This document shows positions 1 through 64,000 of a DNA stretch of 64,000 bases, piece by piece. Positions within the stretch are counted from its first letter, which is position 1. The number at the start of each line of letters is the position of its first letter. The notes under the pieces were generated by a model. It did no database searches. It was not told the DNA's origin and was given only the letters and a program-made list of their open reading frames with translations. The DNA comes from Azolla caroliniana. Taxonomy: Eukaryota > Plantae > Polypodiophyta. The stretch is from NCBI GenBank assembly GCA_043228905.1, contig JBHGNT010000027.1:248001-312000 (forward strand), in the 5' to 3' direction. The position numbers were made by a program, and so were the translations under genes.

Positions 1-246
1 AAGGGAAGGGAAGGGAAGGGAAGGGAAGGGAAGGGATCGGCCACAAACCGATTCGGTAAGTCCACAATCACATGAAGACAACCCCAATGAGCAATCCCCC
101 GTAGACCATCATTCAATGCTGCAGCCAACAGCGCCCACCACAACAAATGGGTCAGTCTGAGTCTATACGCCGCAAACAAACAAACAAACAAAGGACAGGC
201 GGGAAGCAGCAAAAAGAATGATTCTAAAATAATAAAGTTATTTCTA

Positions 247-2029
247 ATGTGTAATGATGTTATTTACAGATTATACACAAATAAAATGTATTATAATAAA
301 TTACTGCATTTATTAACAGGTAATGTAGAACCACAAAAATTCTTTAATTGTTGATTTGAGATATCATTTGGTATCGACTGGGGCTACAGCTGTTATCATG
401 CATTTATTAGGTTATATAATAGTCAATTTCTTCAGATCGGATGGTAGAAGTGCTATAACTGGCGGATTCAATAAATTTTACTACATACTCGGAATAAGTA
501 GTTTCACAAGTATTATTATTGTTTCACTATATGATAATTTGAAAGCTTTTATATATAAGTATTTTTCTTTGAAAAGTCTTACTAATTACATGCGAATATA
601 TGCACAAGTTTTTGTATTAGGTGTTATAACATGGTATTTAATAGCAGCAGCTTTGAATATCAATCAATAAATGATTTAATATCTTCCTGCTATAGATATA
701 TTGTTGATTATATCACCCCATCTCAGCAGGATGCTGTCAGCATACAACAACCCAACGTAACACATGAAAATAGTAGTGCTATTATAGAAAAAGAAGAACA
801 AGAAAAAGCTGCTAACAAGGTATGCAGCGAAGAAACGACAACTGCTTCTGATATACAGTCAAAAGCAGCTGTAAAAGAAGAAGAGGAAAACAGCGTGTCG
901 TAGCTACTACTAAATCATCGGGTGATGATGCAGCAGAAACGAGCAGTACGGTATCTTCCGCATTAGAAGAAGAACAACGAAAGGCTGATCCGGGTAGTAC
1001 TGCATGCAGTAGAATCAAACGATTCAACAACTAGTAGTAGTGTACCGATACATAAAGATAAGTATTTTTGGATTACGCTACTAATACCTGTAGTAGCTGT
1101 TATAATAGCATATACATTTGGCAAACGAGGTGGTGGTGGTGATGATGATGGTCCATTACCTTCTATAAGTGATTTTAATCCATTTTGAAATATGATGAAT
1201 TGGTTTTGGTATAGACCTGGAAGACTTGATTTACCAAATGCTTGCTGCTTTGCTGCTTTGGAGGTTATAGATCCTGTAAATTCAACAGGTAGAATAATGG
1301 AAAGTATCCACCTTGCTATAGAGTATATGCGTCATAACCATGATGGCTTTTACATGGCTCTTGAATATCCCCAACATATACCACTTATTTGAAAAGGATT
1401 CTTGTATTTAACTTGTTGCATAAGATTGGTACATGAGCGTTTTTTACGTGGCGATCGACTGGATGGTCGGCCTTCAAATGAATAAATTAACACTATCGTA
1501 GATTCACTACTTAATACTAATGTTGAAAATAATAATAATAATAATAATAATTCTTATTTACCGTTATATTACTATACTAGTGCTAGTGACATAAATGCTA
1601 ATTCATCATCTAATACAAATGTAATTGATGTGAATTTTTCGAACATCCAATTGGTTTTACTGTCCAGAGATTTCCAGATCTTGGTCTCGCAAGCAAGGTT
1701 GTTTACCTTTGATACTAATGTTAATATGGTGCGTGCACAGGAGTACTAGTATTAATGAAGATCTGTTCAGTGGATTGATATCAGGGTCTGTTGAAAATAT
1801 CAGTATCAGTGATAGAACCGATGCCGAAATACAAACCGGTCTTGGTATTGATGCCGAAACACAAACCGGTCTTGGTATTGATGCCGAAACACAAACTGAT
1901 AATAATCATGCTGATCAACAAAAAAAAACTGTACAAACTGATGTTTCCCGTTTTCATTCTAGTAGTTCTTCTTCAAGAATATATTTCTCTGCTAATGATG
2001 ATGATGATGATGTTGATGACGATCTTTAA
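247..2029 (+). pseudogene. AT-rich degraded unknown ORF (hydrophobic segments, acidic low-complexity tracts, GIDAETQT repeats)
   Basis: Protein-like frames 356-670, 631-903, ~1020-1190, 1192-1740 and 1709-2029 follow each other through frameshifts; visibly more AT-rich than the flanks. Confidence 0.4.
1820..1900 (+). repeat. 30-bp tandem repeat (~2.6 copies) encoding DAETQTGLGI
   Basis: Unit gatgccgaaacacaaaccggtcttggtatt seen directly. Confidence 0.9.
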
Positions 2030-2292
2030 TATTAACACAATCTTCTGCTGCTGGGTTAAAACAATACCACCACCTGCGTGTATAAAAGAAAAATAAATAA
2101 CAATAATAATAATAAAGTGTGTAGAGAAATTGGGTCTATGGATAGAGCTGAAACGCTCGCTGTGAACCAGACATCCATAAAAGGTAAACTTCTGTTTTGT
2201 TTTACCTCAAATTCAATTAAAAGGAACTATAACTAAAGGGAGTTTAGAGGCCATATGAATCTCTTCTAGGATCAAAAATGACTTGATTGAAT

Positions 2293-5200
2293 TTAAGAGA
2301 ATTTTCCATGTTACACCAAGTTACTTACGGAAGTATGCATACACTCCAGGAACACTTCAGGGTAAACACCCATCCGAATGGGTAGGGTCGAAGGTTCAGC
2401 ATTCAGGCCGTAACATTAGTTAAGCAGAACAAAAAAAAGATTTTTCACCCTAAATGCGTAGTAAAGTGCTCTCCGAACCGAGCTGGATAGTCTCCTCTCA
2501 CTCGGCTCACTAACCTGAACTTTCATTGTTACGGCTTCAGATATTTAAACCGCACGCAATTGTTGGATGGTTCCCAGCTTTTCGTATGGGGGTTCTCATA
2601 CGGCATAAGTGACAGAGTGGTATTTGTTTCCTTCTTGCCGTAATCACCATTTGTTTGACGAAATCGTTCGTGTGCGATCCCTTTATTATTATTGCGGTCG
2701 AGTGCCGGTATGTGGTACGCCTGCGGCTCTCGGCTCCGTCACAAGCGGCGCATACGTTCCGTAAGGCGGCGCGCGCTGTTCGGCCACGATCTGATCTCCA
2801 TTGTAGTTTTCTTCATGGATCTGGCACTTGCTAGGCCTGTATTGGATCTGGTACTCAATTCCTTGACAGTGGCTTTACTACGTTCGGTCGTAGTGTGTTC
2901 ACAATTCGTACAAACGGAACGTCTGGCATCGATTGCTTCTACAAGATCACCGGGCCTCTGCCGCCCAATCTCGTATGCGATGGTCGGTGGCCGATAGGCT
3001 TTGCTCCCTCTAGGGGCCGGTCCTCGCTCGCCAGCGGTTGCGGACGCTTCGCTAATCAATCTACAGTTCGATTTAGCAGCGAGAACGAAAGCCAGTAAGT
3101 ACCGTAGTGTAAGAGAAAGATACCCTGATGATATTTTGTCGCCTGTTTCCAGCAGCAAGGTAGTGGCGATTGGGATACGCTACGAAGAATAGACGCGACT
3201 CTTGATTCTCTGAAAAGGTGGATTTTGGAAATACTTGAGGAAGTTGTTTGGATCCTTATCACAAAACCCTCATTCTTTACCTCTATTATTTTTTCACGCA
3301 CGAATTCCGTTCCCTTTCATGACCCTTTGTTCTACCACATTCCTCCCATTCCATGAACTTTTGTTTCTTTCACTCTCGGAGTAGGCGCGAAGCCAGCCAG
3401 CCTTCCCGGCTTTACAGGTTTCGACTAGGGAAGTCTTTATATCAATCAAATTTTGGTTGGGTATCTCTCGCACACTTCCTTCTATGAACCTCGGGCTGTA
3501 AGTCACTTTCGAGAGTCTGTCCAAGAAGGCCTGGCTTTCCGTGATCGATACTATCGTGCGTGTTTACCGATACCTTCTCTCATACACTAAACGGTACCAC
3601 GGAGATCTCTACGTACTTGTCTTAGACAAGTATGCTGAGACCTTCCCAGCCCCCGTGGAAGCGGCAAAGGCTGCAGGGCGAAGCAGATTGCTCTAAGAAA
3701 AGAAGGGTTCGCACCTGCGGCCTGTACAAGTCTGTCTTAGAATTATGGTATGCTAAAGGGCATAGCAGCAAGCGCCTACAGCTAGATTTGGGAATGCAAG
3801 GGGGGCGGGGCGGGGCGGGGCGGGGCGGGGCGGGGCGGGCGAGAGATCCCGCTATGCTTTCTTTGCGGCATGATACTACGGAATCAAGGCCGCAGGTCCA
3901 GCAGTATTTTCACGAAGATGCCGTCTATAGTGGTTCCCTCGAGCCCAGCCCTTGGTCGTCATTGACCTGAGATTAGGTGCTAGTTTTTCATAGGCAGCAA
4001 TCCGTCATATATCTATGTCCCATCGAAATGGTCTTTCGACCTTCGCTCGATCTCGACAGCTTAGATCCCATAAGACACGTAGTTGTTGTTCCATTGTCGT
4101 CAAAGCCTCGAGCTTTAATCCATCCGGACCTGGAGTCAATTTTCTCGTGTCATTCAAGTGTACAACGTCCATCAATGATAGTTCATTAATGTCCATTGAT
4201 TTAGACTCCTTCTCCGCCACCTTATACAAATAAGATCGATAGGGGTCGGGCCTTTCATTTGAGGGCCCCTGTTCCCTAGCCCTCACAACGAACCACCGTA
4301 CGGAAGCCTTTCGACTCGTACGGCTCGCCCTCTCAGATCTAGACCCTGGCATTACCAGTTAGGTCTTTACCCGTTGTTCTGCCACGGCGAGGCCCAGTCT
4401 AGCTTGCGTGTGGAGTGGCGTACAGATTTGTTAAGGAAATGTCCGTTGCCTTAGTAGAGAACAGTACAATCCTGGACTGGCCCTCTTTGTATTAACCGCT
4501 AAGGTCTATGTCGTCACTACGAGCGAGGCCTCTGAACTCTTCAAGGACGCCGTCAAAGAAGGGGATGATTGGCCCCGACTTTTGAAACTACTAGGTTTTC
4601 CTTTTTAGTGAGAGCTATGCGGCCCTTGCTTTTCATGCGGAAAAAAGAAGAAACCTTGCTTGGCTTGCCAAAGTAAGCTCAGCAGTCAGCCTACGGGCGC
4701 ACGGTAAGGTGTTTGGCTTTTTTTTGCCGGATCTAGAGAGATACTACGAGTCCCCCGCCCCAGATTCCCGAATCCGCGGTTATCTAGTTCGCCGGTACTA
4801 CCAAAAACTCTGATGCTTACGTTACCGAACTAGTAGTGTCAGTCCGAACGGCCGGCGGAAAACCCAGTTGTGCTTTTAGCATCGGCTCCGTATCGAAGTT
4901 GGAAACTCCCCGTGCTCTGCCATAAATGCTTGGAGTCCATATTTATTATGGTGGAGATAATGCTGTGATAGAATTGATTGCTCAATAACCTAACCGAGCG
5001 CGCGTTCGAGTCATTGGCTCGTCCAACCTCGCATTCATGAGTAACCCATTCAACTGTCTTTCGGAGACACGGTCGGAAAGTGAGGGCCGAAAGTGGCTGG
5101 CCTCGCTCTTTCCTTTCGCAACAGGCTATGTTCCCTATTTATTAAGGTAAGTTGCCTCCGTCTCATCGCGAGCACCTACAATGTTGTGATTACATTGTTT

Positions 5201-8200
5201 AGTAATACATTTACTTGGTGGTTTAACGGTCGCCTCTCCAGGAATGGAAGGTAAAAATGTTAGAACTTCTCTTCTATTCAAATCGGAGAATTTATGGAGG
5301 AATTTGGGTTTCGAATTCCCAAAAACCACACGATTATATAGCCAAAGAGGATAGGCTGCGCCTAAAATCATCCCAAGTGCCGCCGATGTGGCCACTAAGC
5401 TATTTTTTTAAGAAGCTCCCACTAGAATAGGAAATTCCCCAATGGAGCTGCTAGTGCCGGGTAAACTCATATTAGCTGGAGTAGAAAGTAATGGAATGGT
5501 GAAGAAATTTAGCATGGTGCTTGCTAGACCTCCGTAATACCTAACAGGTCGGGTCTTATATCAGTCGTATGGAGCACCAACGCATGAGAAAAGGGCTAAA
5601 AGAACCAGTCCATAACTTGACGTGGGTAAAATGCTACCTTCAATTCCCTATATGTTTGATAGAGTGAAATCTTCTCCCCGAGTACGCCGATTCCTCCCTG
5701 AACCGTACGAGGTAGTTACCTATCATACGGCTCTCTAACTCCACTTATTGGGTTGTTCTGCTTCCAATCGATGGTAGTACCTGAGATCTGTTACTGAAAT
5801 GAACCCCTTTGAACATAAAGCCGCCCGCTTTCTATTCATGGTTGGCATGTATCCTTCCGAAATCGGCACCCGTCCGCCTAAAGAGAGAAAGCGTGTAGTG
5901 CTTTCCCGGGCGGGGCCGGAGGCCCTCTGAACCGAAGGTTCTCTAGAAAACCTTTTTCCCGAGAAAAGAAAAGTGCTCCCGATGATGCGTAAGGCTGCGG
6001 ACTTACTAAATAAAGGGTCTGGAACCGGATACGATAACGGCGTATCCTGAAAGCAAGCCTCTAACTCGAATAGGATTGTGCCGTCAATGGCCTTCCCATC
6101 AGGAGGGAGAGGAGGGCCAGGTGTCCGCCTGTATTATTTTTTTTGGCTTACTCTTGGGTGGACAGTAACCTATGAACCTATGTTACATGGAAAGCCGGAC
6201 TGTGGCATGTAGTTTTATTGTTGTTACGAGGGCTGGAAACCAACCGGTTCGCACAAGTATCAATCCCATTCTGTGTGGTGGCAGACACATCCGCTAGGGG
6301 ATCCGTGGAGATTGGCTCCGCGCGCAAATGGCGGCCGGGTGAAGCCGGCGTGGAGTAAGATCTGCTGCGAGGGTCATGCAGATACATAGGCCCCTTCCCT
6401 TCCGCCGAATCGTTCAGCGCTTTCCGCCGTTCGCACGGTCCTTTAGTGGGAGTTGGGCAGGTGCTATGGGCTTCTGACTTCCAGCTACGCGCCCCTTGCA
6501 AAGCAGCGAATGGAGGCTGATAGTATTTTAAACGCGTTCAAAATACTGAAAATCTTTTTAGCGACATGAATAAAAAGAATAAATTCATTCGTGAAAGAAT
6601 GAATGAAGGGTTCGCCGCTCAGCTGAATCTCGCCGGTGTCACCTATAGGCTGCGACGCCTAGAGTTGTCGTTTGTGCACCCCACCCGTCCCCAATGAAAT
6701 GAGTAATCCACTCCCTTGCCAATTGTGGCCTTAGCACTTAGTCTCGATGGCTGGCGGGGAGTGTAACAGCTTATGTTCGCGCGTCTTCCCACGCGTACTG
6801 GACACGTGTCAGCTGTAGGAAGTATTGTTCCGGAAACGACTCCAATTCGCCAATTCAGGCTCAACTCGCTTGACGTTAGCGGACTTGCATGATACTATCG
6901 GGCAATCCGGGAAGATGGCGAGGGAAGAGAATGCGTTAAGGCTGTGAACTTTGAGTTTTCCTCTCTGAGCCCAGAGAACGCTATGCATTTTTCAGGGGCT
7001 TTAGCCACTCAACCGAAGGGAAGAGGGTAAACTGATTCTTACTCTGTAGAGCCGTGCTGCGCATTTTCGTTCGTAGAGCTAGCGAAGTCCCCTCACCTAC
7101 TCTACTCTCCTTGCCGCCTTTTGATGAGAAAAGTAGAAAATGAAACAACGCCGCCTCTAAGGCCCCGCATCCAGCACAAGTACTTCCTGCTAAATTCAAT
7201 CAAGCTGCTTCTACGACATGCTACGCTTTCTGTCCTATGGTTAGAAGGTTAATTGGTCGCACGTCCGGCATACAGGTTTTTTTTGGCCTTGCGTGTTCAT
7301 AACTTAACTATAGGTGACCTTACGGCCGCCCGACTAGACATACCAATAGTTACAAAATTCATATAGGCTACTAAAGGGTAGGCAATAATCTTTTTCAGAT
7401 CAATTTATCTTATAGTAGTCAGGAGAGTGTATATAATAGCAATCACGCTTAGAGTATAAATAAAAAGAGTAAAATAAAGTATCACTCCAGGAAACATGAG
7501 TACAGAAAATCTTAAAAAACCATAGGTTCCCAGTTTTAAAAAAATTCCTGCCAAGATTACAAATCCAGCTGTAAGTACCTCTACATGAGCTTCGGGTAAC
7601 CAAATATGAACTGGTACCATAGGCACTTTTACAGAGAAAGAAGCGAAAAAGGCGAGCCATAGCAAGATTTAGCGCCATTCACTAGACTCTGTGGTTAATA
7701 ATATATGCAAATCGATAGTTCCCGTCTGAAAGAAAATCAATAAGATAGCTAAGAGCATGAAGACAGATCCAAGCAAGGTATATAAGAGAAACTAATGTGC
7801 CGCTCATATTTTTCTTTATCTAGAACCCCATACCCCTATAATAATAAACATAAAGATTAACACGCTTTCGAAAAAAACATAAAAAAGTAAAATATCCAGC
7901 ATGCGAGACACAGCAATCGTAAAAGATTCACCAATTGAAAATGCTATTATATACTCTTTCTTAAAACTTTCGATACTGGACCAACCTACTAAAATGCAAA
8001 TGGAAACTGAAGACATGGTCGAGACTGCTAAAGATAGGAGAGTACCGTCTATACCTATGATGAAATTGATGTTTGAATGGGGAAGCCATCAAATAGTTTC
8101 CGCAAATTAAAATTTGGCTGTAGAATTATCGGATCATGTCCGAAAAACTGAAAAATACGAGAAAATCATCAAAAAAGCGCACAGACCAGTGATTCATATC

Positions 8201-8298
8201 CGTCATATTCCGAAATCGAGAAAAACCGAAGAAATAATGCTTCCCAACGGAGAACATAGGGTGAGACCACTGAGATGGGATTCCGCTAATAACATCAT
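2293..8298 (-). CDS. nad4: NADH dehydrogenase subunit 4; exons 8298-7332, 5658-5236, 2381-2293
   Basis: Hand translation gives Nad4 motifs ([52 protein letters not shown]). Exon 2 (423 nt) and exon 3 (89 nt) fit intron sites i976/i1399. Internal stops fall at Gln/Arg positions (U-to-C editing). Confidence 0.95.
2560..4238 (-). pseudogene. degenerate group II intron RT/maturase/HNH endonuclease in nad4i1399
   Basis: Frameshifted remnants: [12 protein letters not shown] and GTTIDG (RT0-like), IPKS (RT1-like), DSIDH (RT3-like), and [17 protein letters not shown] (En domain) just before domain V. Confidence 0.75.
4239..4702 (-). mobile_element. internal group II intron nested in domain IV of nad4i1399 (twintron candidate, probably degenerate)
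   Basis: 5' GTGCGCCCG at 4702; second domain V-like GAGCCGTACGAGTCGAAAGGCTTCCGTACGGTGGTTC at ~4290-4327; domain VI-like GGGC...GCCCGACCCCTAT ending at 4239. Confidence 0.7.
5659..7331 (-). other. group II intron nad4i976
   Basis: Starts GGGCG; domain V GAGCCGTATGATAGGTAACTACCTCGTACGGTTC near 5700-5735; ends ...CTCTAT; splicing restores the frame. Confidence 0.93.
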
Positions 8299-8339
8299 CT
8301 TTTAATTTAATAAGTCTGTTCGGTTTTTTCCCTTTTTCT

Positions 8340-8363
8340 CTCTCCTCCATATGCATGGGAGTT
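8340..8363 (-). promoter_or_regulatory. conserved 5' leader motif upstream of nad4 (same copy at 23745-23768 for cox2)
   Basis: AACTCCCATGCATATGGAGGAGAG, 65 nt before the nad4 ATG. Confidence 0.5.
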
Positions 8364-9586
8364 AAAGGTTGGTTCTTCAACAAGTCGCAGCAATGCAATG
8401 CAATGCAATGCAATGAAGGCCTTCGCTTTGTCTCGTCGACCGCAAACAAAGCGGCGATGGGCTGGCTTTCCGCGTTTCCGTAAAGAAAATCGAAAGAACT
8501 CTGATTGATTCTTATTCGTAGTTGGGATGCAGGGATAGATTTATTTCTTCCTCGAAGAACCGTACGAACGATTAGGCCGCTGCGATTTCCACACGCAGAC
8601 ACGCGGATTCAGCATGAAGGGCGGGCGATTTATTCCCCGATCGAACGAATGAATGAATGAATGAATAGGGTGTCGTTCGCAATGACAAGGAACGTTAGCT
8701 GGAAACGCGGTCAACTAACGGGCACAAGTGCAATATTTTCATTTTGGTGTGACTCTTGGTTGGAGAAGGCCACACCACAGTTGGTCTCTTCTCCATAAGC
8801 CGGACCGCCAACGTCAAGGCGAGATCACATTGGTCCAGTCCCCGCATAGCCAGTGGAAGGGTGAGGTGCATCCACTCAGATAGCATGGGGAGGTCGAATG
8901 ACTGCGGCCACGTCAATCCGCTTCTTTTCTTTTCTTGTTGGGCCGCTAGCAATTGTCTAGCTTCTGCTACCAACTCCCCCATCGGGCCGTCTGACTTTAC
9001 CGTAGCCGATAAGTAGCGTTAATCGTCTTCATCGCGCTGATGAAGCAGCGGGTTCATCCACCACCTTGGTTCTTCCCCGCAAGCAACTTCCGCCGTATTA
9101 TCCATAGCTGTTCATCAAGAAGGCCTAGAGTTAGTTTTCCGATAAGATTCAAGCTACAATTTCAAACAGCACCTTTTCTTCATGAAGCGCAAGAAAACTG
9201 CACTGCGGAAGAAGAAGAAGCGGTAAAAAGTGTAATATAAATGGCTACCAAAGTTCTTCTTTTGAACTTTCAAGAAGGCCTGAATATTCATGGATTATTA
9301 TACGATAATCTTTAATGCGGCTCAGATTGCGGAAAGAATTGAATGCTGGAATTTCGAAATTCCGTTGGTAAAATTCAGAAGGATCATGCAAGAAGGCAAT
9401 ATCATCTTCTGGCCATAATCTGCGAATCCAGCAAAGCAAAGCAAAGCAGCACTTTTCTTTTCACTTTAAACCGAGCCGGCGGCAATCTTGATGAATCACT
9501 GGCAAGAAGATGCTTTGCACTTTTCTTTCCACTTTAAAGCAGCAATCTTTTCACTCGGAAATGGCAAAAGAGCTTGGAAGAAGAAT

Positions 9587-9657
9587 AGGCTAGGGACGGA
9601 GTCGAACCGTCATTCCAGGATTTGCAGTCCAATACATTGCCATTATGTTACCCAGCC
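9587..9657 (-). tRNA. trnC: tRNA-Cys(GCA)
   Basis: GGCTGGG acceptor stem, anticodon loop CTGCAAA, T-arm GGTTCGACTCC. Confidence 0.95.
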
Positions 9658-9863
9658 AGCAGAACGTTTTTCCCGCTTAAATGAAGAGAGGCGGGACTCT
9701 CATTTAAGGGGGGTGACCTTAGGCCACCCTTTGAAATAATCTAAAGCCTTACAATCAATTTCTGCGATGCCATAAAATGTGAACCAACGACAACGATTTT
9801 GGGCAAAATAAGAATTAGTGATTGAAAAAGACCCGCAGCTTGCTTGTGAAGCCGACCAGCGTA

Positions 9864-10014
9864 CTGCCAACACGACTTGTTTATGCCTATTAAAGAACCT
9901 TTTAATGCTAATTCACAGAAAACTATACGAAGCATACAAAATAACTAATATACGAAACGGAAGCGACCGATGGAAATACGTCAGTTTCTTACTCATGTAA
10001 ATAAACTATTTCTT
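9864..10014 (-). pseudogene. rps14: 5'-truncated rps14 copy downstream of rps1
   Basis: RIVFCELALKGSLIGINKSCW C-terminus, cut at the repeat boundary. Confidence 0.85.
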
Positions 10015-10065
10015 GCTGCTGTTGGTGCTTAGGAAGAGACTGCTGGTTAGGGGGCGGCTTTCGAT

Positions 10066-10945
10066 TCAATGGTGCTTTTTCTTTTCTGAAACTAGCGCAG
10101 CACGAATCTCTTCTTTTACCGCAATATTACGCTTTATTGGGTTCGTGTTCAGAATTCTGGATGTCCTACTTCTGCAGAATGTCTCATTTCTGCTTCTGCG
10201 AAACTTTAGACCTTTGTTTCCAAATTTCCCACTTCTGCTTTTATTCTTGTGGAACCTAAATTTTCTACTTTTGTAAAATTTCTTCTTTTTGTGGAACCTC
10301 TCACTCTCATTTTTGCGAAAGGGACTCCTGAAAAGGAAAGCCACGAACCCTGCAGTAACTGCGGCATACCCACCCTTCATTAAATTGAAAATCAACCCTT
10401 TGACCTTGTCGCGGTCACGCCAAATCTTGGTTAGTTCAATCCGAACTATTTTCTTGTTCAATGGTTTTGACAAAATAATTTCCGGTTTACGTGGTTCTGG
10501 CAAAATAATTTTTGGTTCACGAAGCTCTTCCACTTTTTCCAGATTCGAATCTTCGATCCCAACAGAATTAAACTTTGCTTACTTGGTGATTGGCGCTCTT
10601 GCTGTCACTTCATGTTTTAAAAGGATTACAGGAGTTTTCAGTCCTGTATTCACCAAGATCATATTCTGCGGGTGTAACAGTTTGATTAAACCTCTGTCCC
10701 CATCATGACTTTTGTCCCTGTATTATAATGGTTTCACTGAATATTATAGAGCGCCTTCACGTAGTAAAGTGGGACTAGAATTATACAGTTAACCTAAGCC
10801 GCACCATTACTGCTGGGGCTTGGCTCCCGAACCGTGCATGAGCTATAGGCCTCACACGGCTCTTCCCGTCATGCTGGCATCTCCTCCCCGTATTTAGCTA
10901 TGACGGAAGGCGTTTCGAGTTATGGTATGATTTCACTCCAAATTG

Positions 10946-10976
<31 letters not shown>

Positions 10977-11608
10977 TTAGGACGGTGATTTAACGCGAGT
11001 TTGAATACCTTACGTATGATTCGCTGTCATCTACGATCCAATTTGAAGAAGTTAATGGGTCCCCGTGTCAGCTCTGGAGCTTGGTGAAGAATCCTATTTC
11101 CAAGAGCATACAGCCTGGCGGGCCTTCCGTTTCCGGAGCTTCATGGGCGTTGCCCCGTTCCCCAACCAGATGCTTGGATGTGAGCTATACTCCGTAAGGG
11201 ATGCCGCGAGCGTAGATGGTCTGTCTCAGACAGAAGAGCCATCGATAACTTACTTTTCTCGGGCGTCAAGGGATGCTCAATGACAATCCCCAAGTTGTCA
11301 CTGCCTTGCTCCCTCCCGCTATTACGATAACGAGTCCCGTGGTCAGCACCGTCGATTGGGCCACGAAGCTTACACTCATTCATTGTTCGTCCTGCGCCCC
11401 GGGCCTTTTGCTTTTGCAGTTTCGAAGGTAGCCGCCCTTCCATCAAGGCCTGGGAGTCAACTGAACATCTCAGCTACTGGCGGAAAAGATCGGCGATCTC
11501 TTTTTGTCCGCTTTTGGTTGAAGTTCACGTTATTAATAGCGTGAGCCGTTTTGCAGATATTGCTTAGGGCTAACAGATCACACTGGGGAATAATTAACCA
11601 AAGCTCGT
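10066..11608 (-). CDS. rps1: ribosomal protein S1; exons 11608-11584, 10787-10066 (true stop uncertain)
   Basis: ACG start, MSFG(Q)LFP; NTGLKTPV, IELTKIWR, KGGYAAVTAG. Confidence 0.88.
10788..11583 (-). other. group II intron rps1i25
   Basis: Inserted after nt 25; GTGTG start; domain V GAGCCGTGTGAGGCCTATAGCTCATGCACGGTTC; AAC end. Confidence 0.92.
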
Positions 11609-13174
11609 TCTGCTTTCTCTTATTCTTGTTCTGTTTCTCGTTTCGAGGTCTGTTTCTAATATCTATGGGAGTTTGTGAGAGGTCCCTCAGGTGAAAGCAG
11701 CTTACATGGGAATGAAAGGGATCCTCTTAGCGGCATCTCTAGTAAGAGATGAAGCTAGGAGGTGGGCTGTCTAGTCCCTTAGCCTTCACCGAACCCATTA
11801 TGCTCAGATGCATACAAAGGCTTATGGTTCCTGGCGAACTTAACACCCGAGGCCAAACCTCGCCTCGAATGTAGGAGCTGCTATAAGTCACTTTATATAG
11901 AGACCTTCTTTCAGGGATCAAAAGGCCCCCACGACTCAAGCAGTTGGATGGTTGGATGGGGTGTTCTAAGACCTTTTTCATAGCGTCATACTACCCATAC
12001 ACGATTCCAAATCGGAATCTTTCCCGTCGCTACCGTCTTCGGTGGGTTAGGGGAGGTGGAGATCGGGCTCGGAAAAGATCCAGAACAGGGTCTCCTCTAA
12101 TCAATCCCGAACAAGTTCTCGAAGCTGTAATCTTACGTAATGTCGTGTGATCAATTCAAGAACCGCTTCTGTTCTGCGCCGATAATCTCAGGATCGCCGC
12201 ACATTGTTTCTAGTTCGGAGAGAGACACGATCGCCTCTCCTTTCTCCAAAATCGATAGATACTGCCCCCGTAACCTCAGAGGCGAATTTTGCCATATACC
12301 CAACCCTAACCATGGGAAGGTTTCAGAACTGAGCAAACCAAGGTTCCCATCCCAAGGCGGCAGAGGTAAAACACCTGCTTGCTTGCTTGCTTGCTTGCTG
12401 GGGATGTTAGAACCAACCAGTGCCGATGAACCGGTTCATCATGAAGGCCGGCCCGGCCCGGCCCGGCCCGGCCGTTTTCACGCATGAGGAGAAAGGTAGC
12501 CTTCTACCGCCCGCCGCCGAGAGAGCACCTCACGCGAAACCCGCTCCGCAACAACAAAGTCGAGCTAATTCGCCGAAGGCCTCTCGGAACTCAGAGAATC
12601 TGCAGAACAAGGGAACGGTCTGAGAAGTCACCTTAGCACTGCTGACGAGAGAGAATGATACCGAGGAAAGGAAAGGAAAGGAAAGGAAAGGAAAGGAAAC
12701 ATTTCTCCCTTTCCAGGAGAATCGGGGGGCGGGCAGATTCCAAGCTAACGACCGAGATGAAGGAAAATAAAAATGGGAAAGGGTAGTAAGTGGGAAACAG
12801 GAGGAATGGATGATGATGGAACGGTGATGTATCAGATAAGGTGGACCAGCGCTGATAGACAACGGAGAGTAGAACCTGAACCCGACTCTATCGTTGGGTA
12901 TTCGACCCCTGAACCTTTGGCCGGGTACTCATCTAATGCATTCCGAAAAATACAGTAGGAATTGGACCTACCGAGCACCGTATAGAATCGTAAAAGGAAG
13001 ACAACTAGGTGATTCGTCGAGCCCCAACCGGCCGGATCCCCTGCCCTTGATGTTATAAGCCCACCTTCAAAGCAAAGCTGGCCCGCTGAACCCCACAACG
13101 TCAGGCTTTTCAACCAGTCAAGTTTCCATTGACCTGCATTCTGCTTGGGGAAGGGCAAGGCCCATACCTTGTTG

Positions 13175-13972
13175 TCATAAGCCCCCCCACCAATAGATAG
13201 GGACAGATGGAAATGACCGAACCACGTCCACAGAATGCCGGTACCGAGCAGCTGCTTCGAAGCCGAAGTGATGCGAAGGACTAAAATGACCTATATATTA
13301 ACAAATACCGCGTATCGTCGAGAGAATGGTCCCTGTAGTAACGTAGGACCCATAAGACCCGATGGCTAAGAGGAAAGTAAAACCATAAATACCGTCGGAA
13401 ATGATGAAGAGTGCTTCGTAATATTCCATTCCCTAAAACCCGGTGGGAACTGGAGCCAGCCGAACGATAGCTACTAAAGCGTGAACCGCTTATTATTTTA
13501 AACCTGCGAGTATGGCATGATGAGCCCAAGTCACGGCAGCTCCAGAGGAAAGGAGAATAAGGGTATTTAGAAAAGGGATTCCCCAGGGATTTAAAACCTC
13601 AACTCCTTTGGGGGGCCGAATAGCTCCGATCTCTACCGCGAGTGCCAAAGATAAATAAAAGAAAGCCCAAAAAAAGGCTAGAAGAGACATAACCTCCGAG
13701 ACGATAAACAAGAGAAAACCGTAGCGAAGCCCTAATTATACCACTTTGGTATGACGTCCTTCGTAAGTAAATTCACATGTAACATCGCGCCGCCATACAA
13801 ACATGGTGTATAAGATCAAGCTTAGGCCTAAAGTGAGGAGTGTTCCGTCTCCCGCGAATGAATGCATATACATAACAGCACCGATGGTGCTTGCTAAGGC
13901 TCCGAGTAACCCCAGGAGAGACCATGGACTTGAATCCACCGGATGATAGGGATGCTCTTAGGAGACACTCGT
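13175..13972 (-). CDS. cox3: cytochrome c oxidase subunit 3
   Basis: 798 nt; ACG start MSVS(Q)EHPYH; [21 protein letters not shown]; ends IYWWGGL*. Confidence 0.95.
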
Positions 13973-14929
13973 GTTATTTATTTAATGAATTCACACGAAA
14001 CGGTTTGTACATGAAAGAGTCTTGGCTACTATAATCAATGTAAGGGAGATGAATCCTATTGCAAATACAATCGGAATGAAGAAATCCTAAAATCCAATAA
14101 TCAGTTCCACAACCGAAGAGACTTCTAGATCTTTCAGGATTTCTAGGCCACCCGAAAGATCGGGTAGTGTATTCTACGACAGATTGAGGAGCACCTGCGG
14201 GAACAACTCTTCGTTGTTATTTTAAAGAGTTGCGATGTCCTCGTGCAATTCGGTCTATAATCTTTCTAAGCTGTTTATGACTATGGGCATGTCTTATCCA
14301 ATCTGTTTCTTTTCCTCGGTGCTTTATACCTAGGGCAGTCTCCTGCATTCATGGCAGTTCCTATGGTTGCAAAAACAACAAGGAGTCGGTTCCCGTATAT
14401 ACCCGGCTTTTCTTGTATGCTTTCGGCAAGCAAAAAAAACGCTAGCGGGCCTACCACGCTTCGCGCCTGCGTCTTTGCCAGACAGTATTTGCCAGTAGTG
14501 CCATCCCACCCGACCTGAGGATTTAGTTTGTCCCTTGCTAAAATATCTTTGAAGAACTTGTACTGATTTTCCAGGTCGGTCCTCGCGAGCGGATATGGGC
14601 CCTAGAGGATGGTGTAGAAACTCTCTGCCCGTAAGTCGTGCCTGAAAGCGGTTCATCCGGGTGAAGCCGGCGGCGAGGAATTGACTGGTGCTGCGTTCAC
14701 TGCTTGCTCGAAGGCCCGTATCCGCGCAGGCAGTAAGCAACAGATTGGTTCGTAACAAAAACAGCTTAGAAAAGAAAAAGAATAAAGTTATTTCCTATTA
14801 AACTAGTGATTGTAAAGAAAAAAATCCTTCACAACGCCAAGGTATTTTAGCAAGACACTACATAAGACTTTCGCCCTGGATGATATATGGGTTCTCATGA
14901 GAAAGAATGGTCGGTTTCCTTTTAATGAA

Positions 14930-15056
14930 GTAAAATCCACACCTTGACGCCCGGAATCCCGTAACGAGTGAATGTTTATTAGGAACCGAACTGATGGGCT
15001 TTCCCTAAAGTAACACCAAAAGTCTACCTCCTTTCGTGCGTCCTTCGCCTCCTCCT
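14930..15056 (-). pseudogene. adjacent fragments of rpl2 3' ([11 protein letters not shown]) and rps3 3' ([13 protein letters not shown]); mirror at 49764-49890
   Basis: Near-identical to ~33893-33952 and ~29998-30036. Confidence 0.8.
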
Positions 15057-16314
15057 AAATAAATTCACTTTCTCTAAAGTAGCCCAATGGATTGTTAACA
15101 AGTTCTACGATATACTTATCTTCAAGCCAACCAAGTACTTTAGCACCTTATTGCATACATGTTCGAACTCAACTCCAGGTCGCGTATAATCACTCTCATT
15201 GCAATCAACCATGGCTACTCCAATATTAATTAATTTTGGCTTTCTTTCTATAAACTTTCGTTCCAGCCAGGGAAACGGTGAAGGATAGTGATTTACGGCA
15301 TGACTGTACAGTTTAGCCGTCACCACTTGTAATTTGAGTCGATAGCCAAACACGGATTATGCCCTCTACGCAGACAGAGAACCGCCCAACCTAGCTGCGC
15401 AAATTGCTTGCTTGCTTGCTTGCTTGCTTGCCCCCTTCTTGCGGATGCGGAAGAACTTGCTTGCTGCTAAGTTTTATTAGCGCAGGTGAAGGCCTTTCCG
15501 CTGTCTGTGAGGCGGATAACGGGCAATCTCACTCATTGCGCTGTTTTATTGACTTCGCCACGGCACCACTTTTTTGGCGGATAAACGGCCTTCATGCTGC
15601 CGTTAGTCGAGGCGGCCCGATGAACCAGTGCAGCAGAAAAGAATTTCGGTTATAGAATGGCCGGTCTCTTTCACTTGCTTCTGATCAAAGGCCGGCAGAG
15701 AAGTAGCCGTACAGATAGCATAGGCTGCGGCCTATTCTTGCAGAGAAAACAACTTCGAGAATGATAACCCGTAGGTACCGGTGGGTTCGATCAGTCCCTG
15801 GAGTTCGCTAGGTGATATCTATACGGCAAGGAGGATATGAAGCTATCCCTACGGAATCCAATCCCTGTGGTCCTAGATCGGTCCCGAAGCACTAGTCCGG
15901 TACCTGCTGCAATCAGTCCCTATGGTACTTGCTGCAACCAGTCCCGAACCCAAAGGTTTGCTACGCTGCCGCTGTAGGCATAGTTGGTACCGATGTTCAC
16001 TGAGATTGGGAATCCCCGCTTCGTGCTGATCGTATCGTATTCTCTTCGCTTATTGCAGCTGTGGTAATCGAGGCTTTGCTTTGTATTCTCGAAGTACGAA
16101 CGCTAGCTGATCGCTTCGTATCCTTTCAACCGTTGAGGAGCTGCAACTGCTTGGCGTTGTCTATGGCCATGATTGTATCGCGGTTGGTTCGGGCGGGAAT
16201 CAATCAAATCGCCACTTTTCACGCGCCCGCCGGTTCATCCCGGAGGAACCGCACAGGAGTAATTCAGACTGTTTCTCTAGTCAATTTCGCGTGACCGTAA
16301 GACGCAATTCTGCA

Positions 16315-16386
16315 AGCGGAAAAAGGGACTCGAACCCTCAACTCCAGCCTTGGCAAGGCTATACTCTACCATTAAGCTATTTCCGC
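16315..16386 (-). tRNA. trnG: tRNA-Gly(GCC)
   Basis: GCGGAAA...TTTCCGC cloverleaf, anticodon loop TTGCCAA. Confidence 0.95.
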
Positions 16387-17129
16387 CAGCGGAACCAGAG
16401 CCGAGTGCGGTTCTTCCCCCGTAGAGAAAGCGCTATAGCTTTCGGGGGAAGAACCGCAATGAAGACTTCATTGCGGTTCCCTTGGAACTATTGACTTGAG
16501 ACTTCGATGACTCATCGATAGGTCCATGCCCGGAGAGATTCGAACTATCCCGGATTCGAAGTTTGGTGCTCGAGCTACAGGCACAAGTTGACCTTACAGA
16601 CCGAACAGAGGCTAGTAAAATCTAACGCTTAGCTTAGAAGGTCGTAAGATCAGACCAGACTTCGCCCGGAAAACGAACGTAAAGCATTGAAAGAGCGTTG
16701 CTTAGTGGCTGGCTTTGGCCGCCTTTACGACCCAAAGACGAATCTCCGGGTCCCAGCTTATTATCCTGCAATGTTACGGATTGACTGTTACTGGTGCTAG
16801 GTAAGGAGTTTCAGTTTTGGGCGTCACTTTCGAAATATCTCGAGTAATGGGTTCATGTGAGTGCATGAACAATCCAACTACTCTACTAGGCTGCTTCCCG
16901 CCCTGTTTCGCAGCTTGCTCCCCTTCGGCGGCACGGCACGGCACGGCACGGCACGGCACGGCACGGCACGCACGCACCTGTCTTCCCGCATTCCGTCCGC
17001 TGAGCGCAAAGCGTCGACAAAGAAAGCAGCTACCTTTTCATTATTATACTGTAATCCCAGCGCAAACAAAAAAACTGCCATGAATATCGAGAACGGAACA
17101 AGAAGCCACAACGAAATCAAGTCAAGTCT

Positions 17130-17364
17130 ACGGAAGCTTAATCCGTTTGTTCTTCGTAAACAATTGGATACAAAGTCAGTACTAACCCATAAGGCTCTGT
17201 TTCAGATTCAAAACTAGGGTTCAGCTATGAGATTTGACTCTAGGTCACGCCTTCGGTTTGTGTTTTCCGCTTGAAACATAATATCACTCGTTGTACCGGA
17301 ACGGATCCCTGAAAAGTTACTTAATCCGCTGTTAGCGTCAAAAATTGTAAACCCCCTGAAGTTC
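17130..17364 (+). pseudogene. rpl6: 3'-truncated rpl6 copy at the IR boundary
   Basis: Identical to the rpl6 5' part up to CKPPEV, then unrelated sequence. Confidence 0.85.
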
Positions 17365-17596
17365 TGCTTAACTCTGTTTGTTTGTGAAATCAACAATTGC
17401 GGCTTACATCCGACACGGGTCCCGCCCATTCTCCCATCTGGCACCCTCTCATAATGTATCACTCTTGGCATGCCCACGGCCGGGTAGGCGCGAATTCTTC
17501 CAGTCTATGCCGCCGCCCTATCATATAGTCTGTTACATATATATAGGTGAATGCTCGCGGGAAACAGCGGCGTTCTCTGCCCAAGCACTATGAACA

Positions 17597-17622
17597 AACT
17601 GCCATGAGTACCGAGGACGGAA
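17597..17622 (+). promoter_or_regulatory. conserved 5' leader motif upstream of rps4
   Basis: AACTGCCATGAGTACCGAGGACGGAA, 47 nt before the ATG. Confidence 0.55.
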
Positions 17623-17643
17623 AGGTAATGGACAGAAACAGAT

Positions 17644-18558
17644 ATGTTGGCATCAGGATCCAAAATTCGTCGTTAGATGAGAGAAAACGTTTGGCATAAA
17701 AAACTCAATCCGAGAAAGAGAGCCCTTATTCGGGAGTGGGGATTTCCCTTTATTTGAAAAGAGAGGCTTTTGACAAAATCGTGGAAAAGAGGGAAATCTG
17801 GGAATCTGGCCGACCTAATTCTGGGGTTCTCCTCTTCCCGAAAGGAGCTCCGGAAAAGACCATTCGAAAGATGAAAATCTGAAGATTTCTCTGAAAAATC
17901 ACATGCTTCGTGAAAGTCGTCCCTCTCTTACGGATTACCCATGAAAGGAAAGATATAGAGGCTCGAACCGTTACTAAAAACTATTAAAGAGAAACACATC
18001 AATCTTTTACCCTTTCTAGAAAAAAGATTGGACGTTATTCCGGTTTGCATTCCCTTTCGCGAACATATTCTCTAAGCCAGATAGCCAATAAATCATAAAC
18101 ATATTTATGCCAATCCCAAAGTAGTCAATATTCTCGGTTCCACGGTACCCTGCGGTGATCTTACACCCATTAAAGAAGCTTCTTGAGATCTTACCAAACT
18201 AAACATAGTGTAATGCAGAGGAAAAAAAGAATGAATTAGAAAATCGATAGAATAACTGAAATAAAGAAAATGATCTCTTTCAAGGCCTCTCTCCTATCTC
18301 TTCATTCATAAAGATTCTTCCTATTATCCTTCCAGTCACAAAGGTTATTGGATACCTGAGAAGTATCCTCTTTTCTGAAAAAAAACTTCTCTTTTTTCTT
18401 TTCATTGTCTAGACTATTACTACCCACATTATCTGGAGGTTGAGTATGAAAAACCTAATGTTGTGGTATTCCCCGAACCTCACCATAATTATCTGAAACT
18501 TTCCTATAAGAATAAAATAGAGAAACACTGTCTTCCCCAAAACAGGAAAACAAAGTAG
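17644..18558 (+). CDS. rps4: ribosomal protein S4
   Basis: MLASGSKIRR(Q)MRENVW; LEKRLDVI; (Q)AR(Q)PINHK; HYLEVEY. One frame throughout if stops are edited; stop position approximate. Confidence 0.85.
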
Positions 18559-18683
18559 CTCGAATAGATCTTGTAAATCATTCATTGGCGGAGCAATTTA
18601 ATTGCTAACTCCTATTGTTCCCTCTCAATACATATGTGATCAGTACTGTGTATGTGATATTTCAATTCACACACAATAGATTA

Positions 18684-18736
18684 TTTGCCTCGCCGGCAAG
18701 GCGGCTATTCGCCTCAAACGCCGCCGGCGAGGCAAA
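18684..18736 (+). terminator. GC-rich stem-loop downstream of rps4 (possible 3'-end signal)
   Basis: TTTGCCTCGCCGGC...GCCGGCGAGGCAAA forms a 14-bp stem; function inferred. Confidence 0.35.
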
Positions 18737-20265
18737 CGCCGCTTTCTTTGCGCCTGCCGTGAAATGGGCGTTCAGAAAGAAATTAGTCTAGGTCACTCAG
18801 AGCTGGAATCGGTCAAGTGCCCTTCCCCTGCAGTTCCAAACGTCAAGTTCCATGCCAAGGGTAGACCAATATGTTAGGGAATGCAAGAGAGAGATAAGCA
18901 ATCTTGAGAAGAACTTATTGAAAGAAATGAAAGGGTTGTCCTATCAATCACAAATTGAATCAATTCGTGAGAAGTGGGACACTATAAAGGAAGAAGGTGC
19001 GGTGGTGGATTCTGCCTACTCAAATAATGTCAATGTTGGGCGGAGTGAGACTGATGAGGACCTACCCAATGATCAGTGCGTGAGAAAAGGAATAGAGCGC
19101 AAAGAGAAGGGTAAAGGGACCGAATAACCACGCCTAGATACTGAGACCATAGCGCCACCTGACTGAGAGGGGGAACCCCTATAGAAAGAGAAGCCCTGGA
19201 GGGCCGGCCGGCCGGCCTGAGAGCCGCCGTTCGGGTCCGGGATGGCCAACTGACTGAAGAGAGCATCCTCATTCTCCGCCGCTAGCAACCTTGGGCCGGT
19301 TCGTTAGGCCTAGCAAAGAGTTTTTCATCACCATACCATTTTTCACGAGAAATGAGAAGAGAGGAGCCCGCAAGTGATATGAAGACGACCAGCCGCCCGC
19401 GCTACATGATTCTAAGACTGATGGGCAAGGACACATGGAGAGGCTGGAAACGGCGGAAAACCACCTTATCATTCAGCAATGTGCATTGAAGAATACGTCC
19501 GGGAATATACAGAAAGCAAATGGATCAACAGGAAAAATGAAAAAAGAGGTCGACGCAACAACTTCTTTATTGCTGCAGCAGAAAGATGCTTTGCTGCATT
19601 GGGCTCATAAAACAAAGCACGAAAGCCACCCATTCCCCTTTGGTTTCCGGTGGGAGAGATAGGAGGCGGCACCCAACAGATAGAAGGGCCAAGGCCTAGC
19701 TCTGTGCTTGGCTTTTTAACAGGATGGCGGAAAGGAAGGAAGTTATTGGATTTGAGGAGGAAAAGTAGAGCCGGGAGCCAAGGATTTGTGATAGTAAATA
19801 TCGCAGCACGCCCAACGAATCTTAGCAGGGTCCCTCGGTTCCGCGATGCTCTAGATGTTAAGAAGATAAGTTCCTCGAGTTTGGGAGTAAAGTCTCTTCC
19901 GGGGCTGGTGTTAGATTTCATTCTTTTGCTCTTCGGAGAAGTCCTTCATTTAAGTAAGCTTGCCCTCTAACTCATTTCCTAGTGGAATCGCGCGCGGAGA
20001 ATCTCGAGTTGACCCGGGCCGCCTATCCAGTCGTTAGGCTGAGCTTCCTTTATATAGTAAATTCTCTTTTTTTTATCGCACTCTGTATACTAAACTCGGG
20101 TAATACGTAGTTGAGTTCTGTCACCAATTATGCCAGCAGGGGCGCCGGGCAGAGGTAGTGGCTGGTACAAGGGCCAAGCCATTGAAGTATACCTGGATCC
20201 CAAAGAGAAGCAATCCGATATTAGGAGTCGGAGCAATTCGAGGTGTTCCCTCGACCTCTCGGTTT

Positions 20266-20362
20266 GAGAATTCCCTTTGATTCTTGTCTTTCATTCGGTA
20301 AGCCAGATGCTTTGTGGACTGTAGAAGTAGTCCGGTGCGTTTCGTTGCACTTCCACCACCTG
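20266..20362 (-). pseudogene. orphan diverged copy of the cox2i373 5' (domain I) region
   Basis: Aligns by eye with ~23158-23253, with scattered substitutions; no exon or domain V nearby. Confidence 0.75.
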
Positions 20363-21890
20363 TTAGATTAGAAGAGGTCAACGCCCGTACCTGTCAGGTA
20401 CAGACTCTGAGTCGCTTATCTTATGACTGGTGTAGCAGGAAGTCGTGAAGCAACCGCCCGCCGTCTAGGCTGACCTAGACACCATGAAACAGTCCTCATA
20501 GTTTTGTCATTAAAGTTAGCTATACACACTGTTAGGTCCAGCTCAGGGGCTGACCGAGCTAGCACTGGACGCTCCCTAACCACCCTGAGGATAGAACTGT
20601 ACCTGGCCTGTGTAGGGTAAGGATATGGCCTGGTTAGACTGAGCGGCAGCTATCAAGGTGAGGGTCTGTCCCTCTAGACAAAGGGCACTAAGGAGAAGAA
20701 GGTTGACAGTTGCTCAGACAGAGTATCAGTGATGCCTTTCACATTGAGCCTCTTCCTTTGGCCTACCAAACCTATAGCGACACTGTCCACGTAGTGGCGC
20801 CGGGCTAGGCCTAATAAGTGAGCCAGAGGATATGGACAAGCAGGCCACCTTAACCGACTCTACGATGTGTAGTGTAGGCCCATTAGCCTCCCCGTCAAAG
20901 GTAATGTTAAGTAGGTCAGACAACGGCTTAAGGTCTCTCTGACCCAGTCGTCGTCTAAAGTAAAGGAGACACCTATACGGACGGTGCAGCAGTCATCTCC
21001 TGTGGGTACAAGCTCACTTAGAGCGCAGCAAACAAAGTCCGTACAATAGCTGAAGTGTTAGCACCGCAACACCGTTAGCTATCTTTCTGGCCTTCCCAGC
21101 CTCTTGGAAGTAAGCCGTATACGAACAGCACAGTACTCCTGCCGAAAGCAGGATTGGTTCACATAGCTCCCAGCGCTCACTGGACAGCCACCAATCCCAT
21201 CATGAAACCCCTTTTCGCCGGCTTCATCCGGCCCATTCTGTCCACTATAAACAATACAACACCACATAAACAATGCATTTTGTCCACGTCCACTATGACA
21301 AGAAGGCTATATATAATGAGAGAAACAACAATACCAATAAATAAGTCTTCTTAATCCAAATAAAGTTATCTTTCTATGAGAAAATCTAACACTAGGCCTA
21401 GTGTTGTAAGTTGATAACGCATATTAAATTAAGCAGTTTCATTGTGCATTTCAACTTTTTTTTGAAAAATAGCATGAACTGCTTTATACAACCCGTCGCA
21501 CAGACACTAGTTTATAGGGTGAGATGGGGGATTCATTAAGCCCCCATCCCGAAGTGCCTACTTGGGCCAGCATGCACCTATTCTTTCTTTCTTTATCAAT
21601 GAGATACAAAGGAAATTAATCCACCGGAGTCACACATACGTAATCGGGATTGCGATAAAGTTGCTTGCACATTCGGTCGGGACCGTGGTCCAAGCTTGCT
21701 TGTCGAGACGTACTTCGGTTTCTCGATCGAATGAAACTCTTGGAATTGCGCTTCATAACCTTTGGCGGCATAGAGGTTGATTTTTCCCGCAACAGATAAT
21801 GGTGGTTTGGTTTCTCTTTCAAAAAAAGAGAGACCTCTAATCTAATCTAGAAGGAGACGACACCAGCATTATTGATGATTGCATTACTGT

Positions 21891-22816
21891 TTACTGACCG
21901 GATACCCACTCCAGATAATCATTCTTAGAAACAACTTCCACGACAGTAAGCGTAAACGCATAATTAGTTCCACAGATCTCGCTGCGCTAACCATGGTAAA
22001 CTCCCTCTCATTATGTAAAAATGGAAGTCTGATTCGAACAACCGGGTACAGCATCACATTTAGCACCTGGGAAAGGTACAGCCCGACTATAAAGTACATC
22101 AGCCAAAGTTATAATCATACATAAATAAGTCTTGGCTAGTACAACTACTCAATTGTCCACTTCTGGTAGACGTGATTAACCTAATTCCAGATCATCCTCC
22201 GAAATCATATAACTGTCAAAAGTTAATGACTATTCATCGGAACTGTTATAGTCTGAATACTCATAAGGTTGGGTCGGCGGCCAGCCCTTCTTTAGGTTCA
22301 TTCGCCTCCCTCCAAACTGTACTTGCAAGTTTCCCTGCAGACAGCTCTCCACGCCTATTAACACTTGAAGAGTATACTGTTGCTAGGTCCGTCCTTCTCG
22401 AGCGAGTCTTTCAGGCAGGGATAGACCGTCTCTGGCGGATCGAACGATGATATTCCTGGCAAGCTAGGAGTCTGTTTCCCGTTCAATCAAGCCATGATCC
22501 TAGTCTTTTTCGTTCGACAGGGTGACTTTCCAAACAAGGAGACTAATATGTCTTACCTGAAATAATACTTACATTTTCATTTACGGTCAATTCTCTGTGA
22601 TCTTTGAGTTTCCACTGAATTTCGCAACGTTCCTTACTGCGAGCAGTTGAGACCCGACCCAAAAAAAGGGGGGTGGAGTATAAGCGCTGGTCCCCTTCGG
22701 TAAAGTGCTTGTGCTCGCTGTTACCTACTGTGGGACCTCCGTACCCGAGGAAGGCAGAGCAGGAACAGTCAACCTTCGGCCTCGCTCCTCCTCTGGTAGT
22801 TTTGTAACCACTGTGG

Positions 22817-22853
<37 letters not shown>

Positions 22854-23675
22854 GCCAACACGTCGGGAATCCCCCATTCCAGAGATGACGGGGTCAGGCC
22901 CGTTAGGTCCGAAGTTGTATGCCACTAGCTGTAGTGCCGATAGACTTATTACTTCAGCGCCGTCATTGAACATCGCAAGCTGAGCATCCATTTCCTGTAC
23001 ATTGCCTATACTGGAAGCGGGAATGCGTACCTCCAACGACTCCGAGAATGGAACCATAGGCTTCTCATTGGCTAGGGGAGCCTTCTCAATGCATAGGTAG
23101 CACCTCAACTTCCCGTTTCTGGCACGCTCTAGTCTCTTGAGTCTCCCGACGTCAGACGAGAATTTCCCTTGATTCTCGTCTCTCATTTGGTAAGCCAGAT
23201 ACTTTGTGGACTGTAGAGGTAGTCCGGTGCGTTTTGTTGCACTTCCATCACCTTCGTCAAAGGGCGCACTCCGATACCGTTAATGTCCAATAGCTTTGAT
23301 GATAATGGCTAGATCTACCACCTAGTCCATCAAATATAATAAAGCGAAAGATAGTATAACAATAAACATCAGAACGAAACTGAGAGGAATGGTCCAAATA
23401 ATCTCTGTAGTAGTTCCGTGAACCATTCTTTCAGGAATGGGGTTTCTTCGATAATGGAAATGCCATAAAGTGCGGACCAACATCCATAGTACGAAGATCA
23501 GAATAATGATTAAGAGGACCGGAATATCGTGATGTGAGTCAATTATTCCTTACATCATAGGTATGGCTGCGTCCTAAAATCCCAATTACCAAGGTTCTGC
23601 GGCGTCACGAGGAGCAATTGGGACGAATAGCTACCAAAAAAGGGTTCTCGAAATCACTAAGAGGCGTGTGCCCAT
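21891..23675 (-). CDS. cox2: cytochrome c oxidase subunit 2; exons 23675-23270, 22267-21891
   Basis: DAAEPW(Q)LGF(Q)DAA; YEYSDY; KCDAVPG; SEICGTN CuA motif; no i691 intron. Confidence 0.93.
22268..23269 (-). other. group II intron cox2i373
   Basis: GTGCG start; domain V GAGCTGTCTGCAGGGAAACTTGCAAGTACAGTTT; ends CCCAAC. Confidence 0.93.
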
Positions 23676-23715
23676 TACGAAAGAATCATGCTCAAATATT
23701 CCTTTCAACGACTTC

Positions 23716-25419
23716 TAAGTCTGTTCGGTTTTTTCCCTTTTTCTCTCTCCTCCATATGCATGGGAGTTAAAGGTTGGTTCTTCAACAAGTCGCAGCAATG
23801 CAATGCAATGCAATGCAATGAAGGCCTTCGCTTTGTCTCGTCGACCGCAAACAAAGCGGCGATGGGCTGGCTTTCCGCGTTTCCGTAAAGAAAATCGAAA
23901 GAACTCTGATTGATTCTTATTCGTAGTTGGGATGCAGGGATAGATTTATTTCTTCCTCGAAGAACCGTACGAACGATTAGGCCGCTGCGATTTCCACACG
24001 CAGACACGCGGATTCAGCATGAAGGGCGGGCGATTTATTCCCCGATCGAACGAATGAATGAATGAATGAATAGGGTGTCGTTCGCAATGACAAGGAACGT
24101 TAGCTGGAAACGCGGTCAACTAACGGGCACAAGTGCAATATTTTCATTTTGGTGTGACTCTTGGTTGGAGAAGGCCACACCACAGTTGGTCTCTTCTCCA
24201 TAAGCCGGACCGCCAACGTCAAGGCGAGATCACATTGGTCCAGTCCCCGCATAGCCAGTGGAAGGGTGAGGTGCATCCACTCAGATAGCATGGGGAGGTC
24301 GAATGACTGCGGCCACGTCAATCCGCTTCTTTTCTTTTCTTGTTGGGCCGCTAGCAATTGTCTAGCTTCTGCTACCAACTCCCCCATCGGGCCGTCTGAC
24401 TTTACCGTAGCCGATAAGTAGCGTTAATCGTCTTCATCGCGCTGATGAAGCAGCGGGTTCATCCACCACCTTGGTTCTTCCCCGCAAGCAACTTCCGCCG
24501 TATTATCCATAGCTGTTCATCAAGAAGGCCTAGAGTTAGTTTTCCGATAAGATTCAAGCTACAATTTCAAACAGCACCTTTTCTTCATGAAGCGCAAGAA
24601 AACTGCACTGCGGAAGAAGAAGAAGCGGTAAAAAGTGTAATATAAATGGCTACCAAAGTTCTTCTTTTGAACTTTCAAGAAGGCCTGAATATTCATGGAT
24701 TATTATACGATAATCTTTAATGCGGCTCAGATTGCGGAAAGAATTGAATGCTGGAATTTCGAAATTCCGTTGGTAAAATTCAGAAGGATCATGCAAGAAG
24801 GCAATATCATCTTCTGGCCATAATCTGCGAATCCAGCAAAGCAAAGCAAAGCAGCACTTTTCTTTTCACTTTAAACCGAGCCGGCGGCAATCTTGATGAA
24901 TCACTGGCAAGAAGATGCTTTGCACTTTTCTTTCCACTTTAAAGCAGCAATCTTTTCACTCGGAAATGGCAAAAGAGCTTGGAAGAAGAATAGGCTAGGG
25001 ACGGAGTCGAACCGTCATTCCAGGATTTGCAGTCCAATACATTGCCATTATGTTACCCAGCCAGCAGAACGTTTTTCCCGCTTAAATGAAGAGAGGCGGG
25101 ACTCTCATTTAAGGGGGGTGACCTTAGGCCACCCTTTGAAATAATCTAAAGCCTTACAATCAATTTCTGCGATGCCATAAAATGTGAACCAACGACAACG
25201 ATTTTGGGCAAAATAAGAATTAGTGATTGAAAAAGACCCGCAGCTTGCTTGTGAAGCCGACCAGCGTACTGCCAACACGACTTGTTTATGCCTATTAAAG
25301 AACCTTTTAATGCTAATTCACAGAAAACTATACGAAGCATACAAAATAACTAATATACGAAACGGAAGCGACCGATGGAAATACGTCAGTTTCTTACTCA
25401 TGTAAATAAACTATTTCTT
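23716..25419 (+). repeat. 1.7-kb direct repeat, copy 2
   Basis: Matches 8311-10014. Confidence 0.95.
24992..25062 (-). tRNA. trnC: tRNA-Cys(GCA), repeat copy
   Basis: Identical to 9587-9657. Confidence 0.95.
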
Positions 25420-25800
25420 AACAACGGCGACGACTTTTCCGGAGTCTTATTTCGGTTTTGGTCGGCCAATCAGGTTAGGAGTTCCCTGCCTGACCGCCAA
25501 TTCAGAACCGCTCGTGACAGTTTCCCGTCATACGGCTCCCCGCATCCCATCAGGTGAGGGTTCCGGAATACGAGCTCCCCTGCCCTCTTTTGATCGTGAC
25601 GATGCCCATGCAGCCAGCAACTGCCGCAAATTGGCAGCTCATGCCTCCCGGACGACGACGTAGATGCGATCCATCTGTGATGTCCACAGGCGGCCGGCCG
25701 GCGGAAAGAACACCTACGCCGTGGTTGGAGTTCTACTTCCTTGTCGTCGCTTTAGCCCTATCGGCTAGCTAGGGCCATTGCTCAGTTTGTTTCCTCACGC

Positions 25801-25833
<33 letters not shown>

Positions 25834-27171
25834 ATAACTCCTAGACTCAAGTGAAAAACCGACCATCAGCGTATCTGATGAGAGAGGATTGAAACCTCGT
25901 ATCTTCCCCATTTTCCCGCGTCTCGTGACTAATTCAAAAATTTCCTTGCATCAGCGTCGATTACGTACTCTGGCTTTCTTGTTGATAGATATGTGGATCA
26001 CTCTGGTGGCGTCATGGCGGCGAGATCGACCCGAGCGAAAGTAGCTATTGGGTTCGAATCCCGCTTCTTTTCTTCCGCGGTTCGCCTTTAGGCCATGAGG
26101 GCGATCCGATCCCCAGTAGCAGGAGTCCTGAAAGGTCATGGAACTGGCCATACTTCCACTTTCACTCTCACTTTCGCTTTTGCTTCTACTTTCAGAGGTA
26201 TGTATATTCAGCAAATCGGATCAGATTGTCTATCCATGACAGAGCGAGTGCTACTCGTAGTTCAGGGGCAAGGTATTTTACGTTGCTTACTTTCCTTTTG
26301 GCCAATCTGCGCTCTTTATCTTCGAATGTTGAAGCATATTGGCTGCTCCCTTTCCCTTAAAATTAGATGCGGGGACACTTTGGCACGTCCCGATAATTAA
26401 TTACTACCGGGCCCTCGCTTATTGTCCCATCCTATCCCTGTTCACCGTACGGTTGGCTCTTCTGAGTGCGACCTCAGAGGTGTGCGGGGTTCTCCAGTTC
26501 CGGGATTCCATATTTCAAAGAACCAGGCCGTAAGGCTTCCGCTCTACGCCGGAGGCGCGCTCGAAGAACGGGAAAGGACAGACAACCCCTTTCCCTCGGC
26601 CTCTGTCCCATATTTTGGACGCAGGAAGCAATCCTGCTTTCCTGTTTCGACGCTTCAAACGCTAGGATTGCGGTTGCCTGCTGTCCGGTTCAACTTAGGC
26701 TTAGCCTTCGGGGATGCAGTACCGCCACTCAGCACTCACCTAGACAATACCCAAAGTGTTTCATTCCCACCCTGTCTCCCAACGAAAACAAAGAAGGGGC
26801 AGATATCGTCACGCGCGCCCTTGCTTGAGATTCAAAGTTCCCCACTTTCGCCGGGTTCTGAATCCCTTTCATGCCCAGCTTCATGCCTTTGGATGCCATT
26901 CTCCCAGCACGTGGGCACGCTGTTACCCTGTTCCCGAGGGAGAAGGACTTTCACCTTCATGGAAACTCAGTTCACTAACTCCGCCATCCGAGCGCGAATG
27001 AATGCAAAATGAGTGCACAGACGCGACTCAACGTCTTAACCTGTGAACAGGTCACGCTACCCGACCAGAAAGATTTCTATCTTAACGAATGGCTTTATAG
27101 GGCATTCATTTTAATTCATATTTAGCCGCAGGCTTTCACGGTTTCTAATCTCATATATTCTTATTAGACAC
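25269..27171 (-). CDS. rps14: ribosomal protein S14; exons 27171-27058, 25454-25269
   Basis: GTG start; 38 + 62 codons = 99 aa; AKYELK(R)M..KAI and GSLIGINKSCW, then CAG (edited stop). Confidence 0.9.
25455..27057 (-). other. group II intron rps14i114
   Basis: After nt 114; GCGTG start; domain V GAGCCGTATGACGGGAAACTGTCACGAGCGGTTC; ends CCAAAAC. Confidence 0.9.
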
Positions 27172-27235
27172 CCATATAACCTTCTCTAATGACGTATGAC
27201 TAAACCTCGACACATAACTTAACCTTTTTTTATGA

Positions 27236-27310
27236 CCCTTCCATCTGCCTTTCTCATATCTCCAAAGTTTCGTATGTTTCGGATATGGCGCTTGAAGTAA
27301 GTCCCTTTTT
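27236..27310 (-). pseudogene. diverged fragment of the rps3-3'/rpl16-5' overlap
   Basis: CCATATCCGAAACATACGAAACTTTGGAGATATGAGAAAGGCAGATGGAAGGGT resembles ~29895-29965. Confidence 0.55.
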
Positions 27311-27879
27311 GAATGAAAAAAAACTCATATTAGTGGCGTTGGCTTCTGTAAATCCCCTGCGTGCGATGTGCTCTAAAGGCACAGAGAATCGTACACTTAA
27401 GCGGCTTAGGCGGTTGAGAGATACCTTCCCTTCCCAACTGCTGGCTGGGGTAGAATCCTATTACTAAAAGGCGGGCGCATGAACCCTCTTTCAACCTTCT
27501 CAGGAACCATATTCTTATGGTTACTGCATCAGGACCTACCTAAAGGTGAATCAAACCCTGAATTGAATACACGGGTCTCTTCATGAATAGTTGTGCAATG
27601 GATTCGAGAATCCGGGGAAATTTCCTCCGAAGCATACCCATCCAATCCGATAGCCGTTAATGTCCTAAGTGTGGGGAATTGAGACTCGGCGACCGAAGCA
27701 ACTTATCCGACCATCCAATCATGACCGGCTGTTGCCTGATGGTCTAACGGCTCGAAAACGGGTGGGTCCTTAGACACTCGCTAGACCGGGACTAAACGTC
27801 GGTCGGAAAAATCTGATCCAAATTAATTGCGAAACCAGAACTAGAAGAAGTTTCTAGATACAGAACACGATTAAATACA

Positions 27880-28075
27880 ACCTTACCAACATTTGATATG
27901 ATCTCAACTTGATACCTGTTAAGTTGAATCTGCCTATGGTTGTTAAGCCTGTGCCTTGGCATGTAGAGACGGAAAAAGAGACCAAGAATGGTAAGACCTT
28001 AGTTACAGCGGCGGTGGTTACTTAACTGATTCCGTTGATGTGTATTATCGTTACCGTTTATTAAGCAGTAAGAAC
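27880..28075 (+). pseudogene. fragment of a linear-plasmid (T7-like) RNA polymerase
   Basis: IPVKLNLPMVVKPVPW...GGYLTD..YRYRLLSS matches the LPMxxxPxxW...GGYL motif. Confidence 0.7.
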
Positions 28076-29216
28076 CCGCCCGGCCCGGCCCGGCCCGGCC
28101 CGGCCCGCCGTAAATAGACGAAACACTTCCCGCATGCACCCCGGCTAACAAATAAGTACTAGTTTAAAGTAATGAACTAGTGAAAAGCACTACAGGCATT
28201 CATGCCATCTTATTGAGAATAAATATTATGGTTGGCATCCAGTTGAAAAATTAGAGCAACCAAGCTTTAGGCGAGCAACCCTTGCCTTATTCTCTATCGG
28301 AGCGGTTCTTCCCCCTCGTCCGCCTAAAAAAACACGAAACCAAACACAACAAAATGATGGAACACGCACGAAAAACAACAAAAAGCGCGTCCCGCAATCA
28401 GATTCACCAAAACAGAAGCGAGAAATGAGCACAGAACAACCCAGCGTCCCGCAAGCAATCAGAGACTGTACAGGAAGCTGGCAAAAACAATAACGAAGAT
28501 GATGATGAGTCTAAATGCATGCCGCGAAGAGCCAGCCCGAGAGCGCACGCACCGGGAACACTACAGCGGATAAAAAGAAAAGCAAAGAGTATCGGTTGGA
28601 CGCTGCGATGGTTGATGAAACACAACAAAAAAAAGATGGTGAGACTAAGGAGGAGATCGACCCGATACAGGATGCACATTTGAAAAGCAGCAAAGAGGAT
28701 TGTTCGAAGTCTGATGATGAAAGCAGCAGGCAGCATTGTCAGTGATGAAGATTATGAAGACGATTGCGAGAATGGGGGTAAAGATGTGTGGGGTAAACTG
28801 CTGGATGCGGGTGCTTTTCTGGACGAATCAGTATCTAAGGTTGATGATGATGAGAAGCCTTTAAGTCAAAGGATTGATAAGGAGTTATCAAAAGAAGCCC
28901 GCCGGCACCTGTAAAAAGGCGGAAGAAGCCGGCCGAAGAAAAGAAAAGAAAAGAAGCGGTTTTCATCATCCGGATGAACCGGCCGGGCCGGCCGGCGGAT
29001 TAGAAGGCGGCTTTAAAGCATTGCTTTATAGAATAGATAATGCTATGAGGCTGAACCTTCATGGATGCAAGTTTTACGCTTATCAGCAGCATTATGGCAG
29101 TATATTTACTGATTTTACTACGGCAGGCAGTTGGCAAATTTGTTTTACTGAAAGAAAGGTCGGGACTGTACTACTTTTTGTAATGAGAGAGTGAAAGAGA
29201 GGTTGGGACCGCACTA

Positions 29217-29247
<31 letters not shown>

Positions 29248-29543
29248 CGCGTGAAAGACTCATGGTAGGCTCTAGTCAATGGGATTCCCTGCCCACCAAG
29301 AGGAGACGGAACTGAAGCACCTAATAAGGCAGGCTCGCTTCGCTCGTCTCAACTATTTCACTCGCAAACCAATACCTTAAGCCAAACATACATCTCATTC
29401 TGTCGAATCAATTCTGGATCAATTGGCAATGGTTTTATTCTTAATGAGGGGAACTATTTGAGGAATAGGCTTTCCTGCCTGGGCGCCCACTTCCTTCGCG
29501 AAGCGAAGCGTTCCTGCGGGCAGTTCTTCTCCTTACACTGTAA

Positions 29544-29951
29544 TTACGACCATTGAACAAACTTGGTTGACACACGTGGTCTATGCGCTGCTAATGTTGC
29601 AGCTTCTCAAACATTTAACAAACTCACACCATCCGTTTCGGATAAGATCTATCCCGTCACCACACGAGCCATCCAACCTGAAGGGTTTCCCTTTCCCTTT
29701 CCCATTCTCACTTCTGTGGGCTTACGGGTAATGGGAATATCTGCGAAGATTCTTACCCATATTCGACCATTTCTCTAGAAATGTCTGCTTGTAGCGCGAC
29801 GCGCTGCTTCAATGGTTTAATATAGAATACGACCCGCTGAACAGCTTTTAATGCCATATTTTCCGAAACTAAGTCATGTACCGTCCGTTCTGCAACCTTT
29901 ACATTTGCCCTTTTAACATTTCCAAAACTTTGTACGTTTTAGATATAGCAT
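29544..29951 (-). CDS. rpl16: ribosomal protein L16
   Basis: 135 aa; MLYLKRTKF; [17 protein letters not shown]; STKFVQWS*; overlaps the rps3 end. Confidence 0.93.
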
Positions 29952-32337
29952 CCGAATTGAGTCCCTTCTTGTTCTTTGAAACATGTTTGGAATACAGAAT
30001 CCACACCTTGACGCCCGGGATCCCATAACGAGTGAATATTTCTGCTCTTGCGTAATCAATATAATCAGAAGATACATGTAAGGATATTGAACCATATTTC
30101 ATACATTCAGTTTGAGCTATTTCTGCACCATTCGATCAACCTGGACGACAAATACAGATTCCCTTCACACATTCGCAGTTTTCAATCTATTAGAATATGG
30201 ATGTACAAATTTATACAAATGATTTCTTTTTTTCTGGTCCCCAAGGTATCTCCTAAGCTATTGGAAAAGCACTTTAATGGAAAAAATCAGCTCTTACTGG
30301 CTTAATCGGGATATTAGTGCTTGTTTCACTAGATGAAAAAAGTTACATTTCAGGCCACCAAGGTTTAATCTTCTTCCGGCAACGATGACTGCATACTTTC
30401 TTAGTTCCTCTGAATCAGGCGTTCACTATGTGCGAGCGTCAGCGGGCATCTCCTCCTGAAGAAGAGTGACTATTGCACGGATCCTTCTCTCTGGGTTTCG
30501 TACATTCACGTCAGGCATCCTTATTATAGTGGTACCGACAGCACAGATTTCTTGCTTTCTCACGTAAGGCATTCCCTATATACAGACACAGTTTCCTCTC
30601 TGCAAACCTACCCCGAGCATTCCTCATTTTCTCAGAGCGTCGGGCGGCATCCCTACTATAGGAAAAGGATAACAGAGAGGGAGAGAGAAGCAAAAGATTG
30701 TCATCAGTTATGTTAACCGTAGTGGGGTCAGAATGAATTTAGTTCTTCATACGAAGAAAGTGTTGCACGACCAGAGGCATAATAGGTGCGGTTGCCAAGG
30801 GGCGGCGAGAGTTTTCGGAGGCCTTCTCGCCGCGGTTTTCCCCTAGTAATCCTCCCTCTTCTCTCCTTTTTCATATCGCCCTGCGGTCCGTGAGATAGAG
30901 TCGAGAGTCCACTTGCGCCTAGTAAGAGGGTTCATGCGGGCTCCGCATGAATGAACCGCTTCATCGGCTTGACGAGGGCAAAGCACAGGAAAGGCAGATG
31001 GGCATTTCCTATGTCCCATCCCCCTCTCGTAACTAGTGCAGGCTACACAAGTGCTCTCCGAACCGGGCTGGATAGTCACCCATCACACGGCTCTCTAACT
31101 TGACGGGTGAAAGGCCGAGTGGGAACCCCGGAAATTACCCCTTTCCCCTTCGGCTCTCAGAGCGTGACAAGTGCATAGGCTCCTTCCCGTTTTCTACTTG
31201 GCATTCACCAAGTGCCGGTTCCGCCTTAGGAGGGTAGGCAGGTGGTATGGGCCCTCTGACTTCTTTCCGGGGCTTTCCTCCCATAAGATCTCGCCGTTGT
31301 TTCCTACATGGCTTGTCCAATTGTTGATCGAACGCCCTGTGTTGGGATGTCATTTAGTGTTTTGTCCCCAGTAACATGGGTAACCTGCTCTATCCTTTCC
31401 TTTCCCTTCTGTGCAATGGGTGGGTCGAGGGAAGATCATTCGGCCCAATTAATCAAAACCCTCAGTAGGCATAGAGCGAGGCAGCGTGCGTTCGCGCTCC
31501 CCATTCGCCGAAATTAAGTGCCAATGGTTAGCTGTCGCCGGGTAGCCAGCCCCGAACTTCGATTCGCCAAGCTTTGCCCTCATCTTAATACCGAAAGCAG
31601 GCTCGCTCTATGCTGTTGAGTTACCCGTAGACTTTTTGGTTCAAAATACGGGCGGGCCTTCGTTCGTTCCGCCAACAAACAAGTTCTTCGAACTTTAACC
31701 TCCTTGCCGCACATGCTTTGGTCCTCGCGTTCGTTACCGAGCAAGAGTAAGTGCAACGCCTTTGTACAGTACATAATTGAGCGCACGCAATTTTTCATGC
31801 AGGAACTAGACCGGCCGCCCTCTCGATTAGCGTCATCAACAATATCATCAACCAAAAAATAATAGTAAGCATCATTGAACTAGAAAGAAGAATACATGAA
31901 TGAATGTCCTTTTAGGGAAATGATGAATGATACACCTACCAAGGCGAAGGTCAACTTTGCGATTTCTTCCTCTAGTTTTCCTCTTTCTTCCCCCAATTTT
32001 ATCTTTCCCTCCTTTAGTTTTCTTTTTCTTTTCCTCGGACAAAATCCTGGGAAAAATTGAACGGAAAAAATATCTAAAATCTACATCCTAATACAACAAT
32101 TTTCCATAACAGTAAATGGAGTCAAGAGTTACTCTGTCTGGCTGTGGGAAAAGCAGCCGAAAGAAGCCAGCCGTGTGAAGGGCTGGCTTCCATTCACCAG
32201 CCAGCGCGGACTAAATCAAGTGCTCTTCGAACCGTGCAAGATGGTTGCCCATCACACAGCTCTTCAACCCAAGTTGCCTATATCGTGCGTTGCGTGGTGG
32301 ATCCCAAGTCTTTCAAGCAAGAAGCGCTTGATCCTCT

Positions 32338-32371
<34 letters not shown>

Positions 32372-33577
32372 TCCCCACGCTGTGCACTTGCTTCTCTCCG
32401 CCGATCAAGCAGCGATGCTGCTCGAACCGCTTCTTCCGCATGATGAAAACCGCTTCTTCGGCCGTTAGGTTCCGACACTCTGCCGGCCGCATGAACCGCC
32501 GCGCCGGCCGGAATGCCTTTCGAAAACAGCAAGCAGCTTTTTATCTAAAATGCCCACGTGCGCTCTCCCAGTCAAACGTGGGTCGGAAGCTTGAAAAGAA
32601 AAAAACGCGTCTTCAGTCAAAGCCTTCGGCCTTGGCTCACTGAATCTCCTAGAGTTTGAAGTGATTCCAGGTGCCTGCTAATGACCGCGACAGCTTCGAT
32701 CAGGCAGCTTGGGCTATCCACTTGAAGTCTTCCACGTCGTCGGTCGTTTTCCCTTGTTTCAATGATGACTTAATCTCTGGCCGAAGGGCGGGCGGGCTTC
32801 CCGGCCGGCGCGGCGGCACAAGGTCGATCGGTGTTAAAACGGTTCGTAGCTGTTCAGTCTCATCTAAGAGTTGACCCGATATCTCTGTACTGCTTGAGTG
32901 TGCAATGCTGAACCCGTTCTTTCTTGCTTGTGGGCGCGTTGATTTAGGCTCCTCCCCTTCCACTGCATAGCTGCGCTTCCTTATCATCCGCTTCTTTTCT
33001 TTTCTTTTCTTTTCTTAGGCGCGTTTTTTGGCGGGTACTATGAGCCTTCTGCCCCACGCGTCCGCCCGCAGGTTAGATGCGTGGTTCACCGGTTCCACCG
33101 AATACTCTCACTTGTTGAAGCACAGTGCGCTTTAGGCCCAAGCCGCAGGGCTTCCCGAAGGGCTCGGGCCCTCTTTGTCCGGGTACATGCGCCAGCGATC
33201 AGCGCATGTACAGAGAAGGCGTGGTGTTGCCTTTCCCCCTGAAAAGCTAGGCTTGGTATCCCTTCCGCCGCACCTCGCGTTCATGGTATCTACATTCAAC
33301 TGTGCTTTAGAGACACGGTCAAAGTACGCCCAAGGATTGGTTAGGCTCAGCTCCTGTCACGACATGCTCTGGTCTCCTCCCTTCGTTCCCTGAGGCTGTG
33401 GTCCCCTAGCGTTAGAATAAGTTGTGTCCGTCTTGTTGCGGACATCTGCAATGCCCTGACCGACATGCGGCAGGCAATTCATTCAGTGACTTCGCGGTCG
33501 CCCTCACTAAACCGACTTGAATCTGAATGGTAGTTCGGATTAAGTCTGACTGAAATCAGATTTACCTTTCATGCCGT
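29899..33577 (-). CDS. rps3: ribosomal protein S3; exons 33577-33504, 32115-31821, 30894-29899
   Basis: ACG start MA(R)KVN; [19 protein letters not shown]; [12 protein letters not shown]; exon phases consistent. Confidence 0.9.
30895..31820 (-). other. group II intron rps3i249
   Basis: Phase 0; GGGCG start; domain V at ~31060-31093; enlarged domain VI; ends CTCTAT. Confidence 0.88.
32116..33503 (-). other. group II intron rps3i74
   Basis: After nt 74; GGGCG start; domain V at ~32229-32262; ends CTCCAT. Confidence 0.9.
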
Positions 33578-33583
33578 ATCCTA

Positions 33584-33844
33584 TTACCGTACCTTCTATC
33601 TCGGCTTGATCTTAGTTGTTCTCGAGGCCTTTCATATAGAAGCAAACTCTCCAAATTTATGACCAACCTTTTCTTTTGTAACCTTCAAACGAATAAAAGA
33701 TCGCCCATTATGAATTTATGCATAGCAACCATCAAATTTAGGCGAAATGAAAAGTCTACATGACCAAATTCTCCCTCTGATCTTTTTCGTCCTTCTCGAC
33801 AAGCAAGCATCAACAAAAGGGCCTTTCCATACAGATCATGCCAT
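33584..33844 (-). CDS. rps19: ribosomal protein S19
   Basis: MA(R)SVWKGPFVDA; KVGHKFGEFA. Confidence 0.92.
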
Positions 33845-33847
33845 AAA

Positions 33848-34964
33848 CTAATTTCTGCGTTTCCTCACTATTGCTCAAAATCCACATTTGGTGGGCTTTC
33901 CCCAAAGTAACACCAAAAGTCTACCTCCTTTCGTGCGTCCTTCGCCTCCTCCGTAAGAATAATCAACCAGATTCATAACAACACCTCAAACAATGGGGCG
34001 TCTGCCTAACCACCGGCTTTGCCCTGCTTTGCCAAGCTTACGTATGCCATGGTCGAGATTAGACACTATACCGATAGTAGCTCAGCATCAGAAATCTATA
34101 GGTTTGTGAACACCTAAGAGTGACCGCGCAATACATTATGTATTCTCTTTCTCAATTGTTTTAGCCTTGACCCCTGCAGCTCAAGCTGACCCTGCGCCTT
34201 AACCTGGCTTCCATTCGGTATTATGTACCCATGCGCCCCTAGCTATATGGGCTGATGGTATGCGATTTCCCACCATTTAAAAATACGGATCAAGTACATA
34301 TTTTTTATCGCTATAAGGGTCGGCGTAGTCTCCTCCAGGGCGTAGCCAGGAACCACTCTAACGGCTTCCCCACGGGACCTTCTCTTCTAACCACTTTCAG
34401 CCTTCATTCACTGTGTTGAACGAGGCTGAAGGTTTAGACCAATCATAATTCATCGCCATCCTGCCTGCTTCCAATTAATAACTAGCTAATATATGGGTGT
34501 TAGCCTAAGCCGCACCATTACTGCTGGGGCTTGGCTCCCGAACCGTGCATGAGCTATAGGCCTCACACGGCTCTTCCTAAGAACTTAAATCCTCACTGGC
34601 TCTGCAATCCCTGATCAGAGAGCCTAAGCATTCAGTCGAGGCCTTGGGTTCTTCCGGGAATAATACGCTAGAATTCCCGCCCGTTCTGCCCACATCTCCA
34701 GCCATTCGTGGCTAAGGTCTTAAGTCTTCGAGTCAGCCTATTCTTTTTGAAGAATCCTGCTGCACTCACGGGCATACAGCCTGGCGGGCCTTCCGTTTCC
34801 GGAGCTTCATGGGCGTTGCCCCGTTCCTCAATCAGATGTTTGGATGTGAGCTATACTCCGCGGGAAGCTCCACGAGCGTATGGCCTTGCCAATTGACCCC
34901 TTTTCTCGTATGACTGGGAACGCTGCTCAGTGACAACCTCTCGATCGTCGCCGCCTTGGCCTCT

Positions 34965-35001
<37 letters not shown>

Positions 35002-35735
35002 CACCACGATAACAGGCCCTCGGTGTGGTCAGCACCGTCGATTTTCGGGCCACGAAGCTTACACTCATTCACATTGGTTCATCCTGCTACGGCTCGGGCC
35101 TTTCGCTCTTGCAACTTCGAAGGTGGCCATTCTTTTATCAAGGCCTGGAAGTCAGCCGTGCATCTCAGCCACTGGCGGGACTGGATACCCGCATCTGATC
35201 AAAGTTCTCGTTGCCTGTGAGAGCAACATGGGTCGCTTCGCGAAAGACATTGCTTAGGACCAACGGGTCGCACGAAAGGTGTACGATCTACTTTGCACGC
35301 CTTATCTCTCGGCCTTTCATCTGCCTCCAGCCGTCCCTCAAAGCTATGCTTAGGTTCGAGAATTCTCTTTTCTTCTTCGTTTTACCGAAAACTCTCCAGC
35401 GCTTTACGTTTGATTCTCCGCGCCCAGAGAACGCTATGCGTTCTCCATCTTCGCGGCGCCCTCACTTTAGAAAGCGCTTTGCACTTTTCAGAACGTGGCA
35501 CTCCTTCAATCCATCATACTGAAGCAATCCGGAAGGAACAATTTGGGTCATATTCGATCCTTTCCACAATGCCCAAAGACGAAGCGCTTCATTTCCAATC
35601 AATTCTTCACTACAATCACTTCGATCCACCTCCTCAGTAAAAAACCGTGATACGCCCTGATGGATTCCTCCCGGCGGACCTCTTGTTACTACTGGTCAAC
35701 TTTCTCAGTGCTTTTTCTCTCCAGTAACCTCTCAT
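33848..35735 (-). CDS. rpl2: ribosomal protein L2; exons 35735-35274, 34498-33848
   Basis: [12 protein letters not shown]; [10 protein letters not shown]; [11 protein letters not shown]. Confidence 0.92.
34499..35273 (-). other. group II intron rpl2i846
   Basis: GTGCG start; domains V/VI nearly identical to rps1i25; AAC end. Confidence 0.92.
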
Positions 35736-36509
35736 GGATTCTTTGGTTTCTTCCCTTCACTCAAAGCATCCGTGACATCAAAGAAAGGTGGTACCATGGC
35801 AGGCATGGGGTGTACCCAGTGTCAACGTTATCAATCATATATACGATGATTGATCGCTTCGCGCATAGAATATACCATATAGCTGATGTTACCCATGAGT
35901 GAACAGTGGGCTGGCGTGGTTAAGTGGGCCTTCGGCCCGTGGTTGGTTTTTCCCCTTCCTTTTAATCAACTGTATATATAGGTGCTGTGATCCCGAAAGC
36001 TAGGCACATTGCATTATGTTTGTATATGTGGCCACTATTCCATACGATCCAAAGTGTTGCCTGCTCAAAGCAGCAGCTTGTTAGCATAAACCAAATAAGA
36101 GCTCATTTCAACAGCAGCAGAATTCTGCACAGCCAAACAGATAATGCGATCCTGTCCTGTTGCATGCATAACAATACAGCATGGTGGAAAGGGTAGCTAT
36201 CATCCTCTCTCCCCCCGGAAGCCGAGCGGGGGAAGCGCTATGTGCCGATGAACCAACCGGTTCATCAAACAGGTTCTTCATGCATGCATGAAGGCCTTCA
36301 TGATGATGAAAACCGCTTCTTTTCTTTTCTTCGGCCGGCTTCTTCCGCCTTTTTGTCCGCGGAAGCAGCGCATGGTGCTTCTCCGCCGGGCCGGGCCGGG
36401 CCGGGCCGGCCGTTATGCTTTCGATTTGATCTCACTATGTCCGGATTTGCTTGTGCAAACTATAAGCGGTGTAATTCCGCTGTATTTTTCTTCTGACCTG
36501 ACTTCCTGA

Positions 36510-36818
36510 CTAGAGTTTGACAATCAACTCTAAACCAGTTTAATAATGAAATGGAATTTTCAATTAAACTCCGAGTGGGTGGTGGAATTTCAACCGAAGC
36601 GACTTTTCGCACAATTTATGTGTTTCCGTTTCTATGACCGGCAATTATTTATGTATTCCCATTTCAGATTGTTCTCTAGACTTTTTATCAATATAAAGTA
36701 ATCACAGCACTGTATACGAGATTCATTTTCTAGGCAACCCAATCTAGCATGTGTTATGCGGATGCCCTGTTGGTGGTTTCTCGAGAGATTTAATCATAAT
36801 GCATACCTTGGCAGTCGT
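36510..36818 (-). CDS. rps10: ribosomal protein S10 (intronless)
   Basis: ACG start MTAKVCIMIKS; IGLP; IDKKSREQ; 102 aa. Confidence 0.9.
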
Positions 36819-36977
36819 TCCGAAGTAAAGGGTGGTTTTCTCTTTTTGTTGATTATGCCACTATCATTAGTTTCTTCTTTCTTGTATTCATAACTTTTTT
36901 CTATTGCTTTTTCGGCGAAAAGGCAAGCAAGTTTTACCTGACTTAACTGAAAAGCCTAGAAGTGTTTGTAATGCACA

Positions 36978-37051
36978 GCATCCTTAGCTCAGTCGGATAG
37001 AGCAACAACCTTCTAAGTTGAAGGTCACAGGTTCAAGTCCTGTAGGATGCG
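36978..37051 (+). tRNA. trnR: tRNA-Arg(UCU)
   Basis: GCATCCT...AGGATGC cloverleaf, anticodon TCT. Confidence 0.95.
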
Positions 37052-37205
37052 GAAAGTGCACATTAGATTATATACCTACGGAATGCTTTGCCCTTGTTCA
37101 GGGCGGGCTAGCGGGTTCTTCCTTTCAACCGAACCTGCATCATGCTTCGGTCACTTTTCGCTATATTGGTATATGGGATTACTTGCCCCTTTTCACTTCT
37201 TTTTA

Positions 37206-37231
37206 AACAGCCATGATTATAAAGAACCAAT
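37206..37231 (+). promoter_or_regulatory. conserved 5' leader motif upstream of the atp6/rps2 fusion start
   Basis: AACAGCCATGATTATAAAGAAC, 66 nt before ATG 37272. Confidence 0.5.
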
Positions 37232-37271
37232 CTCAGATTTTTATGAAACCCTGCCTGAACTGAACTTTATC

Positions 37272-38126
37272 ATGGCTTGCAGTCCACTTGAATAATTTGC
37301 TACTGTTCTATCAGTTTTCAAACGGATACATAGATTTTGAACATCGAAGAAAGAAAGCATATTATGCGCCGCTCTACCGTATGAAATGGAAAAAGGAAAG
37401 AAAGAGTATTATTCCAAAAAGGAAAAGAAAGTCATTTTTTAAAGATTACCGAATACAAGCGCACATTCGGGCTATTAGGGACCCCCAACTCCATATTATT
37501 AAAGATATTTATACGGATTTAGACGCGGAAGGGCTATTATTGATTTGGAAAAAACACTTTTATTCTTGAAGATTGCTTGTAATGCGATTGGATCTATCAT
37601 TCGTAAGGAGGGCCATTTATTGTTGGTGAATATTGATCTTTTGTACGATGACACAATGAAAAAAATGGCGAGAAGGACCAATTAAAGTCATATCAATTCC
37701 AAATGGATTGGTGGTTTCTTAATCAATTGGGAACATATGAAACATGAAGAACGCTTTAAGTATTCATCCACGTGGCGGCATTCTAGTCTACGTTTTTTAA
37801 AGATGTAAAGATATTTCGAAGGACTGATAACATGCTAAATTTCAGATAGTTTAGTTATACCGAATGCACGTAAAGATTTCATAGCTATATTTGAAGCTAA
37901 TTGATCATGAATATTTATTGCATTCCTGGTGGATTCTACTCTCCTAGAGGGATTACATAGGTTAGTTATTTATCTCATTCTGGTAAATAATGATTCCGTG
38001 TGGTTCACAAATCCATTTTGCTAATTGGTCACGAAAATAGTCATTCATTCGAAAAAGGCTTGAGAACCCAGCAGAAAAGCCAGTAAAATAAGGAAAATTC
38101 AAAAAAGAAAAAAGAATACCCACTAG
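37272..38126 (+). CDS. rps2: ribosomal protein S2 with an atp6-derived N-terminus (alternative start 37386; stop at 38063 or 38126)
   Basis: YLYGFR..AIIDLEKTL; KWIGGFLINW; in-frame upstream MACSPLE(Q)FA. Confidence 0.85.
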
Positions 38127-39077
38127 AAAGGATGCTAGTTGCTGTCTCTCACCTCTTCAGAGCGGCACCAGAAATCAAGCAAGAACCAGTATTATTCGTC
38201 ACCTTACTATGCGTCCCTTTGCCATTCTTTGCGATGGCGAAAGCGGCTCCAGATGAGAAAAAGAGCCCAGCACAGCCCTGGAATTTGGGCTTGATACACT
38301 GGGAGGTTATAAACAGTCACACCCGCAGAGAGCGGCTGGGCGGTAAGTTGGAGGGAGTTTTCTGCAACAACTTTAACTTTCGCAGCTAACAGAAATCTCC
38401 TCTGTCCTAGAAGATGACGTTAGATCAAACCTATGCTCTCAGGCGCTTCTAACGTCCTACAAAACCGAAATCAAGTCAACAACGCCGCAAGCAATTAGTG
38501 ACCTCAGTTCAGCTAGCAGGAAATATGATACTGGGATAGGGTAGCAGGCACTATCGCGAGGCGCTCCCCTATCCCAATGGGACTACAGGAAAGTCCGCAA
38601 TGCAATATTGTGGAGAATGAATTAACCCCATTAAGGCAACCACGAAAGCATACCGCTTACGGTTTGATGAGTCTGATCTCGAGCGAGAATGAATTATCAT
38701 TTTGTTCTGAGAATTCATCTGTTGGCTCAGCTCCTGGGGATGTAGAGGGCTAAAAGTAACAACAACTTGGTTATGGAAAATTGTCTTCAATTAAGTCATT
38801 TTTTATCCTATACGTCGGGGCGGGGTCCGCCCCCTCCCACGCCAATTGAACCAGTTAAAGGGAAGACAAGATCGACCCTCAACCATGCTGCTTTTACGGC
38901 ATGCTCTTCCTTTCTTCCTGTGCTTGTTCTCTTCAGTCTAAGCTACGTAACTCCTCCCTTCAGTCCAAACCTTCGTCCCAATTCGTAAGCCTTCGCTTGA
39001 CCGCAGTCCCTCGGTAGAAATGGGTTTGGTTTTCCCATAGCCATGATCTGTAGCCATCCTTTGTCCTATTTGTCAGT

Positions 39078-39148
39078 TGCGGATAACGGGAGTCGAACCC
39101 ATATCCTCTGCTTGGAAGGCAGATAATCTACCGTTAATCTATATCCGC
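39078..39148 (-). tRNA. trnG: tRNA-Gly(UCC)
   Basis: GCGGATA...TATCCGC cloverleaf, anticodon TCC. Confidence 0.95.
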
Positions 39149-39559
39149 CTAAGTTTCGTTTCCGAAAGGAGGGGTATTATGAAGAAAGAGATCATTCCTA
39201 TAATACAAATCGGCCGAAGCGCGGGGCCTTCTATGCGCGCGCAAAGACTTTGCCCCGCTCAAGCACCTAGTAGAATGCGAGTGATGGATCATTTGTGTTC
39301 AATTCGTTTCATATACGATAATTCATGGAACGCTATCGATGAAAATTTTCTGTTCGTATCTCTCCAATTCAAGAGCAATCAAGCCAAACTGCAGAGCCAC
39401 CATTCGACCCTGCCTCTACAGGTACAAAGAAGGATGTAGCGGGAAGGGAAAAGGGCCTAGAAAGAAAGTCTTATGTCCTTGCAGCAAGCAAGTCGCAGCA
39501 ATGCAATGAAGGCCTTCGCTTTGTCGTCGTCTTTCGATCTATACGTTTTTCGAACTCCA

Positions 39560-39592
<33 letters not shown>

Positions 39593-39947
39593 GCTTTAGG
39601 CTTTAGCGAGGTTCATGAAATCTCGAAGAAAGCAGCAAGCAGCTGGGGTCTTTGAATAGTTAACGTCTCACAGGTCATGAGGCGGCTCGAAAGTCAAAGA
39701 ATGTATATGATACTAACCGTACATTTTCCCTTCCCGCGCTGGTAGCTCAACTGTTAACCGCTTCATCCGCGATTGGTCTACGGTTTCAATCCCTTCATGC
39801 GCTTCATGAAGAAGCGCTTCCTCCTCGCGCATAGCGCTTCATCCGGCCGGGCCGGGCCGGGCCGGGCCGGGCCGGCATTTACCCAACTTGGAATTAACTT
39901 CATCAAGTCAGTACAGTTAACGAAAGGACGCTGGCGCTTCCCTTTGA

Positions 39948-40165
39948 GATTCCCTCCAGCCACAGGTTCCCCTACGACTACCATGTTACGACTTCACCCC
40001 AGTCACTGACCCAACCGTGATATGCGCCAAGAAGACCACCAATACCAAAATGGGCCACACTCAACTAGGCATGGAACACTTTAGTAATGGGTGATCTCTG
40101 GTCGATGCTTCGGGCGAAACCAATTCCCAGGGTGTGACGGGCGGTGTGTACGGGGCCCGAGTACA

Positions 40166-40215
<50 letters not shown>

Positions 40216-40651
40216 TTCTCGAGTTGCAGAGAACAATCCGAACTGAGGCAATCTTTCTGGATTCGCTCCGCCTTACGGCCCTGCTTCCTATTGTAATTGC
40301 CATTGTAGCACGTGTGTAGCCCAGCCCATAAGGGCCATGCGGACTTGACGTCATCCTCACCTTCCTCCATAGTAGAACTACGGGCAGTCTCTTGTGAGTG
40401 CAACATCGGCACAGAGGGAGTGTCATCAATCCTGGCTAACCGCTGACTGAACACAGATTCATGGGCAGGTACCGATGAAGCGGCTCACTTACCACCGGCT
40501 CGCTCGTCGGAACCTCAAGTTCGTCGGAAGCCAGCCCATGTTCTATGTTCCTGCTTGCCGAGGGTGAATGATGACATTGATCCTCTGGGAGCAGCATATC
40601 TTAGCAACACAAAACGAGGGTTTCGCTCGTTATAGGAGTTAACCAAAAACG

Positions 40652-40690
<39 letters not shown>

Positions 40691-40797
40691 ATGAATTTTC
40701 GTTTCATCCCGTTAAGGACAAGCACACCGGTTCATATGTCAAGTGTTCATACGTCAAGTGTTCATATGTCAAGGGCTGGTAAGGTTTTGCGCGTTGT

Positions 40798-40830
<33 letters not shown>

Positions 40831-40950
40831 AGGCCCCCGTCAATTCCTTTGAGTTTCAGTCTTGCGACCGTACTCCCCAGGCGGAGTGTTTAACGCGTTA
40901 GCTGGGCCCCCGATCCGCGGACCAAGGACGAACACTCATCGTTTACGGCA

Positions 40951-40986
<36 letters not shown>

Positions 40987-41226
40987 AGCTTTCGCACCTC
41001 AGCGTCAGTAGAGACCCAGAAAGCTGCCTTCGCTACTTCGGCGTTCCTTCGTATATCTCCGGATTTTATCCCTACACACGAAATTCCACTCCCCTCTGTC
41101 CCACTCGAGTAAATTGGTTTTGAAAGCATTCCGCCAGTTGAGCTGGCGCCTTTGACTTTCAACCTGATTCACTGCCTACGTGCCCTTTACGCCCAGTCAT
41201 TCCGAATAACACTTGCCCCCCCCGTC

Positions 41227-41262
<36 letters not shown>

Positions 41263-41418
41263 CTTCTTCGAGTCTTGTCATAATCGCGTACTCGACGAAA
41301 GAGCTTTACAAGCGGCATTGCCCTTCCTCGCTAACGCGACGTTTTTCACTCACTCACGCGATATTGCTGGATCGGGCTTTCGCCCATTGTCCGATATTCC
41401 CCACTGCTGCCTCCCTAC

Positions 41419-41456
<38 letters not shown>

Positions 41457-41564
41457 GTCCGAAAAGATCAGCTAAGCATCTGCGGCTTGGTCAGCCTTTA
41501 CCCAACCAACTACCTAATACTACGCAGGCTCATCAAACAGCGCTTTTTAGCTTTATCGAAAAGC

Positions 41565-41600
<36 letters not shown>

Positions 41601-41770
41601 AGCTGCTTTCGTTTCTTTGGGATTCGGCCCAAACTGTTTGGCAGATTCCCACGCGTTACGCACCCGTTCGCCACTTTGTCTTCAACTGTTCTATAGACGA
41701 AAACAACGTTCGACTTGCATGTGTTAAGCATATCGCTAGCGTTCATTCTGAGCCAGGATCAAACTCGGTT
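39948..41770 (-). rRNA. rrnS: mitochondrial small-subunit (18S) rRNA; ends approximate
   Basis: Universal motifs GAGTTTGATCCTGGCTCAG, GTGCCAGCAGCCGCGGTAA, GTACACACCGCCCGTCACAC, AAGTCGTAAC. Confidence 0.97.
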
Positions 41771-41813
41771 TTTTGGTCAATTTCTGCCATACGAGGCAGG
41801 TTGATGAATTCAT

Positions 41814-42653
41814 GTGCAATATTTGAATTTTGGTGTGACTCTTGGTTGGAGAAGGCCACACCACAGTTGGTCTCTTCTCCATAAGCCGGACCGCCAACGT
41901 CAAGGCGAGATCACATTGGTCCAGTCCCCGCATAGCCAGTGGAAGGGTGAGGTGCATCCACTCAGATAGCATGGGGAGGTCGAATGACTGCGGCCACGTC
42001 AATCCGCTTCTTTTCTTTTCTTGTTGGGCCGCGCCGCAATTGTCTAGCTTCTGCTACCAACTCCCCCATCGGGCCGTCTGACTTTACCGTAGCCGATAAG
42101 TAGCGTTAATCGTCTTCATCGCGCTGATGAAGCAGCGGGTTCATCCACCACCTTGGTTCTTCCCCGCAAGCAACTTCCGCCGTATTATCCATAGCTGTTC
42201 ATCAAGAAGGCCTAGAGTTAGTTTTCCGATAAGATTCAAGCTACAATTTCAAACAGCACCTTTTCTTCATGAAGCGCAAGAAAACTGCACTGCGGAAGAA
42301 GAAGAAGCGGTAAAAAGTGTAATATAAATGGCTACCAAAGTTCTTCTTTTGAACTTTCAAGAAGGCCTGAATATTCATGGATTATTATACGATAATCTTT
42401 AATGCGGCTCAGATTGCGGAAAGAATTGAATGCTGGAATTTCGAAATTCCGTTGGTAAAATTCAGAAGGATCATGCAAGAAGGCAATATCATCTTCTGGC
42501 CATAATCTGCGAATCCAGCAAAGCAAAGCAAAGCAGCACTTTTCTTTTCACTTTAAACCGAGCCGGCGGCAATCTTGATGAATCACTGGCAAGAAGATGC
42601 TTTGCACTTTTCTTTCCACTTTAAAGCAGCAATCTTTGAACTCGGAAATGGCA
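41814..42653 (+). repeat. partial, slightly diverged copy of the 1.7-kb repeat upstream of rrnS
   Basis: Matches ~8728-9566 with a small indel near 42031. Confidence 0.9.
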
Positions 42654-42949
42654 CTTTTCCCTGCAAGCCTGAAACGCACGCCTTCCCCAAAAGAAAAGCG
42701 GAACCACCTAACGAGTATTTTAAACAGCAAGCATGATGAACCGGCATGTTCATCAAACCAAACAGGTTCTTCATGCATGCATGAAGGCCTTCATGATGAT
42801 GAAAACCGCTTCATTGGAATGTCACCGTCTCATTGACAACACGAATGATAACGAATTGACAATATGAATAGTCACGTTAGTTTCCCATTCTTAAGCATGG
42901 ATTATTATACAATAATCTTCATTTGCTTTTTTACTGTTGACAACATGTA

Positions 42950-43023
42950 GTGCGGGGGCAGGGTTTGAACCCGCAGTCTTCAGGTCATGAGCCTGACGAG
43001 TTGGCCATTTACTCCACCCCGCA
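42950..43023 (-). tRNA. trnfM: initiator tRNA-fMet(CAU)
   Basis: GCGGGG acceptor; TCAGGCTCATGACCTGA anticodon arm typical of plant mt trnfM. Confidence 0.92.
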
Positions 43024-43395
43024 AGCAAGCAAGCAATTGATCTCTCTCTAGCGAATCGGAATTTATTTTAGAAAAAAAGAAGCCAGAAAATAGATTGCCA
43101 TAGCCATGGGTTCAAACCTTTCCCCGAAGCTGCCGGCCGAAATCAACCGTTGCCAGTCGTTGTGTCCAACGAAGCTACGCGTAATGACTGTCCCTACCAA
43201 AAGACAAACAAACAAAGCATTTCTATAGGAGGTAACTGGGCCAATTCCCGCAAACCACCTATAGGTTAGGTGGCGGTGATCTATCGGCTTGTTCAATTCC
43301 CGCCGTTATCCGCTCACCCGCCTAACGCTCCTACAAACAAAAGGGAGGGTCTCCTTAGTAATTACGTGAGGGGGCCTCCTTCCCCATCTCTTGAA

Positions 43396-45847
<2,452 letters not shown>

Positions 45848-45894
45848 TCCCTTTCTCTTCCGTCGAATCCCTTTCCTCGGCACTTTATACCCAG

Positions 45895-45920
45895 GGCAGT
45901 CTCCTGCATTCATGGCAGTT
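45895..45920 (-). promoter_or_regulatory. conserved 5' leader motif upstream of atp1 (longer copy at 50459-50509)
   Basis: AACTGCCATGAATGCAGGAGAC, 73 nt before the ACG. Confidence 0.55.
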
Positions 45921-46494
45921 CCTAGCAAGAAAGAGATGGGAAAGGGAAGTAACCTCACGACGAGGTGAACCATGTCATTGATATAGAGGGGAGGGATCGG
46001 ACCTTCCCCCAGTGTTGGTTTGCATTATAAAGAAAGTAAGTTTTGACAGAATAGACTGGGTGAATGAAGCGCTAAAGCCGTGTATCCGTAGCTATGCAGA
46101 GACGGAGAGAAATAGATATATACAACTGAAAGGTGAGGGACTACGCGGAGGGAGGGCATCCACATAGCTCTAAATCATAGGATCAAATTCCAGAGTGAGC
46201 CCCGCAGTGCAACTACCTTTCGCGGAGCCGACTCTTTCGATCGATTGGCAAAAAAAAATGGATATTTGTCGTATGGAGAAATTGGATGAACGAATAGACG
46301 AGTAAGGTATTAACTAAACTGCAATTATTCTAATTTGAGTCGACTTTTTCCATTCCATCTCCCCGCTTCGCTGCTCTATTCGGGTTTATTCCTTCGCCTT
46401 GCTCGAGCCAAGCCTTCCATGACCTGCTGGGCTGTAGGACCAATCCAAACCTTCTGACGTTGGTGAGTAGAGACAAATAGCTCTATGGTGGTAT

Positions 46495-46941
46495 TTAGAC
46501 ACGACGTTTTTTAGGGGGTCAGCATCCATTATGTAGCATTGGGATTACGTCGTGAATTCTGATAGTAACAGGACCTCCCTCTTTTGAACTTTTCGGCGAA
46601 AATCCCTTTCTTACAAGACCAATTCCTTTTATTTTCACTTCAACTGACCTAATTTCGGGTTAAGTGGCAGCTTACGCGACACGTTCCGCAGTTGCTTAAG
46701 CTGCATACTTGTCCGAGCGACGGAAACCCTTAAACCCTCTTGAACAACCTGAGGAGGACCCTGTTCTTTCATCTCCCTTGCAATTTATTATGATAATGAA
46801 AGTATTACTAAAAGTTGGTTAAGTATGGGCAATACCGTGGTGCTTTCTTGGCTTTTAGTGGTGTTTTCCCCATTTCTGTTAGCGGCGCGGCTACTATTAC
46901 TAGTGTTCAGAAGGCTGCTTTTACATAATTGTATTCTTCAT
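46495..46941 (-). CDS. rps11: ribosomal protein S11 (start 46941 or 46926)
   Basis: GFKGFRRS..YAA(Q)ATAE; HNGC(R)PPKKRRV*. Confidence 0.88.
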
Positions 46942-47024
46942 TTCTATTCCTTCGGTTTCGTTTTCTTCCTGGCGTCTTGCCTTCTCTCATTTTTGTGAAT
47001 GAAAAACGAATTATTCTTCTTTCG

Positions 47025-47387
47025 TTGATTGATTGAAACTTTTCTTGACTTGCGACAGATCTTAACATTGCTGTAGGTTCATTAACCACGTAATGGCAAT
47101 CCTGCTTTGTGACGGAATCCGCGGTAACGGCTGATATTAATTAATCATTTGATATATTACTAAATTTCTCTCTTTAATTCCGAATCAACTAGGAAATTGT
47201 TTCAACGTACTATTATGCTAATCTGGTCAATTTAGTGCCGAGTCAGATTACTAACCTTAGTGTTATCGCCGGGACCTGATTAATCACAAACCCAAGTGGC
47301 TTTTTTGGGTCCAGTTCCGGAGATTTAGGTTGAGGCAAGTCTGACTTATTTATTGGAAACTGATTTGGTTCCTGGAATATATGACGC
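47025..47387 (-). CDS. rps13: ribosomal protein S13 (GCG start and CAA stop both need editing)
   Basis: SYIPGT; GPKKA; YRGFRHKAGLPLRG(QR)T; 120 aa. Confidence 0.88.
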
Positions 47388-47390
47388 GAT

Positions 47391-47690
47391 TTGTTTCTTT
47401 TCTCCTTGTTTTCTACGTATAATTTCATTTCAATATTTTATACCTCTTCCTTTATGAACTTCAGGGGGTTTACAATTTTTGACGCTAACAGCGGATTAAG
47501 TAACTTTTCAGGGATCCGTTCCGGTACAACGAGTGATATTATGTTTCAAGCGGAAAACACAAACCGAAGGCGTGACCTAGAGTCAAATCTCATAGCTGAA
47601 CCCTAGTTTTGAATCTGAAACAGAGCCTTATGGGTTAGTACTGACTTTGTATCCAATTGTTTACGAAGAACAAACGGATTAAGCTTCCGT
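47391..47690 (-). CDS. rpl6: ribosomal protein L6
   Basis: ACG start MEA; GYKVSTNP(Q)GS; KLGFS; CKPPEVHKGRGI; QGEKK followed by CAA (edited stop); rpl6-rps13-rps11 order. Confidence 0.88.
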
Positions 47691-47721
47691 AGACTTGACT
47701 TGATTTCGTTGTGGCTTCTTG

Positions 47722-47747
47722 TTCCGTTCTCGATATTCATGGCAGTT
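47722..47747 (-). promoter_or_regulatory. conserved 5' leader motif upstream of rpl6
   Basis: AACTGCCATGAATATCGAGAACGGAA, 57 nt before the ACG. Confidence 0.55.
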
Positions 47748-48433
47748 TTTTTGTTTGCGCTGGGATTACAGTATAATAATGAAAAGGTAGCTGCTTTCTT
47801 TGTCGACGCTTTGCGCTCAGCGGACGGAATGCGGGAAGACAGGTGCGTGCGTGCCGTGCCGTGCCGTGCCGTGCCGTGCCGTGCCGTGCCGCCGAAGGGG
47901 AGCAAGCTGCGAAACAGGGCGGGAAGCAGCCTAGTAGAGTAGTTGGATTGTTCATGCACTCACATGAACCCATTACTCGAGATATTTCGAAAGTGACGCC
48001 CAAAACTGAAACTCCTTACCTAGCACCAGTAACAGTCAATCCGTAACATTGCAGGATAATAAGCTGGGACCCGGAGATTCGTCTTTGGGTCGTAAAGGCG
48101 GCCAAAGCCAGCCACTAAGCAACGCTCTTTCAATGCTTTACGTTCGTTTTCCGGGCGAAGTCTGGTCTGATCTTACGACCTTCTAAGCTAAGCGTTAGAT
48201 TTTACTAGCCTCTGTTCGGTCTGTAAGGTCAACTTGTGCCTGTAGCTCGAGCACCAAACTTCGAATCCGGGATAGTTCGAATCTCTCCGGGCATGGACCT
48301 ATCGATGAGTCATCGAAGTCTCAAGTCAATAGTTCCAAGGGAACCGCAATGAAGTCTTCATTGCGGTTCTTCCCCCGAAAGCTATAGCGCTTTCTCTACG
48401 GGGGAAGAACCGCACTCGGCTCTGGTTCCGCTG

Positions 48434-48505
48434 GCGGAAATAGCTTAATGGTAGAGTATAGCCTTGCCAAGGCTGGAGTTGAGGGTTCGAGTCCCTTTTT
48501 CCGCT
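48434..48505 (+). tRNA. trnG: tRNA-Gly(GCC), IR copy
   Basis: Mirror of 16315-16386. Confidence 0.95.
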
Positions 48506-50529
48506 TGCAGAATTGCGTCTTACGGTCACGCGAAATTGACTAGAGAAACAGTCTGAATTACTCCTGTGCGGTTCCTCCGGGATGAACCGGCGGGCGCGTG
48601 AAAAGTGGCGATTTGATTGATTCCCGCCCGAACCAACCGCGATACAATCATGGCCATAGACAACGCCAAGCAGTTGCAGCTCCTCAACGGTTGAAAGGAT
48701 ACGAAGCGATCAGCTAGCGTTCGTACTTCGAGAATACAAAGCAAAGCCTCGATTACCACAGCTGCAATAAGCGAAGAGAATACGATACGATCAGCACGAA
48801 GCGGGGATTCCCAATCTCAGTGAACATCGGTACCAACTATGCCTACAGCGGCAGCGTAGCAAACCTTTGGGTTCGGGACTGGTTGCAGCAAGTACCATAG
48901 GGACTGATTGCAGCAGGTACCGGACTAGTGCTTCGGGACCGATCTAGGACCACAGGGATTGGATTCCGTAGGGATAGCTTCATATCCTCCTTGCCGTATA
49001 GATATCACCTAGCGAACTCCAGGGACTGATCGAACCCACCGGTACCTACGGGTTATCATTCTCGAAGTTGTTTTCTCTGCAAGAATAGGCCGCAGCCTAT
49101 GCTATCTGTACGGCTACTTCTCTGCCGGCCTTTGATCAGAAGCAAGTGAAAGAGACCGGCCATTCTATAACCGAAATTCTTTTCTGCTGCACTGGTTCAT
49201 CGGGCCGCCTCGACTAACGGCAGCATGAAGGCCGTTTATCCGCCAAAAAAGTGGTGCCGTGGCGAAGTCAATAAAACAGCGCAATGAGTGAGATTGCCCG
49301 TTATCCGCCTCACAGACAGCGGAAAGGCCTTCACCTGCGCTAATAAAACTTAGCAGCAAGCAAGTTCTTCCGCATCCGCAAGAAGGGGGCAAGCAAGCAA
49401 GCAAGCAAGCAAGCAATTTGCGCAGCTAGGTTGGGCGGTTCTCTGTCTGCGTAGAGGGCATAATCCGTGTTTGGCTATCGACTCAAATTACAAGTGGTGA
49501 CGGCTAAACTGTACAGTCATGCCGTAAATCACTATCCTTCACCGTTTCCCTGGCTGGAACGAAAGTTTATAGAAAGAAAGCCAAAATTAATTAATATTGG
49601 AGTAGCCATGGTTGATTGCAATGAGAGTGATTATACGCGACCTGGAGTTGAGTTCGAACATGTATGCAATAAGGTGCTAAAGTACTTGGTTGGCTTGAAG
49701 ATAAGTATATCGTAGAACTTGTTAACAATCCATTGGGCTACTTTAGAGAAAGTGAATTTATTTAGGAGGAGGCGAAGGACGCACGAAAGGAGGTAGACTT
49801 TTGGTGTTACTTTAGGGAAAGCCCATCAGTTCGGTTCCTAATAAACATTCACTCGTTACGGGATTCCGGGCGTCAAGGTGTGGATTTTACTTCATTAAAA
49901 GGAAACCGACCATTCTTTCTCATGAGAACCCATATATCATCCAGGGCGAAAGTCTTATGTAGTGTCTTGCTAAAATACCTTGGCGTTGTGAAGGATTTTT
50001 TTCTTTACAATCACTAGTTTAATAGGAAATAACTTTATTCTTTTTCTTTTCTAAGCTGTTTTTGTTACGAACCAATCTGTTGCTTACTGCCTGCGCGGAT
50101 ACGGGCCTTCGAGCAAGCAGTGAACGCAGCACCAGTCAATTCCTCGCCGCCGGCTTCACCCGGATGAACCGCTTTCAGGCACGACTTACGGGCAGAGAGT
50201 TTCTACACCATCCTCTAGGGCCCATATCCGCTCGCGAGGACCGACCTGGAAAATCAGTACAAGTTCTTCAAAGATATTTTAGCAAGGGACAAACTAAATC
50301 CTCAGGTCGGGTGGGATGGCACTACTGGCAAATACTGTCTGGCAAAGACGCAGGCGCGAAGCGTGGTAGGCCCGCTAGCGTTTTTTTTGCTTGCCGAAAG
50401 CATACAAGAAAAGCCGGGTATATACGGGAACCGACTCCTTGTTGTTTTTGCAACCATAGGAACTGCCATGAATGCAGGAGACTGCCCTAGGTATAAAGCA
50501 CCGAGGAAAAGAAACAGATTGGATAAGAC

Positions 50530-50847
50530 ATGCCCATAGTCATAAACAGCTTAGAAAGATTATAGACCGAATTGCACGAGGACATCGCAACTCTTTAAAA
50601 TAACAACGAAGAGTTGTTCCCGCAGGTGCTCCTCAATCTGTCGTAGAATACACTACCCGATCTTTCGGGTGGCCTAGAAATCCTGAAAGATCTAGAAGTC
50701 TCTTCGGTTGTGGAACTGATTATTGGATTTTAGGATTTCTTCATTCCGATTGTATTTGCAATAGGATTCATCTCCCTTACATTGATTATAGTAGCCAAGA
50801 CTCTTTCATGTACAAACCGTTTCGTGTGAATTCATTAAATAAATAAC
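50530..50847 (+). CDS. putative editing-dependent ORF (106 codons) in frame with cox3; mirror at 13973-14290 (-)
   Basis: ATG lies 69 nt after an atp1-type leader; amphipathic N-part and one hydrophobic helix; six stop codons would need U-to-C editing. Confidence 0.35.
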
Positions 50848-51645
50848 ACGAGTGTCTCCTAAGAGCATCCCTATCATCCGGTGGATTCAAGTCCATGGTC
50901 TCTCCTGGGGTTACTCGGAGCCTTAGCAAGCACCATCGGTGCTGTTATGTATATGCATTCATTCGCGGGAGACGGAACACTCCTCACTTTAGGCCTAAGC
51001 TTGATCTTATACACCATGTTTGTATGGCGGCGCGATGTTACATGTGAATTTACTTACGAAGGACGTCATACCAAAGTGGTATAATTAGGGCTTCGCTACG
51101 GTTTTCTCTTGTTTATCGTCTCGGAGGTTATGTCTCTTCTAGCCTTTTTTTGGGCTTTCTTTTATTTATCTTTGGCACTCGCGGTAGAGATCGGAGCTAT
51201 TCGGCCCCCCAAAGGAGTTGAGGTTTTAAATCCCTGGGGAATCCCTTTTCTAAATACCCTTATTCTCCTTTCCTCTGGAGCTGCCGTGACTTGGGCTCAT
51301 CATGCCATACTCGCAGGTTTAAAATAATAAGCGGTTCACGCTTTAGTAGCTATCGTTCGGCTGGCTCCAGTTCCCACCGGGTTTTAGGGAATGGAATATT
51401 ACGAAGCACTCTTCATCATTTCCGACGGTATTTATGGTTTTACTTTCCTCTTAGCCATCGGGTCTTATGGGTCCTACGTTACTACAGGGACCATTCTCTC
51501 GACGATACGCGGTATTTGTTAATATATAGGTCATTTTAGTCCTTCGCATCACTTCGGCTTCGAAGCAGCTGCTCGGTACCGGCATTCTGTGGACGTGGTT
51601 CGGTCATTTCCATCTGTCCCTATCTATTGGTGGGGGGGCTTATGA
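50848..51645 (+). CDS. cox3: cytochrome c oxidase subunit 3 (IR copy)
   Basis: Mirror of 13175-13972. Confidence 0.95.
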
Positions 51646-53146
51646 CAACAAGGTATGGGCCTTGCCCTTCCCCAAGCAGAATGCAGGTCAATGGAAACTT
51701 GACTGGTTGAAAAGCCTGACGTTGTGGGGTTCAGCGGGCCAGCTTTGCTTTGAAGGTGGGCTTATAACATCAAGGGCAGGGGATCCGGCCGGTTGGGGCT
51801 CGACGAATCACCTAGTTGTCTTCCTTTTACGATTCTATACGGTGCTCGGTAGGTCCAATTCCTACTGTATTTTTCGGAATGCATTAGATGAGTACCCGGC
51901 CAAAGGTTCAGGGGTCGAATACCCAACGATAGAGTCGGGTTCAGGTTCTACTCTCCGTTGTCTATCAGCGCTGGTCCACCTTATCTGATACATCACCGTT
52001 CCATCATCATCCATTCCTCCTGTTTCCCACTTACTACCCTTTCCCATTTTTATTTTCCTTCATCTCGGTCGTTAGCTTGGAATCTGCCCGCCCCCCGATT
52101 CTCCTGGAAAGGGAGAAATGTTTCCTTTCCTTTCCTTTCCTTTCCTTTCCTTTCCTCGGTATCATTCTCTCTCGTCAGCAGTGCTAAGGTGACTTCTCAG
52201 ACCGTTCCCTTGTTCTGCAGATTCTCTGAGTTCCGAGAGGCCTTCGGCGAATTAGCTCGACTTTGTTGTTGCGGAGCGGGTTTCGCGTGAGGTGCTCTCT
52301 CGGCGGCGGGCGGTAGAAGGCTACCTTTCTCCTCATGCGTGAAAACGGCCGGGCCGGGCCGGGCCGGGCCGGCCTTCATGATGAACCGGTTCATCGGCAC
52401 TGGTTGGTTCTAACATCCCCAGCAAGCAAGCAAGCAAGCAAGCAGGTGTTTTACCTCTGCCGCCTTGGGATGGGAACCTTGGTTTGCTCAGTTCTGAAAC
52501 CTTCCCATGGTTAGGGTTGGGTATATGGCAAAATTCGCCTCTGAGGTTACGGGGGCAGTATCTATCGATTTTGGAGAAAGGAGAGGCGATCGTGTCTCTC
52601 TCCGAACTAGAAACAATGTGCGGCGATCCTGAGATTATCGGCGCAGAACAGAAGCGGTTCTTGAATTGATCACACGACATTACGTAAGATTACAGCTTCG
52701 AGAACTTGTTCGGGATTGATTAGAGGAGACCCTGTTCTGGATCTTTTCCGAGCCCGATCTCCACCTCCCCTAACCCACCGAAGACGGTAGCGACGGGAAA
52801 GATTCCGATTTGGAATCGTGTATGGGTAGTATGACGCTATGAAAAAGGTCTTAGAACACCCCATCCAACCATCCAACTGCTTGAGTCGTGGGGGCCTTTT
52901 GATCCCTGAAAGAAGGTCTCTATATAAAGTGACTTATAGCAGCTCCTACATTCGAGGCGAGGTTTGGCCTCGGGTGTTAAGTTCGCCAGGAACCATAAGC
53001 CTTTGTATGCATCTGAGCATAATGGGTTCGGTGAAGGCTAAGGGACTAGACAGCCCACCTCCTAGCTTCATCTCTTACTAGAGATGCCGCTAAGAGGATC
53101 CCTTTCATTCCCATGTAAGCTGCTTTCACCTGAGGGACCTCTCACA

Positions 53147-53172
53147 AACTCCCATAGATATTAGAAACAGAC
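53147..53172 (+). promoter_or_regulatory. conserved 5' leader motif upstream of rps1
   Basis: AACTCCCATAGATATTAGAAACAGAC, 65 nt before the ACG. Confidence 0.5.
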
Positions 53173-53211
53173 CTCGAAACGAGAAACAGAACAAGAATAA
53201 GAGAAAGCAGA

Positions 53212-53843
53212 ACGAGCTTTGGTTAATTATTCCCCAGTGTGATCTGTTAGCCCTAAGCAATATCTGCAAAACGGCTCACGCTATTAATAACGTGAACTTC
53301 AACCAAAAGCGGACAAAAAGAGATCGCCGATCTTTTCCGCCAGTAGCTGAGATGTTCAGTTGACTCCCAGGCCTTGATGGAAGGGCGGCTACCTTCGAAA
53401 CTGCAAAAGCAAAAGGCCCGGGGCGCAGGACGAACAATGAATGAGTGTAAGCTTCGTGGCCCAATCGACGGTGCTGACCACGGGACTCGTTATCGTAATA
53501 GCGGGAGGGAGCAAGGCAGTGACAACTTGGGGATTGTCATTGAGCATCCCTTGACGCCCGAGAAAAGTAAGTTATCGATGGCTCTTCTGTCTGAGACAGA
53601 CCATCTACGCTCGCGGCATCCCTTACGGAGTATAGCTCACATCCAAGCATCTGGTTGGGGAACGGGGCAACGCCCATGAAGCTCCGGAAACGGAAGGCCC
53701 GCCAGGCTGTATGCTCTTGGAAATAGGATTCTTCACCAAGCTCCAGAGCTGACACGGGGACCCATTAACTTCTTCAAATTGGATCGTAGATGACAGCGAA
53801 TCATACGTAAGGTATTCAAACTCGCGTTAAATCACCGTCCTAA

Positions 53844-53874
<31 letters not shown>

Positions 53875-54754
53875 CAATTTGGAGTGAAATCATACCATAA
53901 CTCGAAACGCCTTCCGTCATAGCTAAATACGGGGAGGAGATGCCAGCATGACGGGAAGAGCCGTGTGAGGCCTATAGCTCATGCACGGTTCGGGAGCCAA
54001 GCCCCAGCAGTAATGGTGCGGCTTAGGTTAACTGTATAATTCTAGTCCCACTTTACTACGTGAAGGCGCTCTATAATATTCAGTGAAACCATTATAATAC
54101 AGGGACAAAAGTCATGATGGGGACAGAGGTTTAATCAAACTGTTACACCCGCAGAATATGATCTTGGTGAATACAGGACTGAAAACTCCTGTAATCCTTT
54201 TAAAACATGAAGTGACAGCAAGAGCGCCAATCACCAAGTAAGCAAAGTTTAATTCTGTTGGGATCGAAGATTCGAATCTGGAAAAAGTGGAAGAGCTTCG
54301 TGAACCAAAAATTATTTTGCCAGAACCACGTAAACCGGAAATTATTTTGTCAAAACCATTGAACAAGAAAATAGTTCGGATTGAACTAACCAAGATTTGG
54401 CGTGACCGCGACAAGGTCAAAGGGTTGATTTTCAATTTAATGAAGGGTGGGTATGCCGCAGTTACTGCAGGGTTCGTGGCTTTCCTTTTCAGGAGTCCCT
54501 TTCGCAAAAATGAGAGTGAGAGGTTCCACAAAAAGAAGAAATTTTACAAAAGTAGAAAATTTAGGTTCCACAAGAATAAAAGCAGAAGTGGGAAATTTGG
54601 AAACAAAGGTCTAAAGTTTCGCAGAAGCAGAAATGAGACATTCTGCAGAAGTAGGACATCCAGAATTCTGAACACGAACCCAATAAAGCGTAATATTGCG
54701 GTAAAAGAAGAGATTCGTGCTGCGCTAGTTTCAGAAAAGAAAAAGCACCATTGA
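53212..54754 (+). CDS. rps1: ribosomal protein S1 (IR copy); exons 53212-53236, 54033-54754
   Basis: Mirror of 10066-11608. Confidence 0.88.
53237..54032 (+). other. group II intron rps1i25 (IR copy)
   Basis: GTGTG...GGTTAAC with domain V at ~53958-53991. Confidence 0.92.
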
Positions 54755-54805
54755 ATCGAAAGCCGCCCCCTAACCAGCAGTCTCTTCCTAAGCACCAACA
54801 GCAGC

Positions 54806-54956
54806 AAGAAATAGTTTATTTACATGAGTAAGAAACTGACGTATTTCCATCGGTCGCTTCCGTTTCGTATATTAGTTATTTTGTATGCTTCGTATAGTTT
54901 TCTGTGAATTAGCATTAAAAGGTTCTTTAATAGGCATAAACAAGTCGTGTTGGCAG
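54806..54956 (+). pseudogene. rps14: 5'-truncated rps14 copy (IR arm B)
   Basis: Mirror of 9864-10014. Confidence 0.85.
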
Positions 54957-55162
54957 TACGCTGGTCGGCTTCACAAGCAAGCTGCGGGTCTTTTTCAATC
55001 ACTAATTCTTATTTTGCCCAAAATCGTTGTCGTTGGTTCACATTTTATGGCATCGCAGAAATTGATTGTAAGGCTTTAGATTATTTCAAAGGGTGGCCTA
55101 AGGTCACCCCCCTTAAATGAGAGTCCCGCCTCTCTTCATTTAAGCGGGAAAAACGTTCTGCT

Positions 55163-55233
55163 GGCTGGGTAACATAATGGCAATGTATTGGACTGCAAAT
55201 CCTGGAATGACGGTTCGACTCCGTCCCTAGCCT
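55163..55233 (+). tRNA. trnC: tRNA-Cys(GCA), repeat copy
   Basis: Identical, in IR arm B. Confidence 0.95.
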
Positions 55234-55981
55234 ATTCTTCTTCCAAGCTCTTTTGCCATTTCCGAGTGAAAAGATTGCTGCTTTAAAGTGGAAAGAAAAG
55301 TGCAAAGCATCTTCTTGCCAGTGATTCATCAAGATTGCCGCCGGCTCGGTTTAAAGTGAAAAGAAAAGTGCTGCTTTGCTTTGCTTTGCTGGATTCGCAG
55401 ATTATGGCCAGAAGATGATATTGCCTTCTTGCATGATCCTTCTGAATTTTACCAACGGAATTTCGAAATTCCAGCATTCAATTCTTTCCGCAATCTGAGC
55501 CGCATTAAAGATTATCGTATAATAATCCATGAATATTCAGGCCTTCTTGAAAGTTCAAAAGAAGAACTTTGGTAGCCATTTATATTACACTTTTTACCGC
55601 TTCTTCTTCTTCCGCAGTGCAGTTTTCTTGCGCTTCATGAAGAAAAGGTGCTGTTTGAAATTGTAGCTTGAATCTTATCGGAAAACTAACTCTAGGCCTT
55701 CTTGATGAACAGCTATGGATAATACGGCGGAAGTTGCTTGCGGGGAAGAACCAAGGTGGTGGATGAACCCGCTGCTTCATCAGCGCGATGAAGACGATTA
55801 ACGCTACTTATCGGCTACGGTAAAGTCAGACGGCCCTCAATCAACCAAAAAACATTACTGAAGATGGCCTGCGTAGCGCATACGATCTCCAATCACTAAG
55901 AGATGCAAAAGAAATTGGCTACTTCTCTGACCAAAGAGGGCAATGACGACGTAGTAATAGTTGGTAGTGACTCCTCTCATG

Positions 55982-56055
55982 GTTTAGGTAGCTCAGTTGG
56001 TTAGAGCAAAGGACTGAAAATCCTTGGGTCAGTGGTTCAAATCCACTCCTAAACA
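55982..56055 (+). tRNA. trnF: tRNA-Phe(GAA)
   Basis: GTTTAGG...CCTAAAC cloverleaf, anticodon GAA. Confidence 0.95.
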
Positions 56056-56921
56056 GCGAATTATTAGGTTCAAATCTCAATTATGCGCTAGATGCAACTA
56101 AAACCCGAAACCTCTTTGAGCTAGAGCCACAGAGCTCTCTATCTGTCCGATCTTAGCACCAACCCTGAGCAAATGGTGTGGCCTACCTGCTCCGGACGAG
56201 TGGCTCGAGAATAGCGCAAAACCAAATTATGGAAATTTCGCGTAAAGTGTGGTGGACAGCCTGCCCCCTGTGGATAGGTTTTTGGGTAATATTTGTTTTT
56301 CAGATTTCCCTTCCCTTCCCTTCCCTTCCCTTCCCTGTACGCACGCGGGATCTTAATTGGAGACGTAAGCGTCGCGGAAGGGCGGGCGGCATTCTCCCCA
56401 CGCACGACGGTACCCCGTTTCTTTATAAACACGTAATCAGGGATTGGCTCTCTTTCGCGAACTTTCTATACTCCGAAAGACGACAAAGAATAAGACCAGT
56501 TCTTGTTCCAACCTGAGCTTCAATGCTCGCACCTACTCTCCGCCTTTACTCAAGGATACCGCCTTTCCTTTCCTTTCCTTTCCTTTCCTTTCCTTTCCTT
56601 TCCTTTCCTTTCCTTTCCTCTCAAGGCTTCTGTGCGCTTTCTTTTTGCTCGTGGTTTTGATCCTACTGAACACTTATTCTTACTATTAGAGTATGAAATT
56701 CCACCTTTTTCTATTTATAAAGGGATTTATTGGAGGGAAGGAAGGGAGGTCACTACGCTAAAGCGCCTTCGCGGCGGAAGGGAGGTTTGAAAGGTCAATT
56801 CCCCTTTCCTGAAGTGCGTTTTGTCAGGCTAAGAAAAGGGTAAATAGAAGTCTCGGTTGCCCGCCCTTTATATCCCTTTATAGAAGTCTTTAAGCGAACA
56901 AGCTTTCTCTTCCCTTCCATT

Positions 56922-57115
56922 TCCGCAACAATGGATAGAGCCGTCATACTACCTTCACCTAATTGGAGACTTGATTTAGCCGCTCTTTCCAAAAGACAAG
57001 AATGTAAATGAAAAACATCTCCCGGATATGCTTCTTGCTAGATGGTCTTCTTAGTAACAGAGAGATTTGTCGATAAGCTTGGGCTTGTTTAGAAAGATCA
57101 TCGTGAATAATCAAG
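56922..57115 (-). pseudogene. atpA: plastid-derived atpA fragment
   Basis: [47 protein letters not shown] (plastid-type), frameshifted. Confidence 0.85.
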
Positions 57116-57124
57116 GATGGCTGT

Positions 57125-57500
57125 TTACGATGGACTGTCCTCTCCTGAACAGATTCGCAGTTGGGCCGAAAGAGAGTTACCTAATGGAATGGAGACCTGG
57201 GCAAGTTGATTAACCTTCTACGTTGCATTACAAGACTCATAAACCAGAGAAAGATGGTTCATTTCGTGAAAGAATATTCGGGGGCGGAAACTACCGATCT
57301 GTCGATAATGAAGAAGAATATTCCAATTCTCGTAAGCATTGTGGAGTCAAGTTTACCGACTCTCGGGTTCGAAGATATCGAATGGGATACATCAAACTAG
57401 CATGTCCAGTAACCCACGCCAAAACGAATTCCCAAAAAGTTACATTGCAAATCGCTAAACCCCGAACTAGAAAGCCCAGTATATTGCGATGCGTGACTCG
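57125..57500 (+). pseudogene. rpoC1: plastid-derived rpoC1 exon 1 fragment plus intron start
   Basis: SPEQIRSWAERELPNG; [11 protein letters not shown]; [16 protein letters not shown]; VYCD followed by GCGTG. Confidence 0.88.
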
Positions 57501-58935
57501 GGAAACCAACCTATGGGTTCTTTCATCAATTATTGGAGCTTGCTTGAAATAAGCACGATAGTTCATTCTTCACTGATTGATGGGCTATAGTCCAACGTGA
57601 TTTGATTTGGCATATGAGTGAAAGACAACCGCTTCTTCCGCTTCCGCTTCCGCTTCCGCTTCCGCTTCCGCTTCCGCATGATGAAAACCGCTTCTTTTCT
57701 TCGGCCGGCTTCTTCCGGAAATGGGTAAATCTCCCCGCTTCATCCGCGGAAGCAGGATTTGAACCGTAGACCAATCGCGGATGAAGCGGTTAACAGCGCG
57801 CGCTGAGCCACCAACAAAAAAAATGTACGGTTAGTATCATATACATTCTTTGACTCTTGTTACTTGAGCCGCCTCTGAATTTGCAAAACGTTAAGCCGAC
57901 ATTTCCTAAACTTTACGTACACCCTAACTCTTATTATAGGAAGAAGCGGCAGCGATAGCAATCCTATTTTTATAGAGCCCCTGACCTACATTTTGTTTGG
58001 TGACATGTTGGAGGATTCTATACGCTCTAAAGGATACAGAGACGTGATAGCGAAGGGGAGAGCACAAGGTTTGGTGGTTATAGGACTTACCTTAGACGAG
58101 ACAGGAGCACCGTTGAAGAGAGATATGAGATCTTCTCTTGTGTTGCAGATGATGGAGATGGACCCCGCCCGCCCTGGGAGGAGCCGACCAACTCAATTTC
58201 TTGATATTTGCAAGGGAAACATTTCTCATAATCTCGGAGGGGAAAGGGGGCGGACATTTGCTCTCGGGGGAAGACCCGCTCCGATAGAGAATAAGGGAAT
58301 TAATCCCCTAAAGCAACCAACTAGGTAAAGTTCAGCTACTGCCAGCTGAATTATTCTCTAAAGATGACCAAACCAAATATGCCTTAGTGCTTTTTTTTAT
58401 TTGGACAATATCAGCAATTTCATTGCATTCTTCTTTTCTTTTTTGTATTTTGTGGTAATATCGATATTCATTTATGTATGCGACGGACAATTGCTTGCTG
58501 TCGGGGGAAGACCCGCTCCGATAGAGAATAAGGCAAGGTTGCTCGCCTAAAGCAACCAACTTTCGTTGCTCTAATTTAGTTTAGCGCAGAAGGTTAGGTT
58601 GATACAACTAAATTTCGGGGGCGGACCCTGCCCCGAAGTATTATAGGATCGAAAATGACAAGAACAGAAGAAAAGTTTTTACGGAAAAGAACGGTAACAG
58701 CTCCGCGTCGTTCTCTCGAAGAATCGCCATGATGAATCCTCGTGCAATTCATTCTGTAAACGAACTAAGTTTATGATAATGTCTTCGTCAAACTGCCTGC
58801 CTGCCTGCCTGCCTGCCTGCTGTAATCTTTCCAATTTGTTCTGTATTCTTTCCAGTTCGTTCTGTAAACTTTTTGATAATGTCCATGTTTTATCTAATCT
58901 GTTTCGTGAGATTCCCTTCTTTTCTTGTATTTATA

Positions 58936-59035
58936 GCTTTTTGCTTTTCTTCTCAATAAGATGGTCATATAACCCTTAGTGCTTTTTGCTTTTCTTCTCA
59001 ATAAGATGATCATATGACCCTTAGTGCTTTTTGCT
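58936..59035 (+). repeat. 45-bp tandem duplication
   Basis: gctttttgcttttcttctcaataagatg..cccttagt occurs twice. Confidence 0.85.
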
Positions 59036-59099
59036 TTGCAAAAGAAAACTCATTTTTATTGATCTCTATGGGAATCGCTACCACCCTGTACTAGGATTG

Positions 59100-59730
59100 G
59101 TCCTTTAGAAATCCCATTGGTCCAGTACTTCCCCGGGACTGCACGGATGACGCTTCGCCTACCCTGAAGGATAAGCTTCCGATATCTTTTGACGTAACGT
59201 TTATTCAATTACCCTTTTCCCAGCAGATGCTATGTATGCCTCGGACTCAGCGATAATTATGTCCCTAACATACCAAAACTAGCAGTAGCACCACTCGTAG
59301 TTAGATAGGTGGGAACTGATATATAGAATAATCTTCTCTGAACTTGATGGATCTGTAGAACGGCTTGACGGCCGGCGCGGCGGAAATCTCGGCCATTTGC
59401 ATTAGGCTCAACGTCCCTTCTTGCATACGTGCCCCTTCGAAAGCACAGACAATGATTATTAGCAAAGACTTATCCGTGGCATATTCAATTAAGCGAGTGA
59501 TCTTCTTACCTAAAACGGAACCCATACTACCTCCCATGAATTAAAAGTCCATGACACCAAGCGCTATACTATACCCCATTGAAATATTCTATACCTGTTT
59601 GAACAGCATCAGTTAAACCTGTTCTTCTCTGGGAAGCAGTAATACGATTCTGATGAGAATCCTCAGCGGCGGGGCGGTTCATGCGGCGGAGAAACTTGGA
59701 ACATCTCATGCAGTCATGTCTTCATCCATT
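59100..59730 (-). pseudogene. accD: plastid-derived accD fragment
   Basis: TGLTDAVQTG; [20 protein letters not shown]; [15 protein letters not shown]. Confidence 0.88.
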
Positions 59731-59869
59731 AGGAAATCGATAGAATAATGGCAGGTTATTCCGGTAGACTGTAAGCCGTGATGAATTGAAGGGTTTTGTT
59801 CCAACATGCATGAAAGAGGGTTGTTCTTAACGTTTATCAATTTTTCGGACTAGCTCTGTTGAAGAGCTC

Positions 59870-60047
59870 GTATGAGAGTTGGCTCAACCTAGCCCCAACA
59901 ATGGCAGAATATTTCCGAGATGTCAACGAGCAAGCTGTACCTTTATTCATTGACAACATCTTCCGCTTCGCCCAAAATCGCGGAATCAGAAGTCTCTGCT
60001 TTCTTTTTGGCAGGTAGAATGCCGATGAAAACCGCTTCTTCGGCCGT

Positions 60048-60080
<33 letters not shown>

Positions 60081-60250
60081 CGTGGGTTATCAACTGGTTC
60101 TTCCCGGCCGGCCAGGTCTCTATAGGAAAGAATTCCAGATCAATAACTTCCATTCAAGCGCACCTGCGGATGATCTGACTGACCTAGCCCCCGCTACAAC
60201 CATTTGCACACCTAGATGCTACTACTGCGCCGCTTTCGAGAAGATTAGCA
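59870..60250 (+). pseudogene. atpB: plastid-derived atpB fragment
   Basis: [21 protein letters not shown]; GRMP..AVGYQ; PADDLTDLAPATT. Confidence 0.85.
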
Positions 60251-60981
60251 GAAGAATATCTATGCGGCCCATTCATTCGTCTTCATGAGGCGGTGAGGGC
60301 CAAAAAAAAAGCCAAGACAGCTTCGGAGCGAACTCTGTTACCAGAGCCGAGAACAGCTTTAGACAATTCCGTCAGGCACCACGAAGGGCTGGCTTGAGAA
60401 GTATCGCAAGACTTGACTTTCTGCGCCCTACTCTCAATGAGTCAAACTCTCCGTATCCATTACTCTTTTACAATCGATTATTTGATAGATCTGGAATGTG
60501 ATGAGATACACTCTAATCATCTCATAGGACCGCCCCGATGAAAACCAGCAGACCTAATCACCTTACGATGGTTAGCGGAATTCTCTCTCGGTAAATTGGG
60601 TCAATGAGACCATCGGCGTTCGTTTCAGAATCGGATAGTTACACGTCCCACATCCACTAGTCGCCGGGCCACCGAACATTGCTTCAACCATAAGGCAGCC
60701 AGAAAATTGGACCTTTAGTTTAGTTAGGTTTTCATCGCTTTCCGCACGCCTGGTAGAAAGCGGGTCGACCTTCCCCCCATTTACTTTATTTCATAGAAGC
60801 AATAGCGGCATGTATAGTGCTCGGTCTATCTAATTTGTATCGGAACGAAAGCAGCAGCAATGAACCGCTTCATCCGCGAGTCTTCCATCGACAAAGGACT
60901 GGCTCTGGCTCACGACGAATGCAAGCTGGAAAACACGGAACTCGGTACTTGGTTAGTGAAACCATGCATGAAAAATCAAGT

Positions 60982-61054
60982 TACCTACTACTGGATTCGA
61001 ACCAATGACTTTCGCCGTATGAAAGCGATACTCTAACCCCTGAGTTAAGTAGGT
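60982..61054 (-). tRNA. trnM: plastid-type elongator tRNA-Met(CAU)
   Basis: ACCTACTTAACTCAG...TTCATACGGCG..GTAGGTA resembles plastid trnM; intact cloverleaf. Confidence 0.9.
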
Positions 61055-61452
61055 TGGGCAGTTTCATAGCAGCCAGCCCGTTTCATCGAGCCTCGGAAGT
61101 CAAGGCGGCCATTCTATCTACAAGATTTTCTGTCAATTCCTGCAGACTGTTCAAGGAAACTCGTGGGGTGGGTTCCTGCTTTCCCTCAATGCCGAGCTGC
61201 TCTTTACGGCCCGGTAAGAATTCAATAAATTGAGTAGTTGCACCTGCTGGTATAATAAGATATCCGTCTGAACTCCTACATCAATACCATCCATGTCGGT
61301 CTGGGTCGCAACATCAATAACATCATCCACACCTTGATCCTTACTACCTTTCTCAAGAGGTTGGTTGTCGGCAACGTCGTTGTCAGAGGCCTATCAAGTG
61401 ACATTATTTCATTGACTACTTTTTTCCGCCGCTAACGGCCAACGAAAGAAAG

Positions 61453-61478
61453 AACTGCCATAAATATCAAGAACAGAC
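61453..61478 (+). promoter_or_regulatory. conserved 5' leader motif upstream of nad1
   Basis: AACTGCCATAAATATCAAGAACAGAC, 109 nt before the ACG. Confidence 0.55.
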
Positions 61479-61561
61479 CTTGTGTTGGCAAAGAAAGCCA
61501 ACGCAAGTCCCTCTAATGCTGCTTTGAAGGCATTTTCTTGAAACCTATCTTAGTTGACGAA

Positions 61562-62569
61562 ACGAAGCCGTATATCCTTCGTCTCCTAGCTAAAATCTTT
61601 GGAATCATCATATTACTTTTACCAGGAGTAGTCTTTCCAGTGTCAGTCGAACGTAAAGTCATGGCTTCCATGTAACGTTGAAAGGGTCTTAATGTGGTGG
61701 GATCATCTGGGTTGTTATAACTCTTAGCGGATGGTTTGAAATCAATTTTAAAAGAACCTATTCCACCTCCAAGTGCTAATTTCTTTCTTTCTGTAATGGT
61801 TCTGGTAATTACATCTACGGTGCGCCGTGCGAGGCTCGTTTTCTTTCCGGAAGAATACCCTTCTACAACCAACATAGATGTTTGACTTGGAAGTATATAC
61901 GGCGGGCCAATACAACATCTTGGGCTAATAATCCATCGAGTTCGCGAGCAGTTAGTCGGAAAGGGGCGAAGCCGGGCAAAGCGGTTTCCCCGGTCCCCGA
62001 AGGAAGGACGGCTTAGCCCTCCTCGGTGGTGTCTCTCAGCTGATGCGAGAAAGGTTAGATTGACTCACTTGGTACGTACCTACTGCCTGAGTAAGGGCTA
62101 CGTATCCCGAACAGAATACGTCAGTATGTGTGTGGCGGAGTAATCCAGGGCCCAGTTTGGGCGAAAGCCTTGACTTCCACATGAAGCGGTCAAGGTTGCC
62201 GGACAGCCAGCCACAAGTAATTCCAGCATAGGAACTGACTTAAACAATCGAGCAGGTGCGCAAAGACCTGTAACCATTGGGTGCTCTGACGGGGCGAAGC
62301 AGGGAAGTGCGTAGCGCTTACTCCGTCCTCGAAAGGCAAAGACACGAAAAGAGAGCAACCACGGGAAGTAACCGCTTCGCATTGTCTAGTAAACGATGCG
62401 CGGTCTCAGAGGTCGCATAGTAGCGAGGGAGGAATGCCAGAAACCTGGCCGAGCCGCGAAGGCAACTAGTCAGAACAAACCTTAGTTCAACGCGGCCAGT
62501 ACGTATGCGGCCGGCCGGCGTTGAGAATAAGGAACAATTCTTCGAAACGGAAGGGACGGCAATACTCTC

Positions 62570-62606
<37 letters not shown>

Positions 62607-62820
62607 TTAAGGTGTTCCGAGTGAGAGCTGTATGACAAAAGATTGCCACGTACGGTTTGGAGGGCAGCATTGACTGACCCCTATTTAAGTTTGGTTGCTC
62701 GGGCTGTTACACTTTCTGATTATGGTATGGTATTGTCGGATCCAAATGTAGGTACATTCTATCTATTTGCTATATCTTCTCCAGGGGTTTATGGGATTAT
62801 TACAGTGGGTCGGTCTAGTA
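61562..62820 (+). CDS. nad1: NADH dehydrogenase subunit 1, exons 1-2 (61562-61819, 62685-62820); the rest lies beyond the window
   Basis: ACG start; ERKVMASM(Q)R(R)KG; LADGLK; DYGMVLSD; exons of 258 + 136 nt = 394. Confidence 0.93.
61820..62684 (+). other. group II intron nad1i258 (cis)
   Basis: GTGCG start after nt 258; domain V GAGCTGTATGACAAAAGATTGCCACGTACGGTTT; ends CCCTAT. Confidence 0.92.
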
Positions 62821-64000
62821 GGGCGGCCGTTCAGTCACCTGTGGTACTAAAGCAGCCAGCCCGGCCCGCCCATGTGGTCAAATTGTTTGTAGTGTGGAAT
62901 GATCTGCTCTATACAGGGTGTAGGGCTCTTCGACAGAACTAGTAATAGGCTTGACTCGCGATTTGAAGGGTAGGGGGGGTTCTTGTGTAGGAGGCTAAAA
63001 GGGGATAGGGATACGTTCAAAGAAGTTCAGGAAGAAAGGAAGAGCATGCCGTAAAAGCATGGTTGAAGGTCGATCCTGTCTTCCCAGGGAGTACCTAACA
63101 ACACCATGTGGAAGAACCAACCTTGTGGATCAGGATGAGGTGCCGTCCTAGCGAATTGAAGTCTCCTTGGGTAGCCAACGACCTACAGTTATCCTTGTAC
63201 CTCTGTGCCGAGCGAACGACTGTACGCTGTCTTGTTTTCTGCCAGCTGGGATTGCTTGCCGGCCAGATCGGATTGGAGCAACCATTGCATGAAGGCACAT
63301 TACCCATCCTCTTGGGGACAAGAGACTGAACGACATCCCGATTTACTGCATTCCAGGACATCTGGGATGAGAGCCGTAGGTGATACCGGCGAAACCCAGC
63401 CAGATTTTGTTCTGGCAGGTAGTCAGAGGACTCATAGTACCCGCCCCGAAAGGGGCCCCTCACGCACGCACGGGGAAGACGCTAGTTTTCAGGGAAGAGG
63501 AAAGTCTTTATTTCTTTTTCCACGTTGTTTTCTTCTAGCAGCAGGAAAGGAGTCTGGATGTCTGCCTAGCTTCGGCAGATTCTACTCAACGCAATCTGCA
63601 AACTCGAATCCCCGAAACCTGACTCAATGCGGAATAGAATTGATCGTCGTTTGGTGGATCTCCAGCAAGCAGTTTTAACTAAAAGAACAGGACATACCAC
63701 AAAATTCAGAGAGAGAACACGAAGCGATCGATCTGCTTACCGAGGGCTAAGGCTAGACCGCAGGACCTGGATTTATGACGTCCGGCCCGCTCCTCTCGAG
63801 TCCTGCCTGCTGGGAACGAACCACGAGGACGACCGCCAAGAACGGGCGTACTCGAGGGGGGCCAGAACCAAGCCCAAACGGGACGGAAGGGTACGGAGCG
63901 AGGTATTATAAAGCATTGCTTTATGGCGGCCGAAGAAAAGAAAAGAAAAGAAAAGAAGCGGTTTTCATCATCATGCATGAAGGCGCGCGCGCGCGCCGGT
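62821..64000 (+). other. group II intron nad1i394, 5' part
   Basis: GGGCG start after nt 394; no domain V seen before the window ends. Confidence 0.85.

What the first reader, a model, noticed from the sequence alone, without database searches (positions are those of the whole stretch)
4239..4702. Group II intron nested in nad4i1399 (twintron, probably a 'zombie')
Seen: the host intron contains a second set of intron ends (GTGCG at 4702, domain V-like at ~4290-4327, domain VI ending CCCTAT at 4239). It is inserted ~40 nt after the host domain III-like GGGGGACTCGTAGTA and just ahead of the maturase relic. Its domain V has a GGT duplication and a CC bulge instead of AY, suggesting loss of catalysis. 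Knowledge: functional and degenerate twintrons are described from lycophyte and hornwort mitochondria; I do not know of one in nad4i1399.
Basis: partly seen in the sequence, partly recalled or inferred. Interest (0 to 1): 0.75.

Follow-up and report, generated by a model that had tools for sequence, protein, structure and literature searches.

The report
Ancient dead intron inside nad4 intron
A complete but damaged self-splicing intron sits inside the third intron of a fern mitochondrial nad4 gene, is likely no longer cut out on its own, and its eroded remains lie at the same spot in flowering plants, so it likely predates the split between ferns and seed plants.

Summary
Confirmed. A 464-nt group II intron (4702-4239, minus strand; GTGCG to CCCTAT, domains I-VI in order, almost no domain IV) lies in domain IV of fern mitochondrial nad4i1399 (5235-2382, splice junction seen in RNA). 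It is likely a zombie: no exon-binding match in domain I, 3 extra bases in domain V, a 6-nt domain V-VI linker, and edited RNA contigs that keep it. The CC bulge is not diagnostic; atp1i361 in this window has it too. New here: the element is old. It is in 9 of 9 close relatives and in 28 of 28 informative translated orthologues, 11 of which lost the branch adenosine. A legume contig and sesame and asparagus translations keep colinear remains of its 5' hairpin, domains II/III, V and 3' end. No empty site and no donor intron were found, and rare internal splicing is not excluded. My searches found no report of a twintron in nad4i1399; described plant cases are lycophyte and hornwort. The scan had no earlier finding on this sequence, only a similar kind in an algal nad4 intron.

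The parts
2382..5235 (-). Host group II intron nad4i1399 (2854 nt; starts AGGCG, ends CCCTAC)
   Evidence: 3 raw RNA reads join 5236 to 2380 with one edited base between; Rfam hit 2424-2510
5236..5658 (-). nad4 exon 3, heavily RNA-edited
   Evidence: C-to-U and U-to-C differences in RNA runs; frame
2293..2381 (-). nad4 exon 4
   Evidence: Splice joint; reading frame to TAA read
4742..5235 (-). Host domains I-III (assignment by recalled consensus motifs)
   Evidence: Sequence; 87% identity of 4825-4722 to legume contig L011; no Rfam match
4703..4708 (-). Putative IBS1 (CTTACC) of the internal intron
   Evidence: Position only; no full complement in internal domain I
4239..4702 (-). Internal group II intron, 464 nt, ORF-less (would be nad4i1399g2ii533g2 in window numbering)
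4392..4698 (-). Internal domain I; hairpin Ia at 4694-4673
   Evidence: Closing stem and Ia in sub-fold; Ia homologous and in exact register in L011 with pair-keeping transitions
4342..4387 (-). Internal domains II (4387-4371) and III (4365-4342)
   Evidence: DIII fold -11.4 kcal/mol; DII paired by eye; colinear patch in sesame and asparagus translations
4333..4341 (-). Minimal internal domain IV, no ORF
   Evidence: Sequence; two substitutions in fern contigs X17 and X20 make it a cleaner hairpin
4290..4326 (-). Internal domain V: AGC triad, GAAA loop, CC bulge, 3 extra bases in the 3' strand
4239..4283 (-). Internal domain VI with branch A at 4246 (position -8), 6-nt linker from DV, two mismatches beside the branch A in my hand pairing
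   Evidence: Sequence; branch A changed to G in X17 and lost in 11 of 28 translated orthologues
3602..4232 (-). Likely maturase relic of the host (RT0-like 4232-4116, RT2-like 3760-3602), frameshifted
   Evidence: Weak colinear tblastn and HMM patches, best E 0.021; no library hit
2382..2508 (-). Host domains V and VI

Best explanation
The segment is a complete ORF-less group II intron lying in domain IV of nad4i1399, which likely reverse-spliced into the host before ferns and seed plants diverged and is now likely dead, leaving the transcript as a passenger when the host intron splices. Shown: both ends, the domain order, host splicing, retention in RNA contigs, presence in diverged orthologues. 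Inferred: it landed at the start of the host maturase frame, so it probably had to splice first while the maturase was in use; once the maturase decayed, internal splicing was dispensable, domain V and the linker took lesions in a common fern ancestor, and lineages then eroded it separately (branch A lost in some ferns, GTGCG lost in legumes, internal deletions in other angiosperm-type records). Domain IV loops out of the ribozyme core (established knowledge), so the host tolerates it.
For: Ends and domains. Host splices: 3 reads. Contigs of 2 rRNA-depleted RNA runs (one study) carry exon-3 edits and run through both internal junctions at word depth 236 and 168, and no internal joint is listed in any of 4 runs. 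No 6/6 complement of CTTACC anywhere in the element; 5/6 matches only outside the expected region. All 7 other domain V hairpins lack the 3 extra bases. Change density in 6 close relatives is 6.5 events/kb, like the rest of the intron (5.6-7.5). 28 of 28 informative translations run into the internal 3' end; 11 of 28 lack the branch A; X17 shows the branch A changed at DNA level. Legume contig L011 keeps hairpin Ia in exact register, 20 of 25 identical (6 of 2000 shuffles). Colinear chains for 5 angiosperm-type translations beat all shuffles and all 24 control stretches. X19 contig has 667 letters between the flanks where an empty site would give 32.
Against: No empty-site orthologue and no donor paralogue were found, so the insertion is inferred from anatomy. 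Raw-read depth in the element was only about 2-6, a joint needs 3 reads to be listed, and contigs drop rare forms, so low-level splicing is not excluded. The RNA runs are from relatives with small indels, not the window's own strain. Whole-element folding is not better than shuffles. The 5 proteins were picked after inspection from 66; single patches score at chance level; only 7 of 66 gave a Ia match at E<0.01 and 3 of 66 hold the 3' junction. Only 2 of the 5 carry a species name. The AGC triad, GAAA loop, branch A and both ends are intact in the window.
Confidence: 0.8

Rival explanations
1. Functional or leaky serial twintron: the internal intron still splices in this fern, helped by RNA editing and nuclear factors, before or alongside the host.
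For: Intact ends, triad, tetraloop and branch A; DV and DVI invariant in 9 of 9 close relatives; the genome edits intron RNA, e.g. at 5712 in nad4i976 domain V; low raw-read depth.
Against: Majority RNA path keeps it in 2 runs; the 7 differences of the X15 contig include no C/U edit inside the element; no EBS1 match; 3 extra bases in DV and a 6-nt linker; no intact maturase to restore; relatives lose the branch A.
Confidence: 0.1
2. Co-opted element: splicing is dead but parts (hairpin Ia, DII/III, 3' end) now serve the host as a protein-binding or folding element, which would explain their long survival.
For: Recognisable remains in ferns and angiosperms; pair-keeping changes in hairpin Ia between the fern and the legume contig; position at the start of domain IV, where maturases bind in IIA introns (recalled).
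Against: No lower change density than the rest of the intron in close relatives; different lineages delete different parts; slow plant mtDNA change also preserves the flanking maturase relic.
Confidence: 0.15
3. Not an insertion into nad4i1399 itself: the composite arose earlier in an F01 ancestor and was copied to nad4 whole, or the fern and angiosperm copies are linked by horizontal transfer.
Against: Angiosperm remains are deeply diverged and sit in orthologous host flanks, which argues against recent transfer; there is no evidence either way for an older composite.
Confidence: 0.12
4. Chance GTGCG plus a duplicated domain V/VI fragment, not a whole intron.
For: Rfam score below threshold; no domain I-IV Rfam match; z -0.75.
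Against: The 5' end pairs with the base of domain I about 300 nt away, DIII folds in the right place, and no similar DV/DVI source lies in the window.
Confidence: 0.04

Closest known systems
Zombie twintrons cox1i1149g2-twin and sdh3i349g2-twin (Lycopodiaceae) and atp1i1050g2-twin (hornworts); Zumkeller, Gerke, Knoop 2020, PMC7049729 (read: abstract, Results, first part of Discussion, supplement passages and part 3)
   Same: ORF-less internal group II intron in a host that splices; domain IV site with a decayed maturase as in atp1i1050g2; weak EBS-IBS and damaged DV/DVI; lineage-specific erosion.
   Different: Different host (family F01); no close paralogue found; its 5' end differs by eye from the F08 and F04 starts in the supplement (the F10 alignment was not compared); traces span ferns and angiosperms, whereas those cases are confined to one family or to hornworts.
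Functional twintron atp9i87g2-twin (Lycopodiaceae), PMC7049729
   Same: Internal intron in domain IV at a maturase frame.
   Different: There the maturase is intact and internal splicing was shown; here the frame is ruined and no internal splicing was seen.
nad4i1399g2, family F01; Zumkeller and Knoop 2023, PMC10012718 (read: passages, search of 8 supplements, supplement 3 whole)
   Same: The host intron, listed for lycophytes, ferns, gymnosperms and angiosperms, closest to moss cox3i507g2.
   Different: No internal intron is named for it in the passages or supplements seen.
mat-Lepto in leptosporangiate ferns, PMC12548569 (read: passages)
   Same: A proposed former twintron in fern mitochondria.
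   Different: It concerns the rps14 intron and an intact maturase gene; nad4 is not mentioned in that text.

Membership tests
Group II intron (internal element) | 5' GUGYG and 3' AY ends | tested here: met
   GTGCG at 4702, CCCTAT at 4239
Group II intron (internal element) | Domain V with AGC triad, 2-nt bulge, GNRA loop | tested here: met
   Present, with 3 extra bases; Rfam 23.9 bits, under the cut-off of 40
Group II intron (internal element) | Domains I-VI in order around a central wheel | tested here: met
   DI stem, Ia, DIII, DV, DVI in sub-folds; DII by eye; inner DI subdomains not resolved; global z -0.75
Group II intron (internal element) | Bulged branch A in domain VI, 3-nt DV-DVI linker | tested here: inconclusive
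   A at -8 present, but linker is 6 nt and the stem has mismatches
Group II intron (internal element) | EBS1-IBS1 pairing | tested here: not met
   No full complement of CTTACC; none at 5/6 in the distal part of domain I
Twintron (broad sense) | Complete intron inside another intron that splices | tested here: met
   Host joint in 3 reads; nested order of domains
Twintron (broad sense) | Empty target site in orthologues, or donor paralogue ending at the intron ends | tested here: inconclusive
   0 of 9 loci, 0 of 28 translations, no contig with an empty site; no paralogue in the window or at mitochondrial depth in X8; lycophyte and moss sequences unavailable
Zombie twintron (Zumkeller 2020) | [quoted passage not shown] | tested here: inconclusive
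Zombie twintron (Zumkeller 2020) | Degenerate internal catalytic or recognition elements | tested here: met
Serial (functional) twintron | Internal splicing restores a needed host structure or ORF | tested here: not met
   With the element removed in silico the maturase patches lie in different frames with stops; no internal joint

The most novel reading that the evidence does not exclude
nad4i1399 is a cryptic twintron across ferns and seed plants, the oldest and most widespread in plants, hidden in the much-studied angiosperm nad4 intron 3; parts of the dead internal intron have lasted since the fern-seed plant split (roughly 400 million years, recalled) because they were co-opted as a binding or folding element for host splicing.
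Probability: 0.15. Interest if true: 0.8.

Novelty: new member of a known kind. Interest (0 to 1): 0.62.

Why it matters
Plant mitochondrial twintrons are described from lycophytes and hornworts (PMC7049729). This one extends them to ferns and, as a fossil, to flowering plants, in an intron that a systematic family survey sampled without naming an internal intron (PMC10012718). It gives a natural decay series (near-complete, branch A lost, 5' end lost, internally deleted) to test the open question in PMC7049729 of whether zombies were once functional, and a shared insertion that could mark a deep node of vascular plants.

Tried and rejected
Donor search: blastn within the window gave only 12-20 nt chance hits; plasmids nothing real; one viral-contig pattern hit, L001, was chance; two other viral scans were empty; X8 at 80% likeness gave only low-depth short pieces. 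No whole genome is held, so most of the mitogenome was not searched. The metagenome scan returned only 97-99% relatives. The L011 genome held no further piece of this intron. CC bulge as a sign of death: rejected. Extra constraint on the element: not seen. Maturase by library search: negative. BLOSUM62 domain-by-domain tests of angiosperm translations were mostly not significant; I then used nucleotide-aware scoring. A whole-window Pfam annotation was obtained only for 52001-64000. Literature: searches; passages read in PMC10027690 (plus its intron section), bioRxiv 10.1101/2022.12.23.521604 (supplements closed) and PMC8393795 name no nad4i1399 twintron; other listed papers were seen as listings only; subscription papers and theses are not covered. 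Runs X17, X19, X20 come from animal metagenomes and say nothing of habitat; their plant source is not named.

Full report
Setting. The window is plant mitochondrial DNA with abundant C-to-U and U-to-C editing in nad4. A trnC-GCA at 9587-9657 and a partial rps14 copy just upstream of it (in the repeat copy) resemble the arrangement described for Salviniales in PMC12548569, and several runs holding the stretch are labelled leaf metagenome. I infer a water fern, likely Azolla. No whole genome is held.

Observation. On the minus strand GTGCG starts at 4702 and CCCTAT ends at 4239. Rfam finds a domain V/VI match at 4328-4230 with 23.9 bits, below the family cut-off of 40. A domain-V pattern occurs 8 times in the window against 0.73 in shuffles. 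Sub-folds give a domain I closing stem, hairpin Ia, domain III, domain V and domain VI in order, with a tiny domain IV; domain names rest on recalled consensus. The full element does not fold better than shuffles. The host intron is 5235-2382, fixed by 3 raw reads. The element lies 39 nt after host domain III and just before weak, colinear RT0/RT1/RT2-like patches (best E 0.021) that no library search detects.

Is it alive? Better signs of death are 3 extra bases in domain V that none of the 7 other hairpins has, a 6-nt linker to domain VI, mismatches beside the branch A in my hand pairing, and no full complement to the upstream CTTACC. Contigs from 2 rRNA-depleted runs of one study carry exon-3 edits and pass through both internal junctions, and no internal joint is listed in 4 runs. 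This is suggestive only: raw depth was about 2-6 from about 12% of one poly(A) run, and contigs drop rare forms. In 6 near-full close relatives the element changes at 6.5 events/kb, like the rest of the intron.

Ferns. All 9 metagenome loci (97-99% identical) carry it, with DV and DVI unchanged. Spurious ORFs predicted over the 3' junction give a wider view. Of 36 such proteins, 28 reach upstream of the junction; all 28 continue into the internal 3' end, none into the host frame, and 11 have lost the branch A. The diverged ones are 82-90% identical and carry no species name; I take them to be other ferns. A diverged RNA contig (X17) spans the whole element with 54 substitutions and 61 gap letters, changes the branch A to G and deletes part of distal domain I, yet has a better domain IV hairpin and a better DVI pair than the window. 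The 3 extra bases in domain V are also readable in diverged translations, so that lesion is old.

Angiosperms. A pattern from host domain I/II found a 400-nt contig, L011, in a Mesorhizobium MAG. Its translation is 98% identical to a Vicia faba entry, so I take it as legume mitochondrial DNA. After the host flank it continues in exact register into hairpin Ia, 20 of 25 identical with only transitions, while GTGCG is eroded (6 of 2000 shuffles). Among 66 angiosperm-type translations, 7 match Ia at E<0.01 and 3 hold the 3' junction. A 324-aa Sesamum alatum entry (P0107) shows patches for the 3' junction, domain V, domains II/III and Ia in order. Chains for it and 4 others, including an Asparagus entry, beat every shuffle (0 of 120-150) and all 24 control stretches. 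These 5 were chosen after inspection, single patches are at chance level, and protein translations blur the nucleotides. A further contig (X19) has 667 letters between the conserved flanks where an empty site would leave 32. Together this points to a gain before ferns and seed plants split.

Mechanism. Most likely an ORF-less group II intron reverse-spliced into the start of the host maturase region, spliced at first, and became dispensable when the maturase decayed; it now leaves with the host lariat. The ends, nesting, host splicing, retention in majority RNA and distribution are shown; insertion, early function and present inactivity are inferred. No empty site or donor was found, so an older composite origin remains open, as do rare splicing and co-option.

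Comparison. It works like the zombie twintrons of PMC7049729, closest to hornwort atp1i1050g2-twin. The scan's earlier notes hold no look-alike sequence and only analogous cases elsewhere.

Verdict. Real, apparently undescribed, a new member of a known kind, notable for its likely age and reach into flowering plants. Interest 0.62.

Noticed in passing
window 5235-5231 (-): The host intron begins AGGCG, not G-first; fixed by the RNA joint and the same in 9 of 9 relatives.
   Followed up: partly
window 44664-44578 (-): The intron before an atp1 exon (atp1i361) has a CC bulge in domain V and shares 127 nt at 97% with the intron near 31156-31282, as expected for the known rps3i249 paralogue.
   Followed up: partly
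window 5712 (-): C-to-U editing in domain V of nad4i976 restores a base pair.
   Followed up: no
window 4434-4549: Reads in run X24, with opposite-strand depth over 4101-4673, have loose ends here; about 115 nt of internal domain I seems to exist in another context whose flanks are not in the window, perhaps a nuclear copy.
   Followed up: partly
window 4687-4722 (run X17, records 2 and 3): A second, angiosperm-like source keeps the 5' junction with only 6 differences in 36 nt, better than the legume contig.
   Followed up: no
window 8984-17364 and 47456-55836: Perfect 8381-nt inverted repeat, plus further copies around trnC; many tetranucleotide microsatellites.
   Followed up: no
window 10804, 34515 and 11101-11483: Pieces of the rpl2 intron region are duplicated next to the partial rps14 copy.
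   Followed up: no
window about 55800-60500: Broken fragments matching RNA polymerase, carboxyl transferase and ATP synthase families, likely plastid- or bacterium-derived.
   Followed up: no
window 1-2030: AT-rich stretch with several 60-130 aa open frames downstream of nad4, unlike the rest of the window.
   Followed up: no
L011 and L014 (G001): A Mesorhizobium MAG carries small contigs of legume-type mitochondrial DNA; public protein sets hold many spurious ORFs from nad4 intron 3.
   Followed up: partly

Follow-up and report, generated by a model that had tools for sequence, protein, structure and literature searches.

How plant mitochondrial mRNAs obtain their 5′ ends, and how ribosomes find them, is poorly understood; flowering plants have many 5′ ends and gene-specific factors. 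Among the closest described sequences are the conserved blocks I–III in the mitochondrial 5′ UTRs of flowering plants (Pring et al. 1992, summarised in PMC3865367). According to the available part of PMC5009733, the 5′ ends of mRNAs in Arabidopsis mitochondria mostly show no protein footprints, and the known 5′ factors leave none; plant mitochondria have no known 5′–3′ exonuclease (PMC9181182, available part). Most plant mitochondrial promoters are described in the accessible text of PMC2175370 as having a YRTA core upstream of the start. Against this background, we analysed a short element that recurs before the protein genes of a fern mitochondrial locus.

Gene content of the window

The window, meaning the whole 64-kb stretch of DNA analysed, is mitochondrial DNA of fern type. 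In its genes, in-frame stops are read as Q or R, and it also contains ten tRNA genes, rrnS and six group II intron ends. The assignment to ferns follows from this editing pattern and from the atp1 intron. It contains an 8,381-nt inverted repeat (8984–17364 / 47456–55836). Pfam support was obtained for cox3, cox2, atp1, nad1, rps2, rps13, rps11, rps19, rpl6 and rpl2, and weakly for rps4 (S4 match, E 9e-4). Based on the likeness of their translations, we take further genes to be nad4, rps1, rps3, rpl16 and rps14; the N-terminal nad4 piece gave no Pfam match. In the cluster rpl6-rps13-rps11, the intact rpl6 stands first. rps14 lies at 27168 (−), about 2.2 kb after rpl16, without the element and without a clear start codon, and a Pfam search for rpl5 between these two genes found none.

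A frame of 106 codons (14290–13973, −; repeat copy 50530–50847, +) continues in frame into cox3, upstream of the usual cox3 ACG. Pfam recognises only its cox3 part; RNA coverage of the frame is good, and the sequence leading into it duplicates the atp1 leader. The first ~9 codons of rps2 (37272–37300, +) resemble the atp6 N-terminus, and rps2 may therefore have taken over an atp6 leader. Two regions of the window look foreign or decayed: positions 1–2200 are AT-rich (35% GC) and foreign-looking, a broken frame there encoding a tandemly repeated peptide, and 55500–60000 holds decayed plastid-type pieces with weak Pfam matches to RNA polymerase, ATP synthase and carboxyl transferase.

A conserved element precedes most independently started protein genes

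A preliminary description of this DNA had reported a leader motif before ten different start codons, and all of its copies and spacings are present in the sequence. We defined the element by the core AAC(T/A)(G/C)CCAT(G/A)NNT(A/G), with a length of 14–28 nt (Table 1). The core has 12 exact matches in the window against 0.08 expected, and none of 100 shuffles reaches 12. As the pattern was fitted to the same copies that were counted, leave-one-out scoring is the fair test; here, 7/8 candidate copies outscore all 111,238 other positions. All 12 core matches lie in sense orientation 47–109 nt before a start codon, so that equal frequencies on the antisense strand or in intergenic DNA, which would have spoken against the description, were not observed. 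The matches stand before nine genes; three of them are copies within the inverted repeat, and the two recent duplicate pairs among the leaders (nad4/cox2 and atp1/cox3-ORF) leave seven independent origins among the nine genes.

Table 1. Positions of the element and of associated features in the window
Feature	Position	Strand	Remark
Element before truncated rpl6 duplicate (ACG 17130)	17073..17100	+	Consensus copy
Element before rps4 (ATG 17644)	17597..17624	+	47 nt before start
Element before nad4 (ATG 8298)	8336..8363	−	65 nt before start
Element before rps1 (ACG 11608)	11646..11673	−	ATA variant, 65 nt before start; repeat copy 53147–53174 (+)
Element before ORF in frame with cox3 (ATG 14290)	14332..14359	−	69 nt before start
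Repeat copy of cox3-ORF element	50461–50488	+	
Element before cox2 (ATG 23675)	23741..23768	−	93 nt before start; duplicate of nad4 leader
Element before rps2 (ATG 37272)	37206..37233	+	66 nt before start
Element before atp1	45893..45920	−	73 nt before start; RNA coverage ends across element
atp1 start codon ACG	45845..45847	−	RNA reads of related fern
Zone holding atp1 mRNA 5′ end	45900..45926	−	Best estimate 45913–45926; exact base inferred
Element before intact rpl6 (ACG 47690)	47720..47747	−	57 nt before start
Element before nad1 (ACG 61562)	61453..61480	+	ATA variant, 109 nt before start
Degenerate candidate before rpl2 (ATG 35735)	35791..35804	−	Not above chance
Weak variant before rrnS	42186..42199	−	14.2 bits, 425 nt before rrnS

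The nine genes are significant, and the tenth start codon of the preliminary description, that of rpl2, is at chance: its site (69 nt away when counted from the first aligned base, 67 nt from CTG) is equalled or beaten by 449 background positions (P ~0.46, leave-one-out) and was therefore not counted. The copy at 17073 that had been assigned to rpl6 exists, but the gene there is a truncated duplicate that breaks off where the repeat ends, at 17364. Both duplicate pairs named earlier are recent, although they differ in extent: the nad4 and cox2 leaders have 1,651 nt in common upstream, plus 53 nt counted from the motif, whereas the atp1 and cox3-ORF leaders share a 53-nt duplicate with only 4 nt upstream of the element.

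The element is sharply bounded. All copies agree in five core columns, and their flanks are unrelated; positions 15–28 are conserved as well (7/7 copies in the top 2%, leave-one-out), and positions 29–42 are alike in composition only. Immediately upstream (−14 to −1) no conservation was found, with 0/7 copies below 0.08. In antisense, these leaders reach no more than 2.2 bits, versus 18.8–23.4 bits in sense, and the purine fraction of the tail ranges between 0.46 and 0.78.

Altogether, the element precedes 9/11 non-linked protein-gene starts of the window. A clear copy is lacking at rpl2 and rps14. None of the five internal starts scored (rpl16, rps13, rps11, rps14 and the cox3 core) has an above-chance site within 150 nt, which bears out the earlier report of its absence before rpl16, rps13 and rps11. 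The same report for rps19 and rps3 holds insofar as the window-wide scan gave no match of at least 11 bits nearby. Among the RNA genes, 0/8 have an above-chance site within 150 nt, and no close copy precedes tRNA or rRNA genes; the weak variant before rrnS sits in a four-copy repeat (others: 9112 −, 24517 −, 55708 +). These results establish that the element is real, sharply bounded and common to most independently started protein genes of the window. Two spurious matches were encountered, one of 17.8 bits in an AT-rich, non-mitochondrial-looking flank of metagenome locus L001, and an intron site at 34501 that fits the looser pattern of the preliminary description.

Two simple explanations were rejected at this stage. 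The element is not an upstream ORF start, as had been noted before: its ATG occurs in all three frames with respect to the gene, opening uORFs of 16–76 codons, and two copies carry ATA. Nor does it reflect 5′ processing directed by a t-element or stem-loop, as there is no tRNA-like or hairpin structure just upstream; the 80 nt upstream fold better than shuffles in only 1/9 leaders (rps1, z −3.2).

RNA coverage falls across the atp1 copy

The search for RNA data returned 23 runs, three of which hold raw poly(A) reads, all of a related fern and from one study; such poly(A) RNA-seq cannot separate primary from processed ends. Coarse mapping covered 45300–53800 with two raw runs and two contig sets, and fine mapping covered 45781–45990 in 7-nt bins, with atp1 as the single finely mapped locus. 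Summed over the three runs, sense depth at atp1 is 116.8 at element positions 22–28, 104.0 at 15–21, 58.6 at 8–14 and 30.0 at 1–7, followed by 13.7 and 7.0 in the two bins upstream. These values include reads that cross-map from the duplicated cox3-ORF leader (12, 16) as well as reads from a diverged paralogue (3, 7). The loss per bin amounts to 0.44–0.54 across the element versus at most 0.13 in seven steps downstream.

Most atp1 read ends lie at positions 7–20 with no single pile-up, and few lie at positions 1–6 apart from read-through and paralogue reads. Loss of 5′ sequence is usual in such RNA libraries. If it applies here, the true atp1 end would lie at or just upstream of the element; with so few reads ending at positions 1–6, an upstream placement depends on this assumption. 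The 5′ end is probably at about −6 to +8. Since depth drops from 104 to 7 over the atp1 copy, the element stands at the mRNA 5′ end and mostly inside the RNA, within a few bases of that end. The relation to transcript ends anticipated by the preliminary description was thus seen at the one locus mapped finely.

By coarse mapping, depth steps more than 10-fold in the bins holding the atp1 and cox3-ORF copies, in the latter case from 2.5/4.0/6.7 upstream to 41.5/33.5/585. Coarse sense depth in the bin upstream of rpl6 is 0/0/0; this gene has the best element copy, yet ~10–70 times less RNA than atp1. At the rps1 copy, reads are too few to judge. Read-through RNA across the element is represented by 2–5 reads at atp1 and by 7 reads at cox3-ORF in run X22.

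Contigs of run X14 add details at atp1. Two deep contigs align only to 45918 (position 3), with four further letters unaligned, and one contig joins 46310 to 45926 (position −6) without microhomology. This single contig may represent a cut, with the 3′ end of the upstream fragment at −6. A circular contig of the same run corresponds to the rps11-atp1 spacer (45926–46310); in L001, the mitochondrial insert begins 5 nt away from the same joint, at 46305.

The atp1 ACG is read as AUG in 77/81, 60/72 and 18/18 sense reads of the related fern, for which there is no matched DNA run; with AUG in 155/171 sense reads in all, the start codon is therefore confirmed. Within the atp1 leader, a C-to-U change at 45865 (−), 18 nt before the start, appears in 57/61, 58/66 and 14/14 sense reads.

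The element in other plants

A motif-blind search with the atp1 coding pattern yielded 15 metagenome loci, of which three are 98–99.9% identical to the window. Two further loci (L015 and L008), both from one assembly, belong to another fern, and both carry the element. L015 contains the atp1 intron and shows 85.6% identity. L008 is intronless and 3′-truncated and has the edited letter at 5/6 alignable coding edit sites (L015: 1/7), and therefore looks like a cDNA copy; in this single case, the processed atp1 copy begins at −2 of the element.

In four separate comparisons, homology begins 2–6 nt upstream of the element: window atp1 against cox3-ORF (−4) and against L015 (−6, BLAST start 45926), L008 against L015 (−2), and rpl6 against run X19, which has no differences up to 47753 and then a joint. 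Upstream of the L015/L008 homology edge lies unrelated DNA, and downstream there is a 15-nt indel; the element is kept. The near-identical loci L009 and L001 show an alternative arrangement, in which the atp1 intron is joined to the rps3 intron via a 127-nt repeat (window 31156–31282 / 44873–44999).

In the remaining loci, presumably two moss-like and eight conifer-like ones, the sequences preceding atp1, nad3, cox1 and cob lack the element, the best score being 6.7 bits, and no site of at least 15 bits occurs in the 197,790 positions of these ten non-fern loci. A search for further fern loci in genome-contig and viral-contig collections gave no matches. Support for the terms “genome-wide” and “in ferns” of the preliminary description comes from one 64-kb window together with atp1 and rpl6 copies from a few other ferns.

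A putative protein site at the mRNA 5′ end

The presence of the same element before nine genes, together with the finely mapped mRNA beginning there, suggests that it is likely one common signal setting mitochondrial mRNA starts. A 5′-end signal is indicated by its restriction to first-in-cluster genes, its variable distance to the AUG and its sharp edge, and also by the RNA boundary and the absence of a common fold. What was observed directly is the element itself with its strand and position, the sharp edge on its upstream side and the fall of RNA at the atp1 copy. We see even chances that a single nuclear-encoded helical-repeat protein of the P-class PPR type binds the element and thereby defines or protects the mRNA 5′ end. 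Such a protein would bind to the element, on the first 14–28 bases of the RNA, and would define and protect a mature 5′ end a few bases upstream of it, an end that would be made or held after transcription. A single-stranded protein site is not expected to have a shared fold, and none was found among 10 leaders (z-scores +1.5 to −3.8). Of the roles offered in the preliminary description, a shared cis-element for 5′-end formation or RNA–protein binding agrees with these data, while translation initiation fits poorly.

Because two leaders are duplicated, we propose that the element may have spread by recombination, with genes cut off from old operons acquiring an existing leader copy. The cox3 ORF would have received the atp1 leader, and a further acquisition would link nad4 and cox2. 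This holds equally whether a protein or a polymerase recognises the element.

The read-through RNA and the joint at −6 lean towards a protein site. By analogy, the scarcity of footprints in Arabidopsis and the lack of a known 5′–3′ exonuclease would count against it, as do the lack of a clear copy at rpl2 and rps14 and the low rpl6 RNA. The missing RNA upstream of rpl6 also counts against it and is explained more simply by a promoter.

A promoter, a reading absent from the preliminary description, is the main rival, although we consider it less likely: the element would be a phage-type mitochondrial RNA polymerase promoter on and downstream of the start, with transcription beginning at about −2 to +8. 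It would account for the restriction to first-in-cluster genes, for the zero sense RNA upstream of rpl6, for the weak variant before rrnS and for the cox3 ORF, where a 53-nt duplicate with 4 nt upstream is accompanied by an RNA step of more than 10-fold. The plastid phage-type promoter PclpP-53 may be a precedent, as the available record gives it as made of downstream sequence; it reportedly has conserved sequence on and downstream of its 5′ end and little upstream. Conserved positions 1–28 with a 5′ end at about −6 to +8 match this layout, but they fit a bound protein equally well and are therefore not discriminating. Against initiation at the element stand the absence of anything conserved at −14 to −1, unlike the plant mitochondrial YRTA rule, the 0/8 RNA genes with a copy within 150 nt, and the X14 joint at −6, which hints at a cut. 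A YRTA promoter with a start near position 18 was rejected: atp1 positions 8–14 are covered by RNA at depths of 20.6 and 30.4 versus baselines of 3–5 and 2–4, and the NRTA-like positions 11–14 are therefore not the core for such a start.

Going beyond the window, we tentatively put forward, at slightly under even chances, that leptosporangiate fern mitochondria use one universal 5′-terminal signal, read by a single nuclear factor, for nearly every protein-coding unit. With the same reserve, this factor could be either an RNA-binding protein or a polymerase reading downstream of its own start.

That the element recruits the mitoribosome, via a ribosomal PPR protein or by pairing with small-subunit rRNA, appears very unlikely. 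Its sense orientation before protein genes only, its purine-rich tail and the rrnS 3′ end, which lacks an anti-Shine-Dalgarno as described before, would suit such a role. Consensus positions 2–10 are also complementary to a stretch of 9 nt close to the 3′ end of rrnS, which differs from the bacterial consensus at two positions, each adding a pair. However, the spacing of 47–109 nt is not fixed, making a ribosome role at a fixed distance improbable, and the element is absent before internal cistrons that need translation (5/5 scored). The duplex energies mostly do not surpass those of shuffles (0, 4, 7, 12, 17, 24 and 27 of 100 reach an equally good value, at differing rRNA sites), element variants break the pairing, and the target stretch is paired within the mature subunit. 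The same A-to-U change is present in vertebrate mitochondrial rRNA, which further counts against pairing. In rrnS (39944–40010, −), this U stands immediately ahead of the last helix, where bacteria have A by consensus, and the 3′ tail is purine-rich in place of the anti-SD. A genome-contig scan meant to compare this variant among ferns gave no matches, and we regard rRNA pairing as a weak lead. A stabilising protein that also promotes translation is counted here under the protein-site explanation.

Equally improbable, and already strained, is the idea that the copies are relics of one recombination-spread leader without shared function today: two recent leader duplications occur in the window, and the available texts describe fern mitochondrial genomes as repeat-rich (bioRxiv 2022.12.23.521604) and duplicated 5′ blocks in flowering plants (PMC3865367), but 12/12 matches stand in sense before start codons with none scattered, the invariant core columns lie between unrelated flanks, another fern retains the element despite a 15-nt indel in the region, and RNA ends coincide with it.

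Comparison with known systems

Such an element was not found described in the full-text literature searched; subscription papers were outside this scope, and “undescribed” is accordingly provisional. Term look-ups in the fern organelle papers PMC10027690, PMC11965612, bioRxiv 2022.12.23.521604, PMC13683679 and PMC12548569 gave no mention of it, and the supplements of PMC10027690 (10/11 files, the eleventh holding pictures only) contain no leader sequences with the motif. A shared 5′-end element is thus apparently undescribed in land plants. A single one would predict every mRNA start in a fern mitogenome, which is useful where editing makes start codons, would allow its binding protein to be sought via the PPR code, and would also explain the continued expression of orphaned genes in rearranged genomes. 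If the universal signal is real, a 50-nt cassette would be enough to express any gene, leaving the genome free to reshuffle.

Several described systems share individual features with the fern element; the comparisons follow the available parts of the sources cited. Like blocks I–III (PMC3865367), whose function is untested, it is a short shared sequence within ~100 nt of several mitochondrial start codons, but it has another sequence, is contiguous, precedes 9/11 non-linked starts and coincides with a 5′ end. The AxAAA motif, the proposed mS83 target (bioRxiv 10.1101/777342), is likewise a leader motif of mitochondria without SD/anti-SD, yet it spans 5 nt at ~19 nt before the AUG, whereas the fern element covers 14–28 nt at a variable distance. 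AxAAA occurs 16–20 nt before the start in 2/9 leaders checked, and an SD-like or AxAAA-like ribosome-positioning element was rejected on the 47–109-nt spacing and the absence at 5/5 scored internal starts. PclpP-53 is a single plastid promoter, unlike an element common to nine mitochondrial genes for which initiation is only putative; no promoter of its type in plant mitochondria was met in the literature searched. The chloroplast PPR10/CRR2 footprints (PMC5009733) are comparable in being single-stranded, 15–30 nt long and placed right where the leader begins, although those sites are gene-specific and this one is common to many mitochondrial genes. The yeast dodecamer bound by the PPR protein Rmd9 (PMC9181182) is similarly one short end element on most mitochondrial mRNAs, at the 3′ end and in fungi, while the fern element lies at the 5′ end, in a land plant, with a protein that is only putative. 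If the universal signal holds, it would be the 5′-end counterpart of that dodecamer.

Follow-up and report, generated by a model that had tools for sequence, protein, structure and literature searches.

U-to-C editing of RNA opens a reading frame of 106 codons, closed in the genome by six stops, in front of the mitochondrial cox3 gene of the fern Azolla caroliniana, and its first 99 codons are found in the same frame in front of cox1. We consider it probable that its product is a shared, editing-gated, translated N-terminal leader from which both Cox1 and Cox3 take their start codon. These subunits, which are among the most conserved of eukaryotic membrane proteins, are likely to be made with a common membrane-anchored front end. 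If that is so, water ferns have a new mitochondrial way to start, and possibly to co-regulate, two subunits of one complex.

Results

A borrowed leader and a frame closed by six stops

The 64,000 nucleotides analysed here (the window) come from a plant mitochondrial genome; they contain runs of microsatellites and an inverted repeat of 8381 nt. A first-pass annotation made from the letters alone had described a frame that starts at ATG 50530, meets six stops and enters the ACG of cox3, and its coordinates were reproduced: ATG 50530 opens 106 codons that are continuous with ACG 50848, and the in-frame genomic stops lie at 50563, 50596, 50644 and 50731 (TAG or TAA), at 50827 (TGA) and at 50836 (TAA). 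The features of the region are these:

50457..50509, plus strand: leader shared with atp1, 53 nt, 50 of 53 positions identical to 45924-45872 (minus strand) upstream of atp1
50530..50847, plus strand: N-terminal extension, 106 codons, with the sole in-frame ATG upstream of Cox3 Met34
50848..51645, plus strand: cox3 core; its usual start position is occupied by ACG 50848, and an internal ATG lies at 50947
13175..14363, minus strand: second, identical set (leader, extension, cox3) on the opposite arm of the inverted repeat
45847..45924, minus strand: atp1 leader; its own ATG (45913) lies 22 codons ahead of ACG 45847 and shares its frame
58692..58905, minus strand: decayed paralogue of about 30 codons at the start of the extension (blastn E 0.001 and 0.004)

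The copy of the atp1 5' leader had been noticed in the first pass, as had its nearly atp1-like spacing; from the start of the leader to the start codon is 73 nt here and 77 nt at atp1. Its presence in both repeat arms was likewise borne out, the second copy of the extension lying at 14290-13973 on the minus strand. The ATG within the leader (50468) is out of frame and opens 23 codons; these are closed by TAG 50537 and so overlap the main start at 50530. At atp1 itself, loose ends of RNA contigs show UGA at 45865 and AUG at 45847. The paralogue is broken by a 4-nt microsatellite and a frameshift, and has CAG opposite the TAG at 50563 of the extension. RNA contigs from two runs (X8 and X15) start near 50459-50463; these positions coincide with the edge of a repeat and were discarded as an RNA 5' end. 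The caution that six stops is what random DNA gives was well placed, with shuffles yielding 6.6 stops per 106 codons. With the stop count at chance level, the DNA by itself is no proof; that comes from the RNA and the comparative data.

RNA contigs open the frame

Seven of the 22 listed sequencing runs (X3, X5, X7, X8, X15, X19 and X20) were compared with the window, all as assembled contigs; X8 is on record as RNA, and X15 comes from another study and another organism. T-to-C differences were present at all six stops in X8 and in X15, spread over overlapping contigs and not confined to one record. In X5 four of the six stops were changed, three of them with both letters present, and in X7 two of six. 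The edited places, with counts over X5, X7, X8 and X15, are:

50563, plus strand: U-to-C, TAG to Gln12; three of four runs, X7 having no cover here
50596, plus strand: U-to-C, TAA to Gln23; three of four runs, the X7 contig being unedited
50644, plus strand: U-to-C, TAG to Gln39; four of four runs
50717, plus strand: U-to-C, Leu63 to Pro, outside the earlier prediction; four of four runs, and also X3
50731, plus strand: U-to-C, TAG to Gln68; four of four runs, and also X3
50809, plus strand: U-to-C, Cys94 to Arg; X15 and the divergent record 28 of X3
50827, plus strand: U-to-C, TGA to Arg100; two of four runs (X8, X15), the X5 and X7 contigs being unedited
50836, plus strand: U-to-C, TAA to Gln103; two of four runs (X8, X15), X5 and X7 being unedited

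The X15 edits at 50563 and 50644 appear in one contig comparison and are missing from the table of another, whose per-contig counts nevertheless fit them. The edit at 50809 abolishes an out-of-frame AUG (50808-50810) displaced by one base from the place where cox1 usually starts. A silent C-to-U change also occurs inside the extension, at 50583. Altogether, eight of the 99 T's of the frame were changed, taking in every one of the six in-frame stops and a single one of the 14 out-of-frame stop triplets; a random draw would concentrate edits on the in-frame stops in this way with P = 2.5e-8.

Contigs that behave like DNA keep the T, although they are not plant-matched to the RNA: the X19 contig covering 50459-50826 has 0 differences from the window, and X20 shows none of the changes. 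The four 5' stops are kept in all six metagenome loci that span the whole frame, the other four of the ten loci covering the 3' part only. In X19 a single minor contig, 10 kb long and frameshifted, does read C at 50731.

The frame is kept in relatives

The extension was present in five coded organisms among the seven runs, and two more distant homologues were recovered as proteins. P0002, one of six candidates in a near-length protein search, has 167 residues and ends a few codons into Cox3; P0003, from a profile search of 1.84 billion representatives, is called as a complete protein of 156 residues and ends at the cox1 junction. Over aligned columns their identity to the extension is 67% and 71%, and to each other 78%; they have a 55-residue insertion in common. 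The repetitive 934-residue protein P0004, also from the profile search, was dropped as a low-complexity match. Searches for fused or longer proteins found none among 221 and 296 candidates, a weak negative given that unedited stops break such proteins, and a peptide-based scan of 598 stretches gave no locus with patterns that both held Gln, a stop in this DNA.

The edits restore the residues of these homologues at four of the six stops: Gln stands opposite positions 12, 23 and 39 in both proteins, and opposite position 103 in P0002. Position 68 is not alignable with the homologues, and position 100 is Trp in P0002. That protein also has Pro after the same motif as the edited Leu63.

The length changes seen in mitochondrial-type copies all respect the frame. 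One is shared by organisms C and G:

50577..50681, plus strand: 35 codons deleted in frame (a 105-nt joint in X3 and X20)

Organism B, like locus L010, has a four-base swap at 50827-50830 that leaves no gap, and its DNA has sense codons in place of the TGA. The 105-nt deletion, the 55-residue insertion and the gap-free swap are all in frame; the homologues were found only as open frames, which biases this argument from indels. The first-pass proposal of an ORF encrypted by editing is therefore upheld, by the six edits and by a frame kept in relatives. In X3 record 28, ten of 15 non-editing changes are silent against an expected share of 0.34 (P 0.009); within the extension alone the count is seven of 12 (P 0.06). 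The five replacements in that record all leave or make hydrophobic residues.

No start-creating edit in the majority letters at the usual position of cox3

Matches to Pfam COX3 and to PDB Cox3 set in at frame residues 110-113, which places the usual Cox3 start position at ACG 50848. This codon is unedited in the majority letter of X8, where 50849 is not among the seven C>T places. In X15 the two C>T places in 50400-50960 are 50583 and 50879; the ACG is untouched, and each of the eight changes in the junction contig is accounted for. The divergent X3 record 28, which may stem from another species or from a retro-copy, is in the edited state at ten editing sites and has ACA at the codon of ACG 50848, and ACA cannot become AUG by editing. 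As contigs show the majority letter, an ACG edit in fewer than about half of the reads may be hidden in them; start-creating edits peak near 0.5 and 0.9 in the data described in passages of PMC12548569.

The extension holds the sole upstream in-frame ATG, the ACG is unedited in the contigs of two studies, and, once edited, the frame is continuous from AUG 50530 into Cox3. The first pass had offered two products for the frame, an N-terminal extension of Cox3 and a separate small membrane protein like those of cytoplasmic male sterility (CMS). The former is favoured; the latter is unsupported, because editing removes every stop before cox3 and the ACG is not turned into AUG in the edited contigs.

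A second gene follows the same stretch

Loose contig ends at 50827 in X7, X3, X19 and X20 signal a second continuation, and X5 and X8 contain a cox1 branch as partly matching records. A DNA pattern scan returned ten loci, five running into cox3 and five into cox1. Three of the latter, namely L002, L006 and L009, are intact copies that do not differ from the window as far as 50827 and that join codon 99 in frame to cox1; one of them sets a lower bound on the shared stretch:

50364..50827, plus strand: identical to DNA upstream of cox1 in L009 over at least 464 nt, the L009 contig beginning at 50364

Position 50827 is the last base in common, and the codon there in the cox1 copy is TAA. After codon 99 the frame of ATG 50530 goes on as Cox1 (Pfam COX1, E 1.2e-5, with unedited sequence), and PDB 7jro_a 6-130 aligns with residues 101-225 of the cox1-type frame at E 1.5e-41. 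That frame has no ATG between codons 1 and 125; the alternative start candidates are the GTG at codon 99 and two ACG codons within the conserved part. The extension is therefore in frame ahead of the conserved core of Cox1 as well as of Cox3. The 64-kb window itself contains no cox1. Codons 95-99 occupy the place of the first Cox1 residues, from which we infer that the cassette formed at cox1 and was later copied to cox3. The four 5' stops lie in sequence common to both contexts, and contigs do not assign their edits to cox3 or to cox1 transcripts.

An acidic segment, one predicted helix and a basic linker

Residues 1-69 of the extension are acidic (12 D/E against 2 K/R) and the linker after the membrane helix is basic. 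The single transmembrane helix claimed in the first pass agrees with the one strong hydrophobic segment of the sequence:

50737..50793, plus strand: predicted single membrane helix, residues 70-88, Kyte-Doolittle 2.76

A hydrophobic stretch corresponds to it, in the same layout, in P0002 and P0003. A coiled-coil-like character, also claimed, is loosely backed: the best a/d register is 62% hydrophobic, and residues 2-24 form a helix in a model with pLDDT 57. The two AlphaFold models are of low confidence (pLDDT 57 and 47) and contain helices only, among them one at 71-104 in the former. Glutamine is indeed coded mainly by TAA and TAG, as had been said, with five of six Gln codons in the extension and six of six in cox3. 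Pfam assigns no family to P0001, P0002, P0003 or the upstream open frame, a PDB profile search gave 0 matches at E 10, and Rfam gave two matches only, both far below threshold. Derivation of the membrane helix from a Cox1 helix was considered and rejected (the alignment scores 0.7 bits, and the DNA of the partial cox1 loci lends no support).

The N-termini of Cox1 and Cox3 face the matrix, and membrane proteins obey the positive-inside rule. On these two grounds the N-terminus of the leader is predicted to lie outside, in the intermembrane space, an arrangement in which one extra helix would fit both Cox1 and Cox3.

Discussion

Our findings point to an N-terminal leader that two respiratory genes hold in common, and other readings of the same contigs have to be set against it. 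The strongest of them, which we regard as unlikely, takes the stretch for an edited 5' untranslated leader, with Cox3 starting from a wholly or partly unedited ACG, and Cox1 from the GUG at codon 99 or from a Met farther on; the edits would be by-products or relics. Passages of PMC10876856 report that unedited ACG can act as a start in plant organelles, partial editing of the ACG may hide in contigs, the soluble part of the extension varies greatly in length, and entries in PMC10027690 place 5'-UTR edits of 85-90% upstream of Haplopteris cox1. Against this, the edits strike all six in-frame stops and one of 14 others and restore homologue residues, and every indel seen in mitochondrial-type copies keeps the frame. 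One lineage has ACA instead of ACG, moreover, and starting at downstream Met codons would remove the first membrane helix partly or entirely.

A second alternative, to which we give still less credence, is that partly edited RNA retains the stop at 50827 or 50836 and yields a stand-alone membrane protein of ~99-102 residues, the cox genes starting separately. Some X5 and X7 contigs are edited within the frame and others are unedited at these two stops, P0003 was called as a complete protein that ends at the cox1 junction, and a single membrane helix behind a borrowed atp1 leader recalls chimeric ORFs. Yet the X5 and X7 contigs that are unedited at 50827/50836 are also unedited at the first true cox3 sites, which marks them as immature RNAs or DNA. 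Both junction stops are removed in X8 and X15, organism B has lost the TGA from its DNA, and the matching codon of Haplopteris cox1 is an 85% stop-to-Gln edit in the listed sites.

That strain differences, nuclear copies or mis-assembly produced the pattern is very improbable: DNA and RNA do not come from one matched plant, decayed copies with frameshifts or new changes exist in other sequence contexts (L003-L005, and X19 records 13-15) and the stretch is a repeat that assemblers could join either way, but the X8 changes have the spectrum of editing (18 T>C, 7 C>T, 1 other), published cox3 edits are visible in the very runs that show the stop edits, and the cox3-type and cox1-type junctions both recur across independent DNA assemblies and runs.

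Under the shared-leader reading, ribosomes would start at AUG 50530, and the four stop edits that the two transcripts have in common would act as a single gate on Cox1 and Cox3. The leader would cross the membrane once, its acidic N-terminal part entering the intermembrane space while the basic linker and the normal N-terminus of Cox1 or Cox3 stay in the matrix. Since 35 codons of the soluble part can be lost, the main job of the leader is likely to be the provision of a start codon and a membrane anchor. As for its origin, recombination may have put a leader-plus-ORF cassette ahead of cox1, after which a copy carrying the first cox1 codons (95-99) would have been joined to the 5' region of cox3. 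We lean slightly towards a leader that is cut off after insertion, by analogy with the Cox2 and Atp6 leaders of yeast. Its retention on Cox1 and Cox3, which would give complex IV two extra membrane helices encoded in mitochondrial DNA and a joint editing switch, seems to us doubtful; retained leaders would place helical domains of complex IV in the intermembrane space.

According to passages in PMC5855863, PMC8847149, PMC5877523 and PMC4045975, cleavable N-terminal leaders occur on yeast Cox2 (and are predicted on that of Arabidopsis) and on yeast Atp6, and plant atp6 has variable N-terminal extensions. Like these, the fern leader is an in-frame extension encoded in mitochondrial DNA that precedes a conserved respiratory membrane protein, to which it would give its start. 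Unlike them, it is found on Cox1 and Cox3, as one sequence of ~100 residues on two genes, and it is acidic, has a membrane helix of its own and contains six stops in its genomic form. For the leader of yeast Cox2 a positive charge is reported, in contrast to the excess of acidic residues before the fern helix. The fern leader may work in the same way as the Cox2 and Atp6 leaders, but we do not place it in that family because of its acidic charge and its lack of a Pfam or PDB match.

A resemblance to the CMS-type ORFs of flowering plants, as these are generally described, lies in the borrowed atp leader, the one membrane helix and the repeat recombination beside a respiratory gene. The fern extension is likewise built of pieces of mitochondrial genes, with the atp1 leader at its 5' side, the first cox1 codons at its 3' end and one helix between, around a body with no known source sequence. 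It differs from such ORFs in having no stop of its own after editing, both junction stops being edited in X8 and X15; in being kept across five organisms and in divergent homologues at about 70% identity, where a recent ORF would be confined to a single cytotype; and in being the only upstream source of an AUG for two essential genes. Seemingly dead DNA opened by the removal of stops through U-to-C editing has been described for rps11 of Haplopteris (PMC10027690) and mat-Lepto of Salviniales (PMC12548569). Those are whole genes, whereas the fern extension is a domain-sized leader with no match in Pfam, PDB or broad database searches.

A parallel in position comes from Haplopteris ensiformis. 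A constant offset in the site numbers of the PMC10027690 supplement puts the start of cox3 47 codons upstream of its usual place and that of cox1 about 13 codons upstream (in 30 of 144 rows), and no start-creating edit appears among 30 of the 31 cox3 rows or those 30 cox1 rows. The Haplopteris extensions differ in length between cox3 and cox1, and are set beside the fern leader by site numbers, not by sequence. Extended Cox N-termini may thus be more widespread in ferns.

The published editing table for Salviniales can be read in the same light. In Table S5 of PMC12548569, all 14 cox3 site numbers tested fit a start at the internal ATG 50947, and nine of nine cox1 numbers fit an internal Met among the matches listed (the first 31 of 192). 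No cox3eU2 row is present among all 69 cox3 matches in the supplement and no cox1eU2 row among the cox1 matches listed; the start-creating edit atp1eU2 is given there at 86-98%. The gene models behind the cox1 and cox3 numbers therefore appear to be truncated, and a shared leader accounts for their numbering from internal Met codons. Such models are suggested to miss part of the first membrane helix of Cox1 and the whole of that of Cox3. The main text of PMC12548569 names neither cox1 nor cox3, main-text passages of PMC10027690 are silent on the upstream starts of Haplopteris, and the extension goes unmentioned in passages of 10.1101/2022.12.23.521604, PMC11965612 and PMC13683679. No account of it was found in the literature consulted; GenBank records, subscription papers and supplements may annotate it.

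Four sites common to two mRNAs would offer a test case for the question, raised in PMC12548569, whether stop-removing edits serve as translation gates. The extension would also show how a young sequence can turn indispensable and then gather reverse-editing sites. In its cox3 core the window follows the lineage pattern of the cox3 sites in Table S5 of that paper: it matched ten of ten sites shared by Azolla and Salvinia and the one Azolla-only site, against none of one Salvinia-only and three of nine Marsilea-only sites, in keeping with an Azolla-type water fern.

Upstream frames of atp1 and cox1 under RNA editing

The leader of atp1 obeys a logic that is opposite to that of the cox leader, in that its upstream frame seems to be closed by editing. 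As read from the sequence, the feature is as follows.

45913-45847, minus strand: atp1 leader with an ATG in frame with atp1

Two sites distinguish DNA from RNA in the loose ends of three sequencing runs (X8, which is RNA on record, X5 and X15): the leader codon at 45865 is CGA in DNA and UGA in RNA, and the atp1 start at 45847 is ACG in DNA and AUG in RNA. C-to-U editing seems to end the upstream frame once 16 codons have been read and, at the same time, to create the start codon of atp1.

In the cox3 extension, the first 99 codons of which also head cox1, a further ATG is affected by editing: the edit at 50809 abolishes it. This ATG may be a displaced ancestral cox1 start.

50808-50810: out-of-frame ATG, offset by a single base from where cox1 usually starts

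According to the PMC10027690 supplement, C-to-U edits of 90% and 85% precede the annotated cox1 start of Haplopteris by 121 and 104 nt. These values are high for an untranslated region, and a longer hidden frame is a candidate worth a look there.

A shared motif and the conserved insertion

A 10-nt motif with a terminal ATG occurs six times in the window, at four distinct places, against an expectation of 0.12, and is possibly a common 5' processing or initiation element.

17074, 17598, 45919 and 50462; repeat copies at 47746 and 14358: 10-nt ATG-ending motif, each followed by a long frame

A weak match to the S4 domain (E 0.005) lies 3' of the copy at 17598, in a different frame. The database homologues of the extension, P0002 (cox3-type end) and P0003 (cox1-type end), both begin with Met-Asn, as the motif would give. 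They share a well-conserved insertion of 55 residues (about 51-107) that is furnished with several Cys and His residues, and the helices predicted with more confidence (61-78 and 86-112) are located in its region.

Copies, likely rearrangements and possibly foreign DNA

The start of the leader has a decayed paralogue in which the heptad-like run is longer; no known gene was found after it within the 1.8 kb examined.

58905-58692, minus strand: decayed paralogue of the leader start, with heptad-like run, microsatellite insertion and frameshift

Decayed pieces of the leader-cox1 and leader-cox3 junctions occur in three metagenome loci (L003, L004 and L005) and in records 13-15 of the DNA-like run X19. 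Their flanks are unrelated and mostly AT-richer, and the fragments are probably nuclear copies.

Just 5' of the cox3 leader, 137 nt (50282-50418) recur without any difference inside a longer contig that comes from elsewhere, and do so in each of the four RNA runs X5, X7, X8 and X15; an Rfam search of this stretch gave no match. Metagenome loci L001 and L008 exit the repeat arm at a 79-nt inverted repeat and then run from 34577 downward, whereas L007 is colinear with the window; these arrangements are likely to be recombination isoforms.

53954-54032 and 34499-34577: 79-nt inverted repeat

Positions 1-2200 differ in character from the remainder of the window, being AT-rich (GC 0.35) and of low complexity. 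They hold runs of Asn and of Asp, together with several short open reading frames, and a Pfam search gave no match. This end is perhaps foreign or mis-joined DNA.
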